Assembly (NCBI GenBank): GCA_964552475.1
Contig: CAZKFZ010000002.1
Span: 70,160-134,159 of the forward strand
DNA: 64,000 nt
Source of the DNA: an uncultured Candidatus Saccharibacteria bacterium
GTDB lineage: Bacteria > Patescibacteriota > Saccharimonadia > CAILAD01 > BJGX01
Direction: 5' to 3'
This document shows positions 1 to 64,000 of this stretch, piece after piece. The notes below the pieces were generated by a model. It had not been told where the DNA came from. It searched no databases and was given only the letters and a program-made list of their open reading frames with translations. Made by a program: the position numbers and the translations under genes. The first letter of the stretch is position 1, and each line of letters starts with the position of its first letter.

Positions 1-225
1 TTCAAGTCGCTTGGGGGTTACCCCGTGTTCGTTGAAGGCTCTGCTTACAGATGTTGCGATGGTGAAACCTGGCGGTACCGGCAGCCCAAGGGCAGCCATC
101 TCCGCCAAGCCCGCACCTTTGCCACCCCGTACTTTGGAGTTGCGAGTAGTGCTACTACCTTCGTTAAAAGGCAGTACTGCCTGACGGTTAGACGCCACGT
201 TTCTTCTCCTGTAGATAGTTGGATA
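1..225 (+). ncRNA. rnpB: RNase P RNA (rnpB), 3' portion, 5' end truncated by the window
   Basis: GGTGAAAC-CTGGCGGTACCGGCAGCC matches the universally conserved P10-P12 block (E. coli GGGUGAAAGGGUGCGGUAAGAGCGCACC). The upstream GGGGGTTACCCC resembles the GGGGGGGAAACCC stem. The overlapping track ORFs 25..234(+) and 45..254(-) have no coding support. Confidence 0.5.
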
Positions 226-267
226 CGGCTGTGAAATAACGATTTTATAAGCATTGTTTCACAGCCG
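226..267 (+). terminator. Perfect 11-bp inverted repeat hairpin (cggctgtgaaa / tttcacagccg) after rnpB
   Basis: Perfect 11-bp stem seen directly. No strong T-run follows, so it may instead be part of the RNA 3' structure. Confidence 0.3.
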
Positions 268-424
268 TAACCAGGTACTACAGGGTTTGTTGATATAATT
301 ACTATTTAGTTGTCAAATTTCAACAGATAAACCATTGATAAAGTTTATCGGCTATCTATATTACTACAAAACACCTTATTTGTCAATAGTTTTATAGGTC
401 TGCCAATGATTGTATAATACCTAA

Positions 425-1234
425 ATGAAACAAGCTCTAAATCAAGAAATTGTGATAATCAAGGTTGGCACTAATACCCTTGTACAAAAACTAGCTACTA
501 AAAAGGAGGTATTGGGCAAGGATGTTTTTGAGAGCATCGCTAGCCAAGTATTAATACTCAGAAAAAGCGGCACGCAGGTGATATTGGTCTCTTCGGCAGC
601 TATTACTGCCGGTATGATAGCTACAAAATTAAGCATTCGCCCGTCTGAGAGCGACTCTATTCCTGAACTTCAACGCCTTGCTAGTATTGGCTGGCGACAC
701 ATACTCAACCACTGGCAAGAAGCCTTTGGAGATTTAGTAATTGGTGAGCTACTACTTACGAAGTACGAACTAAGCCGAGATTTGCCAGAAAGAGATGAGG
801 CTCTCCGTACTATTTATACCCTATTATCACATGGTGATTTACCAATTATTAACGAGAATGACGCAATATCCCACGACGAAATAACTTTTGGTGATAACGA
901 TATGTTGGCAGCAAATTTGGCTTTGCAAATTACAAACTCACCTCTATTTGCTAGTAAAGTAAAATTGATGCTACTAACAGATGTTGACGGATTGTACAGT
1001 GATAAAAATGACGCCGACACAGTTATTAGAACGGTAGACGACATTTCTAAATACAAACACCTAGCAGATAACACCACATCTAAAAACTCAAAAGGAGGTA
1101 TAAGAAGTAAGTTAGATGCCGCCGATCTTATTACTTCTAAGGGAATAGAAATGATTATTGTAAATGGCAAAGCTCCAAATTCTATCTTACGCTCACTAAA
1201 AAGAGAAATAGGTACAACTTTTGTGGCTAAATAG
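425..1234 (+). CDS. proB: Glutamate 5-kinase / amino-acid kinase family protein (ProB-like, no PUA domain)
   Basis: N-terminus IVIIKVGTNTL matches the ProB/aspartokinase ATP-binding start. 269 aa fits the kinase core. An AAGGAGG-like sequence lies upstream. Confidence 0.55.
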   Translation: MKQALNQEIVIIKVGTNTLVQKLATKKEVLGKDVFESIASQVLILRKSGTQVILVSSAAITAGMIATKLSIRPSESDSIPELQRLASIGWRHILNHWQEAFGDLVIGELLLTKYELSRDLPERDEALRTIYTLLSHGDLPIINENDAISHDEITFGDNDMLAANLALQITNSPLFASKVKLMLLTDVDGLYSDKNDADTVIRTVDDISKYKHLADNTTSKNSKGGIRSKLDAADLITSKGIEMIIVNGKAPNSILRSLKREIGTTFVAK

Positions 1235-1242
1235 ACAAATTA

Positions 1243-1283
1243 ATGTAAATAAAAAACGGAACAATCCATACACGGTGTTCCGT
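1243..1283 (+). terminator. Rho-independent terminator (aacggaaca...tgttccgtt + T-run)
   Basis: aaaaacggaacaatccatacacggtgttccgttttttat. Stem followed by T6. Bidirectional position between proB and a minus-strand small ORF. Confidence 0.6.
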
Positions 1284-1299
1284 TTTTTATACTGTAGCC

Positions 1300-1461
1300 T
1301 TAGAAAGCTTTGGTGAGTATCCAGATTGCTCCAGCAACGGCTAGAAAGAAAAGACCTAGTCCAACTGGTGATCCCCAGCTAAACCAAGAACCCCATGAAC
1401 GCCAATGTTTTTTTGACCGTTCATACCAATCTATCTGCTCTTGTGGTGTCATTTTTGCCAT
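1300..1461 (-). CDS. Small hypothetical membrane protein (53 aa), not in the ORF track
   Basis: Minus-strand ORF MAKMTPQEQIDWYERSKKHWRSWGSWFSWGSPVGLGLFFLAVAGAIWILTKAF, with a GGAG 8 nt upstream of the ATG. Preferred over the overlapping track ORF 1310..1591(+), which has no RBS. Confidence 0.3.
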   Translation of the reverse strand: MAKMTPQEQIDWYERSKKHWRSWGSWFSWGSPVGLGLFFLAVAGAIWILTKAF

Positions 1462-1663
1462 CTCTTTGACTCCTTATTTAGTTGATATTGAGTCTCAAAA
1501 TTTATGTTTGCCAGTAAGTAAGTTGTTCTTAGGAAACTTAAGCTTACTCTATAGTCTGGGCTTAATAACAAACTTAATTATAGCAAATTAACAAGCAAAG
1601 TATAAAATTAGCTGGGCTTACTCAGTATATAGAGCTGTAGTTTAATATACTATTCTTGCTAGG

Positions 1664-1849
1664 TTAACTTGTCTTAGTGAAACCAATAGTGCCAGTAACT
1701 TGAAGCACAAGACCTATAGTTAGTAATAGCATTTGTAGACTTTGTGAATCTTTCTGCATGATTCCTGTAATGATCAAGAATATTCCTGCAGCTATTAGCA
1801 TTACGTTTAATACTTTGTTACCTAAATTTGAAGATTGTTTTTTTGCCAT
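1664..1849 (-). CDS. Small hypothetical membrane protein (61 aa)
   Basis: Two hydrophobic helices. ATG preceded by aaagaaagtATG, a weak SD. Confidence 0.3.
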   Translation of the reverse strand: MAKKQSSNLGNKVLNVMLIAAGIFLIITGIMQKDSQSLQMLLLTIGLVLQVTGTIGFTKTS

Positions 1850-2039
1850 ACTTTCTTTCTTTTAATAATGCTTATGTTTATTGTAACAAATAGTATACTT
1901 GGTAGACTATAAAAAATTCAATCTTTAATTTGGCTGAGCATACAGGTCACGAACATCGCAAACAGGGGTAATGAGACACATAAATGAGACAAATGGGACA
2001 TAAAACTAGTATGTTTTGCAATTTGAGACCCAGATTTGA

Positions 2040-3026
2040 CTACCTTGACTGAATATCCTTTAAGCTAGTGCCCCCAATGCTATCGGTGTATGGATTTGGT
2101 GTTTCAACCTCAGTTGGCTGCACTGCTACAATTGTGTAAGTTTTTGAAGGATAAAGTCGAGTCTTTTTGAAAATATTTATACATTTTAGGTCCTCTTTTT
2201 TGACGTAATGTCTGAAGTAAGCATTAGCTACTATATCGGCCATCCGTATCTCAAAATACTCCTTTGAATCATAAAAATTCATACAATTTCGAATTTCATT
2301 AGTAAAGACAGCTAGATTCTCTCTAGATTTTGGATATTTGTTAAATCGTTTTATGTATGGATGATTACTTTTCCATGTGTCTAGATGGATGAACCCGCCA
2401 CCATGATATGACAAATGCCACAAAGCGGTCCTCATTGTGTCCAACCAGTAGCGCATATGAATCGGCTTTTCTATAAATCCTTTGTCCATGCGTATCGTTA
2501 GTTCACCAAGTTCACGATCGAATCCCTTGTTTACGCTCCAAATAATAGAGTCGTTAATTGCACCAAATATCGTGCTAGCTAGAAGTTCGATTTTGAGAAG
2601 TGTTTTAAGGCTGCGCTTTGATAGCCATTTGGACATATCAACGTAAAATTGTGCAATTTCGTAATATTCTTTGCCATCTTTTCTATACTGGTCAGCGCCT
2701 TCAAGCAGTTGTCGCACATTCTTAGTTCTCTGGTTTTTAACAGTTTCGACATTGAAATCAATCAAGGGGGTAGCAAATACATGGTGCTTCGTGCCGTGGA
2801 CATTGTTGTTAAGCAAGATATTTTCAGCAAAATACATCAATTGTTCATCATTGAGCAGCCAGCCTTTTACTTCGCCGTCTTTCTTGCATTCTTCGGGTAA
2901 ATCGCTTTCCCACTTTTCAAACACACTTTTTAATTTATCGTACTTCTTGGGACGTACATACACGGCAGCAAACATGCCCATATGCTCGTCCTTGAAGCTG
3001 CCCGAGTCATCTATTCCAACAATCAT
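2040..3026 (-). CDS. Hypothetical protein, 328 aa (N-terminal MIVGIDDSGS, possibly DUF3800/RNase-H-like fold)
   Basis: Long ORF. Start overlaps the stop of the upstream gene by TAATG, indicating translational coupling. Family not recognised confidently. Confidence 0.5.
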   Translation of the reverse strand: MIVGIDDSGSFKDEHMGMFAAVYVRPKKYDKLKSVFEKWESDLPEECKKDGEVKGWLLNDEQLMYFAENILLNNNVHGTKHHVFATPLIDFNVETVKNQRTKNVRQLLEGADQYRKDGKEYYEIAQFYVDMSKWLSKRSLKTLLKIELLASTIFGAINDSIIWSVNKGFDRELGELTIRMDKGFIEKPIHMRYWLDTMRTALWHLSYHGGGFIHLDTWKSNHPYIKRFNKYPKSRENLAVFTNEIRNCMNFYDSKEYFEIRMADIVANAYFRHYVKKEDLKCINIFKKTRLYPSKTYTIVAVQPTEVETPNPYTDSIGGTSLKDIQSR

Positions 3027-3661
3027 TAGGGATATTCAGCGCCAATCACGTTTAGAAGAAGCTCAGTATTTACGTCCTTTGATTCAAGCAAGAAATCTAC
3101 TGTAATCCGTGTAACATCTGGCAAATAGCTTAAAAGCGAATCGCCGTTAACGATCCAGTTACGATTGCTTCCGTCATGCTCAAACACTTTATGAGACTTA
3201 GCTTTCTCCAAAATATCTTCTATCGATCCACTGTGCCCAGGCCTAAATTCAAAAGAAAGTACCGCTTTTCCGGGCTCTACAGTGAGCCTATGTGCCAGAT
3301 AGTCCCTGAAGCCGCTCCACACCAACTCTAAGATTTCGCCGTTGCCAGAAAGACCAAGATCTAACCCACTACTTTGGATAAACTTCATAAAATGGACGAA
3401 AGTTTCAGTTTCATTTATAGCACTGCCATCTGGATTGAACTTATCGGGTCTTTTGACGCAGTAATAAGTTTTGCCTAAGAAATTAAGTGCTGTAAAAAGA
3501 CTTAATGCTACTACAATGTTGCCACCGCCAATATTATCAGATGTCCCTTTATGTTGAAGGTTATGCTTTCTTATGTAGATGAAAGCCTTAAGATCATTTT
3601 GAACGCCCGCAATTCGGTCTAGGATATCTTCGGTACATTTTTCTACAACAGGGTCTCTCAT
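3026..3661 (-). CDS. Hypothetical protein, 211 aa
   Basis: Long ORF, first gene of the coupled pair, downstream of a 410-nt divergent intergenic region. No recognisable motifs. Confidence 0.45.
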   Translation of the reverse strand: MRDPVVEKCTEDILDRIAGVQNDLKAFIYIRKHNLQHKGTSDNIGGGNIVVALSLFTALNFLGKTYYCVKRPDKFNPDGSAINETETFVHFMKFIQSSGLDLGLSGNGEILELVWSGFRDYLAHRLTVEPGKAVLSFEFRPGHSGSIEDILEKAKSHKVFEHDGSNRNWIVNGDSLLSYLPDVTRITVDFLLESKDVNTELLLNVIGAEYP

Positions 3662-4071
3662 AAGCTAACTATAAAACTTAATATGACTGTCATCAAGCAA
3701 ACTATACAGTGGTGATTGGAATGACGACAGTTTTAGCGAGTTTGTCAGAGTTTGTTAGACTTCATTGTAAAATAGTGTTCTGATATTGCAATTGCCGAGC
3801 CTGCTTGATATTCTGAAGTTACGCATAAGCGTTACATTAACAATCTAGCTACACAGTTCCAAGGAGTTAACCGAAGCTCAACATATGAGCGCCCCCGAGG
3901 AATTGGTCATAATCTTATCCCAACGGATACGACAAGAGGTATATTTCACACTGCACCAGCAGTCGTAGGAAACGGCCCAGTTATGATTAATTCTTTAGTG
4001 GTGCTCTTTTATTTGTCTTGAATTGTGCCCAATTGAATTTGTGGTTGGTATAACTACAAAGGAGAAGAGGT

Positions 4072-5403
4072 ATGGATGCTTCAAAGCAGCTCAAGATTGA
4101 GCAAGTTAAAATATCAAAACTAAAAGCAGCAACTTACAACCCGCGCAGCTGGAGTGAGGAGACCAAAAAGCAACTGGCCGATAGCATCAGTCAGTTCGGA
4201 TTGGTAGATCCACTGCTGGTAAACGGTGCCGAGAACCGCAAAAACGTAGTAATTGGTGGGCATTTTAGACTACACATAGCTAAAGAACTCGGGTACAAAG
4301 AAGTACCTGTGGTTTATTTGGATATTCCAGACGAAGCGCGTGAGAAAGAGCTGAACCTTCGTTTAAACAAAGCGCTCGGCGAGTGGAACTGGGAAATGTT
4401 GTCCGAGTTCGACGAAACACTGCTGGCTGATGTTGGCTTTAGTAGTGAAGAGTTGGACACCATCTTCGATATTGAACTTGAGGAGTCGGATACCTTTGAT
4501 CTGCAAAAAGAACTGAAAAAACTGGATATCAAGTCAATTGAAGCCAAAAAAGGCTATGTGTACAAGCTTGGTGATTCAAGGCTAATGATTGGTGACAGTA
4601 CTGTTGATTCTGATTTCGACAAATTAATGGATGGTCAATTGGCTGATATGTGCCTGACGGACCAGCCGTATCGGCTCTCATACACTAAGGGTGGCATCCG
4701 CCAGGGTAAGCCAACTGAGGGCTTTGGTGCTAAGCGCAACCGCAAGTATTTGGAAACTGACGAGTTACCCGAAGACTTTGTCCAGCTCTGGATGGCAAAT
4801 GTTGCCAGGCATGCCAAAGATGATTTCTCTATCATTGCCTATGAAGCGTGGCACAACATGCGTGAAATGTGGGACTGCATGTCCGAGCATTGGACCATCC
4901 GGAATATGCTCATCTGGCACGTACCGAAACGTCATCAAGGTTTTGCTGCCAAGTACAAATTCTTCAGTAAGTACGACATAGCCATGGTTGGCAGCAGCGG
5001 CACCGTGCAGTACAACCACGACGAAGAACCCGATGGCTTACAGGAGGAATATGAAGCTGCACTTTACGCCACAGTCGGTAAGCCGCAATGGGAAGGCTAT
5101 CAGAAAGGCCGCAAGTATCAGCCAAGTGACTTTGTATCGTTTCCTGCAAATGATGAAAAGAGCTCCGGCCAAGGAATAATCTTTGGTACAAAGCCACTTG
5201 AAATCCTAATCCCGTACATAAAAGTACTGACAAGACGTGACGACCTGATAGTTGAGCCCTTCGGCGGGTCAGGATCGACGCTAATTGCAGCTACTATGCT
5301 CAAACGGCGTTGTTTCATCATGGAAAAATCACCAGTTTACGCTGAAGTGATTATGAAACGATGGGAAAATCTTACTGGTCTCAAGCGGGAGAAGCTGTCG
5401 TGA
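4072..5403 (+). CDS. ParB-like nuclease N-terminal domain fused to an N4/N6 DNA methyltransferase (beta-class)
   Basis: N-terminus is ParB/Srx-like (GGHFRL). LTDQPY (motif IV-like, DPPY variant) precedes EPFGGSGSTLIAA (motif I FxGxG), typical of pfam01555 phage/plasmid MTases. SD aaaggagaag upstream. Confidence 0.7.
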   Translation: MDASKQLKIEQVKISKLKAATYNPRSWSEETKKQLADSISQFGLVDPLLVNGAENRKNVVIGGHFRLHIAKELGYKEVPVVYLDIPDEAREKELNLRLNKALGEWNWEMLSEFDETLLADVGFSSEELDTIFDIELEESDTFDLQKELKKLDIKSIEAKKGYVYKLGDSRLMIGDSTVDSDFDKLMDGQLADMCLTDQPYRLSYTKGGIRQGKPTEGFGAKRNRKYLETDELPEDFVQLWMANVARHAKDDFSIIAYEAWHNMREMWDCMSEHWTIRNMLIWHVPKRHQGFAAKYKFFSKYDIAMVGSSGTVQYNHDEEPDGLQEEYEAALYATVGKPQWEGYQKGRKYQPSDFVSFPANDEKSSGQGIIFGTKPLEILIPYIKVLTRRDDLIVEPFGGSGSTLIAATMLKRRCFIMEKSPVYAEVIMKRWENLTGLKREKLS

Positions 5404-5828
5404 GCCGAAATAAGAAAGCAGATAAGAAACAATTGTTAGCGAAGCTCGCGGAAACACCGATTACTGAGGCAGCCTGTAAGAAAGTTGGGCTGCCTCGCTC
5501 AACCTATTACCGCTGGCGGAAAGAAGATCCGGATTTCGCTGAGCAGTGTGATGAAGTTATTGAGCTTAGTGTTGGCCGGATTAATGATCTGGCAGAATCA
5601 CAGCTTATCAACGCCATTAAAAACCAGAACATGTCAGCTATAACATTCTGGCTTAAGCATCATCACCGAAGCTATAGGAATCGACTGGAAGTCGATGCAC
5701 GATTACAACCGGTGCAACAAGAGCTGACACCGGAGCAAACTGAAATGGTAAATAAAGCCCTGCAGCTGGCAGGCATAACAACATTAAACGAGGAGCAAGA
5801 AAATGATGAACGATCAATTAAAGCGTAA
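5400..5828 (+). CDS. Phage terminase small subunit-like HTH protein
   Basis: GLPRSTYYRWRKEDPDF HTH typical of TerS. Probable GTG start at 5400 overlapping the upstream TGA (track ORF begins at 5361). Directly precedes and overlaps TerL. Confidence 0.55.
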   Translation: MSRNKKADKKQLLAKLAETPITEAACKKVGLPRSTYYRWRKEDPDFAEQCDEVIELSVGRINDLAESQLINAIKNQNMSAITFWLKHHHRSYRNRLEVDARLQPVQQELTPEQTEMVNKALQLAGITTLNEEQENDERSIKA

Positions 5829-7311
5829 GTTATTTACCGACAAACTAATCCGGGCAGAGGTAACGGCAAATAGCCACCTATACTTCTTCTCGACCTATTT
5901 TGCTAATTATATGGAGTATGAGATATCTGATCTGCACCGGGAGCTGTTTGCACTCACCGAGCAAGATGAAACACCACTGGCAGTCGTGATGGCGTTTCGT
6001 GGTTCTGCCAAGTCAACGATTATGACTATGAGCTACCCTATTTGGGCGGTAGTTGGTCGGCAGCAAAAGAAATTCGTGGTTATTGCTAGTCAAACACAGT
6101 ATCAGGCGCGGGTTCACTTAACTAACATCAAGCGGGAGCTGGAAAGCAACGAGTTGCTGGCAAACGATCTAGGGCCGTTTGTAGAACAGCGTGAAGAGTG
6201 GGGGTCAACCTCACTCTTCATCCCTAAGTACAACGCCCGTATCACCGCTATATCTACTGAGCAGAGCGTTCGTGGTATCCGTCACGGCTCTAAGCGTCCA
6301 GACCTGATCATTGCTGATGACGTCGAAGATGCACAGTCTGTGAAGACCCGTGAGGGCCGTAACAAGACCTTTGACTGGTATACAGGTGAGATCATCCCCG
6401 CGGGCGATATCAACACAAAAAGAATAGTTGTTGGTAACTTGCTTCACGAAGATTCGCTACTGATGCGTTTAAAGGATTTGATCGAACGTGACGAGATAGA
6501 TGGCTCTTTCATTGAATGGCCAATTGTAAAGCAAGGCAAAAGCACATGGCCGGGTAAATTTCCTGATAAAGCTGTCGTCAAGCGAATGGAGCGCAGTGTT
6601 GCCAGCCGTATCGCATGGGAGCGTGAATACATGCTTAATTTGGTTGCTGACGACGATCAGATTATCGACCGCAAAATGATCCAATACTACGACGAGCTGC
6701 CAACACAACTGCGTGGCCAATATACTCGTATTATCATTGGCGTCGACCTTGCTATATCTGAAAACGATAAAGCTGACTTTACTGCCATTCTAATACTGGA
6801 TATACGTGGCTCTGGCGACAGACAGCGGATGTATATAAGGCCAAATATCGTAAACAAGCGGCTGTCATTTCCCGATACGGTTAGCTTGCTTAAGGAGACT
6901 AGCGACAACTTTCGATACCCGAAGCTTTACATCGAACAGACAGCCTATCAAGCGGCAGTGGTACAACAACTCACTGCTGATGGGCTTGATGTGCAAGGTG
7001 TGACGCCGCACTCCGACAAGCGTTCACGACTTAATATGGTAGCTGACAAAATTCAACGTGGTGTCATCCTGTTTCCGCGTATGGGCGCAGAGGAACTAAT
7101 TACACAGTTGATTGGGTTTGGTGTAGAGAAACATGACGACCTAGTAGATGCCTTAACGACTGCTGTTCTTGAGTTTATACGTGATGATCGCCGTGGAGGC
7201 ACAGTAACAATAGGCAGAGCCTCGGATATTTTTGGTGATAGGTATCCTGGATCAAACCGTCGCAGAAGTGGCCGTGATTATTGGAATCGACGGTTAGATG
7301 ATTGGGATTAG
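5803..7311 (+). CDS. Phage terminase large subunit
   Basis: Walker A-like RGSAKST and Walker B IIADDVED in the N-terminal ATPase. C-terminal RNase-H-like nuclease (IGVDLAISEND...D). 502 aa. Confidence 0.8.
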   Translation: MMNDQLKRKLFTDKLIRAEVTANSHLYFFSTYFANYMEYEISDLHRELFALTEQDETPLAVVMAFRGSAKSTIMTMSYPIWAVVGRQQKKFVVIASQTQYQARVHLTNIKRELESNELLANDLGPFVEQREEWGSTSLFIPKYNARITAISTEQSVRGIRHGSKRPDLIIADDVEDAQSVKTREGRNKTFDWYTGEIIPAGDINTKRIVVGNLLHEDSLLMRLKDLIERDEIDGSFIEWPIVKQGKSTWPGKFPDKAVVKRMERSVASRIAWEREYMLNLVADDDQIIDRKMIQYYDELPTQLRGQYTRIIIGVDLAISENDKADFTAILILDIRGSGDRQRMYIRPNIVNKRLSFPDTVSLLKETSDNFRYPKLYIEQTAYQAAVVQQLTADGLDVQGVTPHSDKRSRLNMVADKIQRGVILFPRMGAEELITQLIGFGVEKHDDLVDALTTAVLEFIRDDRRGGTVTIGRASDIFGDRYPGSNRRRSGRDYWNRRLDDWD

Positions 7312-7338
7312 GCAACTTCTGGCAAGTGGTAGAGCTGT

Positions 7339-8118
7339 CTACTTAGCTTCGGCTTGTTTTAGTTTTACCACTTCGTCGCGGTGGTTCCAGAAAATACAGT
7401 AGTCACAGTCTGGATTTGCATCTGGGATTATATCGGCGTCCAGAGTCTGTTTCAGTTTCAAAATAGTAGGCTCGACCCACTCATCATTGCCGTCGTGTTC
7501 AATCACGTGGATGTCAAAGTTAATGCAGGCATCAAAAGACTCTTCGTTGGGCTTGCCGGTGCAGTAAACCCAGTATGCTTTGTTAGACATTTTGAGGCCG
7601 TTCTTACGTAGAAGCCATTGGTATACCTCCAACTGACGTCGATAACCATTATGATAAGATGCATCGCCTAGTTCTGTTACAGGGTCTGCTTTAGCCGTAG
7701 CCTTGTAGTCAGCAACGATATACTCACCATTACCGCTGATCCATAGGTCGTCGATAGCACCGGTGATAATCAATTTAGTAGGCTCATGTAAATACTGCAC
7801 GCCCTTGAAGTTCTCGCGCCATTCATCAATCATTTCGTGTGGTGCGGGCTTTGCATCTACGCCAAACTGATCAAGTAGAGGATGCGAACCACCGTTTTCT
7901 CGCAATGTATCAAACTCATTTTTTAGCATGGAATCTACAGCTGAGTTCAATGCAAATGGGAACCCAGGTGGACGACCAAGTCCAAGTCGACGATCAATAT
8001 AGAAGCACCGTGGACACTCCATAAATAAGTCTATTTTTGACCGTGAAAGTTTGAAAGGTTTATCGTCGGTAGGCGAGTATATATTTCTTGTTCTTTTGCC
8101 TTTGTAATATTCGCTCAT
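7339..8118 (-). CDS. Cas4-like / RecB-family PD-(D/E)XK nuclease with Cys cluster
   Basis: N-terminal KLSRSKIDLFMECPRCFY, a central D...VADYK core, QLEVYQW (QxxxY) and C-terminal CDYCIFW. Start overlaps the MTase stop by ATGA. Confidence 0.7.
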   Translation of the reverse strand: MSEYYKGKRTRNIYSPTDDKPFKLSRSKIDLFMECPRCFYIDRRLGLGRPPGFPFALNSAVDSMLKNEFDTLRENGGSHPLLDQFGVDAKPAPHEMIDEWRENFKGVQYLHEPTKLIITGAIDDLWISGNGEYIVADYKATAKADPVTELGDASYHNGYRRQLEVYQWLLRKNGLKMSNKAYWVYCTGKPNEESFDACINFDIHVIEHDGNDEWVEPTILKLKQTLDADIIPDANPDCDYCIFWNHRDEVVKLKQAEAK

Positions 8119-11100
8119 TTTGTAGAAGCTTCAATTAGTTGGAGTTCTTTATCGGTCAGATCATAAAGCTTTCCAGCTAGTATATCTATCTTGTCCCATA
8201 GTTCGCCAGCGTCATCAGTACTATTTCCTATTATTCTTTCACCAATATTGATAAGTTCATTCTTAATTTTTCCCCTCTCTGGTGATATTTTAGGTATTCG
8301 AAAAAATGTTTTCACGGAAGAAATAGGAAGCAAATAGTCTTTTTCACCTGGGCTTTTAAGCAGTAGCTCAAACATATATTTATTTATTGCAGAATTCAAT
8401 AGTAGCCAGAGATAAATAACTTCTTTTTTATTTTTGCTAGCAATAATAGCAGCCCGTCCCATTGGAAAAACAATATCTTCATCAGTAAATGAAAAGCATT
8501 TTGGATTTTTGACACTCCATACTATCTTAAATTCCTGCTCAAGAACGACATAGCCCTGACTGTTCTTCGTTAGTTGAATTGCTGCTTTATCCTTAGGGTA
8601 AAAATCTTCTGTTAGGAGAATTACATCCTTCATACCTTTTGAATTAAATAATTTATAGTATTTATTTTCATCGTCGACTGACTTCAATATTTTAGAATTA
8701 TTCAAAGTGAATCCTACATCAAAATAAAAACTTGAACCGAAGTAATTAACACTTTTTGCGTGGTTATAATAAATATCCGCTATCTCAGCAGACATATATT
8801 TCGATAATATACTTTTTTGGGGGCCGCCAAGGGTGTGTATAGACCAGTTGTTGATACTCTTAATAAGTTCTTCTTTATTAACTGGTTGATAATTTATTTT
8901 GTTCAAATGGTCTAATTTACTCTTTGTGAACAGCGCAGTATATTCGCTATTTTTTTCATTTATAACAAAGAGTACAAGACTACTAGTAGGTACAGTGGAG
9001 GTAGCCGTATCCCCCTTAAACACCATATCATCAACTACCAATAATCGATTTAGAGTTTGAGTTTCTGAAACAAGGTATCGAACAACGTCAAGGTCTTTGG
9101 CGGTTAATAGGTTTTGTGGCACGATAAATGATATGCAACCCTTAGGTTTAGCTAAGCGCGTTGCCCTAGCGAAGAAAAATGCATAGAGGTTTGGCTTAGG
9201 TGGGTATGTCTTTCTGCTTATAGGGGTACTATGAAGATTAACTCCGCAATAATTGCCAACTGATTCATCAGAGCTTTTAAGATATTTAGCAAAAGTGTCG
9301 TTTGTCTTTGAAAGTGCATTAATACTTATATAGGGCGGATTAGCAATGACGATATCAAAGCCGCCATTTTCAAATACATCTGGGAAGTTGAGCTGCCATA
9401 TAAAAAAAGGCTTTACCTTCGACATTTTGAATTTCGATAGGCGATCGATTTCTTGATGCTGATTATTCTCTTTTAGTGTTTCTTCAATTAGTTCCCATTC
9501 AGTGTCATTTATTTTTGATTGTATCTTTCTTTTTACTATTTTGTCAGTACACGCAAAATAATCCTTATGAAGTTGAATCAATAAAGTACGAGTTTTTTCA
9601 GATTTACTAAATTTATCAAAGAGGCCTTGATTGTTATTTGGTACATTCTGCCTACCTTTCAGTTGGATTAACTGCTTATTAATTGACTTTAGCTGTGACT
9701 GGAGTTGATTCTGTTTGATTGGGGTCAACATGTTAGTAGAATGTAAACTCAGATACTCTCGCTGTAAATCTGCCTGCCTTAAAACTAAATTGCTCGTTGC
9801 TTCTACATCGAAATTATGGTCGCCATAAATAAGCTCATCATCGAAGAGTTTAATTTTTCCGTACTTCTCAATTAGACTGTTGCCCTGCATAATCTTAAAA
9901 TCCAAATTAGGCAAAGGTCTAATGCCTCTATTCTTTGCGTTATCATCAATCTCTTCATCAACAATCAGAGTCAAAAAACAACGCAATCTAGAAATCTCAG
10001 TGGCAATAGGTTGTATATCAACCCCAAAAATGGATTTATTTATTATTCCAAGCTTTCGAATGTAGTTAGCACTCTTGTTATCAAATTCTCTTTTTAACTC
10101 CAGGCTCGTAATACTTTGAAGTTGCTTATTCAACCACCATTTTGCGTCAGGATCCAGTATCGATATTATGTGCAAGATTTTCTGAAGCATTCCAATCGGG
10201 AACGCCCCAGAACCACAAGCTGGATCAATGACAGTTAGTTCGCTGAGGGCACCAAGCACTAACTCCACTTCCTCTTCATTTAGTTTATTGCCAATATCGT
10301 CTTCTAAGTCATAACTTACTAACGCACTAAGTTTGCTTTCAGGGACAATTGTCATTGCTGATAAAAACTCAATTAAACTATTGCTTACCATATAGTCGAC
10401 AATTTCTCTTGGAGTATAAAAACTCCCTGTACTTTTTCTTACGGTTTCACCTGTTTCAGGATTGATTCTTGCAAGAAGATTTTCAAAAACCCGCCCTAGC
10501 ATTTCAGGATCAATCGATAGCTCAGTATCTATACTAGTATTTTCGTCTACAGTAAAATTGTATCTCTCAAGAAGATCAAATAAATCCAATAACCACTTGT
10601 CTGTGATTGTTTTTGGTGAGCTATCGTCTCCATAATAATCAATTATGTCATCGCTAAAAAGGCCCCCATTTAAGTAAGGTATTAAGTCATATGGTGCTTG
10701 CTTAAATTTAGATAGCCTAGCATCCATTTCCTTATTTAGGACCTCAAAGAACAATGGTTCCAATACGCTTTTAAAATATTCTGGCTTCCTCGAGGCTTCT
10801 AATGATAGAACCGCATTTGGAATTAATGGTATGCCTTTAATGCTCCTCTTTTCCCGTAAAAACCAACAAAATATAATTCTACCAATTAACCTAACTGCAA
10901 ATTCTTGACAATCTTCGTTGCTACCGGGGTATTTTAATTCTTTTTGAATATTTTTTGCACCAACAAGGCGGTCGTATAATCTTGCAATTTCTTTATAAAA
11001 GGCATTGTTAACAACCTCAAGTGAGAATCTTTCTTGCAGCTCTTCTAGTGTGCTTACAGCACCTTTTGCAATTAGATAATTGAATGGTGTGGCCGTTTTT

Positions 11101-11507
11101 GCTCTTGGGCCTAAAACATAAGAGTAGCGCCTTGGATTTGAGAAAATTTTTTTAATCTTACCTTTAATTTCATCTATGGAAATTGAGATATATGAAAGTC
11201 TCCATTCTTGTTCACCGGTGGTCGACACATAAGCAACTAATGCTTTGTCAATGTTGTTCTCAGCCATTAGCTTGAATGTGTCTGTCGCCAACTTAACACG
11301 CACAGAAACAGTTGCATCGTGCGTAATGACCAATACATTATTAAATCTATTGTCTAAAAAATGACCTATATTGTCAGCTTTTTTAATGAGAGACGAAGAA
11401 TGTTGAATATTTTTAGATTCTGAATATAGCTCAGTTTCAACGAGCCCTGTTACAAGTTGCTTAAATGTCTGTAAATTGAATTCCTTTGATAGATCATCTC
11501 TATTCAT
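8115..11507 (-). CDS. Large gamma-class N6-adenine DNA methyltransferase (Eco57I / type IIG / BREX-PglX-like), 1130 aa
   Basis: FYTPREIVDYMV, motif I DPACGSGAFP, motif IV VIANPPYI. Long N-terminal region and a ~400-aa C-terminal putative TRD. No obvious PD-ExK nuclease motif in the N-terminus. Confidence 0.8.
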   Translation of the reverse strand: MNRDDLSKEFNLQTFKQLVTGLVETELYSESKNIQHSSSLIKKADNIGHFLDNRFNNVLVITHDATVSVRVKLATDTFKLMAENNIDKALVAYVSTTGEQEWRLSYISISIDEIKGKIKKIFSNPRRYSYVLGPRAKTATPFNYLIAKGAVSTLEELQERFSLEVVNNAFYKEIARLYDRLVGAKNIQKELKYPGSNEDCQEFAVRLIGRIIFCWFLREKRSIKGIPLIPNAVLSLEASRKPEYFKSVLEPLFFEVLNKEMDARLSKFKQAPYDLIPYLNGGLFSDDIIDYYGDDSSPKTITDKWLLDLFDLLERYNFTVDENTSIDTELSIDPEMLGRVFENLLARINPETGETVRKSTGSFYTPREIVDYMVSNSLIEFLSAMTIVPESKLSALVSYDLEDDIGNKLNEEEVELVLGALSELTVIDPACGSGAFPIGMLQKILHIISILDPDAKWWLNKQLQSITSLELKREFDNKSANYIRKLGIINKSIFGVDIQPIATEISRLRCFLTLIVDEEIDDNAKNRGIRPLPNLDFKIMQGNSLIEKYGKIKLFDDELIYGDHNFDVEATSNLVLRQADLQREYLSLHSTNMLTPIKQNQLQSQLKSINKQLIQLKGRQNVPNNNQGLFDKFSKSEKTRTLLIQLHKDYFACTDKIVKRKIQSKINDTEWELIEETLKENNQHQEIDRLSKFKMSKVKPFFIWQLNFPDVFENGGFDIVIANPPYISINALSKTNDTFAKYLKSSDESVGNYCGVNLHSTPISRKTYPPKPNLYAFFFARATRLAKPKGCISFIVPQNLLTAKDLDVVRYLVSETQTLNRLLVVDDMVFKGDTATSTVPTSSLVLFVINEKNSEYTALFTKSKLDHLNKINYQPVNKEELIKSINNWSIHTLGGPQKSILSKYMSAEIADIYYNHAKSVNYFGSSFYFDVGFTLNNSKILKSVDDENKYYKLFNSKGMKDVILLTEDFYPKDKAAIQLTKNSQGYVVLEQEFKIVWSVKNPKCFSFTDEDIVFPMGRAAIIASKNKKEVIYLWLLLNSAINKYMFELLLKSPGEKDYLLPISSVKTFFRIPKISPERGKIKNELINIGERIIGNSTDDAGELWDKIDILAGKLYDLTDKELQLIEASTK

Positions 11508-11512
11508 AGCGC

Positions 11513-14500
11513 CTATTTAAGCTCCTCGGTAAGTATGAGCATACTAGACTGGTTTCTTGACGCATCGGCTGCACGTCGAATTTTAGCTATATATTGAATT
11601 GGTATACGTTCGCTAAGGTGCTTGTATGCCTCATCTGGGGCATCACCTATAACAATATTCCTTATTAACTTTAGCTCTGAGTCTGCGAGTGCGTCTAGGT
11701 CGTAAATGGATTCAATTAAATCCTGACAATAATTTTTCTGACTTGAACTTTCTAGTTTTTCGGAAAGAATCTTCAATTTTGCAATTGCTTCTTGACGACC
11801 TTTATCTGGGACTGATTTGTGAGTATTTGTTTTGTATAAATGATCTCGAACTTCTTGGAATAATTTATGGTAATTTTCTGATACTTCCTGTCCCTGCAGA
11901 TTTTTATCCGCTTCAAACAATTCCAGCGCTAATTCAGTGTTAATATACTCAGTTTCTTCTGAACCAACTTGCTTCAGGCAAAAGACACTTGTCTCACCAC
12001 GTTTACCATAGAGAACAACACCCTTTGTTGCATTATTACTCTTTCTTCCCACCTTAGATTTATTGACTGCTTCTTGCTCTACTAAATCTAGAATTTCTTT
12101 ATTGTGTTTGAGAGAGTTCCAAAGGTTGCGGAATTTATTAATTGAACTTTCTGATTCTTCCTGCGACTTCGCGTCGTTAAATTTATCCGAGTAGTAGGCT
12201 TTCAGCTCTTCCTCGCTCGTGAGCTTTTTAGTGTCATCACCCAATAGAGCATTAAAGATGTGTACCTTTATAGTAGATATGGATTTGGTATGTGTTTCTT
12301 CTTCACCGATTTCACTCGGGAAGAAGTTGTAAATGAATAGTTCTTCATAAACCTTTTTATTTACACGATTGATTCGCCCAATACGCTGGATCACTCGAGT
12401 CGGGTTATAGGGGATGTCGTAGTTATATACGCAATCTGCTCTGTGTAAGTTATATCCTTCTGAAATTGCGTCAGTAGCAAGTAAAATTTGAAATTGATCT
12501 TCTTGCTCATCCACTGGCAGACCGGCGTCAAAGTTTTTGGCAATAATCTTTTTGGTAGATTGATTAGCTTCTTGTCCTGAATAGGTAATTATCTTGTCTT
12601 TTAGTTCAGGATCTTTTTTGAGTTGATCTGCAATGTAATAAATTGTGTCGGTAAACTCACTGAAGACGATAACCTTACCATCAGTAGTTTTCATTTTACT
12701 TTTCAAATGTTCAACAAAAGTATCGAGCTTAGGATCGACTTCTTTTGTGCTTTCATCCTCAAACCAAAGTTTCTGTATTTGTCTTAGGATTTCTCCGTCC
12801 TTGCGTAATAGTTCTATGTAGTCAGGTTGTAAATATTTAGCCTTAATAATTCGGAAATCTTTAGAATTATTTTCCGAAAGTTGTTTTTGTAACTCTTCTA
12901 TTGGGTCGGTTTCAGACAGATTTTCATCGATTTCGATTTCATCCATCAGATCATCAGGTTCAGGTATATCAAGTTTTTTGGAAATTGGCACTCCGCCAAC
13001 TTTCTCATACCAATTGATCACTAATTGGTTCGAGATGATCATTTTATTTAGAGTGCTCCTGAAAGCATTCTTTGAGCTTTCAAATCTTCTAACCAGTAGG
13101 TGGCGCATGAACTTAGAAACGTTCGATTGACCCTGCTCAAGTCTTTGAGCAATGTCATCTTCGTCATCAAATTCTTTGGCTAGTTCCTTTTTGTAGTCTT
13201 CACGACCCTCATCAGTAAAGTACTTGGTCGGCTGGTATCGAGCAGCCAGGTAATGCTCGCCCGGAACAGCTTGATCAGATTCTGGGTAGATTGTATATAA
13301 AGTATTTTTGTAAAGATCAGTTATTTCCTGCAAAGGATATTCGATGTTGGCAGGCTCGTTAACTTTGGGAAAATGAATACCCTGAGTTTTTAAGTCTTCT
13401 CGGTACTCATCAATTCTCTCGAGATCCAATCGAGAACGTCTTATTACTGCGTCTTCAATCAAGCGGCGCAGTTCTTTAGCAAGTGCCTCAGCCTTTTGCT
13501 TGATCTTTTCAGAATCCGATTTTTTATCTTTTCGCAGTTTTGAATATTCACGAATTAGTTCACGGAATGCCATACCTAGATTTTCAGCGGTTTTTAACGT
13601 TGCGGCGCCAGGAATTTGGAAGAGCTTGATTAAGGCGTATACGTCTTTTGGGTCATTATTAAATGGGGTAGCTGAAAGTAGCAATACCTTATGACCAATT
13701 GCTAATTGGTGAATATCGGTATAATCATATGTCAATTCGTTTCTAAACCTATGAGCTTCATCGATTACAATTAATTTCGGTCGCTTGTCTTCTTTATAAT
13801 ATTGGAAACATTCATTAATTTTGCCCCGACTCCAGACTTTCCCAGTAAATCCAAATTTGTCCATGTACTCCTGCCATTGGTCGCATAAATGAGGAGGTGC
13901 AATTATAACTGTGTAAAGGTCATCACGTTTGTATAAGTTATATGCAATAGTTGAGCCGATAATAGATTTGCCTAAACCAACAACATCAGCAACAATCGCG
14001 CCGTTGTAGTCGTCAATTTTTGCTATGCCTTCCTTGATGGCGTCGATTTGATATTTAAGATTACTGTATAAGCCTCCGGTTATCTTGTAGGGCATATGGA
14101 CATCGCTGTCTTCTAAGTCGCCAAAATATTCACGAAGAACCTTAATATATACGTGATAAGGGCTAGGTAATTTATATGGCCAAGTTGATTTCTTGAATCT
14201 ATCAACAATTTCTGGAGCATCGGACCTGTCAATTAAGGTGACAGCTCTTCCGTCGTTCCATTCTTTCTCAAAAGTATCGCTCCACTCTTTAATGTAACTT
14301 GGTTCAGTAAACATATGGTTCTTTTCACCCTGTTTGCGTAATCCGCTAGTTGTCAGGTTGCTTGAACCCATGATTACTAAGCCGTTAGGGAATAAAGAGC
14401 CTATGTCTGTGTCTTTCTTGAGTCTAAATACATAATATTTAGAATGCTCTTCTTCAGATGACATTTTTATTTCTAGAGTGCCGTTTTTAAGTTTTTCGAA

Positions 14501-14866
14501 TAAGATGTCCAGAGTTTCACTGCTAGCAACCTCATCAAAATCCCTTAGGCTATTAATGCTAGCGATTGAAGTTTCAATAAAGTTATCAATTTTTTCTGAT
14601 CTGGTGGCACTTGCATAGCTACCAATTTTTGATTTGAAGCTAGTCCCGTCCTGATAGTTTTTGCCAAGTTCACTTATAACCTTAGGATCCAACTCCATAC
14701 CAACAAGAATTCTAATGGGTATGTCTTTTATGAGATCCTTAATTTCTTCGAATCCGCTAAAGAAGAAATACCCAACGGCGATGTCGATTGATTCACAGTG
14801 TGGAGCAATCTTTGCGATCTCATCAGCCAAAATTCGACTATGGTTGTCGATAATCCCACTTTGCAT
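11513..14866 (-). CDS. PLD-family nuclease domain fused to an SNF2-family helicase, 1117 aa
   Basis: N-terminal HKD motif HSKYYVF...IMGSSNLTTSGL. Helicase motifs I DVVGLGKS, II LIVIDEAHRFRN, III LLSATP, and the helicase-C block LATDAISEGYNLH...QRIGRINR. First gene of the operon, followed 5 nt later by the MTase. Confidence 0.8.
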   Translation of the reverse strand: MQSGIIDNHSRILADEIAKIAPHCESIDIAVGYFFFSGFEEIKDLIKDIPIRILVGMELDPKVISELGKNYQDGTSFKSKIGSYASATRSEKIDNFIETSIASINSLRDFDEVASSETLDILFEKLKNGTLEIKMSSEEEHSKYYVFRLKKDTDIGSLFPNGLVIMGSSNLTTSGLRKQGEKNHMFTEPSYIKEWSDTFEKEWNDGRAVTLIDRSDAPEIVDRFKKSTWPYKLPSPYHVYIKVLREYFGDLEDSDVHMPYKITGGLYSNLKYQIDAIKEGIAKIDDYNGAIVADVVGLGKSIIGSTIAYNLYKRDDLYTVIIAPPHLCDQWQEYMDKFGFTGKVWSRGKINECFQYYKEDKRPKLIVIDEAHRFRNELTYDYTDIHQLAIGHKVLLLSATPFNNDPKDVYALIKLFQIPGAATLKTAENLGMAFRELIREYSKLRKDKKSDSEKIKQKAEALAKELRRLIEDAVIRRSRLDLERIDEYREDLKTQGIHFPKVNEPANIEYPLQEITDLYKNTLYTIYPESDQAVPGEHYLAARYQPTKYFTDEGREDYKKELAKEFDDEDDIAQRLEQGQSNVSKFMRHLLVRRFESSKNAFRSTLNKMIISNQLVINWYEKVGGVPISKKLDIPEPDDLMDEIEIDENLSETDPIEELQKQLSENNSKDFRIIKAKYLQPDYIELLRKDGEILRQIQKLWFEDESTKEVDPKLDTFVEHLKSKMKTTDGKVIVFSEFTDTIYYIADQLKKDPELKDKIITYSGQEANQSTKKIIAKNFDAGLPVDEQEDQFQILLATDAISEGYNLHRADCVYNYDIPYNPTRVIQRIGRINRVNKKVYEELFIYNFFPSEIGEEETHTKSISTIKVHIFNALLGDDTKKLTSEEELKAYYSDKFNDAKSQEESESSINKFRNLWNSLKHNKEILDLVEQEAVNKSKVGRKSNNATKGVVLYGKRGETSVFCLKQVGSEETEYINTELALELFEADKNLQGQEVSENYHKLFQEVRDHLYKTNTHKSVPDKGRQEAIAKLKILSEKLESSSQKNYCQDLIESIYDLDALADSELKLIRNIVIGDAPDEAYKHLSERIPIQYIAKIRRAADASRNQSSMLILTEELK

Positions 14867-15002
14867 TTTTATTTTACAACTCCATACATAATTATCTATT
14901 CTACGCTAATTACATCTGTCATTCCATAGCTACACAATGTTTTATTTAATTTCATAATATTCCTAGCTTTTAACTAGGTTTGGCGGTACCTTGTTGCTTG
15001 CA

Positions 15003-16265
15003 ATGGAGCAAGTAACAGACATAAAATACTGCCTTTATGCTCGGAAATCGAGCGAACAAGACGAACGTCAGGCCATGTCGATAGATTCACAGCTAAAGGA
15101 GATGTTGGCGCTTGCTGCCCGTGACGGTTTGAATATAGTCGAGACCAAGCATGAAAGCCATTCAGCCAAAGAATCGGGGCGTCGGCCTGTATTTAACGAG
15201 CTGTTGGAAGATTTGAGGGCTAATAAATTCAACGGTGTACTTACATGGGCACCAGACAGGCTATCACGTAACGCTGGCGACCTAGGATCGTTAGTTGATC
15301 TAATGGACAATAATAAGCTGCAACAGATCCGCACATTCGGACAGAGCTTTCGCAATACGCCAAACGAAAAATTCTTACTAATGATTCTGTGCTCACAAGC
15401 GAAGTTAGAAAATGATAATAGAGGGGTTAATGTTAAGCGAGGTATTCGCGCCAAGTGCGAAACTGGCTGGCGACCTTGCATGCCTCCGTTAGGCTACTTT
15501 ACTAGGGGAGCAAGCGGTAAAGGTAAAGACGTTATAATTGACCAAGAGCGAGCACCTTACATCGTCCAGATGTTTGAAATGTCCGCCGAAGGCAAAGGCG
15601 GCAGACACATTCGACAGTGGTTGGAAGATAATAATGTCAAAACACGTGGCAATAAATCTATACCGTTAAGTATGATTTACCGGATATTAGGGAGTTCTTT
15701 CTACTACGGTGAGTTCGAATACCCCAGGAAAAGTGGGAAGTGGTATAAGGGTCAACACGAGCCACTTATAACCAAAGAGTTGTTTGACCAGGTGCAGATT
15801 CAGCTAACAGTACCAGTAAAGACCAAATGGGGCTCGATTCCATTCCCTTATAAGCAGTTCTTGAAATGCTACAGCTGTGGATCCAGCATTGTTGGTGAGC
15901 AGAAAACTCGGCATTATAAAAATGGCAATACGCCAACATTCACCTATTACCACTGCTCAAGACAGGTAAAGCGAGACTGCAAAGAACCATTTGCCCGCGA
16001 GCAAGACATTGCAGATGAACTAAGCTTAATGTGCAACGAATTAATTACCGACCTAACACTGCTTGAGCCAGGATTGCGCGACGCAATAGATAAGTTTACT
16101 AAGATGATGAAAGTTACTCACGAAACCTATAGCCCAGATGAAATGGTGGGCGGTTATATCAAATATGTGCTACGCGAAGGCACACTTTTCGAGAAAACTA
16201 GATTAATCCGGAACCTGAATATTAAGCTCGCATTACATGATCGCAAACTTGTAAAAATTGACTAG
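15003..16265 (+). CDS. Large serine recombinase (resolvase/integrase family)
   Basis: YARKSSEQ with the catalytic Ser near the N-terminus. C-terminal zinc-ribbon cysteines (CYSCGSS...YYHCS). The track starts at TTG 14991; ATG 15003 is more likely. Confidence 0.8.
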   Translation: MEQVTDIKYCLYARKSSEQDERQAMSIDSQLKEMLALAARDGLNIVETKHESHSAKESGRRPVFNELLEDLRANKFNGVLTWAPDRLSRNAGDLGSLVDLMDNNKLQQIRTFGQSFRNTPNEKFLLMILCSQAKLENDNRGVNVKRGIRAKCETGWRPCMPPLGYFTRGASGKGKDVIIDQERAPYIVQMFEMSAEGKGGRHIRQWLEDNNVKTRGNKSIPLSMIYRILGSSFYYGEFEYPRKSGKWYKGQHEPLITKELFDQVQIQLTVPVKTKWGSIPFPYKQFLKCYSCGSSIVGEQKTRHYKNGNTPTFTYYHCSRQVKRDCKEPFAREQDIADELSLMCNELITDLTLLEPGLRDAIDKFTKMMKVTHETYSPDEMVGGYIKYVLREGTLFEKTRLIRNLNIKLALHDRKLVKID

Positions 16266-16302
16266 TAGCTTAAAAGCTTGTGCTTGTTGCTATAATGAGG
16301 CT

Positions 16303-16743
16303 ATGAAACGCCAAACGCTGTCACGCTACGACCAAATTACCGTTGATCCTCGACACGGCGGTTACAGTGATATTAGGCTTTGGCCATGTTATATGGTGTT
16401 TAGTAGCTTAATCTTGTTTCTAGCTCCGCAGATCGGTATGTTCCTCTCAATAATGCTTGTAGGTGTTCCTTCATTTTTCATCGCTAAGAAAGTAGCGGAT
16501 ATGACGACTTCGGATGAGCCACTTGTCAGATACGACATTGAAAAGTGGGTTGATGACATGATGGCGGCAGAAGACAAAGGGTTACCGTTGCCAGCAATGG
16601 AAGCTTACGCATACATAGAGCCTATTATCGTAAAACAGAAGGTCGCCAAACAACCTGAACCGATAAGTTCTAGACCTGCTTTCAAACAGATAACGATAGC
16701 ATCTAGGATTAGAACCAAAAAACCGACTCTTCAGTCGGTTTAA
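16303..16743 (+). CDS. Hypothetical membrane protein (about 146 aa) between the recombinase and the tRNA
   Basis: ATG with a GAGG SD (track ORF begins earlier, at 16258). Two predicted TM helices. Confidence 0.35.
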   Translation: MKRQTLSRYDQITVDPRHGGYSDIRLWPCYMVFSSLILFLAPQIGMFLSIMLVGVPSFFIAKKVADMTTSDEPLVRYDIEKWVDDMMAAEDKGLPLPAMEAYAYIEPIIVKQKVAKQPEPISSRPAFKQITIASRIRTKKPTLQSV

Positions 16744-16813
16744 TAGTAAATCGATTCAGCTTCTTTATCTTGGTTAAGATTTGCACCGTACGGGTCACGT
16801 TTGGTGAAAATCG

Positions 16814-16888
16814 TGGCTGGGACGGAAGGATTCGAACCTTCGATCTCTTGAGCCAGAATCAAGCGCCTTACCACTTGGCCACGTCCCA
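16814..16888 (-). tRNA. tRNA-Gln (anticodon CTG), CCA encoded
   Basis: Hand-folded cloverleaf TGGGACG TG GCC AAGTGGTAA GGC G CTTGA TTCTGGC TCAAG AGATC GAAGG TTCGAAT CCTTC CGTCCCA G CCA. Track ORF 16740..16922(-) rejected. Confidence 0.8.
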
Positions 16889-16949
16889 TTGTTGTGGATA
16901 TATGTAATATAAGAGCAACCAACAGTCTAGCATTTTTATATATTTTTTT

Positions 16950-17612
16950 CTAGCTAGCTATTATGCCAAAACCTTTGGCTAGTAAGTAGACACCAAAAAC
17001 TAATAGCATTGCCTGAATAATAGCTTTGTTGTGGCGAGTCATAAAAACTCTTAATCGCTCAAGCACACTTTTCGAACTGCCGGGTAGAACTATTGCGATT
17101 ATTAATGGAAAAGCTATCATGGTCATTACTACTGGAATAGATATAAATAAAACAGACATCTTCTCTATGCTATCTAACGAACTCACAGCAATGTCTTTGA
17201 CGGCAGGTAAAAACAAAACAATCGTACTAAAATTGGTAATCATTAATGCCGTACCTAGAGCTAAGCTTTTTGCTGGGCCTAATTGTTTGTGGTTTTTGGC
17301 TTTGTTCGCACTTTGATGTGCGGGTTTTTTAAAAAAGTTTTTAACCGCCAGAGCTAGTAGTAACAAACCTGCTACTAAATCTATAACAGAACTCACATTG
17401 CTATTGGACGGCTTAAATTGTATATTGGCAAACAAAAATATTCCAGGCACACCAATGAGCAAAAGTGGTATTATTGCCCCTACTAGGTAAGTAAATCCTT
17501 TTAGTTTGGGTGAGTCTTTGGTTGTTAAGACAGCAATCATACCAATAGTTGCAACTGGGCTAATTGCTGCACCAATCAGCAGGGGTAGTACATGTAAAAA
17601 TACTTCTTGCAT
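16950..17612 (-). CDS. Polytopic membrane protein (GAP/LysE-like, hypothetical)
   Basis: 220 aa with about 6 hydrophobic helices. Confidence 0.5.
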   Translation of the reverse strand: MQEVFLHVLPLLIGAAISPVATIGMIAVLTTKDSPKLKGFTYLVGAIIPLLLIGVPGIFLFANIQFKPSNSNVSSVIDLVAGLLLLALAVKNFFKKPAHQSANKAKNHKQLGPAKSLALGTALMITNFSTIVLFLPAVKDIAVSSLDSIEKMSVLFISIPVVMTMIAFPLIIAIVLPGSSKSVLERLRVFMTRHNKAIIQAMLLVFGVYLLAKGFGIIAS

Positions 17613-17665
17613 TTATTTATAATAACACTTTAAAACAGTTATGTTTAATTCATTATTAAATGTCT

Positions 17666-18340
17666 CTAAAACTCTATCAGATCGGGTCTGTTGGTTTGAG
17701 TCTTTTTGAGAGCTTCAGACTTGCGCCATTTAGCGATCTCAGAATGGTTACCATTTTTCAAAACTTCTGGAACTATTTGCCCTTCAAAATCATCTGGTCG
17801 AGTATATTGTGGGTATTCCAATAAACCAGCCGAGAAAGACTCATCTTTGTTAGATTGATCGTCACCAAGTACTCCAGGAATTAAACGCACTACACTATCC
17901 ACTACCGCCATCGCCGGGATTTCGCCACCAGTCAGCACAAAGTCACCCATTGAAACTTCTTGGTCGACAATACTCGATATTCGCTCATCAAAGCCCTCAT
18001 AGTGACCACATATAATAATTAAGGAATTGGCTTGTGACAATTTCTTGGCAACAATTTGATTGTACTGTTTGCCACGAGGGGTCATTAGCAGTACTTTTGC
18101 CTCAGGTTCTTTTTTGTGAATGTCTAGAACAGCCGCAAAAATTGGCTCGGGCTTAAGTACCATACCGGCACCACCACCATAAGGAGTGTCATCTACAGTT
18201 TTTCTTGGCCCTATACCGTAATCACGTAAATTTACCAAATTAAACTCTACTAGCCTTTCATCTTGGGCTTTTGCAAGCATAGACATACCAATAACTGGCT
18301 TGAACATATCTGGAAACAGGGTAATAATGTGTATTTTCAT
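17666..18340 (-). CDS. trmD: tRNA (guanine37-N1)-methyltransferase
   Basis: MKIHIITLFPDMF start, GGGAGMV, GHYEGFDER. Standard TrmD. Confidence 0.85.
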   Translation of the reverse strand: MKIHIITLFPDMFKPVIGMSMLAKAQDERLVEFNLVNLRDYGIGPRKTVDDTPYGGGAGMVLKPEPIFAAVLDIHKKEPEAKVLLMTPRGKQYNQIVAKKLSQANSLIIICGHYEGFDERISSIVDQEVSMGDFVLTGGEIPAMAVVDSVVRLIPGVLGDDQSNKDESFSAGLLEYPQYTRPDDFEGQIVPEVLKNGNHSEIAKWRKSEALKKTQTNRPDLIEF

Positions 18341-18387
18341 ATGACTTATTATATTAAAAACCCCTACAAATAAGTAGGGGTTGGGTG

Positions 18388-19434
18388 TTATAGCATTTCG
18401 TAAAGCTCACCTAGCCAAGCGCTGGTCTCTTCAATACCTTTACAGGCATCAGTAATGCTTTGGCCGTATGTAAGCTTAGTTGGATCATCTCCAACCGCAA
18501 ACTTCTGTTTACCAGCCACTAGGTTACATTCAGCCATAATACCAGCCACTCTCGTAAAGCGTCGTGCTGCAACAACCTCGCGACCTACCTCAAACTGTCG
18601 TGTGAAGTCACCGCTACAATTACCATGTGAACAATCTACAATTATGCGCGAGCTCATTCCTGCCTCATCGAGTAATACTTGGGCTTCGTAGAGACTTTGT
18701 ATGTCGTAGTTCGCCCCTTTAGTTGAGCCTCGCATAACAAGACACGTGTCTTGGTTACCAGTAGTAAAGTGTAGTGATTCTTGGCCAACATCATCACTTC
18801 CTACAAAGCACCGTGGCTGTGCCGCTACGATCATCGCGTTGATGGCTGTTGCCACATCGCCAGTTTGGTCGTGCTTAAATGCTACAGGCATAGATAGCCC
18901 CGTTGCGAGCTTACGGTGTGGTGGGCTTAGTGCAGTACGAGCACCAATACAACCAAGGCTCACTAAGTCGGCAAACTTGTGAGTCAGCTGATTATCTAGA
19001 AACTCGGTCATTACGGGCAAGCCAAGGGTGGCGACATCCAACATTAGCTTACGGGCCATTATTAGACCATCATTCATAGCGAATGTCCCGTCCATATGTG
19101 GGTCGTAGACTAATCCATCCCAATCATCACCGGTGCGTGGCTTTTCACAGTATACACCAGCAACAATAAGCATCTTTTCTTGGTACTTTTTGGCCATTTC
19201 GGCTAGCCATACAAAGTATTCCGTAGCTGCATCGATATCATGAATAGAACATGGTCGTGGGGCCACAAGTAGACGAGCCTGGCGGCGACCAAATATTACA
19301 TTGGCAATTGCCGCCCTTTGTGTAACTATCTGGTTGCGCAAAATATTCGATACAGGTAGCATAGCCTTGAGCTCACCGGCACTAACTATTTGCTCTGTAC
19401 GAACTATTCGAGTGTTTTCACTTACAATCTGCAC
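18388..19434 (-). CDS. aroG: 3-deoxy-7-phosphoheptulonate (DAHP) synthase, class I (AroG/F/H type)
   Basis: PRPCSIHD and EKPRTGDDWDGLVYDP motifs. Likely GTG start at 19434 with an AGAGGAG SD (track start TTG 19461 lies in a T-run). Confidence 0.8.
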   Translation of the reverse strand: MQIVSENTRIVRTEQIVSAGELKAMLPVSNILRNQIVTQRAAIANVIFGRRQARLLVAPRPCSIHDIDAATEYFVWLAEMAKKYQEKMLIVAGVYCEKPRTGDDWDGLVYDPHMDGTFAMNDGLIMARKLMLDVATLGLPVMTEFLDNQLTHKFADLVSLGCIGARTALSPPHRKLATGLSMPVAFKHDQTGDVATAINAMIVAAQPRCFVGSDDVGQESLHFTTGNQDTCLVMRGSTKGANYDIQSLYEAQVLLDEAGMSSRIIVDCSHGNCSGDFTRQFEVGREVVAARRFTRVAGIMAECNLVAGKQKFAVGDDPTKLTYGQSITDACKGIEETSAWLGELYEML

Positions 19435-19457
19435 TGAGTCTCCTCTATTTGGTAGGT

Positions 19458-19486
19458 ACAAAAAAATCCCGGTGCTTCCGGGATTT
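19458..19486 (-). terminator. Intrinsic terminator hairpin (atcccgg/ccgggat + T7) immediately upstream of the aroG RBS; candidate attenuator
   Basis: Minus-strand reading gaaatcccggaagcaccgggattttttt, then 20 nt to AGAGGAG-GTG. Confidence 0.55.
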
Positions 19487-19513
19487 CATGAATAAACAAA
19501 ACTTTCCTAGAAG

Positions 19514-19573
19514 CTAGGCAATATCTCCCTCAAAGAAATAAAAGTTTGGTTTGTTCATAACGAATATCAGCAT
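19514..19573 (-). promoter_or_regulatory. Candidate leader peptide MLIFVMNKPNFYFFEGDIA (19 aa; 4 Phe + 1 Tyr) upstream of the DAHP synthase terminator
   Basis: Minus-strand ATG...TAG read directly from the sequence. There is no clear SD. Confidence 0.3.
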
Positions 19574-19619
19574 AACAAAAAAGACCTGGTGATGCAAGTC
19601 TTTTTTGATTTTTTCAATA

Positions 19620-20045
19620 TTAGATGTCGGTGTCTAAGTCTTCAATACCTTCGCGAGCCTTTGCCTTAATGTCTTCGGCAGTTGTGTCGGGTTCTAGCGT
19701 ATCTGATTGCGAAGATTTATTGTCGTTGTCATCGCTAGTTGTAGTATGAGCAACTTCAGGGTTTTCTTTTGCTGTTTTGGTGTGCTCCGAACCTTCGGGC
19801 TCTGCAATTTTAAGATTGTATCGAGCGTCATCTTTGGCCCCCAAAACACGTAATAATGTTCTAATAGATTTGGCGGTTGCACCACCTTTACCAATAATCT
19901 TACCCATATCGCTTGGGTCCACACTAAGCTCTAGTAGTACGCCCCTGTCATCTACTGTTCTGGTAATCTCAACCTTGTCTGGGTTATCAACCAACGCTTT
20001 TACTACATATTCAACAAATACCTGATCTTTTTCACTTGTAGCCAT
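19620..20045 (-). CDS. KH-domain RNA-binding protein (KhpA/YlqC-like) with an acidic C-terminal extension
   Basis: GKIIGKGGATAKSIR KH GXXG loop. SD aggagaaactctatcATG. Sits next to rpsP as in many bacteria. Confidence 0.65.
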   Translation of the reverse strand: MATSEKDQVFVEYVVKALVDNPDKVEITRTVDDRGVLLELSVDPSDMGKIIGKGGATAKSIRTLLRVLGAKDDARYNLKIAEPEGSEHTKTAKENPEVAHTTTSDDNDNKSSQSDTLEPDTTAEDIKAKAREGIEDLDTDI

Positions 20046-20160
20046 GATAGAGTTTCTCCTAAAATTACTTTAATGACTTTATTATACAAACTTTTATGAT
20101 ACTTTGCGAATAACAAAACACTCTAACTAATTTTAGTTTTTTAATACTAAAAAATAGTGA

Positions 20161-20688
20161 TTATTTACTTTTGTCGGCTTCTTTAGCTGTAGTTTCTTCA
20201 ACAGCTTTGGCTGTTTCTTCGGTAGCTTTAGCTTCTTTAGCTTTGTCTTTTTCTTCAGCTATTGTACCTACGTCAGTTTTTTGATCTTTGGTTTTTTCTT
20301 CGGCATTTGTAGCTTCGCTAGTAGCGACCTCGGCAGTTTTAGCTTCACCTTCTGTTGTTGCCTCTTGATCACCTCCATCTACTACTGCTTCTGGTGTAGC
20401 TTCGGCTTCTTTTTTGGGTTTTTTATTGCGATCATGAGTCTTAGCCCAAGCTGGCAAGTCAACGCCTTGAGATTTTAGAATTCTCAAGACTCTATCTGAT
20501 GCTTGGGCGCCATTGCTTAAATATTGAGCGATTTCTTCTTTTTTGAGAGCTACTTCTTTAGTGTGAGGATTGTAGGTTCCAAGAATTGCCAAAAACTTAC
20601 TGGTGGCGGCACGACGTTTGTCGGCAGCTACAATACGATATGTGGGATATTTATGACGGCCATGTCTGGCTAAACGAATTACAACCAT
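20161..20688 (-). CDS. rpsP: 30S ribosomal protein S16 with a long charged C-terminal tail
   Basis: MVVIRLARHGRHKYPTYRIVAADKRRA is the canonical S16 N-terminus. Confidence 0.85.
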   Translation of the reverse strand: MVVIRLARHGRHKYPTYRIVAADKRRAATSKFLAILGTYNPHTKEVALKKEEIAQYLSNGAQASDRVLRILKSQGVDLPAWAKTHDRNKKPKKEAEATPEAVVDGGDQEATTEGEAKTAEVATSEATNAEEKTKDQKTDVGTIAEEKDKAKEAKATEETAKAVEETTAKEADKSK

Positions 20689-20762
20689 TGATTCCTTTTT
20701 TTATATAACTTAAGTAATTTATTGATTTGCCAATCACTAGTGGGCAAAAACGAATACGCCCT

Positions 20763-20792
20763 ATTGTACCTGTAAATAAGTGTGTTTGTCAA
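20763..20792 (-). promoter_or_regulatory. Sigma70-like promoter for rpsP (TTGACA-18-TACAAT on the minus strand)
   Basis: -35 TTGACA at 20787-20792 and -10 TACAAT at 20763-20768, directly after the smc stop. Confidence 0.45.
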
Positions 20793-20797
20793 CAGAT

Positions 20798-23254
20798 TTA
20801 ATTGGTTGCATAAACCTCGGCTTGTTGCAAAGCTAGTGGTAAAACCTCGCTATCACCTTTTGGTGTGCTGGTGATGCCAAATAGATTGTGGGCAGACTGC
20901 ATGGTCTCGTGATTATGGGTAATAACAAGTAGTTGTGAATGTTTTGATAGTTCTTCCAAGACTTTTGTAAATCTAGTAGAGTTTTCGTCGTCTAGAGCAG
21001 CATCAACTTCGTCTAGTACAATAAATGGACTAGGATTGGTAAGAATTATTGAGGCTAGTAAAGCAATTGAGGTAAGGGCTTTTTCTCCACCAGAGAGAGC
21101 AGAAATGTTTTTACCACGTTTGCCTGGTGGTTGAACTATAATTTCTATACCAAAATCCTCTTCAATAGTAGATAGTTCTAGATAGGCATCTCCACCACTG
21201 AAAAGTTTTTTAAAATATTCTCCAAAAACTTTATTGAGTTTTTCGAAGGCTTTCTTAAATCTCTGCTTCATATCTTTTTCTAAAGATAATATAAGAGTTT
21301 GAGTATCGACTATGGCTTTTTCTAGATCTTTTTTTTGGGTTTGTAAAAAGTCTATTCTATGAGCCGTTTCTTTTGCTTCGTTTATCATATGAGGGTCGAT
21401 TTCTTCTAAAGCTTTGAGCTCGGCTTCTAACTGTGAAACATCACTAAGACTTGAGGTTTTTGAAGAAGATGAATTACTAAATTTATATTCTATACCAAAC
21501 CATTCTTCAGCCTGCTTGAATAACTCGGCTTGCTGACTTTGTAGAAGCTTTTTATCGTTCTTGCCCTGCTCTATAGCAAATTCTAACCGGGCTTTTTCAC
21601 TAGCTAACTTTTCAATATCATCAATCTCAGAAGGTAAGCTGTCTGAAGAGGCGTTATAAAATTCCTCTCTTTTAGAGGTAATTTTGGTAGTTATTTTTTT
21701 AAGTAACATTTGTTGCTTTGAAATTTGCAATTTATGATCGGTAATCATTTTAAGATTATCTTCATATATTTCAGTTTGTTTTTTGGTGTTCTCTATTTCA
21801 CTCAAAACAGTTTCTTTATCGGTATGTAGAGTGGCGATATCTAGCTCTATAGATCTAAGCAAGATAGTTTTCTCGGTTTGTAATTCTATAATATCTTCAC
21901 GACTTGCCATACTGTTACTTATAGAATTTTGTAATCGAATAAGTTCAGTTGCCATGACTGCGGCATCGTCACCGAGTGCCAACTCTAACATATGAGAAAG
22001 TTTGTGCATAGTTTGATCAATAGCTTGTCTTGGGGTACCTTGTCGCAATTGTACTCTCATAAGCTGAACAAGGCCTAGAGCGTGATTAACAAACTCTTTC
22101 TTTTGACTCTTTTGTAGTTTGTTCTGCACAATGTTTAGCTTACTGCTTAACTCGCCTAATTCTTTATTAATCTTACTAACTTTTAACTCTAGCTCTTTAA
22201 TTTTTGAGTTTTGTCTGTCATGGTCTACCTCTAGTAAACTAAGTTGCTTGTTGATATTTTTTAATCTGTTCTCCAAACTATGACTTTGATTGTTGGCAGG
22301 TTGCATTTCTTTTTGCTTACTTATCAAGACATTGAGTTCGCTCTGGGTAAGCAAAAGTTTTTGAGTAAGGTTGTCACGTTCTATCTCTAAGTTTTTTAGA
22401 GTCTGTTCTTGCATCTCGCTATCTTTGTTGGAGTTGAAATTCAAATTCACTCTACTATGTAGTTCTTTTGATTTCTCAACTATTTGATTGTGTTCTAGCT
22501 GAGACTTATTTATAGCAATCTCAATATTGGCAATTTTTTTTGTGATATCACTATAAGTATCACTTAAATAACTGTGGCGGGCCTTCTCTAGATCGCTCTT
22601 TAATTTATCGGCTTTTTCTAGGCTTTTGGCTTGCTTCTCTAGAATAGCTATTGTAGGTTTTAGCTCGGCTAGCACTCCATTAACACGTTCAAGATTCTCA
22701 CTAGCCTGATTAAGATCTCTACGCGCTGTATTGCGACGTATATCGTATTGGCGAATTCCACTCGCTTCGTCAAAAAGAGTTTTTCTTTCTGGCCCTGTGG
22801 CCGTTAGAAGCTGATCTATCATACCTTGTCCAATAACTGTATACGATTGTGTGCCAAAACCCGATTGGGCTAGTAACTCTTCAATCTTTGTTAGCTTAGT
22901 TTTTCGGCCGTTAAGCCGATATTCACTCTCGCCCGAGCGAAGTAGTCGGCGCGACAATTCAATTTCAGTAGTATCTAAGTCGATAATGCCTTTGGTATTA
23001 TCTAAATGCAAAATAACTTCTGCCAAACTCGCTTGTGGTGTAGATTTAGTTCCATAAAAAATAATATCCTCAGCTTTGGCTATTCTTAGCCGACGGTTTT
23101 TTTGTTCACCTAATACCCACCTAATAGCATCGGCAACATTACTTTTGCCCGAGCCATTTGGTCCAACTATTGCAGTAATACCTTTATTGAATTCGAAAAT
23201 TCGTCTAGCACCAAACGACTTAAAACCAGCTATTTCAAGCTTGCTTATTTGCAT
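20798..23254 (-). CDS. smc: Chromosome partition protein SMC (short form, 818 aa)
   Basis: N-terminal Walker A GPNGSGKSN. C-terminal signature LSGGEKALTSIAL and Walker B IVLDEVDAALD. Long coiled coils. Confidence 0.8.
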   Translation of the reverse strand: MQISKLEIAGFKSFGARRIFEFNKGITAIVGPNGSGKSNVADAIRWVLGEQKNRRLRIAKAEDIIFYGTKSTPQASLAEVILHLDNTKGIIDLDTTEIELSRRLLRSGESEYRLNGRKTKLTKIEELLAQSGFGTQSYTVIGQGMIDQLLTATGPERKTLFDEASGIRQYDIRRNTARRDLNQASENLERVNGVLAELKPTIAILEKQAKSLEKADKLKSDLEKARHSYLSDTYSDITKKIANIEIAINKSQLEHNQIVEKSKELHSRVNLNFNSNKDSEMQEQTLKNLEIERDNLTQKLLLTQSELNVLISKQKEMQPANNQSHSLENRLKNINKQLSLLEVDHDRQNSKIKELELKVSKINKELGELSSKLNIVQNKLQKSQKKEFVNHALGLVQLMRVQLRQGTPRQAIDQTMHKLSHMLELALGDDAAVMATELIRLQNSISNSMASREDIIELQTEKTILLRSIELDIATLHTDKETVLSEIENTKKQTEIYEDNLKMITDHKLQISKQQMLLKKITTKITSKREEFYNASSDSLPSEIDDIEKLASEKARLEFAIEQGKNDKKLLQSQQAELFKQAEEWFGIEYKFSNSSSSKTSSLSDVSQLEAELKALEEIDPHMINEAKETAHRIDFLQTQKKDLEKAIVDTQTLILSLEKDMKQRFKKAFEKLNKVFGEYFKKLFSGGDAYLELSTIEEDFGIEIIVQPPGKRGKNISALSGGEKALTSIALLASIILTNPSPFIVLDEVDAALDDENSTRFTKVLEELSKHSQLLVITHNHETMQSAHNLFGITSTPKGDSEVLPLALQQAEVYATN

Positions 23255-23322
23255 TTACAAAACTCCTCGCATTGATCTATTGTAGCCGATAAAACCAAAC
23301 ATAGGCAATAAAATGCCCAAGC

Positions 23323-24090
23323 TTAGGATGCTTGGGCATGGCTACCGCTATGTTGAACAATAATTTTAGCAATTAATGCATGAACAAGCGGGTTGTTGAC
23401 TATAGACATATGACCAGCTTTGTCGCAAATATGTTCAATGTTGCTCGGGATATGCGAGCTCACCAAATCATATTCAGATTGTGGAGCAATAAGATAGTTA
23501 TGTACGAGTTGCCCCTCGGGATGAGCCGAACGATGTGGGAAGACCAACATATCAGCCAAACCTACTATTGAATAGGTGTGATGTCCACTAGTTTGTTTGG
23601 CCAGGTATTCAAGTATTTGTTCGCTTATATCGCTATGTGTGGCTAAATTTTGGACAATTGGAATGGGCGCAACAAGCTTACGCAACTTGGGTCGCAGACG
23701 TACTTTACCTCTGGTTATTTGAGAAATAGACTCAACAGCCCAACGGATCGGCATATTAATCGGATCGGTCCAGGTTGTGCCCGCTAGCGGTGAGGCAATT
23801 GGAATAACCGCCCTTACTTTAGCTTCATATTCAATTGCAAGTAAGCTTGCTAACATACCGCCTTGCGAGTGACCTATGATTATCCAATAATCTTGGGAGT
23901 TTCGTAGATATTTGTCACCTATTTCGTGAGCTGATTGCTCAATATCTCCCAGTCCTAGTCTAGGTATAGCCTCATAAAAAACTGACTTTTCACCAGCAAC
24001 TGATATTACAGCATCTATAAGTGATTGGTAAAAGAACTTTGCTCTTTTGGGCGCAAAAGTGCCATATATTATTAGTACCTTGAGCTTCAT
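23323..24090 (-). CDS. Alpha/beta hydrolase (esterase/lipase-like)
   Basis: GHSQGG nucleophile elbow. 255 aa. Confidence 0.6.
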   Translation of the reverse strand: MKLKVLIIYGTFAPKRAKFFYQSLIDAVISVAGEKSVFYEAIPRLGLGDIEQSAHEIGDKYLRNSQDYWIIIGHSQGGMLASLLAIEYEAKVRAVIPIASPLAGTTWTDPINMPIRWAVESISQITRGKVRLRPKLRKLVAPIPIVQNLATHSDISEQILEYLAKQTSGHHTYSIVGLADMLVFPHRSAHPEGQLVHNYLIAPQSEYDLVSSHIPSNIEHICDKAGHMSIVNNPLVHALIAKIIVQHSGSHAQAS

Positions 24091-24147
24091 TTGGTACCTC
24101 GCTTTGTAAAGAACTCAGCGATTAGCTGTTACAAGTAATTTTAGACC

Positions 24148-24190
24148 AAAAAGCCACAACATACTAATTTTTGTGGCTTTTTGGTCTTAT
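24148..24190. terminator. Bidirectional terminator, perfect 14-bp inverted repeat (ccaaaaagccacaa / ttgtggctttttgg)
   Basis: Seen directly between rnc and the esterase gene, flanked by A/T runs. Confidence 0.6.
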
Positions 24191-24210
24191 TGCCTTGTCT
24201 TTTATGGCAA

Positions 24211-24906
24211 CTATTTAGTTTTTTTTAGCTTACCTAGGCCATTTAGGGCAGCGGCTTGTTGGGCTGCTTGCTTACTACTACCCTCGCCCTCACCGAATTT
24301 TCTTGTACCTAGGTAAACACCCATAACAAAAGTTTTGTCGTGATCAGGACCAACCTCACTAAGCACCTTATAGCTCGGAGTAGTACCCATTTTTTCTTGC
24401 GCTAGCTCTTGAAAATGGCTTTTAGCATCTATGTATGCGCCTGTTTTAATAATTTCTTCTAAGTTCGTGACTAGTTTTGTCTCTATGAATTTTTTGGCTG
24501 CATCATATCCCTTTTCTAAATAAATCGCACCAATTGTAGCTTCAACTAAGTTTGCTAAAAGTGCTTGTCTTGTTCTACCGCCAGTTTTTGCTTCACCCCT
24601 ACTCATTAATAAAAACTGTCCAATCTCTAACTTTTCGGCTAATTCTGCTAGAGATTCTGTCTTTACCAAGGCAGATCGCCAAGAGGTAAGTTCGCCTTCT
24701 GGGTTTTGATAATTTCGATATAAGTAGTCGGTTACAACCAACTCTAAAACAGCATCACCCAAGAACTCCATTCTTTCGTTGTGTTCAAGTTTAACGGTAC
24801 GATGCTCGTTAATATAACTTCTGTGAGTAAAAGCAACCTGCAAAAGACTGGGGTCACTAAACTTTACCCCTAATATCTTTTCAATTTTTGACTGATCAAA
24901 TACCAT
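24211..24906 (-). CDS. rnc: Ribonuclease III
   Basis: ERMEFLGDAVLELVVTDYLY signature plus a C-terminal dsRBD. Confidence 0.85.
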   Translation of the reverse strand: MVFDQSKIEKILGVKFSDPSLLQVAFTHRSYINEHRTVKLEHNERMEFLGDAVLELVVTDYLYRNYQNPEGELTSWRSALVKTESLAELAEKLEIGQFLLMSRGEAKTGGRTRQALLANLVEATIGAIYLEKGYDAAKKFIETKLVTNLEEIIKTGAYIDAKSHFQELAQEKMGTTPSYKVLSEVGPDHDKTFVMGVYLGTRKFGEGEGSSKQAAQQAAALNGLGKLKKTK

Positions 24907-25553
24907 TATAAATTGTTAAGTTTTTTTATTCTGTTTATAGCTTCTCGTATTATAACTTTTGTAGCCTTGTACTCTACAATATCATAAGCTTGCTCGGCTT
25001 CAAACCATTGTACATCTACTATACCTTCAGAGTCTTCAGTTTCTAGTTGCTCATTATAATTGGTTGATTCTATTAAGTAAACAAAGTTGGTCATAAAAAT
25101 AAGTTTGTTATTCATGCGATAAAAAAAATGTATTTTGTCTAATTTACTTAAAATCTTAAGGCTTTTTAAGCCAGTTTCTTCGCCCACTTCTCTTATGGCG
25201 GTTTGCTCTAGTGTTTCACCAGACTCAACATGTCCTTTAGGAATACTCCACCGAGCCTTCAAATCTTGTAATAATACTATTTCTATTTCTTGGTCTTTTA
25301 CCCTAAAAACTATTCCACCACTCGAATATTCTCTTACAGCTTTTGCTCTTTGAGGAGTCTGTCTAGCGTGGCGCTTTTTCTTGTTGGGTCTACTGTTCTT
25401 TATCTGGCTCTGTTGGAGTTGTTGAATCCGTTCCTTGTCGGCCGGACTTTGACCCTTTAGGTTCTGTTTTTGGGGTATCGAAAGACTCTGATTCTGCTGA
25501 ATCTTCTTTGGTTGGTTTTTCTGATTGGAGTTTTTTATCTTCTTGTGGTTCAT
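24906..25553 (-). CDS. NUDIX hydrolase with a Q/K-rich low-complexity N-terminal extension (start uncertain)
   Basis: NUDIX box [23 protein letters not shown]. The N-terminal 55 aa overlap the nusB 3' tail in another frame. Confidence 0.65.
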
Positions 25554-25986
25554 AAAATTCGCTCTGTCTATATATTGTACCTAACACCCCGTTAATAAAC
25601 TTACTAGAGTTGTCTCCGCCAAATGCTTTAGCCAGCTCTACTGCCTCATTAATAGCTACTTTGGGCGGAACTTCGCGTTTAATCATAAGCTCATAAACGG
25701 CGAGGCGCAAAATAGTCTTATCTACTTTGGCAATTTGTTCAATTGGCCACTCGGGAGCAGCTGGTGAAATCATTGCATCGATTTTTTTTAGGTTTTTTTG
25801 TGTACCGTTTATTAAATCAATCGCAAAATCGGTTTCTTCTAAAGATTCTGAATACACATCTAAATTACGCTCTGTAATCTCACTAAGATCAGTTTTTAGC
25901 TCAGCAATACCTAGAGTGGTACGAAAATCATATTCGTATAGGGTTTGTAGGGCGATAATGCGTGCAAGGTGTCTATTTGAAGCCAT
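25390..25986 (-). CDS. nusB: Transcription antitermination factor NusB with a low-complexity C-terminal tail
   Basis: [16 protein letters not shown] and LRLAVYEL motifs typical of NusB. Confidence 0.8.
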
Positions 25987-26050
25987 AGTTTGTGTATCTA
26001 TTAGGTTTAATTGTAACGTACTTTGGGGGTTTAATGCGAGTTATTTTTAC

Positions 26051-26221
26051 TTAAATATTACGTCTAGTTCGAACCAAACCCAGGCTAGCAGCCTTGTGAA
26101 GCTTTCTTGGCAACATAAGTTTGGTATTCTTCTCGTACATTAGCTGTAGCGGTGTAAGACTGTCGTGAGATCTACGTTGACCTCGAGTACTACTAGTACG
26201 GCGTTTTTTTGGTACTGGCAT
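26051..26221 (-). CDS. rpmF: 50S ribosomal protein L32 (not in the ORF track, 56 aa)
   Basis: MPVPKKRRTSSTRGQRRSHDSLTPLQL matches the L32 N-terminus ([23 protein letters not shown]). It lies right after yceD, as in the conserved yceD-rpmF arrangement. Confidence 0.75.
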   Translation of the reverse strand: MPVPKKRRTSSTRGQRRSHDSLTPLQLMYEKNTKLMLPRKLHKAASLGLVRTRRNI

Positions 26222-26237
26222 AAATTGGTCCTTTCAA

Positions 26238-26657
26238 TTAACTATTTGTTTGAATACCATTGCATTTAGATTCACATAGTAAGGTGGGTGGCAATGAAAA
26301 CAATATTTCTTGACGTAATGGTTCGCTTAAGTCTATATGGTTGTTTTCTATGGGCCACTCTTCTTCTTCGGGCTCATCACAAAAAGTTGCAATAAAATCA
26401 ACTCTTAATTTGTGTTTGAAGCTTTTTAGACACTTATCGCAAGTAAGTAAAATATTTACTTCTCCCGTAACGTGAGCACTAAACAAGTCATGTCTTATTT
26501 GTGTGATTTCAACTTTTATATTAGTTGGTTTTGACAATTCGACATTTTCAAGAGAAGAGAAGTCGCAAATAACTGTTTGGGTTGCTCCGCTTGGTTTGCG
26601 CGAGAGATCTAGAATGCTAATTGGCATTTCGTCTATGATTGTATCATAAAAACACAC
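26238..26657 (-). CDS. yceD: DUF177/YceD-family protein (large-subunit rRNA accumulation protein)
   Basis: C-terminal CxxC...C motif and conserved position upstream of rpmF. Confidence 0.6.
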   Translation of the reverse strand: MCFYDTIIDEMPISILDLSRKPSGATQTVICDFSSLENVELSKPTNIKVEITQIRHDLFSAHVTGEVNILLTCDKCLKSFKHKLRVDFIATFCDEPEEEEWPIENNHIDLSEPLRQEILFSLPPTLLCESKCNGIQTNS

Positions 26658-26756
26658 CTTTTACAATGGTTTTTAATCTTATTTATGAACTTCAAACTAT
26701 ATTTTACTTTTCTAGTCTGAGAATACGCTGAACTATAAAAGTAAAAACAATAGTAG

Positions 26757-29222
26757 CTACTTTGTAACAAAATTAACCAAGCGTCCTGGCACAACAATTA
26801 CTTTTAGTATTTCGCTATTCCCCGTAATACTCTGTTCTTTATTGGTTTTGTGGGCAAATCGCTCGAGTTCTTCTGAGCCTGCCTCTGGCGCCACTACAAA
26901 CTCACCTCGTAATTTACCATTTACTTGTATAACAATAGTTACTACATCATCTTTCACTAACTCTGGGTTGTGCTTGGGCCAAGTTTGCAAATGCACACTC
27001 TCAACACCACCACTCATTGCCCAAATATCTTCGGCAATAAAAGGAGTAATAGGAGCAAGCATTAGGGCTAAAGTCTGAACTGTACGCTTAGCAAGTTGTT
27101 CAAAATTCTTTGCAACCAAGCGATTACGATTAACTGGTTCATTTAAAAAGTTAACTAACTCCATCAGTGAAGAAACAATGGTGTTGAAGTGGCGCCTCTC
27201 TATATCGTTATCTAGCCTTTTCAGGGTTTTGTGTACTCTACTATCAATTTGCGTCTCAAATACTTCATCTTCTGCAGAGTTCTCGATGTTAGGCTTTGAA
27301 GTTGTGCACATATCTTGAGTAAGTTCATAAACTCTATTCAAAAACCTATATACACCGGCTAGTTTTTGTTCATTCCACTCGATAGCTTGGTCGTAAGGAC
27401 CCATAAACATCTCGTACATTCTTAAAGCATCTGCACCATACTTTCTTATGACTTCATCGGGATTTACAACATTGCCTTTGCTTTTACTCATTTTTGTACC
27501 GTCGGCAGCCAATATCATGCCATGACTACGTCTTTTGGCATACGGCTCAGAAGTTGGCACAAACCCCTTGTCGTACAAAAACTTATGCCAAAAACGGCTA
27601 TAAAGAAGGTGAAGGGTGGTGTGTTCCATGCCACCATTGTACAAATCTACCATTAGCCAATATTTGAGTTTATCTGACGCTGCGAACTCTTTGGAGTTAT
27701 TTGGATCTATATAGCGCAAATAATACCAACTACTCCCCGCCCAATTAGGCATTGTGTCGGTTTCACGTTTTGCTTTGCCACCACACGTAGGGCAATCTAC
27801 ATTCACCCAATCAGTAATATTAGCAAGTGGGCTCTCTCCGGTATCGGTCGGTTCATAGCTATCAACATCTGGCAACACAACCGGCAATTGATCTTCGGGG
27901 ACTGGCACTACGCCACATTTGTCGCAATGAATTACTGGTATGGGCTCGCCCCAATAATGCTGACGAGAAAATATCCAGTCTCGAAGTTTATAGCTAACCT
28001 GTTTTTTAGCGACACCCTCTTCTTGTAGCCACCTTGTAATTGCTTTTTTGCCTTCTTCTACGCTAAGACCATCAAATTTATCTGAATTTATTAAATTACC
28101 ATCATCTATATGAGGTTCTTTAGCTACGTCTGGCCCATCGATTACTTGAGTGATATCAATGCCGAATTTTTTGGCAAACTCATAGTCGCGTTCATCGTGT
28201 GCTGGTACAGCCATAATAGCTCCTGTGCCATAGTCCATTAGAACATAATCGGCTATATATATAGGAATATTTTGTTTGGTAGCTGGGTTTGTAGCGTAGG
28301 CGCCAGTAAAGACTCCTGTCTTATTTTTTTCTTCCATTCTATTGATGTTGCTTTTTGAGTTGGCTTGTTTTGCGTAAGACTGAACTTCTTTTTTGTTGGC
28401 CTCAGATGAAATAACTTCTACAAGTGGGTGCTCTGGCGCCAATACCATAAATGTAGCTCCAAAAATCGTATCAGCCCTGGTAGTAAAGACATTTATCTTT
28501 TCATTATGTCCATCTATGGCAAAATCTATTTCTGCACCCTCACTACGGCCTATCCAATTTATCTGTTGATTGGCAATTTGTGGCAAATAATCAACAGTCT
28601 TTAAGTCTTCTATAAGCCTATCGGCATAGGCAGTAATCTTTAAAAGCCACTGTTTAAGAAGTTTTTTCTCTACTAATGTTCCGCATCGCTCGTGACGGCC
28701 ATTCACCACTTCTTCATTAGCTAATCCTGTCTTACATTTTGGACACCAATTAATTGCAATCTCTGCTTGGTATGCTAACCCATCTTTTAATAGCTGTAAG
28801 AATATCCATTGTGTCCACTTATAGTAGTTAGGGTCGGTAGTATTAATCTCTCTAGACCAGTCAAAACTAAAGCCAAGTTCTTGCATTTGGCGCTTAAAAG
28901 TAGCAATATTTTTGGCTGTGGCGTCGGCCGGCCGAACTTTATTTTTTATAGCGTAATTTTCTGTTGGCAAACCAAAGGCATCCCAACCCATTGGGTAGAG
29001 TACGTTTCTGCCCATCATACGCAACCTTCGAGCAATAATATCTTGGGCAGCATAACTTCGCACATGACCAGTATGCAAACCGTCACCCGATGGGTACGGA
29101 AACTCTACCAACACGTAGTATGGCTTGTTTGAACCCTCATTATCCTTAGCAGCATAAAGGTTACTATCTTGCCAAAGCTTGCGCCACTTGGGCTCTATTT
29201 TTGCTGGGTCATATTTTTTCAT
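26757..29222 (-). CDS. leuS: Leucyl-tRNA synthetase
   Basis: HTGHVRSY (HIGH) and KMSKSKGN (KMSKS) motifs. 821 aa. Confidence 0.9.
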   Translation of the reverse strand: MKKYDPAKIEPKWRKLWQDSNLYAAKDNEGSNKPYYVLVEFPYPSGDGLHTGHVRSYAAQDIIARRLRMMGRNVLYPMGWDAFGLPTENYAIKNKVRPADATAKNIATFKRQMQELGFSFDWSREINTTDPNYYKWTQWIFLQLLKDGLAYQAEIAINWCPKCKTGLANEEVVNGRHERCGTLVEKKLLKQWLLKITAYADRLIEDLKTVDYLPQIANQQINWIGRSEGAEIDFAIDGHNEKINVFTTRADTIFGATFMVLAPEHPLVEVISSEANKKEVQSYAKQANSKSNINRMEEKNKTGVFTGAYATNPATKQNIPIYIADYVLMDYGTGAIMAVPAHDERDYEFAKKFGIDITQVIDGPDVAKEPHIDDGNLINSDKFDGLSVEEGKKAITRWLQEEGVAKKQVSYKLRDWIFSRQHYWGEPIPVIHCDKCGVVPVPEDQLPVVLPDVDSYEPTDTGESPLANITDWVNVDCPTCGGKAKRETDTMPNWAGSSWYYLRYIDPNNSKEFAASDKLKYWLMVDLYNGGMEHTTLHLLYSRFWHKFLYDKGFVPTSEPYAKRRSHGMILAADGTKMSKSKGNVVNPDEVIRKYGADALRMYEMFMGPYDQAIEWNEQKLAGVYRFLNRVYELTQDMCTTSKPNIENSAEDEVFETQIDSRVHKTLKRLDNDIERRHFNTIVSSLMELVNFLNEPVNRNRLVAKNFEQLAKRTVQTLALMLAPITPFIAEDIWAMSGGVESVHLQTWPKHNPELVKDDVVTIVIQVNGKLRGEFVVAPEAGSEELERFAHKTNKEQSITGNSEILKVIVVPGRLVNFVTK

Positions 29223-29298
29223 ATTCTTTATTTTACCTTATTTGAAGGTAATTTGTATTGATTGATAATTGTAAAAAATAAACAAATAGTGTTCGAGC

Positions 29299-29345
29299 GC
29301 GGCCCTACCAAAGCGATGTTCAGCGCTTTGGTAGGGCCGATGCCC
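29299..29345 (-). terminator. Rho-independent terminator with a perfect 15-bp stem (ggccctaccaaagcg / cgctttggtagggcc)
   Basis: On the minus strand it is followed by tttgtttatttttt. Sits between the 85-aa gene and the leuS start. Confidence 0.65.
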
Positions 29346-29364
29346 GCAAGGGAATTAAGCGACC

Positions 29365-29622
29365 CTACAGATGATGTTCAGCATCTTTGGGTCTAGGAAC
29401 AGCTCGTACAATACGAATTTGTATTTGTACTGGCTCGTTAGGTAATTTAATACCAAGGGTTCGACCAAACTTACTACTTAGGTCGGTTACCATCATCTCT
29501 ACCGCTCTAAATATTTGGTAACCAAGTGGCTTACGATGATCTAGGTCAAATTCTGCAGTTGCCACCAATCTGTCGGAGTGAATTTCTGGACGTAGATCAC
29601 GCATAACAATTTGTTTAGGCAT
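29365..29622 (-). CDS. Hypothetical 85-aa protein (possible small PilZ-like fold, RDLRPE...DLSSKFG)
   Basis: Start overlaps the upstream 54-aa ORF by ATGCCTAA. Confidence 0.4.
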   Translation of the reverse strand: MPKQIVMRDLRPEIHSDRLVATAEFDLDHRKPLGYQIFRAVEMMVTDLSSKFGRTLGIKLPNEPVQIQIRIVRAVPRPKDAEHHL

Positions 29623-29779
29623 ACGGCATTATACCGTCGGGCAGCTCTTTGCTATAACTAGGCTTAACTCTAGTTACTACAAAAACCGCACTTTCGGCCT
29701 GATCTCTCACTACCTTATCAGAAGCATTGATGTCGGTTGCCTTATTAGGTTCTTCGGTTGGCAATACTTGAGTGGTCAT
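29615..29779 (-). CDS. Small hypothetical protein (54 aa), not in the ORF track
   Basis: MTTQVLPTEEPNKATDINASDKVVRDQAESAVFVVTRVKPSYSKELPDGIMPYA. Strong SD aaagaggacagcaATG. Translationally coupled to the 85-aa gene. Confidence 0.4.
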   Translation of the reverse strand: MTTQVLPTEEPNKATDINASDKVVRDQAESAVFVVTRVKPSYSKELPDGIMPYA

Positions 29780-29840
29780 TGCTGTCCTCTTTTTTTGAGG
29801 GTACGATTATTTCCCTTTTCGGCCTCGAATTGTTTCGAAA

Positions 29841-29866
29841 CCGATTTTGAAAAACAAAAAACCGCC
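29841..29866 (-). promoter_or_regulatory. Copy A of a 26-nt conserved promoter-proximal element (ggcggttttttgtttttcWgaatcgg on the minus strand)
   Basis: 24/26 nt identical to copy B at 30610-30635. Lies about 60 nt upstream of the ORF start, overlapping a terminator hairpin for the upstream gene. Confidence 0.4.
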
Positions 29867-30049
29867 GATAGTTTCGACGGTTTGGATATTGCTTTTGGTA
29901 AATTATTTTAGCTTACAGAAATCCCAACCGTCTTCGGCAGAAGTAGAACTAGTAGGTTTAGGATATTAATTCGTTTCACATTCAAAATATTAACAATCTC
30001 ATTAGCTAATGTCAAGTTTTTTTTTATAGAACAAACTAAAAGTTAATCG

Positions 30050-30080
30050 CCCTATCCTAAAAAATATAGGATAGGGCGAT
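30050..30080. terminator. Perfect 11-bp inverted repeat cgccctatcct-aaaaaatat-aggatagggcg
   Basis: Seen directly. AT-rich flanks on both sides. Confidence 0.45.
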
Positions 30081-30232
30081 GTTGTTGAGTATTTTGTCAT
30101 TCTTAGGATGACTCGTAACTCTCGTTGCGAATATCTAATACAAAAGTGTATCGACCAGGCAACTGTCTAAATGGTGGTTTAGACTTATCTGTCTTGTCTA
30201 CATTTTTTGGTGGCTTTTCTTGCGCTTTTGGA

Positions 30233-30553
30233 TTATTGGCCATTGGTATCACCCTGCCTTTCAGGTAACATTCTAAGGTCGACCGTCACGCGGTACGAAA
30301 CTTGGCTATTGGTATCACTCAAAATACCAGACCTATCTTCTTCATATTGCCATTTGTGCGCTAGTTCGGCTAGTGAACTGGCAGCCACAGAAAATGCTCT
30401 GTAAATGTCTGCTCTACTAGGGTGTTCTGGTAGCGTTACTACACACTGATACAAACCGTGTGCTCGACCAGTTTTTACATCGGCAGTAATCGAACGATGT
30501 GGATGATCGACATCTGGAAGATTGTGGGTAGCGAAGTTTGAAAAACTAGACAT
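30233..30553 (-). CDS. Divergent 6-pyruvoyl-tetrahydropterin synthase / QueD-like T-fold protein (catalytic motif degenerate)
   Basis: FATHNLPDVDHPH...TGRAHGLYQCVVTL aligns with E. coli QueD [28 protein letters not shown], but HGH is HGL and the Cys is missing. SD gagaggaaacaATG. Confidence 0.4.
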   Translation of the reverse strand: MSSFSNFATHNLPDVDHPHRSITADVKTGRAHGLYQCVVTLPEHPSRADIYRAFSVAASSLAELAHKWQYEEDRSGILSDTNSQVSYRVTVDLRMLPERQGDTNGQ

Positions 30554-30609
30554 TGTTTCCTCTCATAAGGTGCGATTGTGTTTCTTGACGATGTAGAATG
30601 GTTTCTACA

Positions 30610-30635
30610 CCGATTCAGAAAAACAAAAAACCGCC
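30610..30635 (-). promoter_or_regulatory. Copy B of the 26-nt conserved element, overlapping the terminator aaaccgcc-aaaagag-ggcggttt of the upstream peptidase-like gene
   Basis: Direct comparison with copy A. Downstream of both copies is a shared caATCGyACC block about 25 nt before the start codon. Confidence 0.4.
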
Positions 30636-30783
30636 TCTTTTGGCGGTTTCATTGGTATTCTTTGTTTTTTCTTATATAGCTAGCTAACCGCCTCGGAGTG
30701 AGTGATTTTAATAATTGAAACAATAATGTTTTTAGTAACAAAAGACTTCATGAGCACAAGTATCGCAAAATAAAACTGCTGTG

Positions 30784-31449
30784 TCAAGACGGCTTGGTAA
30801 AAATAGCCAGGTAGTTGAAGTAGCGAAAAAATCTCTCTGTAGTAATTTTTTGCCTGGCATTATACTCTTCTGGCTTATCAATTGGATCGGTGTAGTAAAA
30901 ATAGTCGTGGGTGTTGTTTTTTTGATAACCGTTTAAAACAATTTGATGATTTTCACCATGGTCGTCAAAGTTGAGTTTAACACTTACTATTACTGGACAA
31001 TTGTGGCGAAAACTCTCTATAAGGCTATTTTTGACTTTATCATTTAGTTCATCAATACTATCTTCATTTTTAACCTGCATATTTAGCTCACTCTCTTGTT
31101 CTATAGAATAGTCTTCGTTTCTTGCTAACTTGGTAGGATTAGGATTTTCTATATTCCAATTTCTACGCCACGGTATATAGCCTAGTTTCTTAAGATAATC
31201 GACTTGAGCCGAGTGAAGCCAGTTACTGTCTCTATTAAGACCATTGTGAGCTAGTAGCCACTCTCGTATTTCGACAAGTTTAATAGATTTATCACTAGAC
31301 GGTGGCAAATAATCAATAACTATCTTCATAGCAGCAATTGCACAAATTTTACGAGCTTCTTGCGCTGGAATATGATGCTCCGGATCTTCTTGCCAAACGT
31401 GATTAACATTAAGATATATGTCTTGAAAGTCTAAATTTGAATTTTTCAT
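30784..31449 (-). CDS. Hypothetical protein, possibly a papain-like (C39-like) cysteine peptidase fold
   Basis: Cys in ARKICAIAAMKIV and a later His in ENHQIVLNGY. 221 aa. Weak. Confidence 0.35.
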   Translation of the reverse strand: MKNSNLDFQDIYLNVNHVWQEDPEHHIPAQEARKICAIAAMKIVIDYLPPSSDKSIKLVEIREWLLAHNGLNRDSNWLHSAQVDYLKKLGYIPWRRNWNIENPNPTKLARNEDYSIEQESELNMQVKNEDSIDELNDKVKNSLIESFRHNCPVIVSVKLNFDDHGENHQIVLNGYQKNNTHDYFYYTDPIDKPEEYNARQKITTERFFRYFNYLAIFTKPS

Positions 31450-31465
31450 ATTTTAGATAGAGTAG

Positions 31466-32737
31466 TTATAGCGAAAATGATTTTTTCTTACGTCGTTTCC
31501 AAACCGAAGACTGTCTAACCAAAACCTCTTCGGCATTGGTTTGTGGGTCGAGAAGTATTCTAGTAACTTCTTCGGTGTAAACCCCAGATTGACTGCCTTT
31601 CACAAGTATAACATCGCCTTTTTTTATTACTCCTTTTAGGTAGTGACCGGCCTCATATGGGGTTCTAAAAACCTTGATTTGGTCATTTTTTAAACCGCCA
31701 TGGGCTGCGGCAGGCGCCATTACCTCTTCTGCAGATTTACCAACCGTCACCAGTAAATCAACTACTTTTGCAGCCATTGTACCTACTTCTTGATGAGCAG
31801 GCGTAGATTGGTCGCCTAATTCATTCATACTACCAAGCACAGCAATGTGTCGTCCCTTCAATTCTTTTAAGGTATTAAGAGCCGATATGGCAGCGTCTGG
31901 ACTTGAGTTGTAGCTATCATCTATTATGCGAGTACCTTCAATACCTCTTAGTAAGTTCATTCGGCCAGACACTGGTTCTACGTGAGATAGTTCAAAACAT
32001 ATTGCTTCAAAAGGTATTTGTAGCTCGTGTCCTACTGCAGCGGCGGCCAAAAGACTATAGAGATTTTGCACCCCTATCATTCTTGTGTGAATAGTGTGTT
32101 TGTTTTTGCCTATTTTTAGGCTTGCTTGCAAACAACCATTTTTACTACGTTTGATATTCTCAAACCGTATGGCGCCATGCTTTATGCCAAAGCCAATGGT
32201 GCCGGTTTTATAGGCCTTTTTTCGTAGTTCTTTACTATCGGCATTGTAGATAATTTTATTAGCATTAGCAGCTGTTTGCCAGTTGTAATGCACTACGGTT
32301 TTCATATCTTTTAGAAACTCCATATGTACCGGTGCAATCGCCGATATTACTCCAATATCTAACTTTACAATTTGTAGGACTTTTTTCATCATTACAAACT
32401 CGTCGTCGGCTAATTCTAGCACAACAGTGTCGAACTTATAATGCGCAATTTCGTTATCTATTTGGGTAAATATTTTCTTCCAGGCACGTGGATCCCATAG
32501 TTTGGCAGGCACTTTTAGCCCAAATAAACTTAGTGGAATTCCAATATCAGTATTGTAGCTGTCTACCGAGTAACGAACTTTTCTGGTTGCACTCAATACT
32601 TGACCAATAGCTAACTTAGTAGATGTTTTACCCACACTACCTGTTACGCCAATAATAGTTATTTTGTGACTACTTAGTAATTTGCGAACTTTTGTATTAA
32701 GCCGAGAAATTATTATTTTTTTAGCAATGCTTTTCAT
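31466..32737 (-). CDS. murF: Mur ligase family protein, likely UDP-MurNAc-tripeptide--D-Ala-D-Ala ligase
   Basis: P-loop IIGVTGSVGKTSTK and overall Mur ligase layout. 423 aa. Confidence 0.65.
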   Translation of the reverse strand: MKSIAKKIIISRLNTKVRKLLSSHKITIIGVTGSVGKTSTKLAIGQVLSATRKVRYSVDSYNTDIGIPLSLFGLKVPAKLWDPRAWKKIFTQIDNEIAHYKFDTVVLELADDEFVMMKKVLQIVKLDIGVISAIAPVHMEFLKDMKTVVHYNWQTAANANKIIYNADSKELRKKAYKTGTIGFGIKHGAIRFENIKRSKNGCLQASLKIGKNKHTIHTRMIGVQNLYSLLAAAAVGHELQIPFEAICFELSHVEPVSGRMNLLRGIEGTRIIDDSYNSSPDAAISALNTLKELKGRHIAVLGSMNELGDQSTPAHQEVGTMAAKVVDLLVTVGKSAEEVMAPAAAHGGLKNDQIKVFRTPYEAGHYLKGVIKKGDVILVKGSQSGVYTEEVTRILLDPQTNAEEVLVRQSSVWKRRKKKSFSL

Positions 32738-32822
32738 AATTGATACTACATAGTCTAGCAGAATAAGAATTGATATTCGAATAAAAAAATGCCTATATAT
32801 TTTATATGGGCATTTGTTGGTG

Positions 32823-33380
32823 TTATTTTAGAATAGACTTTAGTACCCTAGGGTAAAGCACTCTTTCTTTTTGCTTGATTCTCTCATGTAAAGTTTCTTC
32901 GGTGTCGGTTGCTATAATACTCACTTCAGCTTGGGCTAGTACCTCGCCAGTATCTACCTTGGCAGTAGCTATATGAATTGTGCAGCCAGTTTTATCTACT
33001 CCAGAAGCAAGTGCTTGCTCTACTGCATTATGGCCTTTGAAATCAGGTAGTAAAGAGGGGTGCGAGTTTATTATTATACCCTTATAGGTTTTGAAAAAAT
33101 CTGCCGACAATATTGTCATAAACCCAGCCATTGCAATAACGTTAATATCGTACTCAGTTACTATTTTGAATAACTTCTAACAATAAAGCTTTCTGTCAAA
33201 AGACTTACTGAAGTCGGTACGTTCTAATATGATAGTTTTTATATTACTTTTTCTTGCAATATCGATCGCTCTGCATGGCCTGTCGGCAACAACCAGCTCA
33301 ATTAGTAACCCGCTATCGATGATTGCCTTGAGTAAACTGCCTGTTCCAGATGCGAAGACTGCTAGGTGTTTTTGGGTCAT
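32823..33380 (-). pseudogene. purN: Phosphoribosylglycinamide formyltransferase PurN interrupted by a single in-frame TAG (codon at 33177-33179)
   Basis: Track ORFs 33177..33380 (N-terminal half, HLAVFASGTGSLL) and 32823..33131 (C-terminal half, MAGFMTILS...INSHPSLLP) are in the same frame, separated only by TAG: ...DRKLYC*KLFKIVTEYDINVIAMAGFM. Confidence 0.6.
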
Positions 33381-33458
33381 AGTTATGTGTTTTCTTTCGG
33401 AATTTAGCCATAATTAGTATAAAAAACCCCGACGTGATTGTCGAGGTTGGCCTATCTT

Positions 33459-34238
33459 TTAAGTATGAAAGAACATTAGTGCGTACAGTAGATATTCGTA
33501 AGCTTCAATTATATCTAGCTTTCCTTGGTCGTCTCTAAGCTTACCCTGGGCATCAATGCATAGCTCAGGATATATAGAGAAGAGTCTTCCAAGGCTAAGT
33601 ACGTTGACACTACAAAGACCACCGGCTACACCTATTCCAAACCATTCGTGTAGGTTGAGATTAGTCAGGTGACTTATGTAGCTTTGGCAGAGTTCTATAT
33701 CTAGATCTACACCAACACCACCGCTCATATCAAATAGTACGTAATCTATGAGCTCTTTGTATTCAATACTAAGCTTTTGAGCTAGACGACCAATATCGCC
33801 ATTAAGCTCTTCAAAAGCTTGTTTGCCAATTTGTAATACAATTACGGCATCTGGGTAGTGTTTTCTAAACTCTACTAGCTCGCCTGGGTCTGGCCAAGCA
33901 ATATTGAGCTGAAAACCCTGGCAATTAGGGCCACCCCACTTCATAGCTTCTACCAACTGACTAGCTAAGTCTGTGGTGTCGTGAGTATTGTAGTGAAGTA
34001 GATTTAGTGCAACATTGTGATCGGTAAATATCGTTGCGATATCTTCTCGTTTAGGAAAGCTATGTGGGTGCTTATTTAGTTTTCCGCCCAGGGTAGTGTC
34101 GCTAATTAATACACCGACCATTACTTTGGCGTCAAGACCAATGCCCTCAAAGCCATTTAAAAGCTCATTTACTTCTTCCCTATTCATAAAACCAGTGACA
34201 CCAACGTAGGGTAGATGAGTGATTGTTTTTGGGCTCAC
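33459..34238 (-). CDS. Hypothetical protein, possible TIM-barrel fold
   Basis: 259-aa ORF. Family not recognised. Confidence 0.4.
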   Translation of the reverse strand: MSPKTITHLPYVGVTGFMNREEVNELLNGFEGIGLDAKVMVGVLISDTTLGGKLNKHPHSFPKREDIATIFTDHNVALNLLHYNTHDTTDLASQLVEAMKWGGPNCQGFQLNIAWPDPGELVEFRKHYPDAVIVLQIGKQAFEELNGDIGRLAQKLSIEYKELIDYVLFDMSGGVGVDLDIELCQSYISHLTNLNLHEWFGIGVAGGLCSVNVLSLGRLFSIYPELCIDAQGKLRDDQGKLDIIEAYEYLLYALMFFHT

Positions 34239-34324
34239 AGTAAAATACCTATCTTATAGAAGGTGCAATTACAGGCAATAGTTTACTGTTGAACCCACCC
34301 AGTAGTCAATCGTAAGTATTATGA

Positions 34325-34774
34325 TTATTTCTTTTTGTTATTAGTTTTTTCGGCCTTTTCTTCTTTTTTTGCTTCGGCTTCGGCTTCTTTTTCACGTTTT
34401 TTCTTGTCTATGTCTATTCTATCAAGACGCAAGAACTTAAAACCAAAATAAACCACAGCAGCAATTACAAAAAAGTCTATTAGAGATGAAACAAAGTTAC
34501 CCCAAGCAACTGTTGCTGTTCCTAGTTTAAAAGTTGCTGTAGTAAGGTTTACTTTTCCTAAGAACAAACCCAATATTGGGTTGATAATATCTACTACAAA
34601 CGAGTTTACTAGCTTAGTTACTGCTCCACCAATTATAAAACCTACAGCGAGAGTTACTACACCTTGTTCTCTTATAAAATCAAAGAATCCACTGGTTTGT
34701 TGACCAGCTGCTTCTCGGGCTTTTTGGGCCGCACTCTTGGTAGTTTTGGTTATGATATCCATCTTTTCTTTCAT
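34325..34774 (-). CDS. mscL: Large-conductance mechanosensitive channel with a K/E-rich C-terminal tail
   Basis: FFDFIREQGVVTLAVGFIIGGA...DIINPILG is the canonical MscL TM1 region. Confidence 0.8.
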   Translation of the reverse strand: MKEKMDIITKTTKSAAQKAREAAGQQTSGFFDFIREQGVVTLAVGFIIGGAVTKLVNSFVVDIINPILGLFLGKVNLTTATFKLGTATVAWGNFVSSLIDFFVIAAVVYFGFKFLRLDRIDIDKKKREKEAEAEAKKEEKAEKTNNKKK

Positions 34775-34855
34775 ACTTATTATACAACGTATCTAATAAA
34801 AAATCGTGACTTTTTTATTAGTAAAAACCCGCCAAGGCGGCGGGTTAAAAAAAGT

Positions 34856-35101
34856 TTAAAAACTAGATTCACTGAAATCTGGTGAAGCATTAGACCTTCT
34901 ATAAAGAGTATCCTCTTCTCTTGGGCCAGTGTCTTCTAAGAAAGTCATAATTAAACAATATGCAGGCAAACCAAGAAGTACCAGTGTAGATAAGAGAATT
35001 AGCTGTGTCATAACACACTCCTTTTGCGGTGTTATTTTAAACGCTTGATTAAACTTTAACCAAGTACAACCTAGATTAACATTAACTGATACTGTTTTCA
35101 A
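34856..35101 (-). CDS. Hypothetical small protein (81 aa)
   Basis: ORF only. A terminator-like hairpin cccgcc-aaggc-ggcggg lies downstream on the minus strand at about 34826-34850. Confidence 0.25.
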   Translation of the reverse strand: MKTVSVNVNLGCTWLKFNQAFKITPQKECVMTQLILLSTLVLLGLPAYCLIMTFLEDTGPREEDTLYRRSNASPDFSESSF

Positions 35102-35136
35102 TTATAAAAGACCCTCACAAAGAGAGTCTTTTATAG

Positions 35137-35213
<77 letters not shown>

Positions 35214-35402
35214 TCGTCCAAATAGTATTATCGTTTTTTGCAAAATAAAAATATATTTTGCTCCATATAGCATACTATTTCTCCTCTCGATTTACGAAAC
35301 AGCATTGCTTGGTTTCATAAATCGGTTCAGAAAAAGAATAAGAATAGCTAATAATCAATAATATTAGACATACAGAACTATACCTTAAAACGGTGTAAAA
35401 AT

Positions 35403-35606
35403 CTAGAAAGCCCGCAAGATTATGTTAAATAAATAAACCACCACTATCACTGCCAAACTACCTACTAAAAATCCTATAAATATGCCGAAGCCTAGTCTAA
35501 AACCATCACGATAAGTGTAGTGTGCTGCTCTAGTGATATCGTCGGCAGCTAGCTCTTTTTTAAAATATTCTTGGTTGTTTTTGGGGTGACGTGGCTTATC
35601 TTCCAT
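35403..35606 (-). CDS. Small membrane protein (67 aa)
   Basis: C-terminal TM helix. Ends 7 nt before the start of the next gene. Confidence 0.35.
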   Translation of the reverse strand: MEDKPRHPKNNQEYFKKELAADDITRAAHYTYRDGFRLGFGIFIGFLVGSLAVIVVVYLFNIILRAF

Positions 35607-35612
35607 TAATAC

Positions 35613-36173
35613 TTATTGTACCACTTTTGTAGCCAATAGAACCACGTGCTTAGTACTACGTTTAATAATTTTGTAGTTGCCAAAAACTTGCTTCATTTGC
35701 CTAGCTACCCAGGGTTTTAGGCGTGCTTCTACCACTATTAGTAAGTTCCCGCCGTTGTTTAGTTTTTCAAAACTTTGAGCTATCATTTGTTCTACCACTT
35801 CTCTACCGCGATGGGTGGGTGGGTTTGAGACAACTAGATCTAGTAAAGTATTATCATTTAATTCTAAAAATCCATGGCTGGCAATTACTTCAATATTATC
35901 TAAATTATTGAGCTTAGCATTGATACTAGCGATTTTAACAGCACCAATATCAGAATCTAGGCAAATAACTCTACTACTTGGGTTGCTTTTGGCCAACCAT
36001 AGACCAATAGCACCCCAACCACAACCCCAATCAACTGCAGTCTGATAGACTAAGTTTTGTTTACTTACACTTTCTAAAAGTAACTTGGTACCAATATCTA
36101 GGCCTTTTGGCGAAAATAAATCTGGCAATGTTTCGCACCGTAATTTTGTTCCCGTAATTTCAAACTCTACCAT
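35613..36173 (-). CDS. Class I SAM-dependent methyltransferase (RsmC/RlmG-like small-domain MTase)
   Basis: DWGCGWGAIGLWLA (motif I) and VVSNPPTHRG (NPPxH). Start overlaps obg by 7 nt. Confidence 0.65.
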   Translation of the reverse strand: MVEFEITGTKLRCETLPDLFSPKGLDIGTKLLLESVSKQNLVYQTAVDWGCGWGAIGLWLAKSNPSSRVICLDSDIGAVKIASINAKLNNLDNIEVIASHGFLELNDNTLLDLVVSNPPTHRGREVVEQMIAQSFEKLNNGGNLLIVVEARLKPWVARQMKQVFGNYKIIKRSTKHVVLLATKVVQ

Positions 36174-37525
36174 TGCAGATCTTTACTATTAATTATAAAT
36201 ATGTCACCTTTTTGAGCACCAAGCTTGGTAGCCACCTTAAAAACACCTTTTTTACGCAGTATTTCGCGCAGTCGCCTTACACCATCTAGTTGATTAAAAT
36301 TGGTGCGACGAGCAAAACGCTCTATCTCTTCACCGGTAACTAAGTATTTATCGTCTAATTTTTCTACATTCCAACCCAAAGATTCATCTAGCTTAATAAC
36401 CGGCATAGTGTCTTGGGGTTTTTTGGTTTTTTTAAGGGCTTTTTGAGCATCTTGTAACATTCTGTTGGCATTACGCATAAGCCCAATAAGACCCATGCCG
36501 GTAACGGCCGATATTACCTGGAGCCTATCTGGTGAAATATTAGTGTTTTTGAGTAGTGTTTCACGAATTTTGTTAACCTCGTTTTTGGGTTTGGTCTCGC
36601 ATTTAGTCAAAGCTACTATAAACGGAGTATCGCTAAGATCTATAGCGTAGTTTTTGAGCTCACCACGAATAGTTTGGTAGTCTTTTACAATATCTTGTGA
36701 GTTGATATCTATTAAATGTATTAGTAACCTACAGCGCTCTACGTGACGTAAGAAATCGTCACCTAGCCCCTTGCCTTTACTGGCGCCTTCTATAAGACCT
36801 GGTATATCGGCTAGCAAAAAGCTGGTATCATCTATATCTACTACTCCTAGGTTGGGCACTAGAGTGGTAAAAGCGTAGCCGGCTATCTCGGGTTTGGCGT
36901 TACTTACCATAGATAGTAGCGTGCTCTTGCCGGCGTTGGGCAGACCTACCAAGCCGACATCGGCTACTAGCTTGAGCTCTAAAACTAGCTCTTTAGTCTC
37001 ACCTGGTTCGCCTAGCTCAGCCATTTTGGGAGCTTGACGAATAGAGCTCTTAAAATGCCAATTACCAAAACCACCGTCGCCACCCTTGGCAATTACGGCT
37101 TCTTGATCGTTTTGCACCAAATCGGCAATAATTTCATCACCTTCTCTCACGATAGTACCTGGTGGAACTATCAATACTACTGGTTCGCCATTTTTACCGT
37201 GACGACGATTGGTAAAACCAGCCGAGCCTTCTTGGGCTTTCCAGAGCCGGCTGGTGCGATATTTGGTAAGCGTACTGGTATTGTGAGAGGCACGTACCAC
37301 AACATCGCCACCGCGACCACCGTCGCCACCGTCAGGGCCACCTTTGGAGTTACTACGACTACTATGAAAGCTAAGGTAGCCATCGCCACCTTTACCAGCC
37401 TGGACTTTAATAGTTGCTATATCTGTAAACATCTTGACATTATAGCATTTACTGATAAAATAGTCTAGAAATAGCGCACCTACAAAAAGGGGTTGATGGA
37501 TGACATCTCTATTAGAGCTACCCAA
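36167..37525 (-). CDS. obg: GTPase Obg/CgtA with a C-terminal extension
   Basis: Gly-rich Obg fold GKGGDGYLSF...GGPDGGDGGRGGDV. G-domain motifs GLPNAGKST and DIPGLIEGA. Confidence 0.85.
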   Translation of the reverse strand: MGSSNRDVIHQPLFVGALFLDYFISKCYNVKMFTDIATIKVQAGKGGDGYLSFHSSRSNSKGGPDGGDGGRGGDVVVRASHNTSTLTKYRTSRLWKAQEGSAGFTNRRHGKNGEPVVLIVPPGTIVREGDEIIADLVQNDQEAVIAKGGDGGFGNWHFKSSIRQAPKMAELGEPGETKELVLELKLVADVGLVGLPNAGKSTLLSMVSNAKPEIAGYAFTTLVPNLGVVDIDDTSFLLADIPGLIEGASKGKGLGDDFLRHVERCRLLIHLIDINSQDIVKDYQTIRGELKNYAIDLSDTPFIVALTKCETKPKNEVNKIRETLLKNTNISPDRLQVISAVTGMGLIGLMRNANRMLQDAQKALKKTKKPQDTMPVIKLDESLGWNVEKLDDKYLVTGEEIERFARRTNFNQLDGVRRLREILRKKGVFKVATKLGAQKGDIFIINSKDLQW

Positions 37526-37907
37526 CGATGAGTTTTTTCGCGAAGAAAAACAATATCTAGATGTAGTAGCTACTGAAGAAGTACAGCTAACTATTAATGT
37601 TAGAGGCGATTTTAAGTTTGTTTTTGCAGGTTATCCACGCCCTAGAGGGCTCGAAGATCAAATCTGGTCAAAACTAAGCCTCGAATGTGATTCACCTGAA
37701 GGACACTTCTCAGATGAAGGCAGAGCGATGTTGATTCAGCTATTGACTTTACATGACGCTATAAGCATAAAAGCAACTCCAAATAAGATTTCGGTTACAT
37801 TTGCTTTCTATGACCTTAGCAGTAGAGATCGCAACTTCTACAGAGGTTCAGTGGTAAGAAATATTCGCTTCTATTTGCCGGTATTAGGCACTAAAAAAGA
37901 CAGCTAA
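37500..37907 (+). CDS. Hypothetical protein (135 aa)
   Basis: ORF only. Confidence 0.35.
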   Translation: MTSLLELPNDEFFREEKQYLDVVATEEVQLTINVRGDFKFVFAGYPRPRGLEDQIWSKLSLECDSPEGHFSDEGRAMLIQLLTLHDAISIKATPNKISVTFAFYDLSSRDRNFYRGSVVRNIRFYLPVLGTKKDS

Positions 37908-37909
37908 TA

Positions 37910-38077
37910 ATGACCAAGCGTCAGATGGGAAAAGGCAAGAAAGGCAGGCCTCGTAGACCAAAACCAGGTGGCAAATACCAACGAATTATTCGTGTATCAA
38001 AGAAGGTAGAGGCTAGCTCAACAGTCTCGAGTGAAGACTTAGTACCAGACCCAACGGTCTATAAAAAGAAGGTTTAG
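37910..38077 (+). CDS. Small K/R-rich hypothetical protein (55 aa), not in the ORF track
   Basis: MTKRQMGKGKKGRPRRPKPGGKYQRIIRVSKK... ORF read directly. No SD. Followed by a terminator. Confidence 0.25.
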   Translation: MTKRQMGKGKKGRPRRPKPGGKYQRIIRVSKKVEASSTVSSEDLVPDPTVYKKKV

Positions 38078-38087
38078 CTTTTACAAA

Positions 38088-38125
38088 ACCAAAAGCCCCG
38101 GTTATTTTACCCGGGGCTTGTTTTA
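38088..38125. terminator. Bidirectional intrinsic terminator (gccccgg-ttattttac-ccggggc, T-rich both sides)
   Basis: Seen directly between two convergent genes. Confidence 0.6.
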
Positions 38126-38140
38126 TATTTGTTTTACAAA

Positions 38141-39331
38141 TTAATAGACGTATATGAAGTTACTGGCTGGGCCACTGCCCGAATTAACTCTACCCCAGCC
38201 GGCTGGGCCGTTCATTTCTGAGTAGTAAACAGTACCGCCATCTACACGCTCAATATATACAACGTGGTTGCCCCAACGGGTTACACCGGCTGCACCTGCA
38301 CGAGGAGTACTACCTACGCCCAGGCCTGCGCGTGGAGCGTTGTAAGGCCACTGATTGGCGTTACCAAGCATATTTGGCACATAACGACGGGTAGCAACAT
38401 ACCATGTACAGTAACCGTAGGCGTAAGTATTGCTAAACGAACCTGGTTTTTGAGCTCCAGACAAACTATAGGCAGTGGTTGCCGATGCGATTGATGATGA
38501 GTTGTTACCAGCAATACGCGCAGCAGGAGTGGCTATTTCGCTAGGTTTTACACCATCTGGAATAATGATTTTTTGCCCGGCCATTGGCGACTTACCTTCA
38601 AGTCCATTAAAACTGTCAATCAAGGCAGCATTAGCTTGATAACGTGAGGCTAGTTCACCTAGATTTTCATTACCGTTACTGTCGTACATAATACCCGACA
38701 CGGGTAGTATCGTAAGTCTTGCACCTGGTTTAATACTGTTTTCGTCTACAATATTGTTGGCCCATTTAATAGTGTCTGAGGTTATATTGAACTTACTAGA
38801 TAGTGAGCTAATAGTATCGCCATCTTTTACAATGTACTCTAGAATATCACGTGTAGGAGCACCAGCAGTTACTACTGGTTGTTTTTTCTCTAAAAACTCA
38901 TCGCCAGCAGTTGGTAATGAGCTAAGGGAACTTAAATCTTTGGCTTTTTGGTTGACATCGTCGCTTACCATAGCAGATGTACCATTGGCTAATACTGCAC
39001 CTGTAGCAATAAGCGATACTCTATCGTCTGACGAACTCACGCCGTTAGAAATCAAACTAGCTTGTGAACTCACGCGACCAAAGCTTACGGCAATAATTGC
39101 AATAGCAATAACACTAGCGTGAATAGCTAGTCTTTTATAACCATGTTTAGCAAAAAAGGCATTTTTTGATGCTGTAGTTATTGTCTGTATGAGATTGTGA
39201 GTTCGGGAACTTACTGAGGAATACTGATTGTTTGTAATAGGGGATCCAGTAAGTGTGTTTGTTTTGGCAAAAGTTTCTGGTTGTCCCACACCCGTGAAGT
39301 TTTCACGACGCACTTGAAGGGGCAATCCCAT
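38141..39331 (-). CDS. Secreted/membrane-anchored peptidoglycan hydrolase with LysM and CHAP domains
   Basis: LysM (GDTISSLSSKFNITSDTIKWANNI). C-terminal CHAP (YGYCTWYVATRRY...NHVVYIERV). N-terminal TM. Confidence 0.7.
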   Translation of the reverse strand: MGLPLQVRRENFTGVGQPETFAKTNTLTGSPITNNQYSSVSSRTHNLIQTITTASKNAFFAKHGYKRLAIHASVIAIAIIAVSFGRVSSQASLISNGVSSSDDRVSLIATGAVLANGTSAMVSDDVNQKAKDLSSLSSLPTAGDEFLEKKQPVVTAGAPTRDILEYIVKDGDTISSLSSKFNITSDTIKWANNIVDENSIKPGARLTILPVSGIMYDSNGNENLGELASRYQANAALIDSFNGLEGKSPMAGQKIIIPDGVKPSEIATPAARIAGNNSSSIASATTAYSLSGAQKPGSFSNTYAYGYCTWYVATRRYVPNMLGNANQWPYNAPRAGLGVGSTPRAGAAGVTRWGNHVVYIERVDGGTVYYSEMNGPAGWGRVNSGSGPASNFIYVY

Positions 39332-39663
39332 TCTCTTTATACTAATACATTTCTCCCTCCGTCAAATGACGGACTTCTACGATTTATCTGTCTCCCAATA
39401 AATGGGACTAGGAACTTCGACCTGAAGTTATTAATTATTAATTCCCTAATCTGATAAATTTCTCGTAGGAACACTTGAGTGAAGATAAGCCCACAAACCA
39501 CTTCTGGAGTATCCGTTTTACTGCTTATCTTTACTTAAGAGTACGCTCACTATACTAACACGGGCTCGAAATGATGGTCAAGTGGCATATTTTGCCTTTA
39601 TGAAGGTATAATATAGCTATTAACAGGTAAATTTGGGTAATTTGGGCACTTTTTGGTAAAAAT

Positions 39664-40770
39664 TTAGAGGTGATTTTTAATATTTTCGTTATGTTCTTGT
39701 AGGGTTTTGGCGTAGTAAACCTTGCCATCATCACCTGCCAAGAAGAAAATATAATCAGATGGCGTAAAGTTCATAACAGCCTCAATCGCATCGGTACTAG
39801 GATTGTTTATAGGTGTAGGTGGCAACCCCTTAACAAAATAGGTATTATATGGAGAATTTATTGAGATATCACCAGGGCTAGTAATAGTCTTGCCAGTAGC
39901 GTAGTTTACAGTTACATCACTTTCTAACTTCATATTGTCTCTTAAGCGGTTTAGGAACACTCCTGCGGTGAGTTTACGGTCGGCAGTAGTTAGAGCTTCT
40001 TTTTCTACAATCGATGCTAGCGTGAGTACCTGTAGTTTATTTAGACCTGCTGGACGGTTGCCCTGTAGTAATGGTTCGGCTTGGGCCCTAAAAGCCTCAT
40101 ATTGTTTTTTTACCAATACCTCGGCCGAACTACCTGGTGTAAAAGTATAGGTAGCAGGAAAAAGATAGCCTTCGGGGTTTGTCTTAGAAACTTGAGGAAT
40201 AAAATCAAAATCATAAGATAGCTTTTTGGTGGCAGCAATATAGTCGTCTTTGGCTCCGTAGCCCGCTGCAGCCCAACGCTTGGCCATTTCATTAAGGGTA
40301 ATACCTTCTGGGTAAGTTATTTTATACACCGCAATTTTGCCAGCCGACATGTCTGCCACAATCTGCCTAATTGAGCTAGTAGGCTTAATAAGATAAGGAC
40401 CAGGTTGTAAATGTCCGTGAGCAGGACCAAACTTAGCCCAGAGTACAAATACATTTTTGTCGCTTATAAGGTTTTTAGAGCTTAGCTCGGTAGCAATACT
40501 TTCTAAACTATCACCTTGTTTGACCTCAACTAACTCGCCATCAATAGAGATATCTGAACGCACCGAGCCTAGAGCCATTACAAACCATGCGATAATACAA
40601 AACACAATTATAATAACAATGCCTAGAACCCATAATATAAACTTAAAATAAGGTTTCTTTTTGGGGTCTGGGCTGAGACTACTCTTGTTTTCTTCTTGTT
40701 GCTTCTGTGGCACAACGGTAGTTTCTAAAGAAGGCTGAGTTGGGTTGGTAGGTCTGTTTGTAGGGTTCAT
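39664..40770 (-). CDS. mltG: Endolytic murein transglycosylase MltG/YceG family
   Basis: N-terminal TM. YceG-like domain (KITYPEGITLNEMAKRW ... GLPPTPINNPS). Confidence 0.75.
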   Translation of the reverse strand: MNPTNRPTNPTQPSLETTVVPQKQQEENKSSLSPDPKKKPYFKFILWVLGIVIIIVFCIIAWFVMALGSVRSDISIDGELVEVKQGDSLESIATELSSKNLISDKNVFVLWAKFGPAHGHLQPGPYLIKPTSSIRQIVADMSAGKIAVYKITYPEGITLNEMAKRWAAAGYGAKDDYIAATKKLSYDFDFIPQVSKTNPEGYLFPATYTFTPGSSAEVLVKKQYEAFRAQAEPLLQGNRPAGLNKLQVLTLASIVEKEALTTADRKLTAGVFLNRLRDNMKLESDVTVNYATGKTITSPGDISINSPYNTYFVKGLPPTPINNPSTDAIEAVMNFTPSDYIFFLAGDDGKVYYAKTLQEHNENIKNHL

Positions 40771-41162
40771 ATTGTTTTGTTTGCTAAATAATCTTCTAGA
40801 ATGATCTGGGCGGCAATTTGATCTAACATTTTTTTGCGTTCTGATATGGTGGCATTTTTACCAAGACGATCAAGTGCTCTTTGCGTACTCATAGCTTCAT
40901 CTTGCCAATCTACGGTTAGGTCGGTCTTTTGCTGAAGTTCTTGGCCAAATTTTTTTGCCGCAATAGTCTGCTTGGTAGATTCACCGCTTAAATTTCTGGG
41001 TAACCCTACAACCATCTTTGTGGGTTGGTGTAATAAAATTAGTTCCGGCAATTTATCCCAAAAATCTGGTGTATTAATAGTGATAAGTGGTTTTGATTCG
41101 CCATTTATAGCCAAGGCCACCCCAATGCGAGCAAAGCCGTAATCAAAACCCATTATTGTCAT
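40767..41162 (-). CDS. ruvX: Putative pre-16S rRNA nuclease / Holliday-junction resolvase-like YqgF
   Basis: GFDYGFARIGVAL start and (V)VGLPRNLSGE motif. Confidence 0.8.
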   Translation of the reverse strand: MTIMGFDYGFARIGVALAINGESKPLITINTPDFWDKLPELILLHQPTKMVVGLPRNLSGESTKQTIAAKKFGQELQQKTDLTVDWQDEAMSTQRALDRLGKNATISERKKMLDQIAAQIILEDYLANKTI

Positions 41163-42832
41163 TGATCAGTACTAACCTTAATCTCTACAGTAATGCGATT
41201 AGCAAAATATGGTAAATAAGGTAGTAGGGCTGGGGTTGTCTCGGCCTGTACCCCACTTACCTGTGAGTATTTGGGCTGAACAATTTCTACTAAACCTTTT
41301 TTGCTCTTACCTGCTACGTCATGAGCAACCTGATTAGTATCGATTGTCTGTCCATAGTAGGCATTGCTAGTTGCCTGCATATTTGCTTTCTCAGTCCCTT
41401 CTAGTTTAACAACAGTATATTTGGCGTCTGTGGCACCAGTCTGGTATATCTGGTTGTTACCCGGTACTTGAGTTTTGGTTTGAGCCTCAAAAAGCTTATC
41501 TAGATCGTTCTTGGCAGCAGCTAGCTCGGTGTATTTCACCCTAGCACTAACAGTACCACCAGAACTTTCGGTGTCAGCTGGGGCAGTGGTGTTAATATTG
41601 CTTACTTCGCTTTGAAAAGTTTCTACAAATACCTTTTGGTCGTCTTTACCTCGAGTCTGCAAATCTTGCTTGGCGCTCTCAGTAGCCGAGTTGATCATAT
41701 CTGTTTTGGCTTTGTCGATATCGGCTTGAGTCACTACTGTAGCAACCTTGGTGGTACCACCAGAAGTTGTTCCGGTAGCCTTATAAAGACTAGATAAACC
41801 ACTTATTGAGAAATTTGAACTACTTAGGTTGTAGCTGTCGCCAGATGCAGTAGCAGTGATATTAGAACTAACCGCTGCCGAACATGTCACCACACCACCA
41901 CCAGCACTTCCGGCCGGAATAGTCACGGCTTGGGTGGTAGCAAAGTTTTTGCCACCAGAGCTCACTGTACTACCAGCAGCCAACTGGTGAGAATTGGTGT
42001 CATCACAATTACGAATAGATATAGTGCCGCTCGCCTTGGCGCCAACATCTTTTTTACCTGTTGCGCTATACTGGGCACTAAGATCTTTGGTAGTACTTAT
42101 CTGATCAGCTGCTACTACTCCATTTTCAAAATCTGATTTTTTTGTACCGGCATCTAGAGTAAATTTAACATTTACAGGTGTTTTTACAGCTTTGGCTATA
42201 AGTGTAATCTTGGCGGTTGGTAAAAATACATAAGCTAGGCCAAATAGTATTATCGCCATTAGCACTGCTATAAAGATGGCAATTTTTTTATTGAGACCCA
42301 TAAAATTAGGGACTTTTGGTTCGTTGCTTTTATTGGCTCGCTTTTCTTTACGACTGGGTTTTGAGGTCTCGTCGATAGATTCGTCGTCTTCACTTAGTGA
42401 AATATGCTTTTTCTCAAAAGCACCACTTTTGCTCGAAGACTTAGAAGACTTACTCGACGACGGTTCTGATTGCGCTTGGCTTGAGGGTTCTTCTTGTTCT
42501 AGTACAACTGGCTCTTTGGTGAGCTCTGGTTGTCTGGTAGGCGCCTCTGGAATACTCGGTTCGGCTTTCACATTGTGAGCCATAAGAATACCTAACCCAG
42601 CAGCCAAGCTTATAGTGGCTTTATCGGTACTAACTAGAATAAGTTTTTTATGGCTGCTAGAGGCTGCTTTTTTCAGTAATTTAAGATTTACTGCGCTTTG
42701 TAGCATAGTACTGCGCGCTGGAACAGCTAAACGAACCTCACTAGCATGGCTGCTCTTGAGTTTATCAATAGCCTCGGTTATTTCAGAGTCGGCTTCAAGA
42801 TATATTACGTTGGGGTCGGTATTTTCGGGCAT
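41159..42832 (-). CDS. Hypothetical membrane protein with S/T-rich low-complexity ectodomain (557 aa)
   Basis: Long ORF overlapping ruvX by 4 nt. Central TM helix. Confidence 0.5.
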   Translation of the reverse strand: MPENTDPNVIYLEADSEITEAIDKLKSSHASEVRLAVPARSTMLQSAVNLKLLKKAASSSHKKLILVSTDKATISLAAGLGILMAHNVKAEPSIPEAPTRQPELTKEPVVLEQEEPSSQAQSEPSSSKSSKSSSKSGAFEKKHISLSEDDESIDETSKPSRKEKRANKSNEPKVPNFMGLNKKIAIFIAVLMAIILFGLAYVFLPTAKITLIAKAVKTPVNVKFTLDAGTKKSDFENGVVAADQISTTKDLSAQYSATGKKDVGAKASGTISIRNCDDTNSHQLAAGSTVSSGGKNFATTQAVTIPAGSAGGGVVTCSAAVSSNITATASGDSYNLSSSNFSISGLSSLYKATGTTSGGTTKVATVVTQADIDKAKTDMINSATESAKQDLQTRGKDDQKVFVETFQSEVSNINTTAPADTESSGGTVSARVKYTELAAAKNDLDKLFEAQTKTQVPGNNQIYQTGATDAKYTVVKLEGTEKANMQATSNAYYGQTIDTNQVAHDVAGKSKKGLVEIVQPKYSQVSGVQAETTPALLPYLPYFANRITVEIKVSTDQ

Positions 42833-43007
42833 AGATATATAATATTATAGCGTAATTGGCTTGTGCTTGCAGACAAATGCCTGCCAAAATATAACGAGCT
42901 TGAGCATTTTGTTGTGACACACATATTATACTTGTGTTTTTTAAGTAGTTATGCTATAATACAGCTGGATTTTCGAAACCTGTTAAGACGTACCTAAAAG
43001 GAGAGAG

Positions 43008-43385
43008 ATGCCTACCGACCCCATGGAAGCGTTTATGGAAAAGCATTGGCCAGCCTCTAACGCTACAGTACAGGCGGGGCGTACAACCACAGCCGTTGTA
43101 CAGACCAGCCAGACACCGGTTACTAGCCAAGTAGTATCTACTGATATACCTGAAGAAGTACAACCTACTCAACCTAAAAACAAGACCGTCGCTATTGTCT
43201 TGGCAGTATTTCTGGGATTTTTCACCTGGATTTACACCTACAAGCGCGATGCTTGGAAGTTTTGGCTCAACCTGGCATTAACAATTGTTACTTTTGGCTT
43301 GTGGAATCCGATTGCATGGATTTGGGCAATGGTCGATGCCTTCTTGAAACCAGAGGATTTCTACAAGGAGTTTCCCAACAAGTAA
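43008..43385 (+). CDS. Small membrane protein (125 aa)
   Basis: ttatgctataat promoter-like -10 and aaaggagag SD upstream. Two TM helices. Confidence 0.5.
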   Translation: MPTDPMEAFMEKHWPASNATVQAGRTTTAVVQTSQTPVTSQVVSTDIPEEVQPTQPKNKTVAIVLAVFLGFFTWIYTYKRDAWKFWLNLALTIVTFGLWNPIAWIWAMVDAFLKPEDFYKEFPNK

Positions 43386-43436
43386 CTCCAGTGTATCTAC
43401 TAAACCAAAGCCCCGCTTCACAGCAGGGCTTTTAAC

Positions 43437-44765
43437 TTACAAAGAAAGTGTGCGACTTAGACGCTGTAAAACATTTTCACCCACACTTTGAGAGCCAATA
43501 ATATCTAGGCCAAGATTGGCCAGACCCATTGGAGTAATTTCTTGTGGGCTAGTCAGTTGACCAGTAGTATCTATTACTCTATTGACCTGTGAAGGATGAA
43601 TAAAATCTATAGTAGGCTTGCGAGTAAATGGTAATCCTTTGTACCAATCAGTGCCAGTAAGAGCGTGTTTTATCTCAGGAAGCGCCGAGCCTCCTCCACA
43701 AAGCAAAATTCTATTGGGTAGGTGCTCGATACTTTCAAACTCGGCCAAACCCAACTCTACTCCACTTAGCCAAGTATCAACGTCGCTTTTTAGAGCTTCG
43801 GTAACAGCTTTTTCTTTTTTGCCGTCTAACTTGCCGGCGGTATGGTCTAGTTTAAGATCTTCGGCCTCATCAAAATTTACTCCCATGCTAGAACTTATGC
43901 GTTTAGTAAAACTGCGCCCACCAATAGCAAACATTTGAGTGCCTTCTACTCCTCCATTATTTACTACGGCAATATCAGATGTACCACCCCCAATATCTAT
44001 AAAAATAGCCGAAAATTCGGTACTGTCGTCAGCCCCAACACTCTTAGCTACAGCAAAAGGTTCGGCGGCAATATTAATAAGGTTAAGGTCTAAGTCGGCA
44101 GCAACCGTTTGTAAAGCTCCTAAATGAACCATAGGCGCAAAGGCGTTAAAAATTTGGATAGTTACATCTTTACCTTGAAACCCAACTGGGTTAGTTACTC
44201 TATAACCATCGATATGCACATCTACCACTGCAGCATTAACCAGTTTTACCTCTAACTCACGTTTACCAGTCTCCCAGCTAAGTTGTTTTTGAACTTCGTC
44301 AAAAGCCTGTTTCTGAATGCGGTCAATAATATCCATTAGTTCGGCTTGGTCAATCTTTACATCTGGTCTAGCTCGCCGATAACTAACGCTTGTAGTACCA
44401 CCCTTCACCAACTCTCCAGCAATACCAAGAACTGCATCTTTGGCAACAGTTTGGGCCATTTCCTCAGCTCTACGCAAGGCTGCATCGCAGTTTTCTACTA
44501 CACCAGCAATGTCAGTAACTGCTCCACCAGCCATATCGGTAAGTCTTTGGCGTTGACGACCAACACCTACTATCTCTACAGCTTGATAGGTTTTACCTGC
44601 AGAATCAGTGTGGTCTTTTATTTGACCGATAAGTGCCTTGACATATTCGGTACCAATATCAAGAGAAACCAAGAATTGTCCATTTTTTTTCTTTTGTTTG
44701 AAGCCAGGTAGTTTCATGTATTTATTAAAAATCCTTATGCTCATTGTATCAGGCTTGCAGCTCAC
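43437..44765 (-). CDS. ftsA: Actin-like ATPase, FtsA/PilM family (FtsA-like by length)
   Basis: VSLDIGTEYVKA phosphate-1. FIDIGGGTSDIAV and LCGGGSALP motifs. 442 aa. Confidence 0.6.
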   Translation of the reverse strand: MSCKPDTMSIRIFNKYMKLPGFKQKKKNGQFLVSLDIGTEYVKALIGQIKDHTDSAGKTYQAVEIVGVGRQRQRLTDMAGGAVTDIAGVVENCDAALRRAEEMAQTVAKDAVLGIAGELVKGGTTSVSYRRARPDVKIDQAELMDIIDRIQKQAFDEVQKQLSWETGKRELEVKLVNAAVVDVHIDGYRVTNPVGFQGKDVTIQIFNAFAPMVHLGALQTVAADLDLNLINIAAEPFAVAKSVGADDSTEFSAIFIDIGGGTSDIAVVNNGGVEGTQMFAIGGRSFTKRISSSMGVNFDEAEDLKLDHTAGKLDGKKEKAVTEALKSDVDTWLSGVELGLAEFESIEHLPNRILLCGGGSALPEIKHALTGTDWYKGLPFTRKPTIDFIHPSQVNRVIDTTGQLTSPQEITPMGLANLGLDIIGSQSVGENVLQRLSRTLSL

Positions 44766-44818
44766 AATAAACTCGGTATACTAGTTAACAGTTCTGTACC
44801 TTGTATTGAAAGGAAAAT

Positions 44819-45688
44819 ATGCTTGCGCGATTGTGGTACTTTCCAAGTCTACACGGCCAAGACCCAAAAGCAGTAAAAGCATTTAAATTTACTTTCGAGG
44901 TAATTACTAAGTTGCTTGTAAACTGGTGGGCACTAGCCTTAGTTTGGTTTGGTCAAAAAACCAAGCAGTTTTGGCTAGTAAGATTCGTTAAACAACTTCC
45001 TAACGCCATGAGTTGGTTTAGGTTTCCAGCTATTGTAGTTGTGTGTTATGGCTTAGCCAATTCTATTCACACCAATAGTCATAGTGATGCTACCTACTGG
45101 TTTATTGCAATGCTACTAGTAATAGCATTGGACGCTCTAGATGGACCATGCGCTCGCGACCTCGACGCCGTCACAGAATTCGGTAGTCGCCTCGACCCTG
45201 CATCTGACAAGTTCTGTTTTGCGTGTATAGTTTTGATCTATTGTGTTAGTAGCTTATTTGAGTACTCAATAGCTTTTTGCTTGGTGGCCTTTGGGCTTGC
45301 TATATGGTGCCTGCATGTTGAGTTAAAACTCATTAGGCTTTCGCTAGGGCCTTTCCGTAAGCTTTTAGATGAAGTAAAACAGTACTCTCCAGATTTTCGA
45401 GACCCTGGTGCGTCTACTGCTGGTAAAGTTAAATTCAACTTGCAAATGTTGGCCTGTGTAATTGGTTGGGTGGGGTTGGTATATTTTCCGGCCGACCCTA
45501 CAGCAATTCTGCTAATGGCCATTACTCTGTTTGCAGCACGCACCTTTGGCGATAAAAGCTTGGGCTGGCATCGGCGAGAATATATGGTAATTGCCTGGAT
45601 GAATTACATCATTAAGATAAATCCAAAAGTTAACATTGGACTCAAGCCTGTTAGCTCAAACATTGTAGCTTTGGACAAATCAGCATAA
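44819..45688 (+). CDS. CDP-alcohol phosphatidyltransferase family protein
   Basis: DALDGPCARDLDAVTEFGSRLDPASD matches D-x2-DG-x2-AR-x8-G-x3-D-x3-D. Multiple TM helices. Confidence 0.7.
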   Translation: MLARLWYFPSLHGQDPKAVKAFKFTFEVITKLLVNWWALALVWFGQKTKQFWLVRFVKQLPNAMSWFRFPAIVVVCYGLANSIHTNSHSDATYWFIAMLLVIALDALDGPCARDLDAVTEFGSRLDPASDKFCFACIVLIYCVSSLFEYSIAFCLVAFGLAIWCLHVELKLIRLSLGPFRKLLDEVKQYSPDFRDPGASTAGKVKFNLQMLACVIGWVGLVYFPADPTAILLMAITLFAARTFGDKSLGWHRREYMVIAWMNYIIKINPKVNIGLKPVSSNIVALDKSA

Positions 45689-45903
45689 ATATACCCTCAA
45701 ACCTGTTGGTTTGGGGTTTTTATTATCTATAAAATTGTTATGTTTTTTTGACAACTTTTTGTAATAGTTTTCCACACCCTGTTGTCAAACTATTTTGACA
45801 AATACATAAGCATTATATAGAATAGTCTTAAACGGGGTGGTACTTGGCGTTAATTTAACAAAATACTTATGGTATAATAACCTATAAGTGACATTCTAAA
45901 GAT

Positions 45904-47388
45904 ATGACAATCAAGAAAATTACTCCTTATCAAATATTCGACTCTCGTGGCGAGCCAACTCTTTTAGTAATGATGTACTCAGACAATGGTCTTAAAGCGA
46001 GCTTTGGGGTGCCAGCTGGAACCAGCTTGGGTCAATTCGAGGCTGCTGAGAAGCGTGATGGTGAGGGCCCATACGGCGGTAATGGCGTACAAGGTTGTAT
46101 TGGAGTCATAAATACCGTCATTACCCCAAAGTTTATTGGCTACCCTTTAGATCAACAGGAAGATTTTGACGAACTACTGATTGCACTTGATGGCTCTGAG
46201 CGAAAAGAGAACCTTGGTGCCAACACTCTTTTGGCGCTCTCTGGTGCGTACCTTAAATTATCCGCATTAGTTAGCGAGAAACCTTTGTGGCAGTACATTG
46301 CAGAGCATAATCAGACAAGTCCAGAGTTTCCTAGGCTATTCGCAAATATTATAGGTGGTGGTATGCATGCACCTGGCTTAGATATACAGGAGTACATGGT
46401 AATACCCCAAAGCAACGCACCTAGCGCAAGTATTGCAACAATTTATGAGGTGTATCACACCATACGAACTGTTATGCAGAACCTTTATGGTCCTTCGGCT
46501 ACACTGGTAGGCGAAGAAGGAGGTCTTGCGCCAATTGGTACTAGTACAGAGGTAATACTGGAGGCTTTATCACAACTTAATACTAAGATGAGTTCAAAAT
46601 TTGATATCGCCCTAGATGCTGCCGCCAATACGTTCTTTAAGGATGGTGTATACAATATAGAAACTCAAAGCTTGCATGCTTCTGATCTTCTAAAGCTCTA
46701 CCAGGGTTGGGATGCTAAGTTTAATTTATATGCCATTGAAGACCCTTTTGCCGAAACCGATCTAGAAGGTACCGAAATAATAAAAGGTATGAAGGGCCAA
46801 AACAAACCCTTTTTAATAATAAGTGACGACTTTACAGTTACCAATAAGGCTAAAATAGAACAATTACAAGCCGATGAACTTTTCGATGGAATAATTATTA
46901 AACCCAACCAGGTAGGTACTTTTAGCGAAACATTTCAAGCGATTAGAGCAGCTCGTTCTAGTAAGGCCAAGGTAATTATTAGTCACCGTAGCGGTGAAAC
47001 CAACGATTCGCTAATAGCTGATTTGGCATATGGTGTAGGTGCTATGGGGCTTAAACTAGGAGCTCCAATTAGAGGCGAGCGTGTAGCTAAATACAATCGC
47101 TTATTAGAGATAGAAGCCGACCTAGACGCCAATCAAAAACAAGCCAGTAGTACAAATGTAGTTTCAGCTCCTACTGCTACACAAAAATCTCCCACACCTA
47201 CCACTGTAGAGGCCGCCCCACCGCCATATTCTTCGGCATATGTTGCTCCAGCGCCTTTTGTGAATCCGGCTAGTGCAAAACCCAATCAACCAAACCCAGT
47301 TTTTACCCCACCCACATCTCCTCTCAACCAATCAACCCCCAGTAATCCATCTCCAGTAGTTAACCCCACTCCACCTGCAAGCGTATAA
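45904..47388 (+). CDS. eno: Enolase with about a 70-aa Pro/Thr/Ser-rich C-terminal extension
   Basis: ITPYQIFDSRGEPTLLV N-terminus and SHRSGETNDSLIADLA active-site region. 494 aa against about 430 for a typical enolase. Confidence 0.85.
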   Translation: MTIKKITPYQIFDSRGEPTLLVMMYSDNGLKASFGVPAGTSLGQFEAAEKRDGEGPYGGNGVQGCIGVINTVITPKFIGYPLDQQEDFDELLIALDGSERKENLGANTLLALSGAYLKLSALVSEKPLWQYIAEHNQTSPEFPRLFANIIGGGMHAPGLDIQEYMVIPQSNAPSASIATIYEVYHTIRTVMQNLYGPSATLVGEEGGLAPIGTSTEVILEALSQLNTKMSSKFDIALDAAANTFFKDGVYNIETQSLHASDLLKLYQGWDAKFNLYAIEDPFAETDLEGTEIIKGMKGQNKPFLIISDDFTVTNKAKIEQLQADELFDGIIIKPNQVGTFSETFQAIRAARSSKAKVIISHRSGETNDSLIADLAYGVGAMGLKLGAPIRGERVAKYNRLLEIEADLDANQKQASSTNVVSAPTATQKSPTPTTVEAAPPPYSSAYVAPAPFVNPASAKPNQPNPVFTPPTSPLNQSTPSNPSPVVNPTPPASV

Positions 47389-47409
47389 AAATATCAACAA
47401 AAACTATTT

Positions 47410-48294
47410 TTGCTATATAATATGGCAATGCACAGAATCACTCCTGGTAAAACAACGATAATTAAGAAGTATTTATTGCCAGCATTACTCACAATAAGTG
47501 TTGTAGTTATTTTTCAAATACTCAGGCAAAACATTATATTAGGCAATAAAACCAACTCGCCTATCCATACTCAGCCCAGCAAAATGATCAATGTTGAGGT
47601 TCCGGTCGAACAGGCTACCAAACAGCCCTCGCAAGACATACTCGCTCAAGCATCCATACCAAGAGCTATACCCATCCTTATATACCACAAAACTCCAAGC
47701 AATTTTGCTCAGCAACTAGATAATTTGGTTTCTAAGGGCTATACCACTATATCTATGAATCAGTTAGCAGACTATTTTGATGGTATAGATACCATACCCA
47801 ACAAGCCCGTAATAATTACTTTCGATGACGGTTTTAGCGATCAATTTCATGCTCTAGATCAATTACGGTTGCGCAATATGAAAGCAACTCTTTATATGAT
47901 TATCGGTGGCCCAAAATCGCTCGGATGTATTGGCATTACACGTTCAAATTTTAGTTGTGGTGACGACTATATGAATTGGACACAGCTAAAACAGCTTGCG
48001 CAATCCAACTCTATAGAAATCGCCGCCCACACCCTCAACCACCCCAATCTAACTTCTCTAACACCAGAAGAGCAAATGACTGAAATATCTGAGAGTAAAA
48101 AAATACTCGAGACCGAACTGGGTAAACCAATCACCTCTTTGGCTTATCCTTATGGCAGGTTTAATAACACTACTGTTGATTTGGCAAAAAAAGCCGGATT
48201 CCGCACTGCCGTCACAACAGTAGATGGCTATATTCAAAGTTCACAAAACAGACTCTCTCTTATGAGGGTACGTAGTGCACTTACGCTACCTTAA
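47410..48294 (+). CDS. Polysaccharide deacetylase (NodB-domain) family protein
   Basis: ITFDDGFSDQ and AAHTLNHPNL motifs. N-terminal TM. Confidence 0.7.
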   Translation: MLYNMAMHRITPGKTTIIKKYLLPALLTISVVVIFQILRQNIILGNKTNSPIHTQPSKMINVEVPVEQATKQPSQDILAQASIPRAIPILIYHKTPSNFAQQLDNLVSKGYTTISMNQLADYFDGIDTIPNKPVIITFDDGFSDQFHALDQLRLRNMKATLYMIIGGPKSLGCIGITRSNFSCGDDYMNWTQLKQLAQSNSIEIAAHTLNHPNLTSLTPEEQMTEISESKKILETELGKPITSLAYPYGRFNNTTVDLAKKAGFRTAVTTVDGYIQSSQNRLSLMRVRSALTLP

Positions 48295-48335
48295 AATTTA
48301 CATATAGTTATTATTCTGATATTATTTTCTAATAT

Positions 48336-48683
48336 TTGTACCATATAGTTAGGAGCTACTACGTGCCGGGTTACCGAGTAGAGGTAGAATGGCAAATATC
48401 CGACCTACGTTTTAGCAGAATATTCTCGACCGAACAGTTTCCAGATATTTTAGAATTATTAAGAGAGTATTGCGAGATAAAGACCTACAATACCTTATGT
48501 GATTTTGTGTTTTTTGATGTATACATCGACGCCACTAGCTCTGATGCTGCTGAAGAGATGGCTGTAGAATATACAAAAGAATCTTTATTAAGAGTGATTA
48601 GTAGTAACGATATACTCTTGTTCTACGTAAAAGCGTTACCTGTAGACGATCGCAAAAATATAGTAGCTATAAGTAACACCTAA
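48336..48683 (+). CDS. Hypothetical protein (115 aa)
   Basis: ORF only. Confidence 0.3.
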   Translation: MYHIVRSYYVPGYRVEVEWQISDLRFSRIFSTEQFPDILELLREYCEIKTYNTLCDFVFFDVYIDATSSDAAEEMAVEYTKESLLRVISSNDILLFYVKALPVDDRKNIVAISNT

Positions 48684-48767
48684 TAGTCTAATCCCTAATA
48701 TTGTTTTTAGGGATTTTTATTTTGTAAACGCTTAAGCTATAATTAATCTAAATAAAAAGGATACAAA

Positions 48768-49331
48768 ATGACAATAAACATAGCCGGTCCATTTGAATTA
48801 TTAGATCCAGACACACCATTAGTTTTTAAAGATGGCAACGATATATATGGTGCATTTCAAAAGCAATACGAAACACACAAAAAAGGGTTTTTCATTCTAG
48901 CCCCGTCTGGTGCAGGAAAAACACATTTTATTAAGAACCAGGATAAAAATGAGTGGATTGATGGTGACGACTTATGGCAAGCTACAAATGCACACCCTAA
49001 TAATGACTGGTGGCTTGAGTCTTTAGAGGCAATTAATGAAATAGACGCAAGATGCGATGTAGTTACCCAGCAAGCAAAGAAACTTGGCTTTTGGATACTC
49101 GGTGCTTCTAATTTATGGTTAGCACCAGATGCAATCGTTATTCCTGATTGGGAAACACATAAGTCATGGATAAAACACCGTGAAGAAACAAATTACGATG
49201 GAGGTGCAAAATCAGATGCACTTGAAGGTGTACAGAGTCATAGAGCTGCGATAGAAGAGTGGGCAAAAAGGGGTGTGCCAAAGTTCGAAACAGTTGGTGA
49301 AGCAGCGGAATACTTAACTTCTAGTCTTTAG
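48768..49331 (+). CDS. P-loop NTPase (hypothetical, kinase-like)
   Basis: Walker A ILAPSGAGKTHF. aaaaaggatacaaaATG SD. Confidence 0.5.
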   Translation: MTINIAGPFELLDPDTPLVFKDGNDIYGAFQKQYETHKKGFFILAPSGAGKTHFIKNQDKNEWIDGDDLWQATNAHPNNDWWLESLEAINEIDARCDVVTQQAKKLGFWILGASNLWLAPDAIVIPDWETHKSWIKHREETNYDGGAKSDALEGVQSHRAAIEEWAKRGVPKFETVGEAAEYLTSSL

Positions 49332-50276
49332 CGGAACTTCGTACTGCTTGCCTGCGATTGTACTTTTAGCTTTTCCTTCTTGGGGTATATCAATAGTTAT
49401 GCCTGCGCCGTAATCAACTAAGAAAGTGTCGTCCTTCTCTTTACCAGCTATCTCGCGTTTTACTAAAGGACTTATAGTGTCATAGTGAGTGGCAGCCCAA
49501 ATAACTAGTCTTCTTCCTGGGTGTGATTTGTGGTATGCTTCGGCGTAACGAGCCAAAGTATCTACTGCACTTATCGTTCTATCGGCAATATCATCTGGAC
49601 CCTCTGCTCCCATCGCAACCCTCTCTTCTGCATGATGGTCACCTTCGAATGCTATCCAAAAAGCTTGAGTCTTTTTACCATGCTTTTCTTCTAGCATGTC
49701 TATATATTCAGGACTTTTGTCAAAAGCCTGGGGTTCTCTCAAGCGAGGTTCTATGCGAGGTTGACCCTTTGCTAATTGACCCCCAAGGGTGCGTACAGGA
49801 GTTGTATTATTAATAATTCTATCTTCACCGAGCCCAGCGTCTTCAAGGGCTTCTTGCATACCTTTCTGTACAGCGGTTGCGGTTTCTAAACTTCTTCTGC
49901 CACCACCCATATATTGTGTGTCGCTTGCAATTATTAGTATGTCAAGTGTATCCCATTCATCTTCTGGAATCTCTGACAACAAACCCTCTACAAAACTTCT
50001 GGCTTTATCTTCTTGGTCGTTTTCTGACTCTAAAGTAAGACTTCCAACTCTTGGGTCAGATACTTCTGTTATGTATTTACCGTGTCGTTGCAATACTATT
50101 TCAGTACCTCCAACACCGAGGTCGTGTGGCTGAATTTCATCCGCAAAGATCTTTTCGGGTAGTTCGTTTTGCTCTCTGAGTGACTCGCGTAATTGATCGT
50201 AAACACTAGGCTTACCTTCGTTGTTACTACCCTCGTCAGAACTAGACGGTTCTGATCCAATGTTTCTACCAGCCAT
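49314..50276 (-). CDS. Histidine phosphatase superfamily protein
   Basis: RHG signature (IVLQRHGKY) and a second His region (ATHYDTI). Acidic N-terminal region. Confidence 0.5.
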   Translation of the reverse strand: MAGRNIGSEPSSSDEGSNNEGKPSVYDQLRESLREQNELPEKIFADEIQPHDLGVGGTEIVLQRHGKYITEVSDPRVGSLTLESENDQEDKARSFVEGLLSEIPEDEWDTLDILIIASDTQYMGGGRRSLETATAVQKGMQEALEDAGLGEDRIINNTTPVRTLGGQLAKGQPRIEPRLREPQAFDKSPEYIDMLEEKHGKKTQAFWIAFEGDHHAEERVAMGAEGPDDIADRTISAVDTLARYAEAYHKSHPGRRLVIWAATHYDTISPLVKREIAGKEKDDTFLVDYGAGITIDIPQEGKAKSTIAGKQYEVPLKTRS

Positions 50277-50314
50277 ACAATCCTCCTTTTGGTTTATGTG
50301 TACACAGAATGATA

Positions 50315-51064
50315 TTAAGGTTTAAAGGTATTGTGAATTTCGTCAAAAGCATTTTCGTATTTTTGATAGTTCTCTACTGGGGCTTGAGTAACCAGGGTGT
50401 AAACAGAGTTGTCTGGTTTTTTAAGTATAGTGATTTTAGCTTTAATCTTACCATTTTCACCATTATAAGTAATTATTAGGCGTAATACATCGTTCCCATT
50501 TACCGTATCGCGTGACTCGTAGACAACCTCAGAACCACTATATTTAGATTTAATACTATCGCGAATAGCATTTAGCACATCAGATTTATAGCCGTTTGCA
50601 GGAGCTGCAATATAAACTATCTCGGTCTGACCATAAACCTTACCCGTATTGTCTGAGGTGGCATCTTTAAATATATAGCCTTGGGCACCATCTTGGTTTT
50701 CGGCCTCGCGCGTCCAGCCTTTAGGGTACATAACTGTGTAATTAGGGCTAGCATTGGTAAAGCTCTCTAGGGTAATTTTTGAACTCGCAGCGGCAGCTAT
50801 AATAATGATAATAACTACTAGCGTAATAAGCATATTAATTATTGATATAATTAGCCCAGCAACTGCCAAGCCCTTACCTTTTTCATTTCTCTTAGATGTT
50901 TGAGAGATGCCAATAATTGAGCAAATAAAGCCTACTAAAGGAATAATAAAAGCCATTATAAGACCAACTATAGCTAGGGTGTTGGTTTTTTGAGGAGCAG
51001 CAGGTGTTACTGCTTCAGATAGTTTGGTGTCGTCTTTTTTTGGTTCATTGACTTGTTCTGGCAT
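50315..51064 (-). CDS. Hypothetical membrane-anchored protein (249 aa)
   Basis: Two N-terminal TM helices, then a soluble domain. Confidence 0.45.
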   Translation of the reverse strand: MPEQVNEPKKDDTKLSEAVTPAAPQKTNTLAIVGLIMAFIIPLVGFICSIIGISQTSKRNEKGKGLAVAGLIISIINMLITLVVIIIIIAAAASSKITLESFTNASPNYTVMYPKGWTREAENQDGAQGYIFKDATSDNTGKVYGQTEIVYIAAPANGYKSDVLNAIRDSIKSKYSGSEVVYESRDTVNGNDVLRLIITYNGENGKIKAKITILKKPDNSVYTLVTQAPVENYQKYENAFDEIHNTFKP

Positions 51065-51124
51065 GGTGCTCCTAGTTATTTATACCTATATTATACACCT
51101 ACCAACAAGATTATTCGAGGTACT

Positions 51125-52945
51125 CTACTCCAACACAGCCTTTATACGTCTTACACCGGCCGAGCTAGATTCTTCTTTTACAATCTTAAACTTACCAATT
51201 TCGCCAGTATGTTCTACGTGGGGGCCACCGCAAATTTCTTTGCTGTAATATTCACCATTGGGGTCACCAACTGTATATACCTTAACAACATCTGGATATT
51301 TTTCACCAAATGCTCCAAGCGCGCCTTGTGCAAAAGCCTCATTTTTAGGTAGTTCTTCAAAACTCATAGGCAAATCTTTTTGAATTGTGTCATTTACTAT
51401 TTGCTCAACCTTAGCAGTTTCTTCTGGAGTCATTTTTTGGGGATGAGAGAAATCAAACCGCATTCGCTCGGCGGTAATATTACTACCTCGTTGCATTACA
51501 TGTTCACCCAACACCTCTCGCAAGGCTTTGTACATTAAATGAGTGGCGCTATGATAACGAGTTACAACTTCACTATCGTCTGCCAACCCTCCCTTAAACT
51601 GCCCAGCACTCGCAGTTCGGCTACGCTGCTTTTGTATTTCCATTGCCTTAGCAAACTCGGCTTCAAAATCTGTAGCAATCACAATATTTTGACGTTTGGC
51701 CTCTTCAATACTTAATTCTTTAGGGAAACCATAAGTGTCATAAAGTGTAAAAGCATCTTCACCGCCCAAGTCTTTTTTATTTCGGAGCATTTTTTCGAAC
51801 TCTTTTAGACCTCTAGTAAGTGTTTGACGAAAGGCATTCTCTTCTCTTCGCAATACATTCATTATTTCGGTAGGATTTTGCAACTCGGTATATACGTCTT
51901 CATATAACGAAATTACTCTTGGCGCAATTCTTTCAAACAAACCTTGGTGTATACCTATAACTAAGGCCTCTCGTATGGCTCGGCGAGCCAAGCGTCGCAT
52001 AACATAGCCAGCATCTTTATTGCTAGGCACAACTCCATCGGCAGCCATAAATGTTATAGCCCTAGTGTGGTCGGTAATAATTCGTACCGCACGCAAAGAA
52101 GACTCTGGGCTAGTTTCTTGAAATATTTCTTTGTGAGTTTCTAAAGCATAAGACTCTACAGCTTCTTTTATTTGCTTGAGCACATCGGTATCGTAAACAT
52201 TATCTACGCCCTGCAAAACAGCCGCAATGCGCTCCATACCCATACCGGTATCAACGTTTTTATTTGCAAGCTCGGTGTAGCTACCATCTTCTTGGCGCTG
52301 GTAAGCCATAAATACATTGTTCCATATCTCTACAAAGTCTGGGTTTTCGGTATCAAACTTGGGTTTATTATCACTACCGAGATAATAAAAAATCTCTGTA
52401 TCGGGTCCGGCTGGGCCGGTTTCTACACCGCCCTGCTCCCACCAATTGTCGTCTCGGCCAAGTGCTAGTATACGGTCTCCCTCTTTTGTTACGATGCCGG
52501 CTTTTTGGTACTCTTGTATCCAAAGCTCAATAGACTCTTCGTCTTTAGGCACCTCACCGTCGCCTTTATAGACAGATACATAGAGTTTTTGGGGGTCTAA
52601 GCCCAACCAATCTTTGCTAGTTAAAAACTCCCAGCTCCACGGAATAGACTCGGCCTTAAAATAGTCGCCCAAACTCCAATTGCCGAGCATCTCAAAAAAT
52701 GTTAGGTGTGTAGCATCACCCACCTCTTCTATATCGGTAGTACGCACACATTTTTGAGAGTCTACTAGCCTCTTACCCTGTGGGTGCGGTTGACCCAAAA
52801 GGTACGGTACAAGTGGATGCATACCGGCGGTAGTAAATAGTACAGTTGGGTCGTGTTCGGGTACCACCGGGGCACTGGGTATAACTACGTGATCTTTGGT
52901 TTTAAAAAACTCTAAGAATTTAGAACGTATTTCTGCAGTTGTCAT
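51125..52945 (-). CDS. alaS: Alanyl-tRNA synthetase, short form lacking the C-Ala domain (606 aa)
   Basis: N-terminal catalytic core FTTAGMHPLVPYL. Editing-domain HxxxH/CxxxH (HSATHLMY ... CGGPHVEHTGEIG). Confidence 0.8.
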   Translation of the reverse strand: MTTAEIRSKFLEFFKTKDHVVIPSAPVVPEHDPTVLFTTAGMHPLVPYLLGQPHPQGKRLVDSQKCVRTTDIEEVGDATHLTFFEMLGNWSLGDYFKAESIPWSWEFLTSKDWLGLDPQKLYVSVYKGDGEVPKDEESIELWIQEYQKAGIVTKEGDRILALGRDDNWWEQGGVETGPAGPDTEIFYYLGSDNKPKFDTENPDFVEIWNNVFMAYQRQEDGSYTELANKNVDTGMGMERIAAVLQGVDNVYDTDVLKQIKEAVESYALETHKEIFQETSPESSLRAVRIITDHTRAITFMAADGVVPSNKDAGYVMRRLARRAIREALVIGIHQGLFERIAPRVISLYEDVYTELQNPTEIMNVLRREENAFRQTLTRGLKEFEKMLRNKKDLGGEDAFTLYDTYGFPKELSIEEAKRQNIVIATDFEAEFAKAMEIQKQRSRTASAGQFKGGLADDSEVVTRYHSATHLMYKALREVLGEHVMQRGSNITAERMRFDFSHPQKMTPEETAKVEQIVNDTIQKDLPMSFEELPKNEAFAQGALGAFGEKYPDVVKVYTVGDPNGEYYSKEICGGPHVEHTGEIGKFKIVKEESSSAGVRRIKAVLE

Positions 52946-52999
52946 GCAGATAATTATAGCAGATTAACAGGTTGAGAGCTAATTTCTAATCTTCTAGTT

Positions 53000-53656
53000 T
53001 TACAGTTTTTGAGCCCCTGAGAATGCTTTTAGTAGCTCTGCTTTTTGCTTGTTTTGTAAATCTATTGTGGCGGCGTTATTTGAACAGTTTGCTTGTGGTG
53101 GTGAATAACCCAATACAAATGTGCCCAGATTTTTCTGTTCTGTAGGGCCAGCCTCGGTTGTATTTGAAAACTTAGATATTGCACCAAGTGGTAAAACTCC
53201 TGGAGCACAGTATTTTGCTGCATCGCTACTATCGGCTCCCCATGCACTACTCATAAGTGATTTGGTAGAGAAAAATACAGTCTTGTCATTTACAAAGTAC
53301 TGCAAATCTTTGATACCATCGGTTACCGGTAGTTTAAAACCTAATTCTTTTACCTCTACAAAGTTTGAGCTGGTAAGCGCATTGGTAGCAGCGGTAGTGG
53401 CTGCACTAGCAGCTGCGGCAGCAGCATCTTCTAGAGTCTTTTTCTTGTTTTGTAGCTCAGTTATTTGGGCTTGTTGGTCAGTTACTTTCTTGTTTAGGTT
53501 TTTTATGTTCATATAGCTATAAATTGATACTGCAACTAGAGCAAAGGATAGTATTACAGCTAAAATAATCCATAATTTAGAGCTTTTAGCTGAGCTATCT
53601 GTATGTTCTGTGGGGAGTGGATTGAGATTGTTTTTATGTGTTGGCTTCTGTACCAT
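53000..53656 (-). CDS. Membrane-anchored coiled-coil protein, paralog 1 of 3
   Basis: N-terminal TM + coiled coil + two conserved Cys. Similar to 54274..54975 (FVEVKELGFKLP vs FFEIKEFGVRFK; LKAFSGAQKL vs FKAAFKTLEAI). Confidence 0.5.
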   Translation of the reverse strand: MVQKPTHKNNLNPLPTEHTDSSAKSSKLWIILAVILSFALVAVSIYSYMNIKNLNKKVTDQQAQITELQNKKKTLEDAAAAAASAATTAATNALTSSNFVEVKELGFKLPVTDGIKDLQYFVNDKTVFFSTKSLMSSAWGADSSDAAKYCAPGVLPLGAISKFSNTTEAGPTEQKNLGTFVLGYSPPQANCSNNAATIDLQNKQKAELLKAFSGAQKL

Positions 53657-53676
53657 TTATTACCTCTTTAGTTATT

Positions 53677-54261
53677 TTATGTAGTTGGGGTTGTAGTACT
53701 AGCTTGAAACCAAGCAGCTGGTAGATCGTATGATTGTCCAGTAGCTTTAGATATTGGTGAAGCAGTAGTAATTACCAGCGCCCAGCTACCATCTAGTTTT
53801 TTAAATACATAGGTTTTAGAACTGCCAGGCACTGTGGTAGAACCCTGCTGACAACTGGCTATTAGACGAGCAGACTCTTTATTGTCTGAAAACTCAACGT
53901 CTTGTTTAGAAGTTCCTACAGTTCCAATTACAAAGGTGTAATTTTTGTTGGTTGTAGGATCTTTTTGTGACTCGCAACTAGCTTTGGCCATATTCAAAAC
54001 TACATTCTTATCGCTCAATTTTTCTTCATGTTCACTTACCATGCTCTTGAGAGCATTTATTTCGGCACCAAGATTCCCTACCTTGGTGCGGTACTGTTGC
54101 CATTTATAGTAACCAAAAGCACTTACAACTATTAGGGCAATAATTGCTACAATAGCAATAATCATCCAGATTTTTCCGCTCTTTTGTGATTCTACCGGAG
54201 CCATCACCTCAGATTGAGGGACTTGAGGTTGAGGGGTGGGTACATTAATTTGTTCTTCCAT
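53677..54261 (-). CDS. Membrane-anchored coiled-coil protein, paralog 2 of 3 (more diverged)
   Basis: Same architecture: TM, coiled coil, two Cys. Confidence 0.5.
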   Translation of the reverse strand: MEEQINVPTPQPQVPQSEVMAPVESQKSGKIWMIIAIVAIIALIVVSAFGYYKWQQYRTKVGNLGAEINALKSMVSEHEEKLSDKNVVLNMAKASCESQKDPTTNKNYTFVIGTVGTSKQDVEFSDNKESARLIASCQQGSTTVPGSSKTYVFKKLDGSWALVITTASPISKATGQSYDLPAAWFQASTTTPTT

Positions 54262-54273
54262 AATTTTCCTTTC

Positions 54274-54975
54274 TTATTGTTTTGTAGAAGCAGGAATTGC
54301 TTCCAGGGTTTTAAATGCTGCTTTGAATGCTGAAATTTGTTTTTGCTCTATAGTTTTTACCGATTCGGTTTCTGAACAATCCGACTCTGGGCTCACAAAA
54401 ATGTAGAAAAATTCGCCAATTTTTTTCGCATCTTGTACTTTATCTATTGTGGTGTCGTTGATTTCTTTACCAGCCTTACCTCTTACTATTTCACCTATGG
54501 CGTTATCGGAAGGATTACAGGTAGTAGAACTACCATTTTTACCGGCATCTACATATGCAGCATTCATAAGGCCTTGGCTAGAAAATGGAGCTGAACCATT
54601 ATTGATATTGGCAACATAAATAGGTAGAGCAATATCGGCAGTCTTTTTAAATCTTACGCCAAACTCTTTTATCTCAAAAAACTGCGAGCTCTGAGTGGTA
54701 GTAGTGTTACTGCTAGAGCTTGCCGAATTTAGCGACTCTTCTAGCTCTTTGTTCTTAGCTTGCAGATCGCCCACTTCGCTCTGTAGGCTAGCAACTTGTT
54801 TTTTAAACTTAGTGGCTTGTGAATAGTAATATGCCGTGACACCAATAAGTGCTACGAGCATTAATACCACGACCACAATAATTGCTACTTTGGCTAAATT
54901 ATTTGGAGCAGGGCTTTGAGCTTGCAAATACGGGTCTGAAAAACTATCTTGGGTGGGTGGTATTTGGGGGTTCAT
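54274..54975 (-). CDS. Membrane-anchored coiled-coil protein, paralog 3 of 3
   Basis: See paralog 1. Confidence 0.5.
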   Translation of the reverse strand: MNPQIPPTQDSFSDPYLQAQSPAPNNLAKVAIIVVVVLMLVALIGVTAYYYSQATKFKKQVASLQSEVGDLQAKNKELEESLNSASSSSNTTTTQSSQFFEIKEFGVRFKKTADIALPIYVANINNGSAPFSSQGLMNAAYVDAGKNGSSTTCNPSDNAIGEIVRGKAGKEINDTTIDKVQDAKKIGEFFYIFVSPESDCSETESVKTIEQKQISAFKAAFKTLEAIPASTKQ

Positions 54976-55322
54976 ACTAACGACTTTTTAGGATGTGGTT
55001 TGAAGCTTAAAATGTCTTCTGGGTCGATAAAAATTCTGAGTAGCAAACTCACTTTTTGCAACATGCTTGTCGTATTTTTCAAGGTTGTCTTTTGAGTTAC
55101 GCTTAACTATTGGTAGAATATGATACAAATCAACCGTTGATTTTGTTTTTGTTGCCGTCAAAACGCTTATATTTTTATTTTTATGAAATTCGAGCGAATT
55201 CATAGCTTCTATTATAGCATAAGCAGTTAACGATATTGCAAGTAAGATGTAACTATGTTATAAATACTCTGATTCGCACCTTCTAAAAAAGGAACAAGAC
55301 ATTGGTAGTAAAGGTAGCTTAG

Positions 55323-56114
55323 ATGTTTATGCTAGTCTTACAACTACTTGGTATGGTTTTTTGGTTTATAGTTGCATTAGTTGTTGGCCTAGTAATGGCA
55401 AACGACAAAGCTGCAGATAAATTCTATAACTCCACAAGTAGGATTGCTAGAATATTTAGTCTAAACACACTCTACGCTCTTAGATGGTATATAGTTATGC
55501 CGTTTTATTGGGCGATATGTAGACTAGGCATGAAGTTCAACAAGATTGACGATCAATCGCCAGTTAGAGCTTATAAGTACGCTATGTTGGGATTTGACTA
55601 CTCTACTAAGTCGGTAAATACCTACATCCCCAGTACCTGTACCAAAGATCAATATCGAATCAATTATTCTACTACCGACGTGGCACGTTGTCGCTCGGGG
55701 CACAATCACCCTTCACCAGACAACCTCTGCCTTTGTGGTTTTTATGGAATAAAGAGGAGATCTTTGCTCTCAAAAATAAAGGGTAATTGGCGACCGGGCA
55801 GAAATGCTAGTACGCAACTCTTTATCTTAGAAGTAGAGCATTATGGCAAAGTAGTAGAAAGTATCTTTGGGTATCGTTCAGAAAAGCAGCGTGTACTGAA
55901 AGTTTTTGCAAAAAAAAGATGTGCTTTCTGCACTATTTACTGTCGACACAAACCTTTTTATAGACGTAGAGAGGCTATTGGCTTTGCAGTGTATAAAAGC
56001 CCTTTCGATGTAAACAGAATAGTTCTACCAGTGTGTAAAAAGCACAGTCCCAAAAGAATAATTACAATTCAAGATGTTGCCGATGGTCTTGGTACCGAGG
56101 TGGCGTGGATCTAA
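55323..56114 (+). CDS. Hypothetical TM protein with CxCGFYG / CxxC / VCxxH motifs (paralog A)
   Basis: LCLCGFYGIKRR ... YGKVVESIFGYR ... CAFC ... VLPVCKKHS ... TIQDVADGLGTEVAW. Paralogous to 56365..57306. Confidence 0.5.
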   Translation: MFMLVLQLLGMVFWFIVALVVGLVMANDKAADKFYNSTSRIARIFSLNTLYALRWYIVMPFYWAICRLGMKFNKIDDQSPVRAYKYAMLGFDYSTKSVNTYIPSTCTKDQYRINYSTTDVARCRSGHNHPSPDNLCLCGFYGIKRRSLLSKIKGNWRPGRNASTQLFILEVEHYGKVVESIFGYRSEKQRVLKVFAKKRCAFCTIYCRHKPFYRRREAIGFAVYKSPFDVNRIVLPVCKKHSPKRIITIQDVADGLGTEVAWI

Positions 56115-56228
56115 ATATCCCTTAGAAATCTAGGGGATTTTATTTTATAACATATATAACGATTGCAAATGATTAATATATATGTTATAAATGATTTGTT
56201 TTATGCACCTCAACAAAAGGAATACACA

Positions 56229-56372
56229 ATGGCCGATATCGGCAAGCCACGTAGAACTATTGAGATAGATCCTGTTGAAGTTCCTGATAGTCCTGCCGAG
56301 ATACCAGTAGATGATCCGGCACGCGAACCTAACCCAGTAGAAGAGCCAGAGAAGGTTCCAGTAGATGTCTAA
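56229..56372 (+). CDS. Small acidic Pro-rich peptide (47 aa), overlapping the start of paralog B
   Basis: MADIGKPRRTIEIDPVEVPDSPAEIPVDDPAREPNPVEEPEKVPVDV. aaggaa SD. The track ORF starts earlier, at 56163. Confidence 0.35.
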   Translation: MADIGKPRRTIEIDPVEVPDSPAEIPVDDPAREPNPVEEPEKVPVDV

Positions 56373-57306
56373 AAAGAAAGGCAAAGACTCGAAAAGACTA
56401 AAAGATATTCATATTTACTCACTTCTCTCGCTTATTGCTTTTGGATCTTACTTAGGATTCAAATACTATAGTGGCCAAGCTAGTGGGTCTGGTGGCTCAG
56501 AAGCAGTACAAGATACAATTGTAAGTCTTCTAATATTTATCGTCGACACTTTTACGATTTTTCTTGCTATCGCCTGGCTAATTGTAGCGGTTACAGTGCT
56601 ATCTGTCATGGTCTTTAGAAGAAAAATTTTAGGTCTACCAAAAGATATTTACCCTTACTACAAGCAACGCCTTAAGCATGGTAAGTCTCTAATAAAATCT
56701 GGTAAAAAAGAAAAATTCGATAGTAACACGCCAGTGCCAGAGAGTATTACCGCAAAAAAATTTGCAAGACTATACTACCAAGAAGACACCGGTAGTCTAG
56801 TTTTTAGGCCAATAGTTAATAGCACTACTACTTATGGCCTAAGAGAGAAAGCAGTTTGTTACAAACATCTCAAGGAAGAATCTCATTCACCACCAGAAGA
56901 AGACTGCCGATGTGGTTTTTACGGACTAAGGTCTTTCGACGAACTTATAGCGGGGTTTGAAATGCCCGGAAAGCTATTAAGTAGAGTTTTACTAACTTGT
57001 AATATGTATGGCAAAATCAAAGAAGCAAGTAATGGCTTTAGAGCAGCTTTACAGCAAGTCTTGTCGATTGAGTTTTTCAAGCATTGCTACATTTGTGCAA
57101 AAAAGCACCCCGAAAAATCAGTAATGGCTAGTAAAATTGCTATACACAAAAGCTCTGTTGGTATCTCTGATGTTATTCGTGGCGAGTCACTACTAATACC
57201 TGTCTGTAATCAGCATACTCTTGATATAGAGAGATCGTGGACTATTCAAGATATTAGAGATAAACTCAAAGTAGATGTTGATTGGTACGAAATCACACCC
57301 TTGTAA
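56365..57306 (+). CDS. Hypothetical TM protein with CxCGFYG / CxxC / VCxxH motifs (paralog B)
   Basis: CRCGFYGLRSF ... YGKIKEASNGFR ... CYIC ... LIPVCNQHT ... TIQDIRDKLKVDVDW. Confidence 0.5.
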   Translation: MSKKKGKDSKRLKDIHIYSLLSLIAFGSYLGFKYYSGQASGSGGSEAVQDTIVSLLIFIVDTFTIFLAIAWLIVAVTVLSVMVFRRKILGLPKDIYPYYKQRLKHGKSLIKSGKKEKFDSNTPVPESITAKKFARLYYQEDTGSLVFRPIVNSTTTYGLREKAVCYKHLKEESHSPPEEDCRCGFYGLRSFDELIAGFEMPGKLLSRVLLTCNMYGKIKEASNGFRAALQQVLSIEFFKHCYICAKKHPEKSVMASKIAIHKSSVGISDVIRGESLLIPVCNQHTLDIERSWTIQDIRDKLKVDVDWYEITPL

Positions 57307-57319
57307 CCACAAGGGTGTT

Positions 57320-58351
57320 TTATTTTATTATTCCACCCCCAACAACAATATCGCCATCGTAAAACACTGCCGACTGGCCAGGTGCAATGGCTCTTTCTGG
57401 CTCATTTAACACTACTCTCCAAACCCCTTTCGACTTTAGAGTGACCGCACATTTTTTGAGCTTGCTTCTATAGCGCACTCGTACTTCTAATTTATGTTTG
57501 GGTTCTTGCCACCAATTGCAGTCATCAATAGTAAACTCTGACTTATTTAGTAATGGTGATTCCTCGTTACTTGTAATATATACAATGTTTTTTTGAGCAT
57601 CTATATTGTAAACAAAATATGGCTTACCGCCACCTATACCCAAGCCATGACGTTGACCAATAGTGTATGAAAAAGCTCCATTGTGCTCACCAAGCTTGTT
57701 GCCATTTTCATCTAAAATAGCTCCTGTTTTGGGTCTTATAAATTCACTCAAAAAATCACTCATCGGTACATTACCAACAAAGCATAGACCCTGAGAGTCT
57801 GGTCGAGCATAATTGGGCAGATTATGTTTCTTGGCTAGCTCACGCACCTTGGTTTTAAGTAGCTTGCCCAAAGGAAATAGTACTCTACTCGCCACTTTTG
57901 GATTTATTCTATACAAAAAGTAGGTTTGATCTTTAGACTTATCAATAGCTGTTTGGAGTTGACTATTAATCATGCGAGCATAATGACCAGTCGCAATGTA
58001 ATCAGCCCCATCAGTAATACATCGACCTAAGAAAATCTTAAATTTTATTTCTGAGTTACACATAATATCGGGGTTAGGGGTAAGACCTTTTTTGTATGTG
58101 TCTAGCATATAGCTCGTGACTTTTTGATAGTACTCTTTTTCAAAGTCGTATATGTGTAGAGGTATTTGCAAATGAGCGGCAACACTGCGGGCGCTAGCCA
58201 AATCTTCAGCCCAAGGACATTTGTACCCAGCGATATCTTTGCTCCAATTTTTCATATATACCCCAACTACATCGTAGCCCTGATCTTTTAATAGTGCTGC
58301 TGCCACTGCACTATCTACCCCACCAGATAATCCTACAAAAGCTTTTTTCAT
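57320..58351 (-). CDS. mnmA: tRNA-specific 2-thiouridylase
   Basis: PP-loop VGLSGGVDSAVAA and an overall MnmA layout with catalytic Cys. Confidence 0.85.
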   Translation of the reverse strand: MKKAFVGLSGGVDSAVAAALLKDQGYDVVGVYMKNWSKDIAGYKCPWAEDLASARSVAAHLQIPLHIYDFEKEYYQKVTSYMLDTYKKGLTPNPDIMCNSEIKFKIFLGRCITDGADYIATGHYARMINSQLQTAIDKSKDQTYFLYRINPKVASRVLFPLGKLLKTKVRELAKKHNLPNYARPDSQGLCFVGNVPMSDFLSEFIRPKTGAILDENGNKLGEHNGAFSYTIGQRHGLGIGGGKPYFVYNIDAQKNIVYITSNEESPLLNKSEFTIDDCNWWQEPKHKLEVRVRYRSKLKKCAVTLKSKGVWRVVLNEPERAIAPGQSAVFYDGDIVVGGGIIK

Positions 58352-58941
58352 TGGTAATTACCCGTGGTGTATATATATAGCAACTTTTGTAATTCACTTA
58401 AAGAAATATTTTTACCAAAATCTGTTTTCCACCATTGCGACTTACTCCATCTGTCGTCGTAAGAACTGACGTTTTGAATTTCATAATCTCTACCCAGTAC
58501 TGCAGAAAATGTATCGTGAGTACGGCGTTGATGATATGGACTGGTGACCAAGATAATCTTGTGTGCATCGGTATCTAGCAATAACCTTTTGGTATTTGTG
58601 GCGTTTTGATAGGTATTCTTTGAATCTACATCGATAAGAATTGAGCTGTCGGGTACCCCTTCGCCTAAAGCCTGTTCGCGCATAGCCGAAGCGTTACTTG
58701 GACCATCGTCAAGTGCTGCGCCAGAAAATATTATTTCACTCGCAAAGCCTTGCTTGTATAGCTCTATACCTTTTTGAGCACGAGTGGTAGTCTGACCACC
58801 ACTAACTACTACTATTGCATCGGCTTTGCCAACATTGGCTGTTTGGGGACTTAAGAAAAACCCCAATCCAAAAAATATCGTTGATAGTAGTGCCGCTATT
58901 ATGGCTAGTATAACTAGCATGGTTATAAAAAACTTTCTCAT
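58348..58941 (-). CDS. DUF218 / YdcF (ElyC-like) family protein
   Basis: IVVVSGGQ...GIELYKQG...IIFSG pattern. N-terminal TM. 4-nt overlap with mnmA. Confidence 0.6.
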   Translation of the reverse strand: MRKFFITMLVILAIIAALLSTIFFGLGFFLSPQTANVGKADAIVVVSGGQTTTRAQKGIELYKQGFASEIIFSGAALDDGPSNASAMREQALGEGVPDSSILIDVDSKNTYQNATNTKRLLLDTDAHKIILVTSPYHQRRTHDTFSAVLGRDYEIQNVSSYDDRWSKSQWWKTDFGKNISLSELQKLLYIYTTGNYQ

Positions 58942-58957
58942 ATATAGTTTTACATAT

Positions 58958-60103
58958 CTATACTAACGTATTTAGAGTTTTTTTGAGAATTTTACAAAAC
59001 TCATCTATATCTTTATGTTTAGTAGATTTACCAAAGGAAATTCGTAAACTTCCTTGCGCTTGCGCTTTTGATCTACCAACAGCCAACAATGCATGACTAG
59101 GCATATTGTTAGTAGCTTCGCATGCTGCTCCAGTAGAGACTTCAAAGCCCGACGCATCTAAATAAGCAACCAAATCAGCGCCGTTCGCTCCGTCTATACA
59201 GATACTTGCTACAGAAAATATTCTTTCCTTTGGATGACCATTTTCAATAACTTTATGTTCTTGGCTGATGTCGTGAATGAGATTTGTATATAGCTCTCGA
59301 TAATAGCTTGCATATTTTTTACGCTCTTTATTTACATTGCTTAGTGCCTGAGCCATACCAACTACTAAACTAATATTTTCACTACCAGAGCGTAGACCGT
59401 TCTCTTGTTTTCCACCATAGATTATTGGATCGAGCTGAGTACCTCTTTTAACATAGAGCGCCCCAATACCTTTTGGCCCATATATTTTAGCCCCTCCTAC
59501 AGTCAATAGGTCTACTCCAAGTCTACTTACATCGCAGTTAAGAGTCTGAACAGCGGCACTCGCATCAGAATGAAAAATTACCTTTGTACCATTTGAACGC
59601 TCGTGGTTTTTAATAATGGCAGAAATCTTGGATATTTGCTGTGTTGTGCCTATTTCACTATTTGCATAACTAATAGTTACTAATTTGGTGTCGTAACAAA
59701 GTTTTCGTTCTAAATCTTGTTTATCAATCCTGCCATGTTTATCGACATTACACCAATCAATCTCGTAACCTTGCAAAGCTAAGTAATTTAGTGGTTCACG
59801 AACAGATGAGTGCTCTGTGGCTATAGAAATAATATGACCTTTTTTTTCTGCTTTAACAGCACCCAATATTGCTAGGTTATTAGATTCTGTTGCGCTACTG
59901 GTAAAAATAATTTCTTCAGTATTGGCCCCAAAAAACATAGCAATTTGTTTGCGAGCTAAAGACAAGTAGTTATTTGCCTCTCTGCTACTTGTATACTGCG
60001 ACGAAGGGTTGGCAATTACATGTTCTACATCATGCATGGCTTTGGCTACATTCTTATCTAATGGCGTTGCAGCTGCGTAATCTAAGTAAACTCTACCTCT
60101 CAT
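58958..60103 (-). CDS. Cysteine desulfurase (class V aminotransferase, IscS/NifS-like)
   Basis: YLDYAAATP start, a PLP-lysine region, and the C-terminal catalytic Cys loop TGAACE. Confidence 0.75.
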   Translation of the reverse strand: MRGRVYLDYAAATPLDKNVAKAMHDVEHVIANPSSQYTSSREANNYLSLARKQIAMFFGANTEEIIFTSSATESNNLAILGAVKAEKKGHIISIATEHSSVREPLNYLALQGYEIDWCNVDKHGRIDKQDLERKLCYDTKLVTISYANSEIGTTQQISKISAIIKNHERSNGTKVIFHSDASAAVQTLNCDVSRLGVDLLTVGGAKIYGPKGIGALYVKRGTQLDPIIYGGKQENGLRSGSENISLVVGMAQALSNVNKERKKYASYYRELYTNLIHDISQEHKVIENGHPKERIFSVASICIDGANGADLVAYLDASGFEVSTGAACEATNNMPSHALLAVGRSKAQAQGSLRISFGKSTKHKDIDEFCKILKKTLNTLV

Positions 60104-60906
60104 ATAGAAAAAAGTTCCTTTGTATTTTTTGATGTCTGCTCTACAAACGCAGTAAAATCTTCGCTTCGTAGCTTGGCTAAAAACTTTGCCGTAGCTTCTA
60201 AGTAACTAGGTTCATTACGTTTACCTCTATACGGCATCGGGCTTAAAAATGGACAATCTGTCTCTAAGAGTATTCTATTTTGCGAAATGGTTTTAGCCGC
60301 TATTAGTTGATCTTGATCTTTCGAAAAAGTCATTATACCGTTCAAGCCAAAAAATAGGCCTATTTCGTTGGCTTTATATATTTCGTTTATGTGTCCAGTA
60401 AAGCTATGTATAACCCCTTTCGTGTTTGGATAACCTTTGATTATAGAAAAAAAATCTTCCCACGCATCCCTTACATGAAACACAACAGGCAAACCACAAT
60501 CTAGGGCTAGTTTTAGTTGCATCTCTAACATATCGTATTGCTCACGCTTGGTAGAGTGATTTTTAAAATAATCAAGTCCACACTCACCTATTGCTACAAT
60601 CGCTTTTTGGTATTTGCTATCTTTTGCCAGTCTCTCAATACCTAGAAAAGCTTTTTTACCTAGACTAGCCTCGTGTGGATGAACGCCTACAGTAGAGTAA
60701 AGCTTAATCCCACTGGCCTTGGCAATTACTGTTGGGTCTAACACAAAATTCGTAGCTTTTTTTGAGTCTTCAAGATCTGTGCCAACAGTTATAATTGTGC
60801 TTATACCATTATCTTTGGCATTAATAAGTACCTGTTCTAAGTCATTAGAATAGTCATCAAAATGAATATGGGCATGGCTATCAATCAGCACCAAAATGCT
60901 CCACAA
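60100..60906 (-). CDS. tatD: TatD-family metal-dependent hydrolase (DNase)
   Basis: LIDSHAHIHFDDY and conserved His/Glu/Asp positions. Confidence 0.8.
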   Translation of the reverse strand: MWSILVLIDSHAHIHFDDYSNDLEQVLINAKDNGISTIITVGTDLEDSKKATNFVLDPTVIAKASGIKLYSTVGVHPHEASLGKKAFLGIERLAKDSKYQKAIVAIGECGLDYFKNHSTKREQYDMLEMQLKLALDCGLPVVFHVRDAWEDFFSIIKGYPNTKGVIHSFTGHINEIYKANEIGLFFGLNGIMTFSKDQDQLIAAKTISQNRILLETDCPFLSPMPYRGKRNEPSYLEATAKFLAKLRSEDFTAFVEQTSKNTKELFSI

Positions 60907-61312
60907 ATATTTCAGGTATAGGACTAAGGTAGCTTGTGTATCTAGCCCACATCGGAGTAACTACAACAAAACATTCTCCAGGTGTAAATTGGTGTTCTCT
61001 AGCACTCGGAATCTTTTCATAGTGTGTTTTGGCATAATCCTTTGCATCTTTGTGGTTTAACACCCTCGCTACTCCTTCGATTTGCACACTTTGTAGTGAT
61101 CCATCACTACCTCCAATTACCAACGAAATGTTAGGGTTGTTACGAATATTTTCAACTTTACGAGTATTGGTGCTGGTAGCAAAAATTAATTCATGCTTAC
61201 TATTGTGCGATATTCCTACAAGTGCCGATTCAGGCTGAGAGGCTTTATTAATAGTCGATACCACTGCATAAATATTAAATCTTACCAAATCAAATATTTT
61301 ATCTTTTTGCAT
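60881..61312 (-). CDS. Pyridoxamine 5'-phosphate oxidase-like FMN-binding split-barrel protein
   Basis: 143 aa with a PNPOx-like pattern. Confidence 0.5.
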   Translation of the reverse strand: MQKDKIFDLVRFNIYAVVSTINKASQPESALVGISHNSKHELIFATSTNTRKVENIRNNPNISLVIGGSDGSLQSVQIEGVARVLNHKDAKDYAKTHYEKIPSAREHQFTPGECFVVVTPMWARYTSYLSPIPEIFVEHFGAD

Positions 61313-61314
61313 TA

Positions 61315-62745
61315 CTACTCCTCCTTTTTAGGAAATAATACTCCTGGTGAATTATTTATCACTCCACTTAAGAATATTTTAATAATTTTATCTGAAGTGT
61401 CTGGTAAAAAGGGCTTAAGTGCCTTTGCTATTGAGACTATTTCACTTGCTAAGCCATTTAAGTATTCTTTGGTTTTGGTGGTGTCACTTTTTACTAGTTG
61501 CCATGGTTTGTTCTCCTCTATAGAAGTGTTGAGGTTATCTAGGCGAGCAAATATTTTGTCTAGATACTTATTAAAAGAGCAAGTAGCTATGTCGTCTTCT
61601 AAGCCAGTAATTGGCACGGTATCGATATTGTCAAATTTACCATTGCAATATTTTTCAATCATCGAGGCGGTGCGGGCTACAAGATTTCCTAAATTATTAG
61701 CTAGGTCGGAGTTATACACTTCTACAAACCTTTCACGCGTAAAGTCTCCATCGTTATCGAAAGGAATGTAACGTAGTAAATAGTAGCGCAAGGCGTCAAC
61801 ATGAAATTCATCTAAATAGGCTATAGGATCTACTACATTACCTAAGCTCTTACTCATTTTATGTCCGCCGGAATTTATGAATGGGTGCACATACACCATT
61901 TGTGGAGTCTTTTGACCAGAACTTAGTAGCATTGCTGGCCACAGTAAACAATGAAACCTTGCAATATCCTTACCTATAATATGCACATCGGCTGGCCAAA
62001 ATTTGTCATACATAGTACTATCGTCGTCATAGCCCACCGCCGATATGTAGTTGGTAAGGGCATCAAACCAAACATACATTACATGGTCGTGATCGTTTGG
62101 CACCTCTACCCCCCAACTCAACTGACTCTTTGGTCTAGATATACTAACATCCTCAAGTCCGTTTTTGGCAAACTGTAGCATTTCATTGCGACGCTTTTCA
62201 GGAACTATTCTAAGATCATTTGTTTCTATAAGATCAATTATTTGATCTTGATATTTACTAAGCTTAAAAAAATAACTCTCCATATCTAGTTTTTTTAGTT
62301 CTGTTTTGTGTATAGGACATTTGTTATCAATAGCCTCGGTAGCAGTATAGTACTGTTCGCAACCAGTGCAATACAAACCAGAATATGTGTCTTTGTATAT
62401 ATCATTTTTGCAAGCCAGCCATATCTTTTGAGAAGCTTTCTTATGGCGAGTATCGGTAGTGCGAATAAAGTAGTCGTTTGATAAATTCAGTCTCCTGGCG
62501 AGATCAATAAAATTTTCAGATAACTCATTTACAAACACCAAAGGTTCTTGGTTGGCAACCTTTGCAGCATCTAAGAGTTTTTGACCGTGCTCGTCTGTGC
62601 CAGTCAAGAAAAAGGTTTCTTTATTTTCTTCTCTCGCAAAGCGTGCTAACACATCAGCTTGTATTAACTCCATTGCATAGCCAATGTGAGGCTTTGCGTT
62701 TGCGTAAGCTATAGAGGTGGTTACGTAGAATCTATTGTTTGACAT
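61315..62745 (-). CDS. metG: Methionyl-tRNA synthetase (short form)
   Basis: AYANAKPHIGYAMELIQAD (HIGH-class) and KMSKSLGN. Confidence 0.9.
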   Translation of the reverse strand: MSNNRFYVTTSIAYANAKPHIGYAMELIQADVLARFAREENKETFFLTGTDEHGQKLLDAAKVANQEPLVFVNELSENFIDLARRLNLSNDYFIRTTDTRHKKASQKIWLACKNDIYKDTYSGLYCTGCEQYYTATEAIDNKCPIHKTELKKLDMESYFFKLSKYQDQIIDLIETNDLRIVPEKRRNEMLQFAKNGLEDVSISRPKSQLSWGVEVPNDHDHVMYVWFDALTNYISAVGYDDDSTMYDKFWPADVHIIGKDIARFHCLLWPAMLLSSGQKTPQMVYVHPFINSGGHKMSKSLGNVVDPIAYLDEFHVDALRYYLLRYIPFDNDGDFTRERFVEVYNSDLANNLGNLVARTASMIEKYCNGKFDNIDTVPITGLEDDIATCSFNKYLDKIFARLDNLNTSIEENKPWQLVKSDTTKTKEYLNGLASEIVSIAKALKPFLPDTSDKIIKIFLSGVINNSPGVLFPKKEE

Positions 62746-64000
62746 TTTTATTGCTTTTTTTTGAATTAGCTGAATCTATTGTCGGTATAGGCTTGGAGTT
62801 AACTCGGTTTAATTTATTTCTTTTTTGTACATGCGATTGTATCAATTTTATAAGTATTATTCCAGTAATAAGTAAAAGCACTACCCACATTGGCCAGCTT
62901 TGGGGGGATATTTTTGTACTAGCCAAAATTACCGAGGCATTACCGCTTTGAGTAAAATCTGCACTTAAGCTTCCCCAGGCATAACTACCAAGCACTAGCA
63001 ACCATCTGGTAGTTTTTTGAGAAGGTGCCAGCGATCCTAGGATAATATTATCTAGTTTTGTACCCTGACGGGTGTTGATCTCATAATTATCTCCGGCAGT
63101 ATCGCTAGGTGACTGCACTTGAAATCTTGCAATAGCCACAAAAGGCAGTATCAACCACTTTTGTGCAGACATTTTACTATTAGTTTGTAAAATCGGCGGT
63201 GTACTCTTATATGTAATGGTGGTGTTTTCGTACTGGTAATTGGTGTCGTTACCATTCTGCATAACTGGTGCAGGTGCATTGTCTTTGATGCCCCAAATTG
63301 CAAAAGCCAAATGGTCTAAGTCGCTAGAGCCAAAGTTCTCAAATTTTTCATTCCAAGTTGGATCTAGATTCATCCAGCCAACGTTAGGAACATAGGCCTG
63401 AACCCATGAGTGTAAAGAATCACTTACCGAATTTGATTGCTTAAGGCTTCCAGAATAACCATAGCCAATAGGCATACGCGCAGGTATGCCAGCTGCTCGT
63501 AATAGACTAATAGTAGAGTCAGAATATTCTAGGCAAACTACATTGGTAGGATTTTGAAGAGCTTTTAGGCCACCTTGTCGAATGTTGTATTTTATCTTTT
63601 CATTGTTATAACTAAGTTTGCTTACCACATAGTCATTTATAGCTCGAACTTGTTCAGCGACAGTTTTCTTATCTTTGGTTAGTTCGTTGGCTTTGGCAAC
63701 TATTGTTGGGTCGTTGGCAGGCCAATAGGGTTGTGGGCTAGTGTAAGCACTTACTAAGTTCTTGGGAATATCAGCCTTTGTGCCACTAGCAGCAAGGTTG
63801 TAGTCGATGTAGCTTACTAGACCAATAATATTTGTACTAACATTTATTTTTGTATGCGCAGGCACATCGTAATCAGCCAATATATTACCGTCTCCATCTA
63901 ACCTAGTAGATTTCGGTTGTGGATCAAGTTTTTGAACAATAATTTGTTGGCCAGTTGTGTTGGGCGGTAAAGTAACGGTGTAGGTAGAGCTAAAGCTAGA
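62732..64000 (-). CDS. Transglutaminase-like cysteine protease domain protein with C-terminal TM, 5' end beyond the window
   Basis: CLEYSDSTISLLRAAGIPAR ... H ... GWMNLDPTW core. The frame stays open upstream of the track's TTG start at 63880 all the way to 64000. Confidence 0.6.
   Translation of the reverse strand, partial: SSFSSTYTVTLPPNTTGQQIIVQKLDPQPKSTRLDGDGNILADYDVPAHTKINVSTNIIGLVSYIDYNLAASGTKADIPKNLVSAYTSPQPYWPANDPTIVAKANELTKDKKTVAEQVRAINDYVVSKLSYNNEKIKYNIRQGGLKALQNPTNVVCLEYSDSTISLLRAAGIPARMPIGYGYSGSLKQSNSVSDSLHSWVQAYVPNVGWMNLDPTWNEKFENFGSSDLDHLAFAIWGIKDNAPAPVMQNGNDTNYQYENTTITYKSTPPILQTNSKMSAQKWLILPFVAIARFQVQSPSDTAGDNYEINTRQGTKLDNIILGSLAPSQKTTRWLLVLGSYAWGSLSADFTQSGNASVILASTKISPQSWPMWVVLLLITGIILIKLIQSHVQKRNKLNRVNSKPIPTIDSANSKKSNKNVKQ

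Follow-up and report, generated by a model that had tools for sequence, protein, structure and literature searches.

A candidate Phe/Tyr leader-peptide attenuator upstream of a horizontally acquired gene for DAHP synthase in Candidatus Saccharibacteria

We analyzed a 64-kb stretch of Candidatus Saccharibacteria DNA (further referred to as the window), and within it the spacer between the gene for a KhpA-like KH-domain protein and trmD. On the minus strand this spacer contains, in the direction of transcription, a terminator (T1), a short open reading frame (ORF) with a run of aromatic codons, a small palindrome, a second terminator (T2), the DAHP synthase gene aroG with its Shine-Dalgarno (SD) sequence, a third terminator (T3) and a −10-like box immediately upstream of trmD. 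The positions of these features, along with those of the predicted alternative RNA structures and of an additional small ORF (ORF2), are given in Table 1.

Table 1. Features of the KH–trmD spacer and its flanks, in window coordinates
Feature	Position	Strand	Description
KhpA-like KH-domain protein gene	19620..20045	minus	141 aa; PF13083 KH_KhpA-B, E 2.3e-22
Strain-specific cassette	18341..19619	minus	T1, leader, T2, aroG, T3, trmD −10 box; from comparison with close relatives
T1, terminator of the KH gene	19575..19606	minus	AAAAAAGACTTG-CATCAC-CAGGTCTTTTTT (A6-GACUUG-CAUCAC-CAGGUC-U6); −11.5 kcal/mol (ViennaRNA)
Candidate leader promoter	19569..19597	minus	TTGCAT, 17-nt spacer, extended −10 TGtTATGCT; by our own enumeration
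Leader ORF	19514..19573	minus	ATG 19573, TAG 19516-19514; product MLIFVMNKPNFYFFEGDIA*, 19 residues
Regulatory codons	19532..19543	minus	UUU UAU UUC UUU (Phe-Tyr-Phe-Phe); read in the sequence
Segment 1:2 domain, long imperfect hairpin	19486..19560	minus	leader codons 19560..19541 with 19504..19486; about −16 kcal/mol
Palindrome	19506..19518	minus	CCTAGCTTCTAGG (CCUAG-CUU-CUAGG); read in the sequence
Candidate antiterminator (2:3)	19474..19514	minus	19514..19496 with 19489..19474; −11.6 kcal/mol
ORF2	TTG 19499, end 19422	minus	25 codons; SD-like AGGAAAG at 19508-19502; runs through T2
T2, candidate attenuator terminator	19460..19487	minus	GAAATCCCGG-AAGCA-CCGGGATTT; RNA GAAAUCCCGG-AAGCA-CCGGGAUUU, then a run of 7 U
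SD sequence of aroG	19440..19446	minus	AGAGGAG
Class I-alpha DAHP synthase gene (aroG)	18388..19434	minus	348 aa, GTG start; TIGR00034, PF00793
T3, terminator after aroG	18359..18382	minus	AACCCCUAC-UUAUUU-GUAGGGGUU + U run; −15.4 kcal/mol
TATAAT box	18348..18353	minus	7 nt before trmD ATG (18340); putative leaderless-type trmD promoter

The aroG product scores 324 bits with the TIGR00034 (aroFGH) profile against a cutoff of 173 and also matches PF00793, and its GTG start coincides with the one in the public gene call P0001. The best homologue among 5.8 billion proteins is 45–47% identical to it, and the best solved structure is that of E. coli AroF (6agm, E 1.4e-74). Residues C62, H270, E302, D329 and the K98-P-R-T motif occupy invariant columns common to the enzyme and 22 homologues, and the catalytic metal ligands are all intact. 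By its profile match and the retained ligands and KPRT motif the protein belongs to class I-alpha, with putative DAHP synthase activity. The enzyme differs from the homologues at 21 of the 96 positions that are invariant among them, and the conserved Met-Arg pair before EKPRT is Ala-Gly in it. We take the altered Arg to correspond to Arg92 of E. coli AroG, which contacts PEP in the E. coli structure; a literature search on Arg92 of DAHP synthases gave no match.

The aroG gene is an orphan, foreign gene on a horizontally acquired cassette. The KH gene, with the stop codon TAA at 19622-19620, is the last gene of the conserved smc-rpsP-KH block and is 91% identical in the relatives L002–L004. The KH–trmD spacer, in turn, is 1279 bp long in the window versus an unrelated 169-bp spacer, devoid of aroG, in close relatives; its identity to theirs is at the random level (45%), compared to 84–94% for the neighbouring spacers. 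The 169-bp spacer shows no homology to any part of the cassette, and in none of the 80 trmD loci was aroG located beside KH or trmD. The GC content of the DAHP synthase gene is 47%, versus 40% for the window. The cassette with its leader was found nowhere but in this genome and in L001 and L007, short contigs that an exact-protein look-up returned and that are exact substrings of the window. The strain is also present in the sequencing runs SRR16481183 and SRR16481184. No relatives of the cassette were found in the genome contigs searched with the enzyme, and none in viral contigs, either by protein or by the exact T2 sequence. The trmD promoter is probably supplied by the cassette, at its 3' end. 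About 45 other ORFs of the 64-kb window include no other gene of the shikimate or aromatic pathways. To our knowledge, Saccharibacteria generally lack amino-acid biosynthesis, and their amino acids are believed to come from their hosts; a literature search for the shikimate pathway in this group found nothing relevant.

The terminator T1 is present in every fold that we computed and absent from the relatives. The stability of T2 is −12.9 to −14.3 kcal/mol (ViennaRNA), and its T run ends 13 nt upstream of the aroG SD sequence and 25 nt upstream of the GTG at 19434. No promoter-like site was seen downstream of T2, where 13 nt leave no room for a promoter; therefore every aroG transcript must read through T2. 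For the leader/terminator region as a whole, the folding z-score against dinucleotide shuffles is −4.0. A simple scan of the sequence listed the palindrome and T3 and missed both T1 and T2, which we ascribe to greedy stem extension eating into the T run.

The leader ORF encodes a peptide with Phe or Tyr at five of the 19 residues. A second in-frame ATG occurs at 19558, and the product starting there is MNKPNFYFFEGDIA*. Among 624 small ATG-initiated ORFs in the window, the leader alone contains four consecutive Phe or Tyr codons, and shuffling of the 132-nt spacer yielded an ORF with such a run in 0.3% of cases; the chance level is 0.2–0.3%. No homologues of the peptide were found, and the leader is neither repeated nor mobile, as a BLAST search against the window and all fetched loci matched the leader itself alone.

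Reading the sequence upstream of the two leader ATGs revealed no SD at either. The candidate promoter matches 7 of 12 consensus positions and has the extended −10 TG; it was not flagged by the simple scan mentioned above. Transcription from it would be expected to start near 19562, which would make the AUG at 19558 almost leaderless. SD-less genes are common in the window (27 of 48), and several have a TATAAT-like −10 box 6–7 nt before the ATG, as in leaderless-type promoters; because of this the missing SD may be a weaker objection than it seems. The start signals of the leader are poor, but it may be transcribed from this promoter and translated.

The elements named in the preliminary description of this DNA are all in place. 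The minus-strand leader ORF had been given correctly at every base, including its aromatic content and the FYFF run, which we place at 19543..19532, and the lack of an SD, noted there for the first ATG, applies to the second one as well. The palindrome described there as following the leader is present at 19518..19506, the terminator with a T7 run before the aroG SD and GTG is T2, the upstream terminator said to precede the leader ATG is real and corresponds to T1, and the gene after T2 is a class I DAHP synthase by the profile scores given above. That description had also allowed for the hairpin being simply the terminator of the KH gene; this is not so, given that the KH gene has T1 and no promoter can be accommodated after T2.

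Classical attenuators are described by a model in which segments pair as 1:2, 2:3 or 3:4. The pairings predicted here give the same topology, since the strand that forms the 5' side of the antiterminator is otherwise engaged in the hairpin with the leader codons. The segment 1:2 domain is seen in both the minimum free energy (MFE) and centroid structures and contains the palindrome, which covers the leader stop codon and reaches into the last sense codon; in the folding model this domain keeps segment 2 paired unless a ribosome is stalled. In the antiterminator, GCUUCU.GGA...UUUUGU (19514..19496) pairs with AUGAAAUCC.GGAAGC (19489..19474), which ties up nine of the ten nucleotides of the T2 5' arm together with the T2 loop. 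Among dinucleotide shuffles 1.3% contain an equally good antiterminator, and among natural 31-mers 2.4% do. A plain duplex search of the upstream sequence against the T2 arms gave no significant result; this method misses bulged hairpins. The folding check proposed in the preliminary description, for mutually exclusive terminator and antiterminator pairings, thus had a positive outcome.

We then considered an in-silico thermodynamic model in which the nucleotides covered by a ribosome are masked, in three states: no ribosome, a ribosome stalled at FYFF, and a ribosome at the stop codon. A ribosome masked on the FYFF codons frees segment 2 in this model. The number of sequestered nucleotides in the T2 5' arm is 2 of 10 with no ribosome, 9 of 10 with the ribosome at F11, Y12 or F13, and again 2 of 10 with the ribosome at the stop codon, so that the predicted outcomes are terminator, antiterminator and terminator, respectively. 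Of 1500 shuffled sequences, 0.4% reproduced the three-state pattern under the strict definition and 1.9% under the relaxed one. The base with which the 5' strand of the antiterminator begins belongs to the leader stop codon, and hence a terminating ribosome would block this strand while a ribosome stalled at FYFF would not.

The antiterminator is a weak hairpin with several G-U pairs, one bulge and one internal loop, and is less stable than T2. When the full-length RNA is folded at equilibrium with the mask applied, T2 belongs to the MFE structure at every ribosome position; the antiterminator comes to light when the nascent transcript is folded only as far as the T2 loop. Since the antiterminator is the less stable of the two, the switch could work only under kinetic, co-transcriptional control.

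Searching the whole window against Rfam at the gathering thresholds yielded two tRNAs and nothing else. When the E-value limit was raised to 10 for the region 19380-19680, three sub-threshold matches appeared (STnc390, RatA and His_leader); all score about 18 bits and look terminator-driven. His_leader gave the best score of a leader family, 18 bits against a gathering threshold of 49. Phe_leader and T-box had no match in this region at E up to 10, and the Pseudomonas sRNA P15 family (RF00627) is likewise absent from the matches there. These searches rule out a T-box, a riboswitch, the known leader families and type I toxin-antitoxin RNAs.

We hold with moderate confidence that the locus is a ribosome-mediated leader-peptide attenuator that would make the expression of DAHP synthase depend on how much charged tRNA-Phe and tRNA-Tyr is available. 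This was the interpretation offered in the preliminary description, and the in-silico tests that we ran, namely the rarity of the FYFF ORF, the position of T2 and the three-state folding, support it. Transcription would start between the KH stop codon and the leader, at a putative promoter overlapping T1, or else would arrive by read-through of T1, and the transcript would carry an ORF of 14–19 codons with the Phe-Tyr-Phe-Phe run. With Phe and Tyr plentiful, the ribosome would reach the UAG and cover the 5' strand of the antiterminator; alternatively, it would leave at the UAG, and segment 2 would re-pair with the leader codons. In both cases T2 would form, and transcription would stop 13 nt before the aroG SD. 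A ribosome stalled on the FYFF codons (19543..19532) would open the 1:2 hairpin, leaving 19514..19496 free to pair with 19489..19474 as the latter emerges; with the T2 5' arm tied up in this way, RNA polymerase would continue into aroG. In the case of no translation at all, T2 would form by default. Of this scheme, the sequence and the calculations show where the ORF and the terminator lie and that an alternative pairing exists which, in the folding model, depends on the position of the ribosome; the promoter, leader translation, the kinetic competition between the two hairpins and any physiological response are what we infer. The entire attenuator module may have been imported together with the DAHP synthase gene.

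A similar arrangement is known from Corynebacterium glutamicum. There the leader peptide aroR, with Phe-Tyr-Phe, lies directly upstream of aroF (Neshat 2014, via PMC11802643; see PMC7356990), and aroF expression is increased when ribosomes stall at the aromatic codons (PMC11802643, PMC7356990). Judged by this functional description, the two systems are alike in the Phe-Tyr-Phe run, the DAHP synthase target, the sensed amino acids and the logic. They differ in the host, Candidatus Saccharibacteria versus Actinobacteria, and in that the window element is AT-rich, has much weaker helices and resides on a strain-specific acquired cassette. In E. coli the DAHP synthase genes are repressed by transcriptional regulators binding upstream (PMC11802643). 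As in the enterobacterial pheL-pheA and trpL-trp attenuators, the regulatory codons of the window element are clustered in a leader ORF whose stop codon marks the edge of segment 2, the terminator is more stable than the antiterminator, so that control would be kinetic, and an intrinsic terminator stands a short way before the structural gene. Unlike these systems, the window element precedes a DAHP synthase gene rather than pheA or trp, its leader lacks an SD, with initiation possibly of the leaderless type, and it gave no match above threshold to the Rfam leader families.

We also examined 71 metagenomic loci of class I-alpha DAHP synthases. Six of them (L105, L109, L115, L116, L151 and L169) have an aromatic-rich leader ORF and a strong terminator 32–103 nt before the gene, and the antisense control gave one match. 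Thus about 8% of the sampled class I-alpha DAHP synthase genes carry aromatic leader ORFs. In the ribosome-mask model L109 sequesters 0, 10 and 0 of the 10 nucleotides in the arm equivalent to that of T2 (no ribosome, stall and stop codon, respectively); the three-state pattern of L151 is less clean. The enzymes of these loci are about 40–46% identical to the window enzyme. In contrast to the window leader, the metagenomic leaders are GC-rich and include Trp (e.g. YWFYAYFTFPW), and their helices are far stronger, with terminators of −19 to −25 kcal/mol; BLAST detected no sequence similarity between them and the window leader. The leader L115 matches the Rfam family P15 (RF00627) with 65.6 bits, below the gathering threshold of 70, whereas the window has no match to it. 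A literature search for P15 as an attenuator gave no match.

T1 and T2 could instead be constitutive, partly leaky terminators that insulate the acquired gene from the upstream ribosomal-protein operon. The FYFF ORF and the alternative hairpin would then have arisen by chance in the T-rich DNA of the spacer, or be the decayed remains of an attenuator of the donor, and aroG would be either expressed at a low, unregulated level by read-through or silent. The foreign and unique nature of the cassette agrees with this, as do the lack of an SD before the leader, the weakness of the promoter candidates and the stability of T2, which exceeds that of any other structure whenever the full-length RNA is folded. 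The 64 kb show no context of an aromatic pathway, and with a host group that generally lacks amino-acid biosynthesis this means that the regulatory logic may be donor-inherited and no longer meaningful. The unusual divergence of the enzyme is a further reason why the switch could be a relic; substitutions at so many invariant positions are expected under relaxed selection. By sequence alone, this relic version is inseparable from the attenuator. However, the joint occurrence of the two features by chance is improbable (p about 0.003 for the FYFF ORF and about 0.004–0.02 for the switch), and both are located directly upstream of a gene of the one class where sensing of Phe and Tyr makes sense. 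The geometry is also right, with the stop codon at the edge of segment 2, and there is no damage to the ORF, the SD or any catalytic metal ligand of the enzyme. On balance we consider constitutive termination somewhat unlikely, with an appreciable chance of being correct.

A real switch could in principle be set by something other than a stalled ribosome: an RNA-binding protein, a small ligand, or translation of ORF2 through T2. Translation through the terminator prevents hairpin formation in the pyrBI leader, and as ORF2 runs through T2, its translation would physically prevent formation of this hairpin. The alternative structures exist, and so do ORF2 and its SD-like sequence, which lies within the palindrome and mid hairpin, so that access to it would depend on the upstream structure. 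On the other hand, TTG starts are rare, an open frame of 25 codons is not unusual by chance, and the Phe-Phe of ORF2 is the terminator T run read in frame; nothing indicates a specific protein factor, and no riboswitch, T-box or other Rfam family matched. A trigger of this kind appears very unlikely to us. Finally, it is scarcely credible that the 110–150-nt transcript that T2 terminates represents a separate gene, for a small RNA or a small protein, with a function unrelated to aroG: it would be a compact, well-folded unit between two terminators, and L115, of the same architecture, nearly reaches the P15 threshold, but transcription of aroG has no other route than through this unit, homologues of the peptide are lacking, no family of toxins or sRNAs matched, and L115, the sole near-match to P15 among such leaders, itself immediately precedes a DAHP synthase gene.

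The mechanism is a textbook one, and a Phe-Tyr-Phe leader peptide that attenuates a DAHP synthase gene has already been documented in Corynebacterium. We know of no description of leader-peptide attenuation in any Saccharibacteria or CPR genome, and Saccharibacteria would be an unusual host for it. The locus also suggests that regulatory elements may travel with genes: the 1.3-kb cassette precisely replaces a spacer in a conserved ribosomal-protein/tRNA-modification cluster, bringing its own terminators and, probably, a replacement promoter for the downstream gene. As a side result, annotation may benefit from the aromatic leader ORFs of the sampled DAHP synthase genes, one of which comes close to matching an Rfam "sRNA" family.

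The case points to a possible strain-level metabolic gain in an epibiont. In its furthest-reaching form, which we regard as quite unlikely, the bacterium would have acquired a self-contained module, consisting of a leaderless Phe/Tyr leader, a working attenuator and a strongly remodelled DAHP synthase, that ties the charging of tRNA-Phe and tRNA-Tyr to a reaction that has ceased to be, or is not solely, the opening step of a full shikimate pathway; an example, if this were true, would be the making of a shikimate-pathway intermediate that the host bacterium finishes or that the two partners exchange. Should the switch prove functional, it would provide a simple read-out of the aromatic amino-acid status in an uncultivated organism.

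The preliminary description had placed a Phe/Tyr-rich leader ORF, a small palindrome and an intrinsic terminator before the DAHP synthase gene (aroG). All these sequence elements are present on the minus strand, as seen from a reading of positions 19200-19900 and the ORF listing, and the observation is confirmed. The gene aroG (18388-19434, minus strand), downstream of the terminator hairpin T2, encodes a class I DAHP synthase (TIGR00034, 324 bits against a cutoff of 173, and PF00793). The leader ATG immediately follows the T run of T1, the hairpin behind the KH-domain gene (PF13083), and a second in-frame ATG is located at 19558. The aroG start lies 25 nt past the end of T2 and is also where the identical protein P0001 begins in its public gene call. 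Both hairpins were called using ViennaRNA; neither is in the output of a simple terminator scanner for the window, in our reading probably because the T run was consumed by stem extension.

Features of the spacer between the KH-domain gene and aroG (window coordinates)
Feature	Position	Strand	Description
KH gene stop codon	19622-19620	-	TAA
T1	19606..19575	-	A6-GACTTG-CATCAC-CAGGTC-T6; -11.5 kcal/mol
Candidate promoter, best placed	19597..19569	-	TTGCAT, 17-nt spacer, TGtTATGCT
Leader ORF	ATG 19573 to TAG 19516-19514	-	MLIFVMNKPNFYFFEGDIA; 19 codons
Palindrome	19518..19506	-	CCTAGCTTCTAGG; overlaps the leader stop codon
Second small ORF	19422-19499	-	MFIHEIPEAPGFFCTYQIEETQCRL; TTG start, SD-like AGGAAAG (19508-19502) 5' of it
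T2	19487..19460	-	GAAATCCCGG-AAGCA-CCGGGATTT and 7 T; -12.9 to -14.3 kcal/mol
aroG SD	19446..19440	-	AGAGGAG; 13 nt past the end of T2
aroG start codon	19434	-	GTG

The 13 nt from T2 to the SD contain no promoter-like site and are too short for one; hence every aroG mRNA passes T2. The alternative that T2 is simply the terminator of the upstream KH gene is contradicted by T1, since that gene has a terminator of its own. With its frame open across the whole of T2, the second small ORF reaches 10 nt into aroG; translation through the terminator or a coupling effect could result, or the ORF may be due to chance.

Candidate promoters upstream of the leader are all weak. The best-placed one has a predicted start at about 19562, 3-4 nt 5' of the AUG at 19558, and would yield a near-leaderless transcript. 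An SD-like motif is absent in 27 of the 48 window genes, and several genes, including trmD (18341-18353), alaS (52946-52960) and the gene at 425 (400-424), have a TATAAT-like box 6-7 nt 5' of the ATG. These observations suggest that leaderless mRNAs are widespread in this Saccharibacterium. Near-leaderless starts are thus not exotic in the window, and the weakness originally conceded, a leader ATG lacking an SD, holds as a fact but is softened, though not removed, as an objection. Both the promoter and translation of the leader are regarded here as putative.

The composition of the leader is unlikely to be accidental. Counted on both strands, the whole window has 624 small ORFs of 8-45 codons that begin with ATG, and only this one contains four consecutive Phe/Tyr codons; when the 132-nt spacer was shuffled 20,000 times, 0.3% of the resulting sequences had an ORF with such a run. 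The 191-nt region is also predicted to fold more stably than its dinucleotide shuffles (z = -4.0). Its minimum free energy fold comprises T1, a long imperfect hairpin (19560..19486) in which the leader codons pair with 19504..19486 and which encloses the palindrome, and T2.

Ribosome-mediated attenuation is a classical mechanism, and in the classical trp attenuator the antiterminator is thermodynamically weaker than the terminator. For folds of the full transcript, a 28-nt ribosome footprint was masked and moved along codon by codon. At equilibrium T2 was kept at every masked position, and no antiterminator outcompeted it. As attenuators are kinetic devices, the nascent RNA was then folded only up to the T2 loop. 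When the ribosome covers the FYFF codons, an additional hairpin (-11.6 kcal/mol) is predicted, pairing GCUUCU.GGA...UUUUGU (19514..19496) with AUGAAAUCC.GGAAGC (19489..19474) and occupying nine of the ten nucleotides of the T2 5' arm as well as the T2 loop. When the free 31 nt were dinucleotide-shuffled, 1.3% of the sequences gave an equally good antiterminator; for natural 31-mers drawn at random from the window the figure was 2.4%. Without a ribosome its 5' strand is engaged in the palindrome and the leader-codon hairpin, so the topology is the classical 1:2 / 2:3 / 3:4 (leader-codon hairpin, antiterminator, terminator). The mutually exclusive pairings that the proposed attenuator would use were therefore found in ribosome-masked nascent folds, with T2 still prevailing in the full-length equilibrium.

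Upstream RNA sequesters 2/10 nucleotides of the T2 5' arm without a ribosome and likewise with the ribosome at the stop codon, 9/10 with F11, Y12 or F13 in the A site, and 6/10 at F14. The leader stop codon shares the first base of the antiterminator 5' strand; hence a terminating ribosome would block the antiterminator and a stalled one would not. Among 1500 dinucleotide shuffles of the leader, this three-state pattern was reproduced in 0.4% (strict definition) or 1.9% (relaxed). The same procedure gave 0/10, 10/10 and 0/10 for a metagenomic DAHP synthase leader with textbook features (L109), and a less clean pattern for another (L151).

In Corynebacterium glutamicum, the aroR leader peptide (Phe-Tyr-Phe) lies upstream of aroF, and Phe limitation, by stalling ribosomes, is reported to raise aroF expression (Neshat 2014, summarised in PMC11802643; PMC7356990). 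We surveyed 71 metagenomic and genomic loci encoding homologues of the window enzyme. In six of them (L105, L109, L115, L116, L151 and L169), a small ORF on the sense strand has five or more aromatic residues in seven, e.g. MNNRGYWFYAYFTFPWR and MSTFAAAYFAYFTWPIAGQAAA, and at each a strong terminator lies 32-103 nt before the DAHP synthase start; the antisense control yielded one match. Motifs in these leaders include YWFYAYF, YFAYFTW, YFYGYWF, FGYYFYF and FRYAYWY. They resemble aromatic attenuators of DAHP synthase genes that have escaped annotation. Given its presence at six of 71 loci, an aromatic leader followed by a terminator is a recurrent solution. The six leaders resemble the window element in layout and logic but have no detectable sequence similarity to it, and the window element scores below the threshold of every Rfam family.

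The leader and terminator of L115 (1196-1315) match Rfam RF00627, 'Pseudomonas sRNA P15', with 65.6 bits (E 2e-11), below the gathering threshold of 70. The match begins exactly at the aromatic codons, and P15 may be the attenuated leader transcript of a DAHP synthase gene rather than a free-standing sRNA. L151 matches BjrC68 weakly (26.7 bits). Two GC-rich contigs (L168:807-979 and L170:1349-1500), with chorismate mutase (CM_1) followed by DAHP synthase, share a structured spacer in which a small ORF is conserved, reading MDALRLSPVAAVYVSGP... on one contig and VDPIRLFAIARVYIFEPS on the other; this spacer may be a different leader element.

The nearest TrmD loci in a species-level genome collection are assigned to 'uncultured Candidatus Saccharibacteria' (59-74% identity), and other window ORFs are typical of this group (including leuS, alaS, obg, Mur ligase, enolase, mnmA, RNase III, nusB, smc, S16). 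In five contigs of close relatives the order smc-S16-KH-trmD-SfLAP is retained without a DAHP synthase gene. Their KH proteins are 82-91% identical to that of the window over the full length (66% for a 74-residue fragment in L006), TrmD is 91-92% identical, and the spacers flanking the KH-trmD region are 84% and 94% identical. The distance from the KH stop to the trmD ATG is 1279 bp in the window (18341-19619) and 169 bp in the relatives (L002:6427-6595, L005:5832-6000). No part of the 1279 bp is homologous to the relatives' spacer (45% identity, the random level), and the breakpoints coincide exactly with the KH stop codon on one side and the trmD ATG on the other. In the relatives' spacer the arms of a 10-bp inverted repeat, AATTCTCGTT ... 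AACGAGAATC, are separated by about 90 nt (L002:6435-6545), and the spacer folds with -25 to -28 kcal/mol. None of 80 trmD loci, about a dozen of them from Saccharibacteria, has a DAHP synthase gene adjoining KH or trmD. Beyond the window, the aroG-bearing spacer recurs, in the collections searched, only in two short Logan contigs, each identical to a part of the window.

The enzyme gene has a GC content of 47%, compared to 40% for the window. The enzyme is an orphan: in a search of 5.8 billion proteins the best homologue reached only 45-47% identity, and the hits come from mixed sources (Proteobacteria, Cyanobacteria and others). The unrelated spacer in relatives, the GC content and the distant homologues together indicate that T1, the leader, T2, aroG, the terminator T3 behind it and a new trmD -10 box form a strain-specific acquired cassette.

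Elsewhere in the window, a mobile/defence island of about 4-16.7 kb (within 4000-16900; GC up to 46-47% at 4-8 kb) adjoins tRNA-Gln (16814-16888). Its genes encode a ParB-N6/N4 methylase fusion, an HTH protein, a terminase large subunit, a PD-(D/E)XK nuclease, a 1130-aa Eco57I-type methylase and a 1117-aa PLD-SNF2 helicase, with a serine recombinase at the end; relatives have other cargo at this site (Abi_C, HsdM/S and a recombinase in L002). The S16 (20161-20688 (-), 175 aa) and KH (19620-20045 (-), 141 aa) proteins have long charged low-complexity C-terminal tails, their Pfam domains covering only residues 8-64 and 10-80, respectively.

The enzyme belongs to class I-alpha, the best solved structure being E. 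coli AroF (6agm). All columns invariant in the alignment with 22 homologues are retained, including metal ligands and the KPRT motif. At positions invariant among 22 other sequences it deviates in 21 of 96 cases, compared to 0-3 for each other sequence. The conserved Met-Arg before EKPRT is replaced by Ala-Gly, GWKG by DWDG, and ESQ by LSP; the lost Arg corresponds to E. coli AroG R92, which contacts PEP. Judged by its sequence, the enzyme may be evolving fast, may have an altered function, or may be in decay.

The main rival explanation is that the terminators only insulate a foreign gene, the leader being coincidental or a non-functional relic. The acquired cassette, the deviating enzyme and the weak candidate promoters are compatible with it, and the low chance frequencies of the Phe/Tyr run and of the three-state folding pattern argue for attenuation; we consider this rival rather unlikely. 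Since every in-silico test that could be run was passed, the attenuator interpretation is supported, and on these models the element probably works as a Phe/Tyr leader-peptide attenuator, or did so until recently, by a modest preponderance. The class of mechanism is known. What is unusual is the packaging of regulator and gene as a precise 1.3-kb spacer replacement, and the host, a Saccharibacterium with no shikimate or aromatic-pathway gene among the other ORFs of the 64-kb window.
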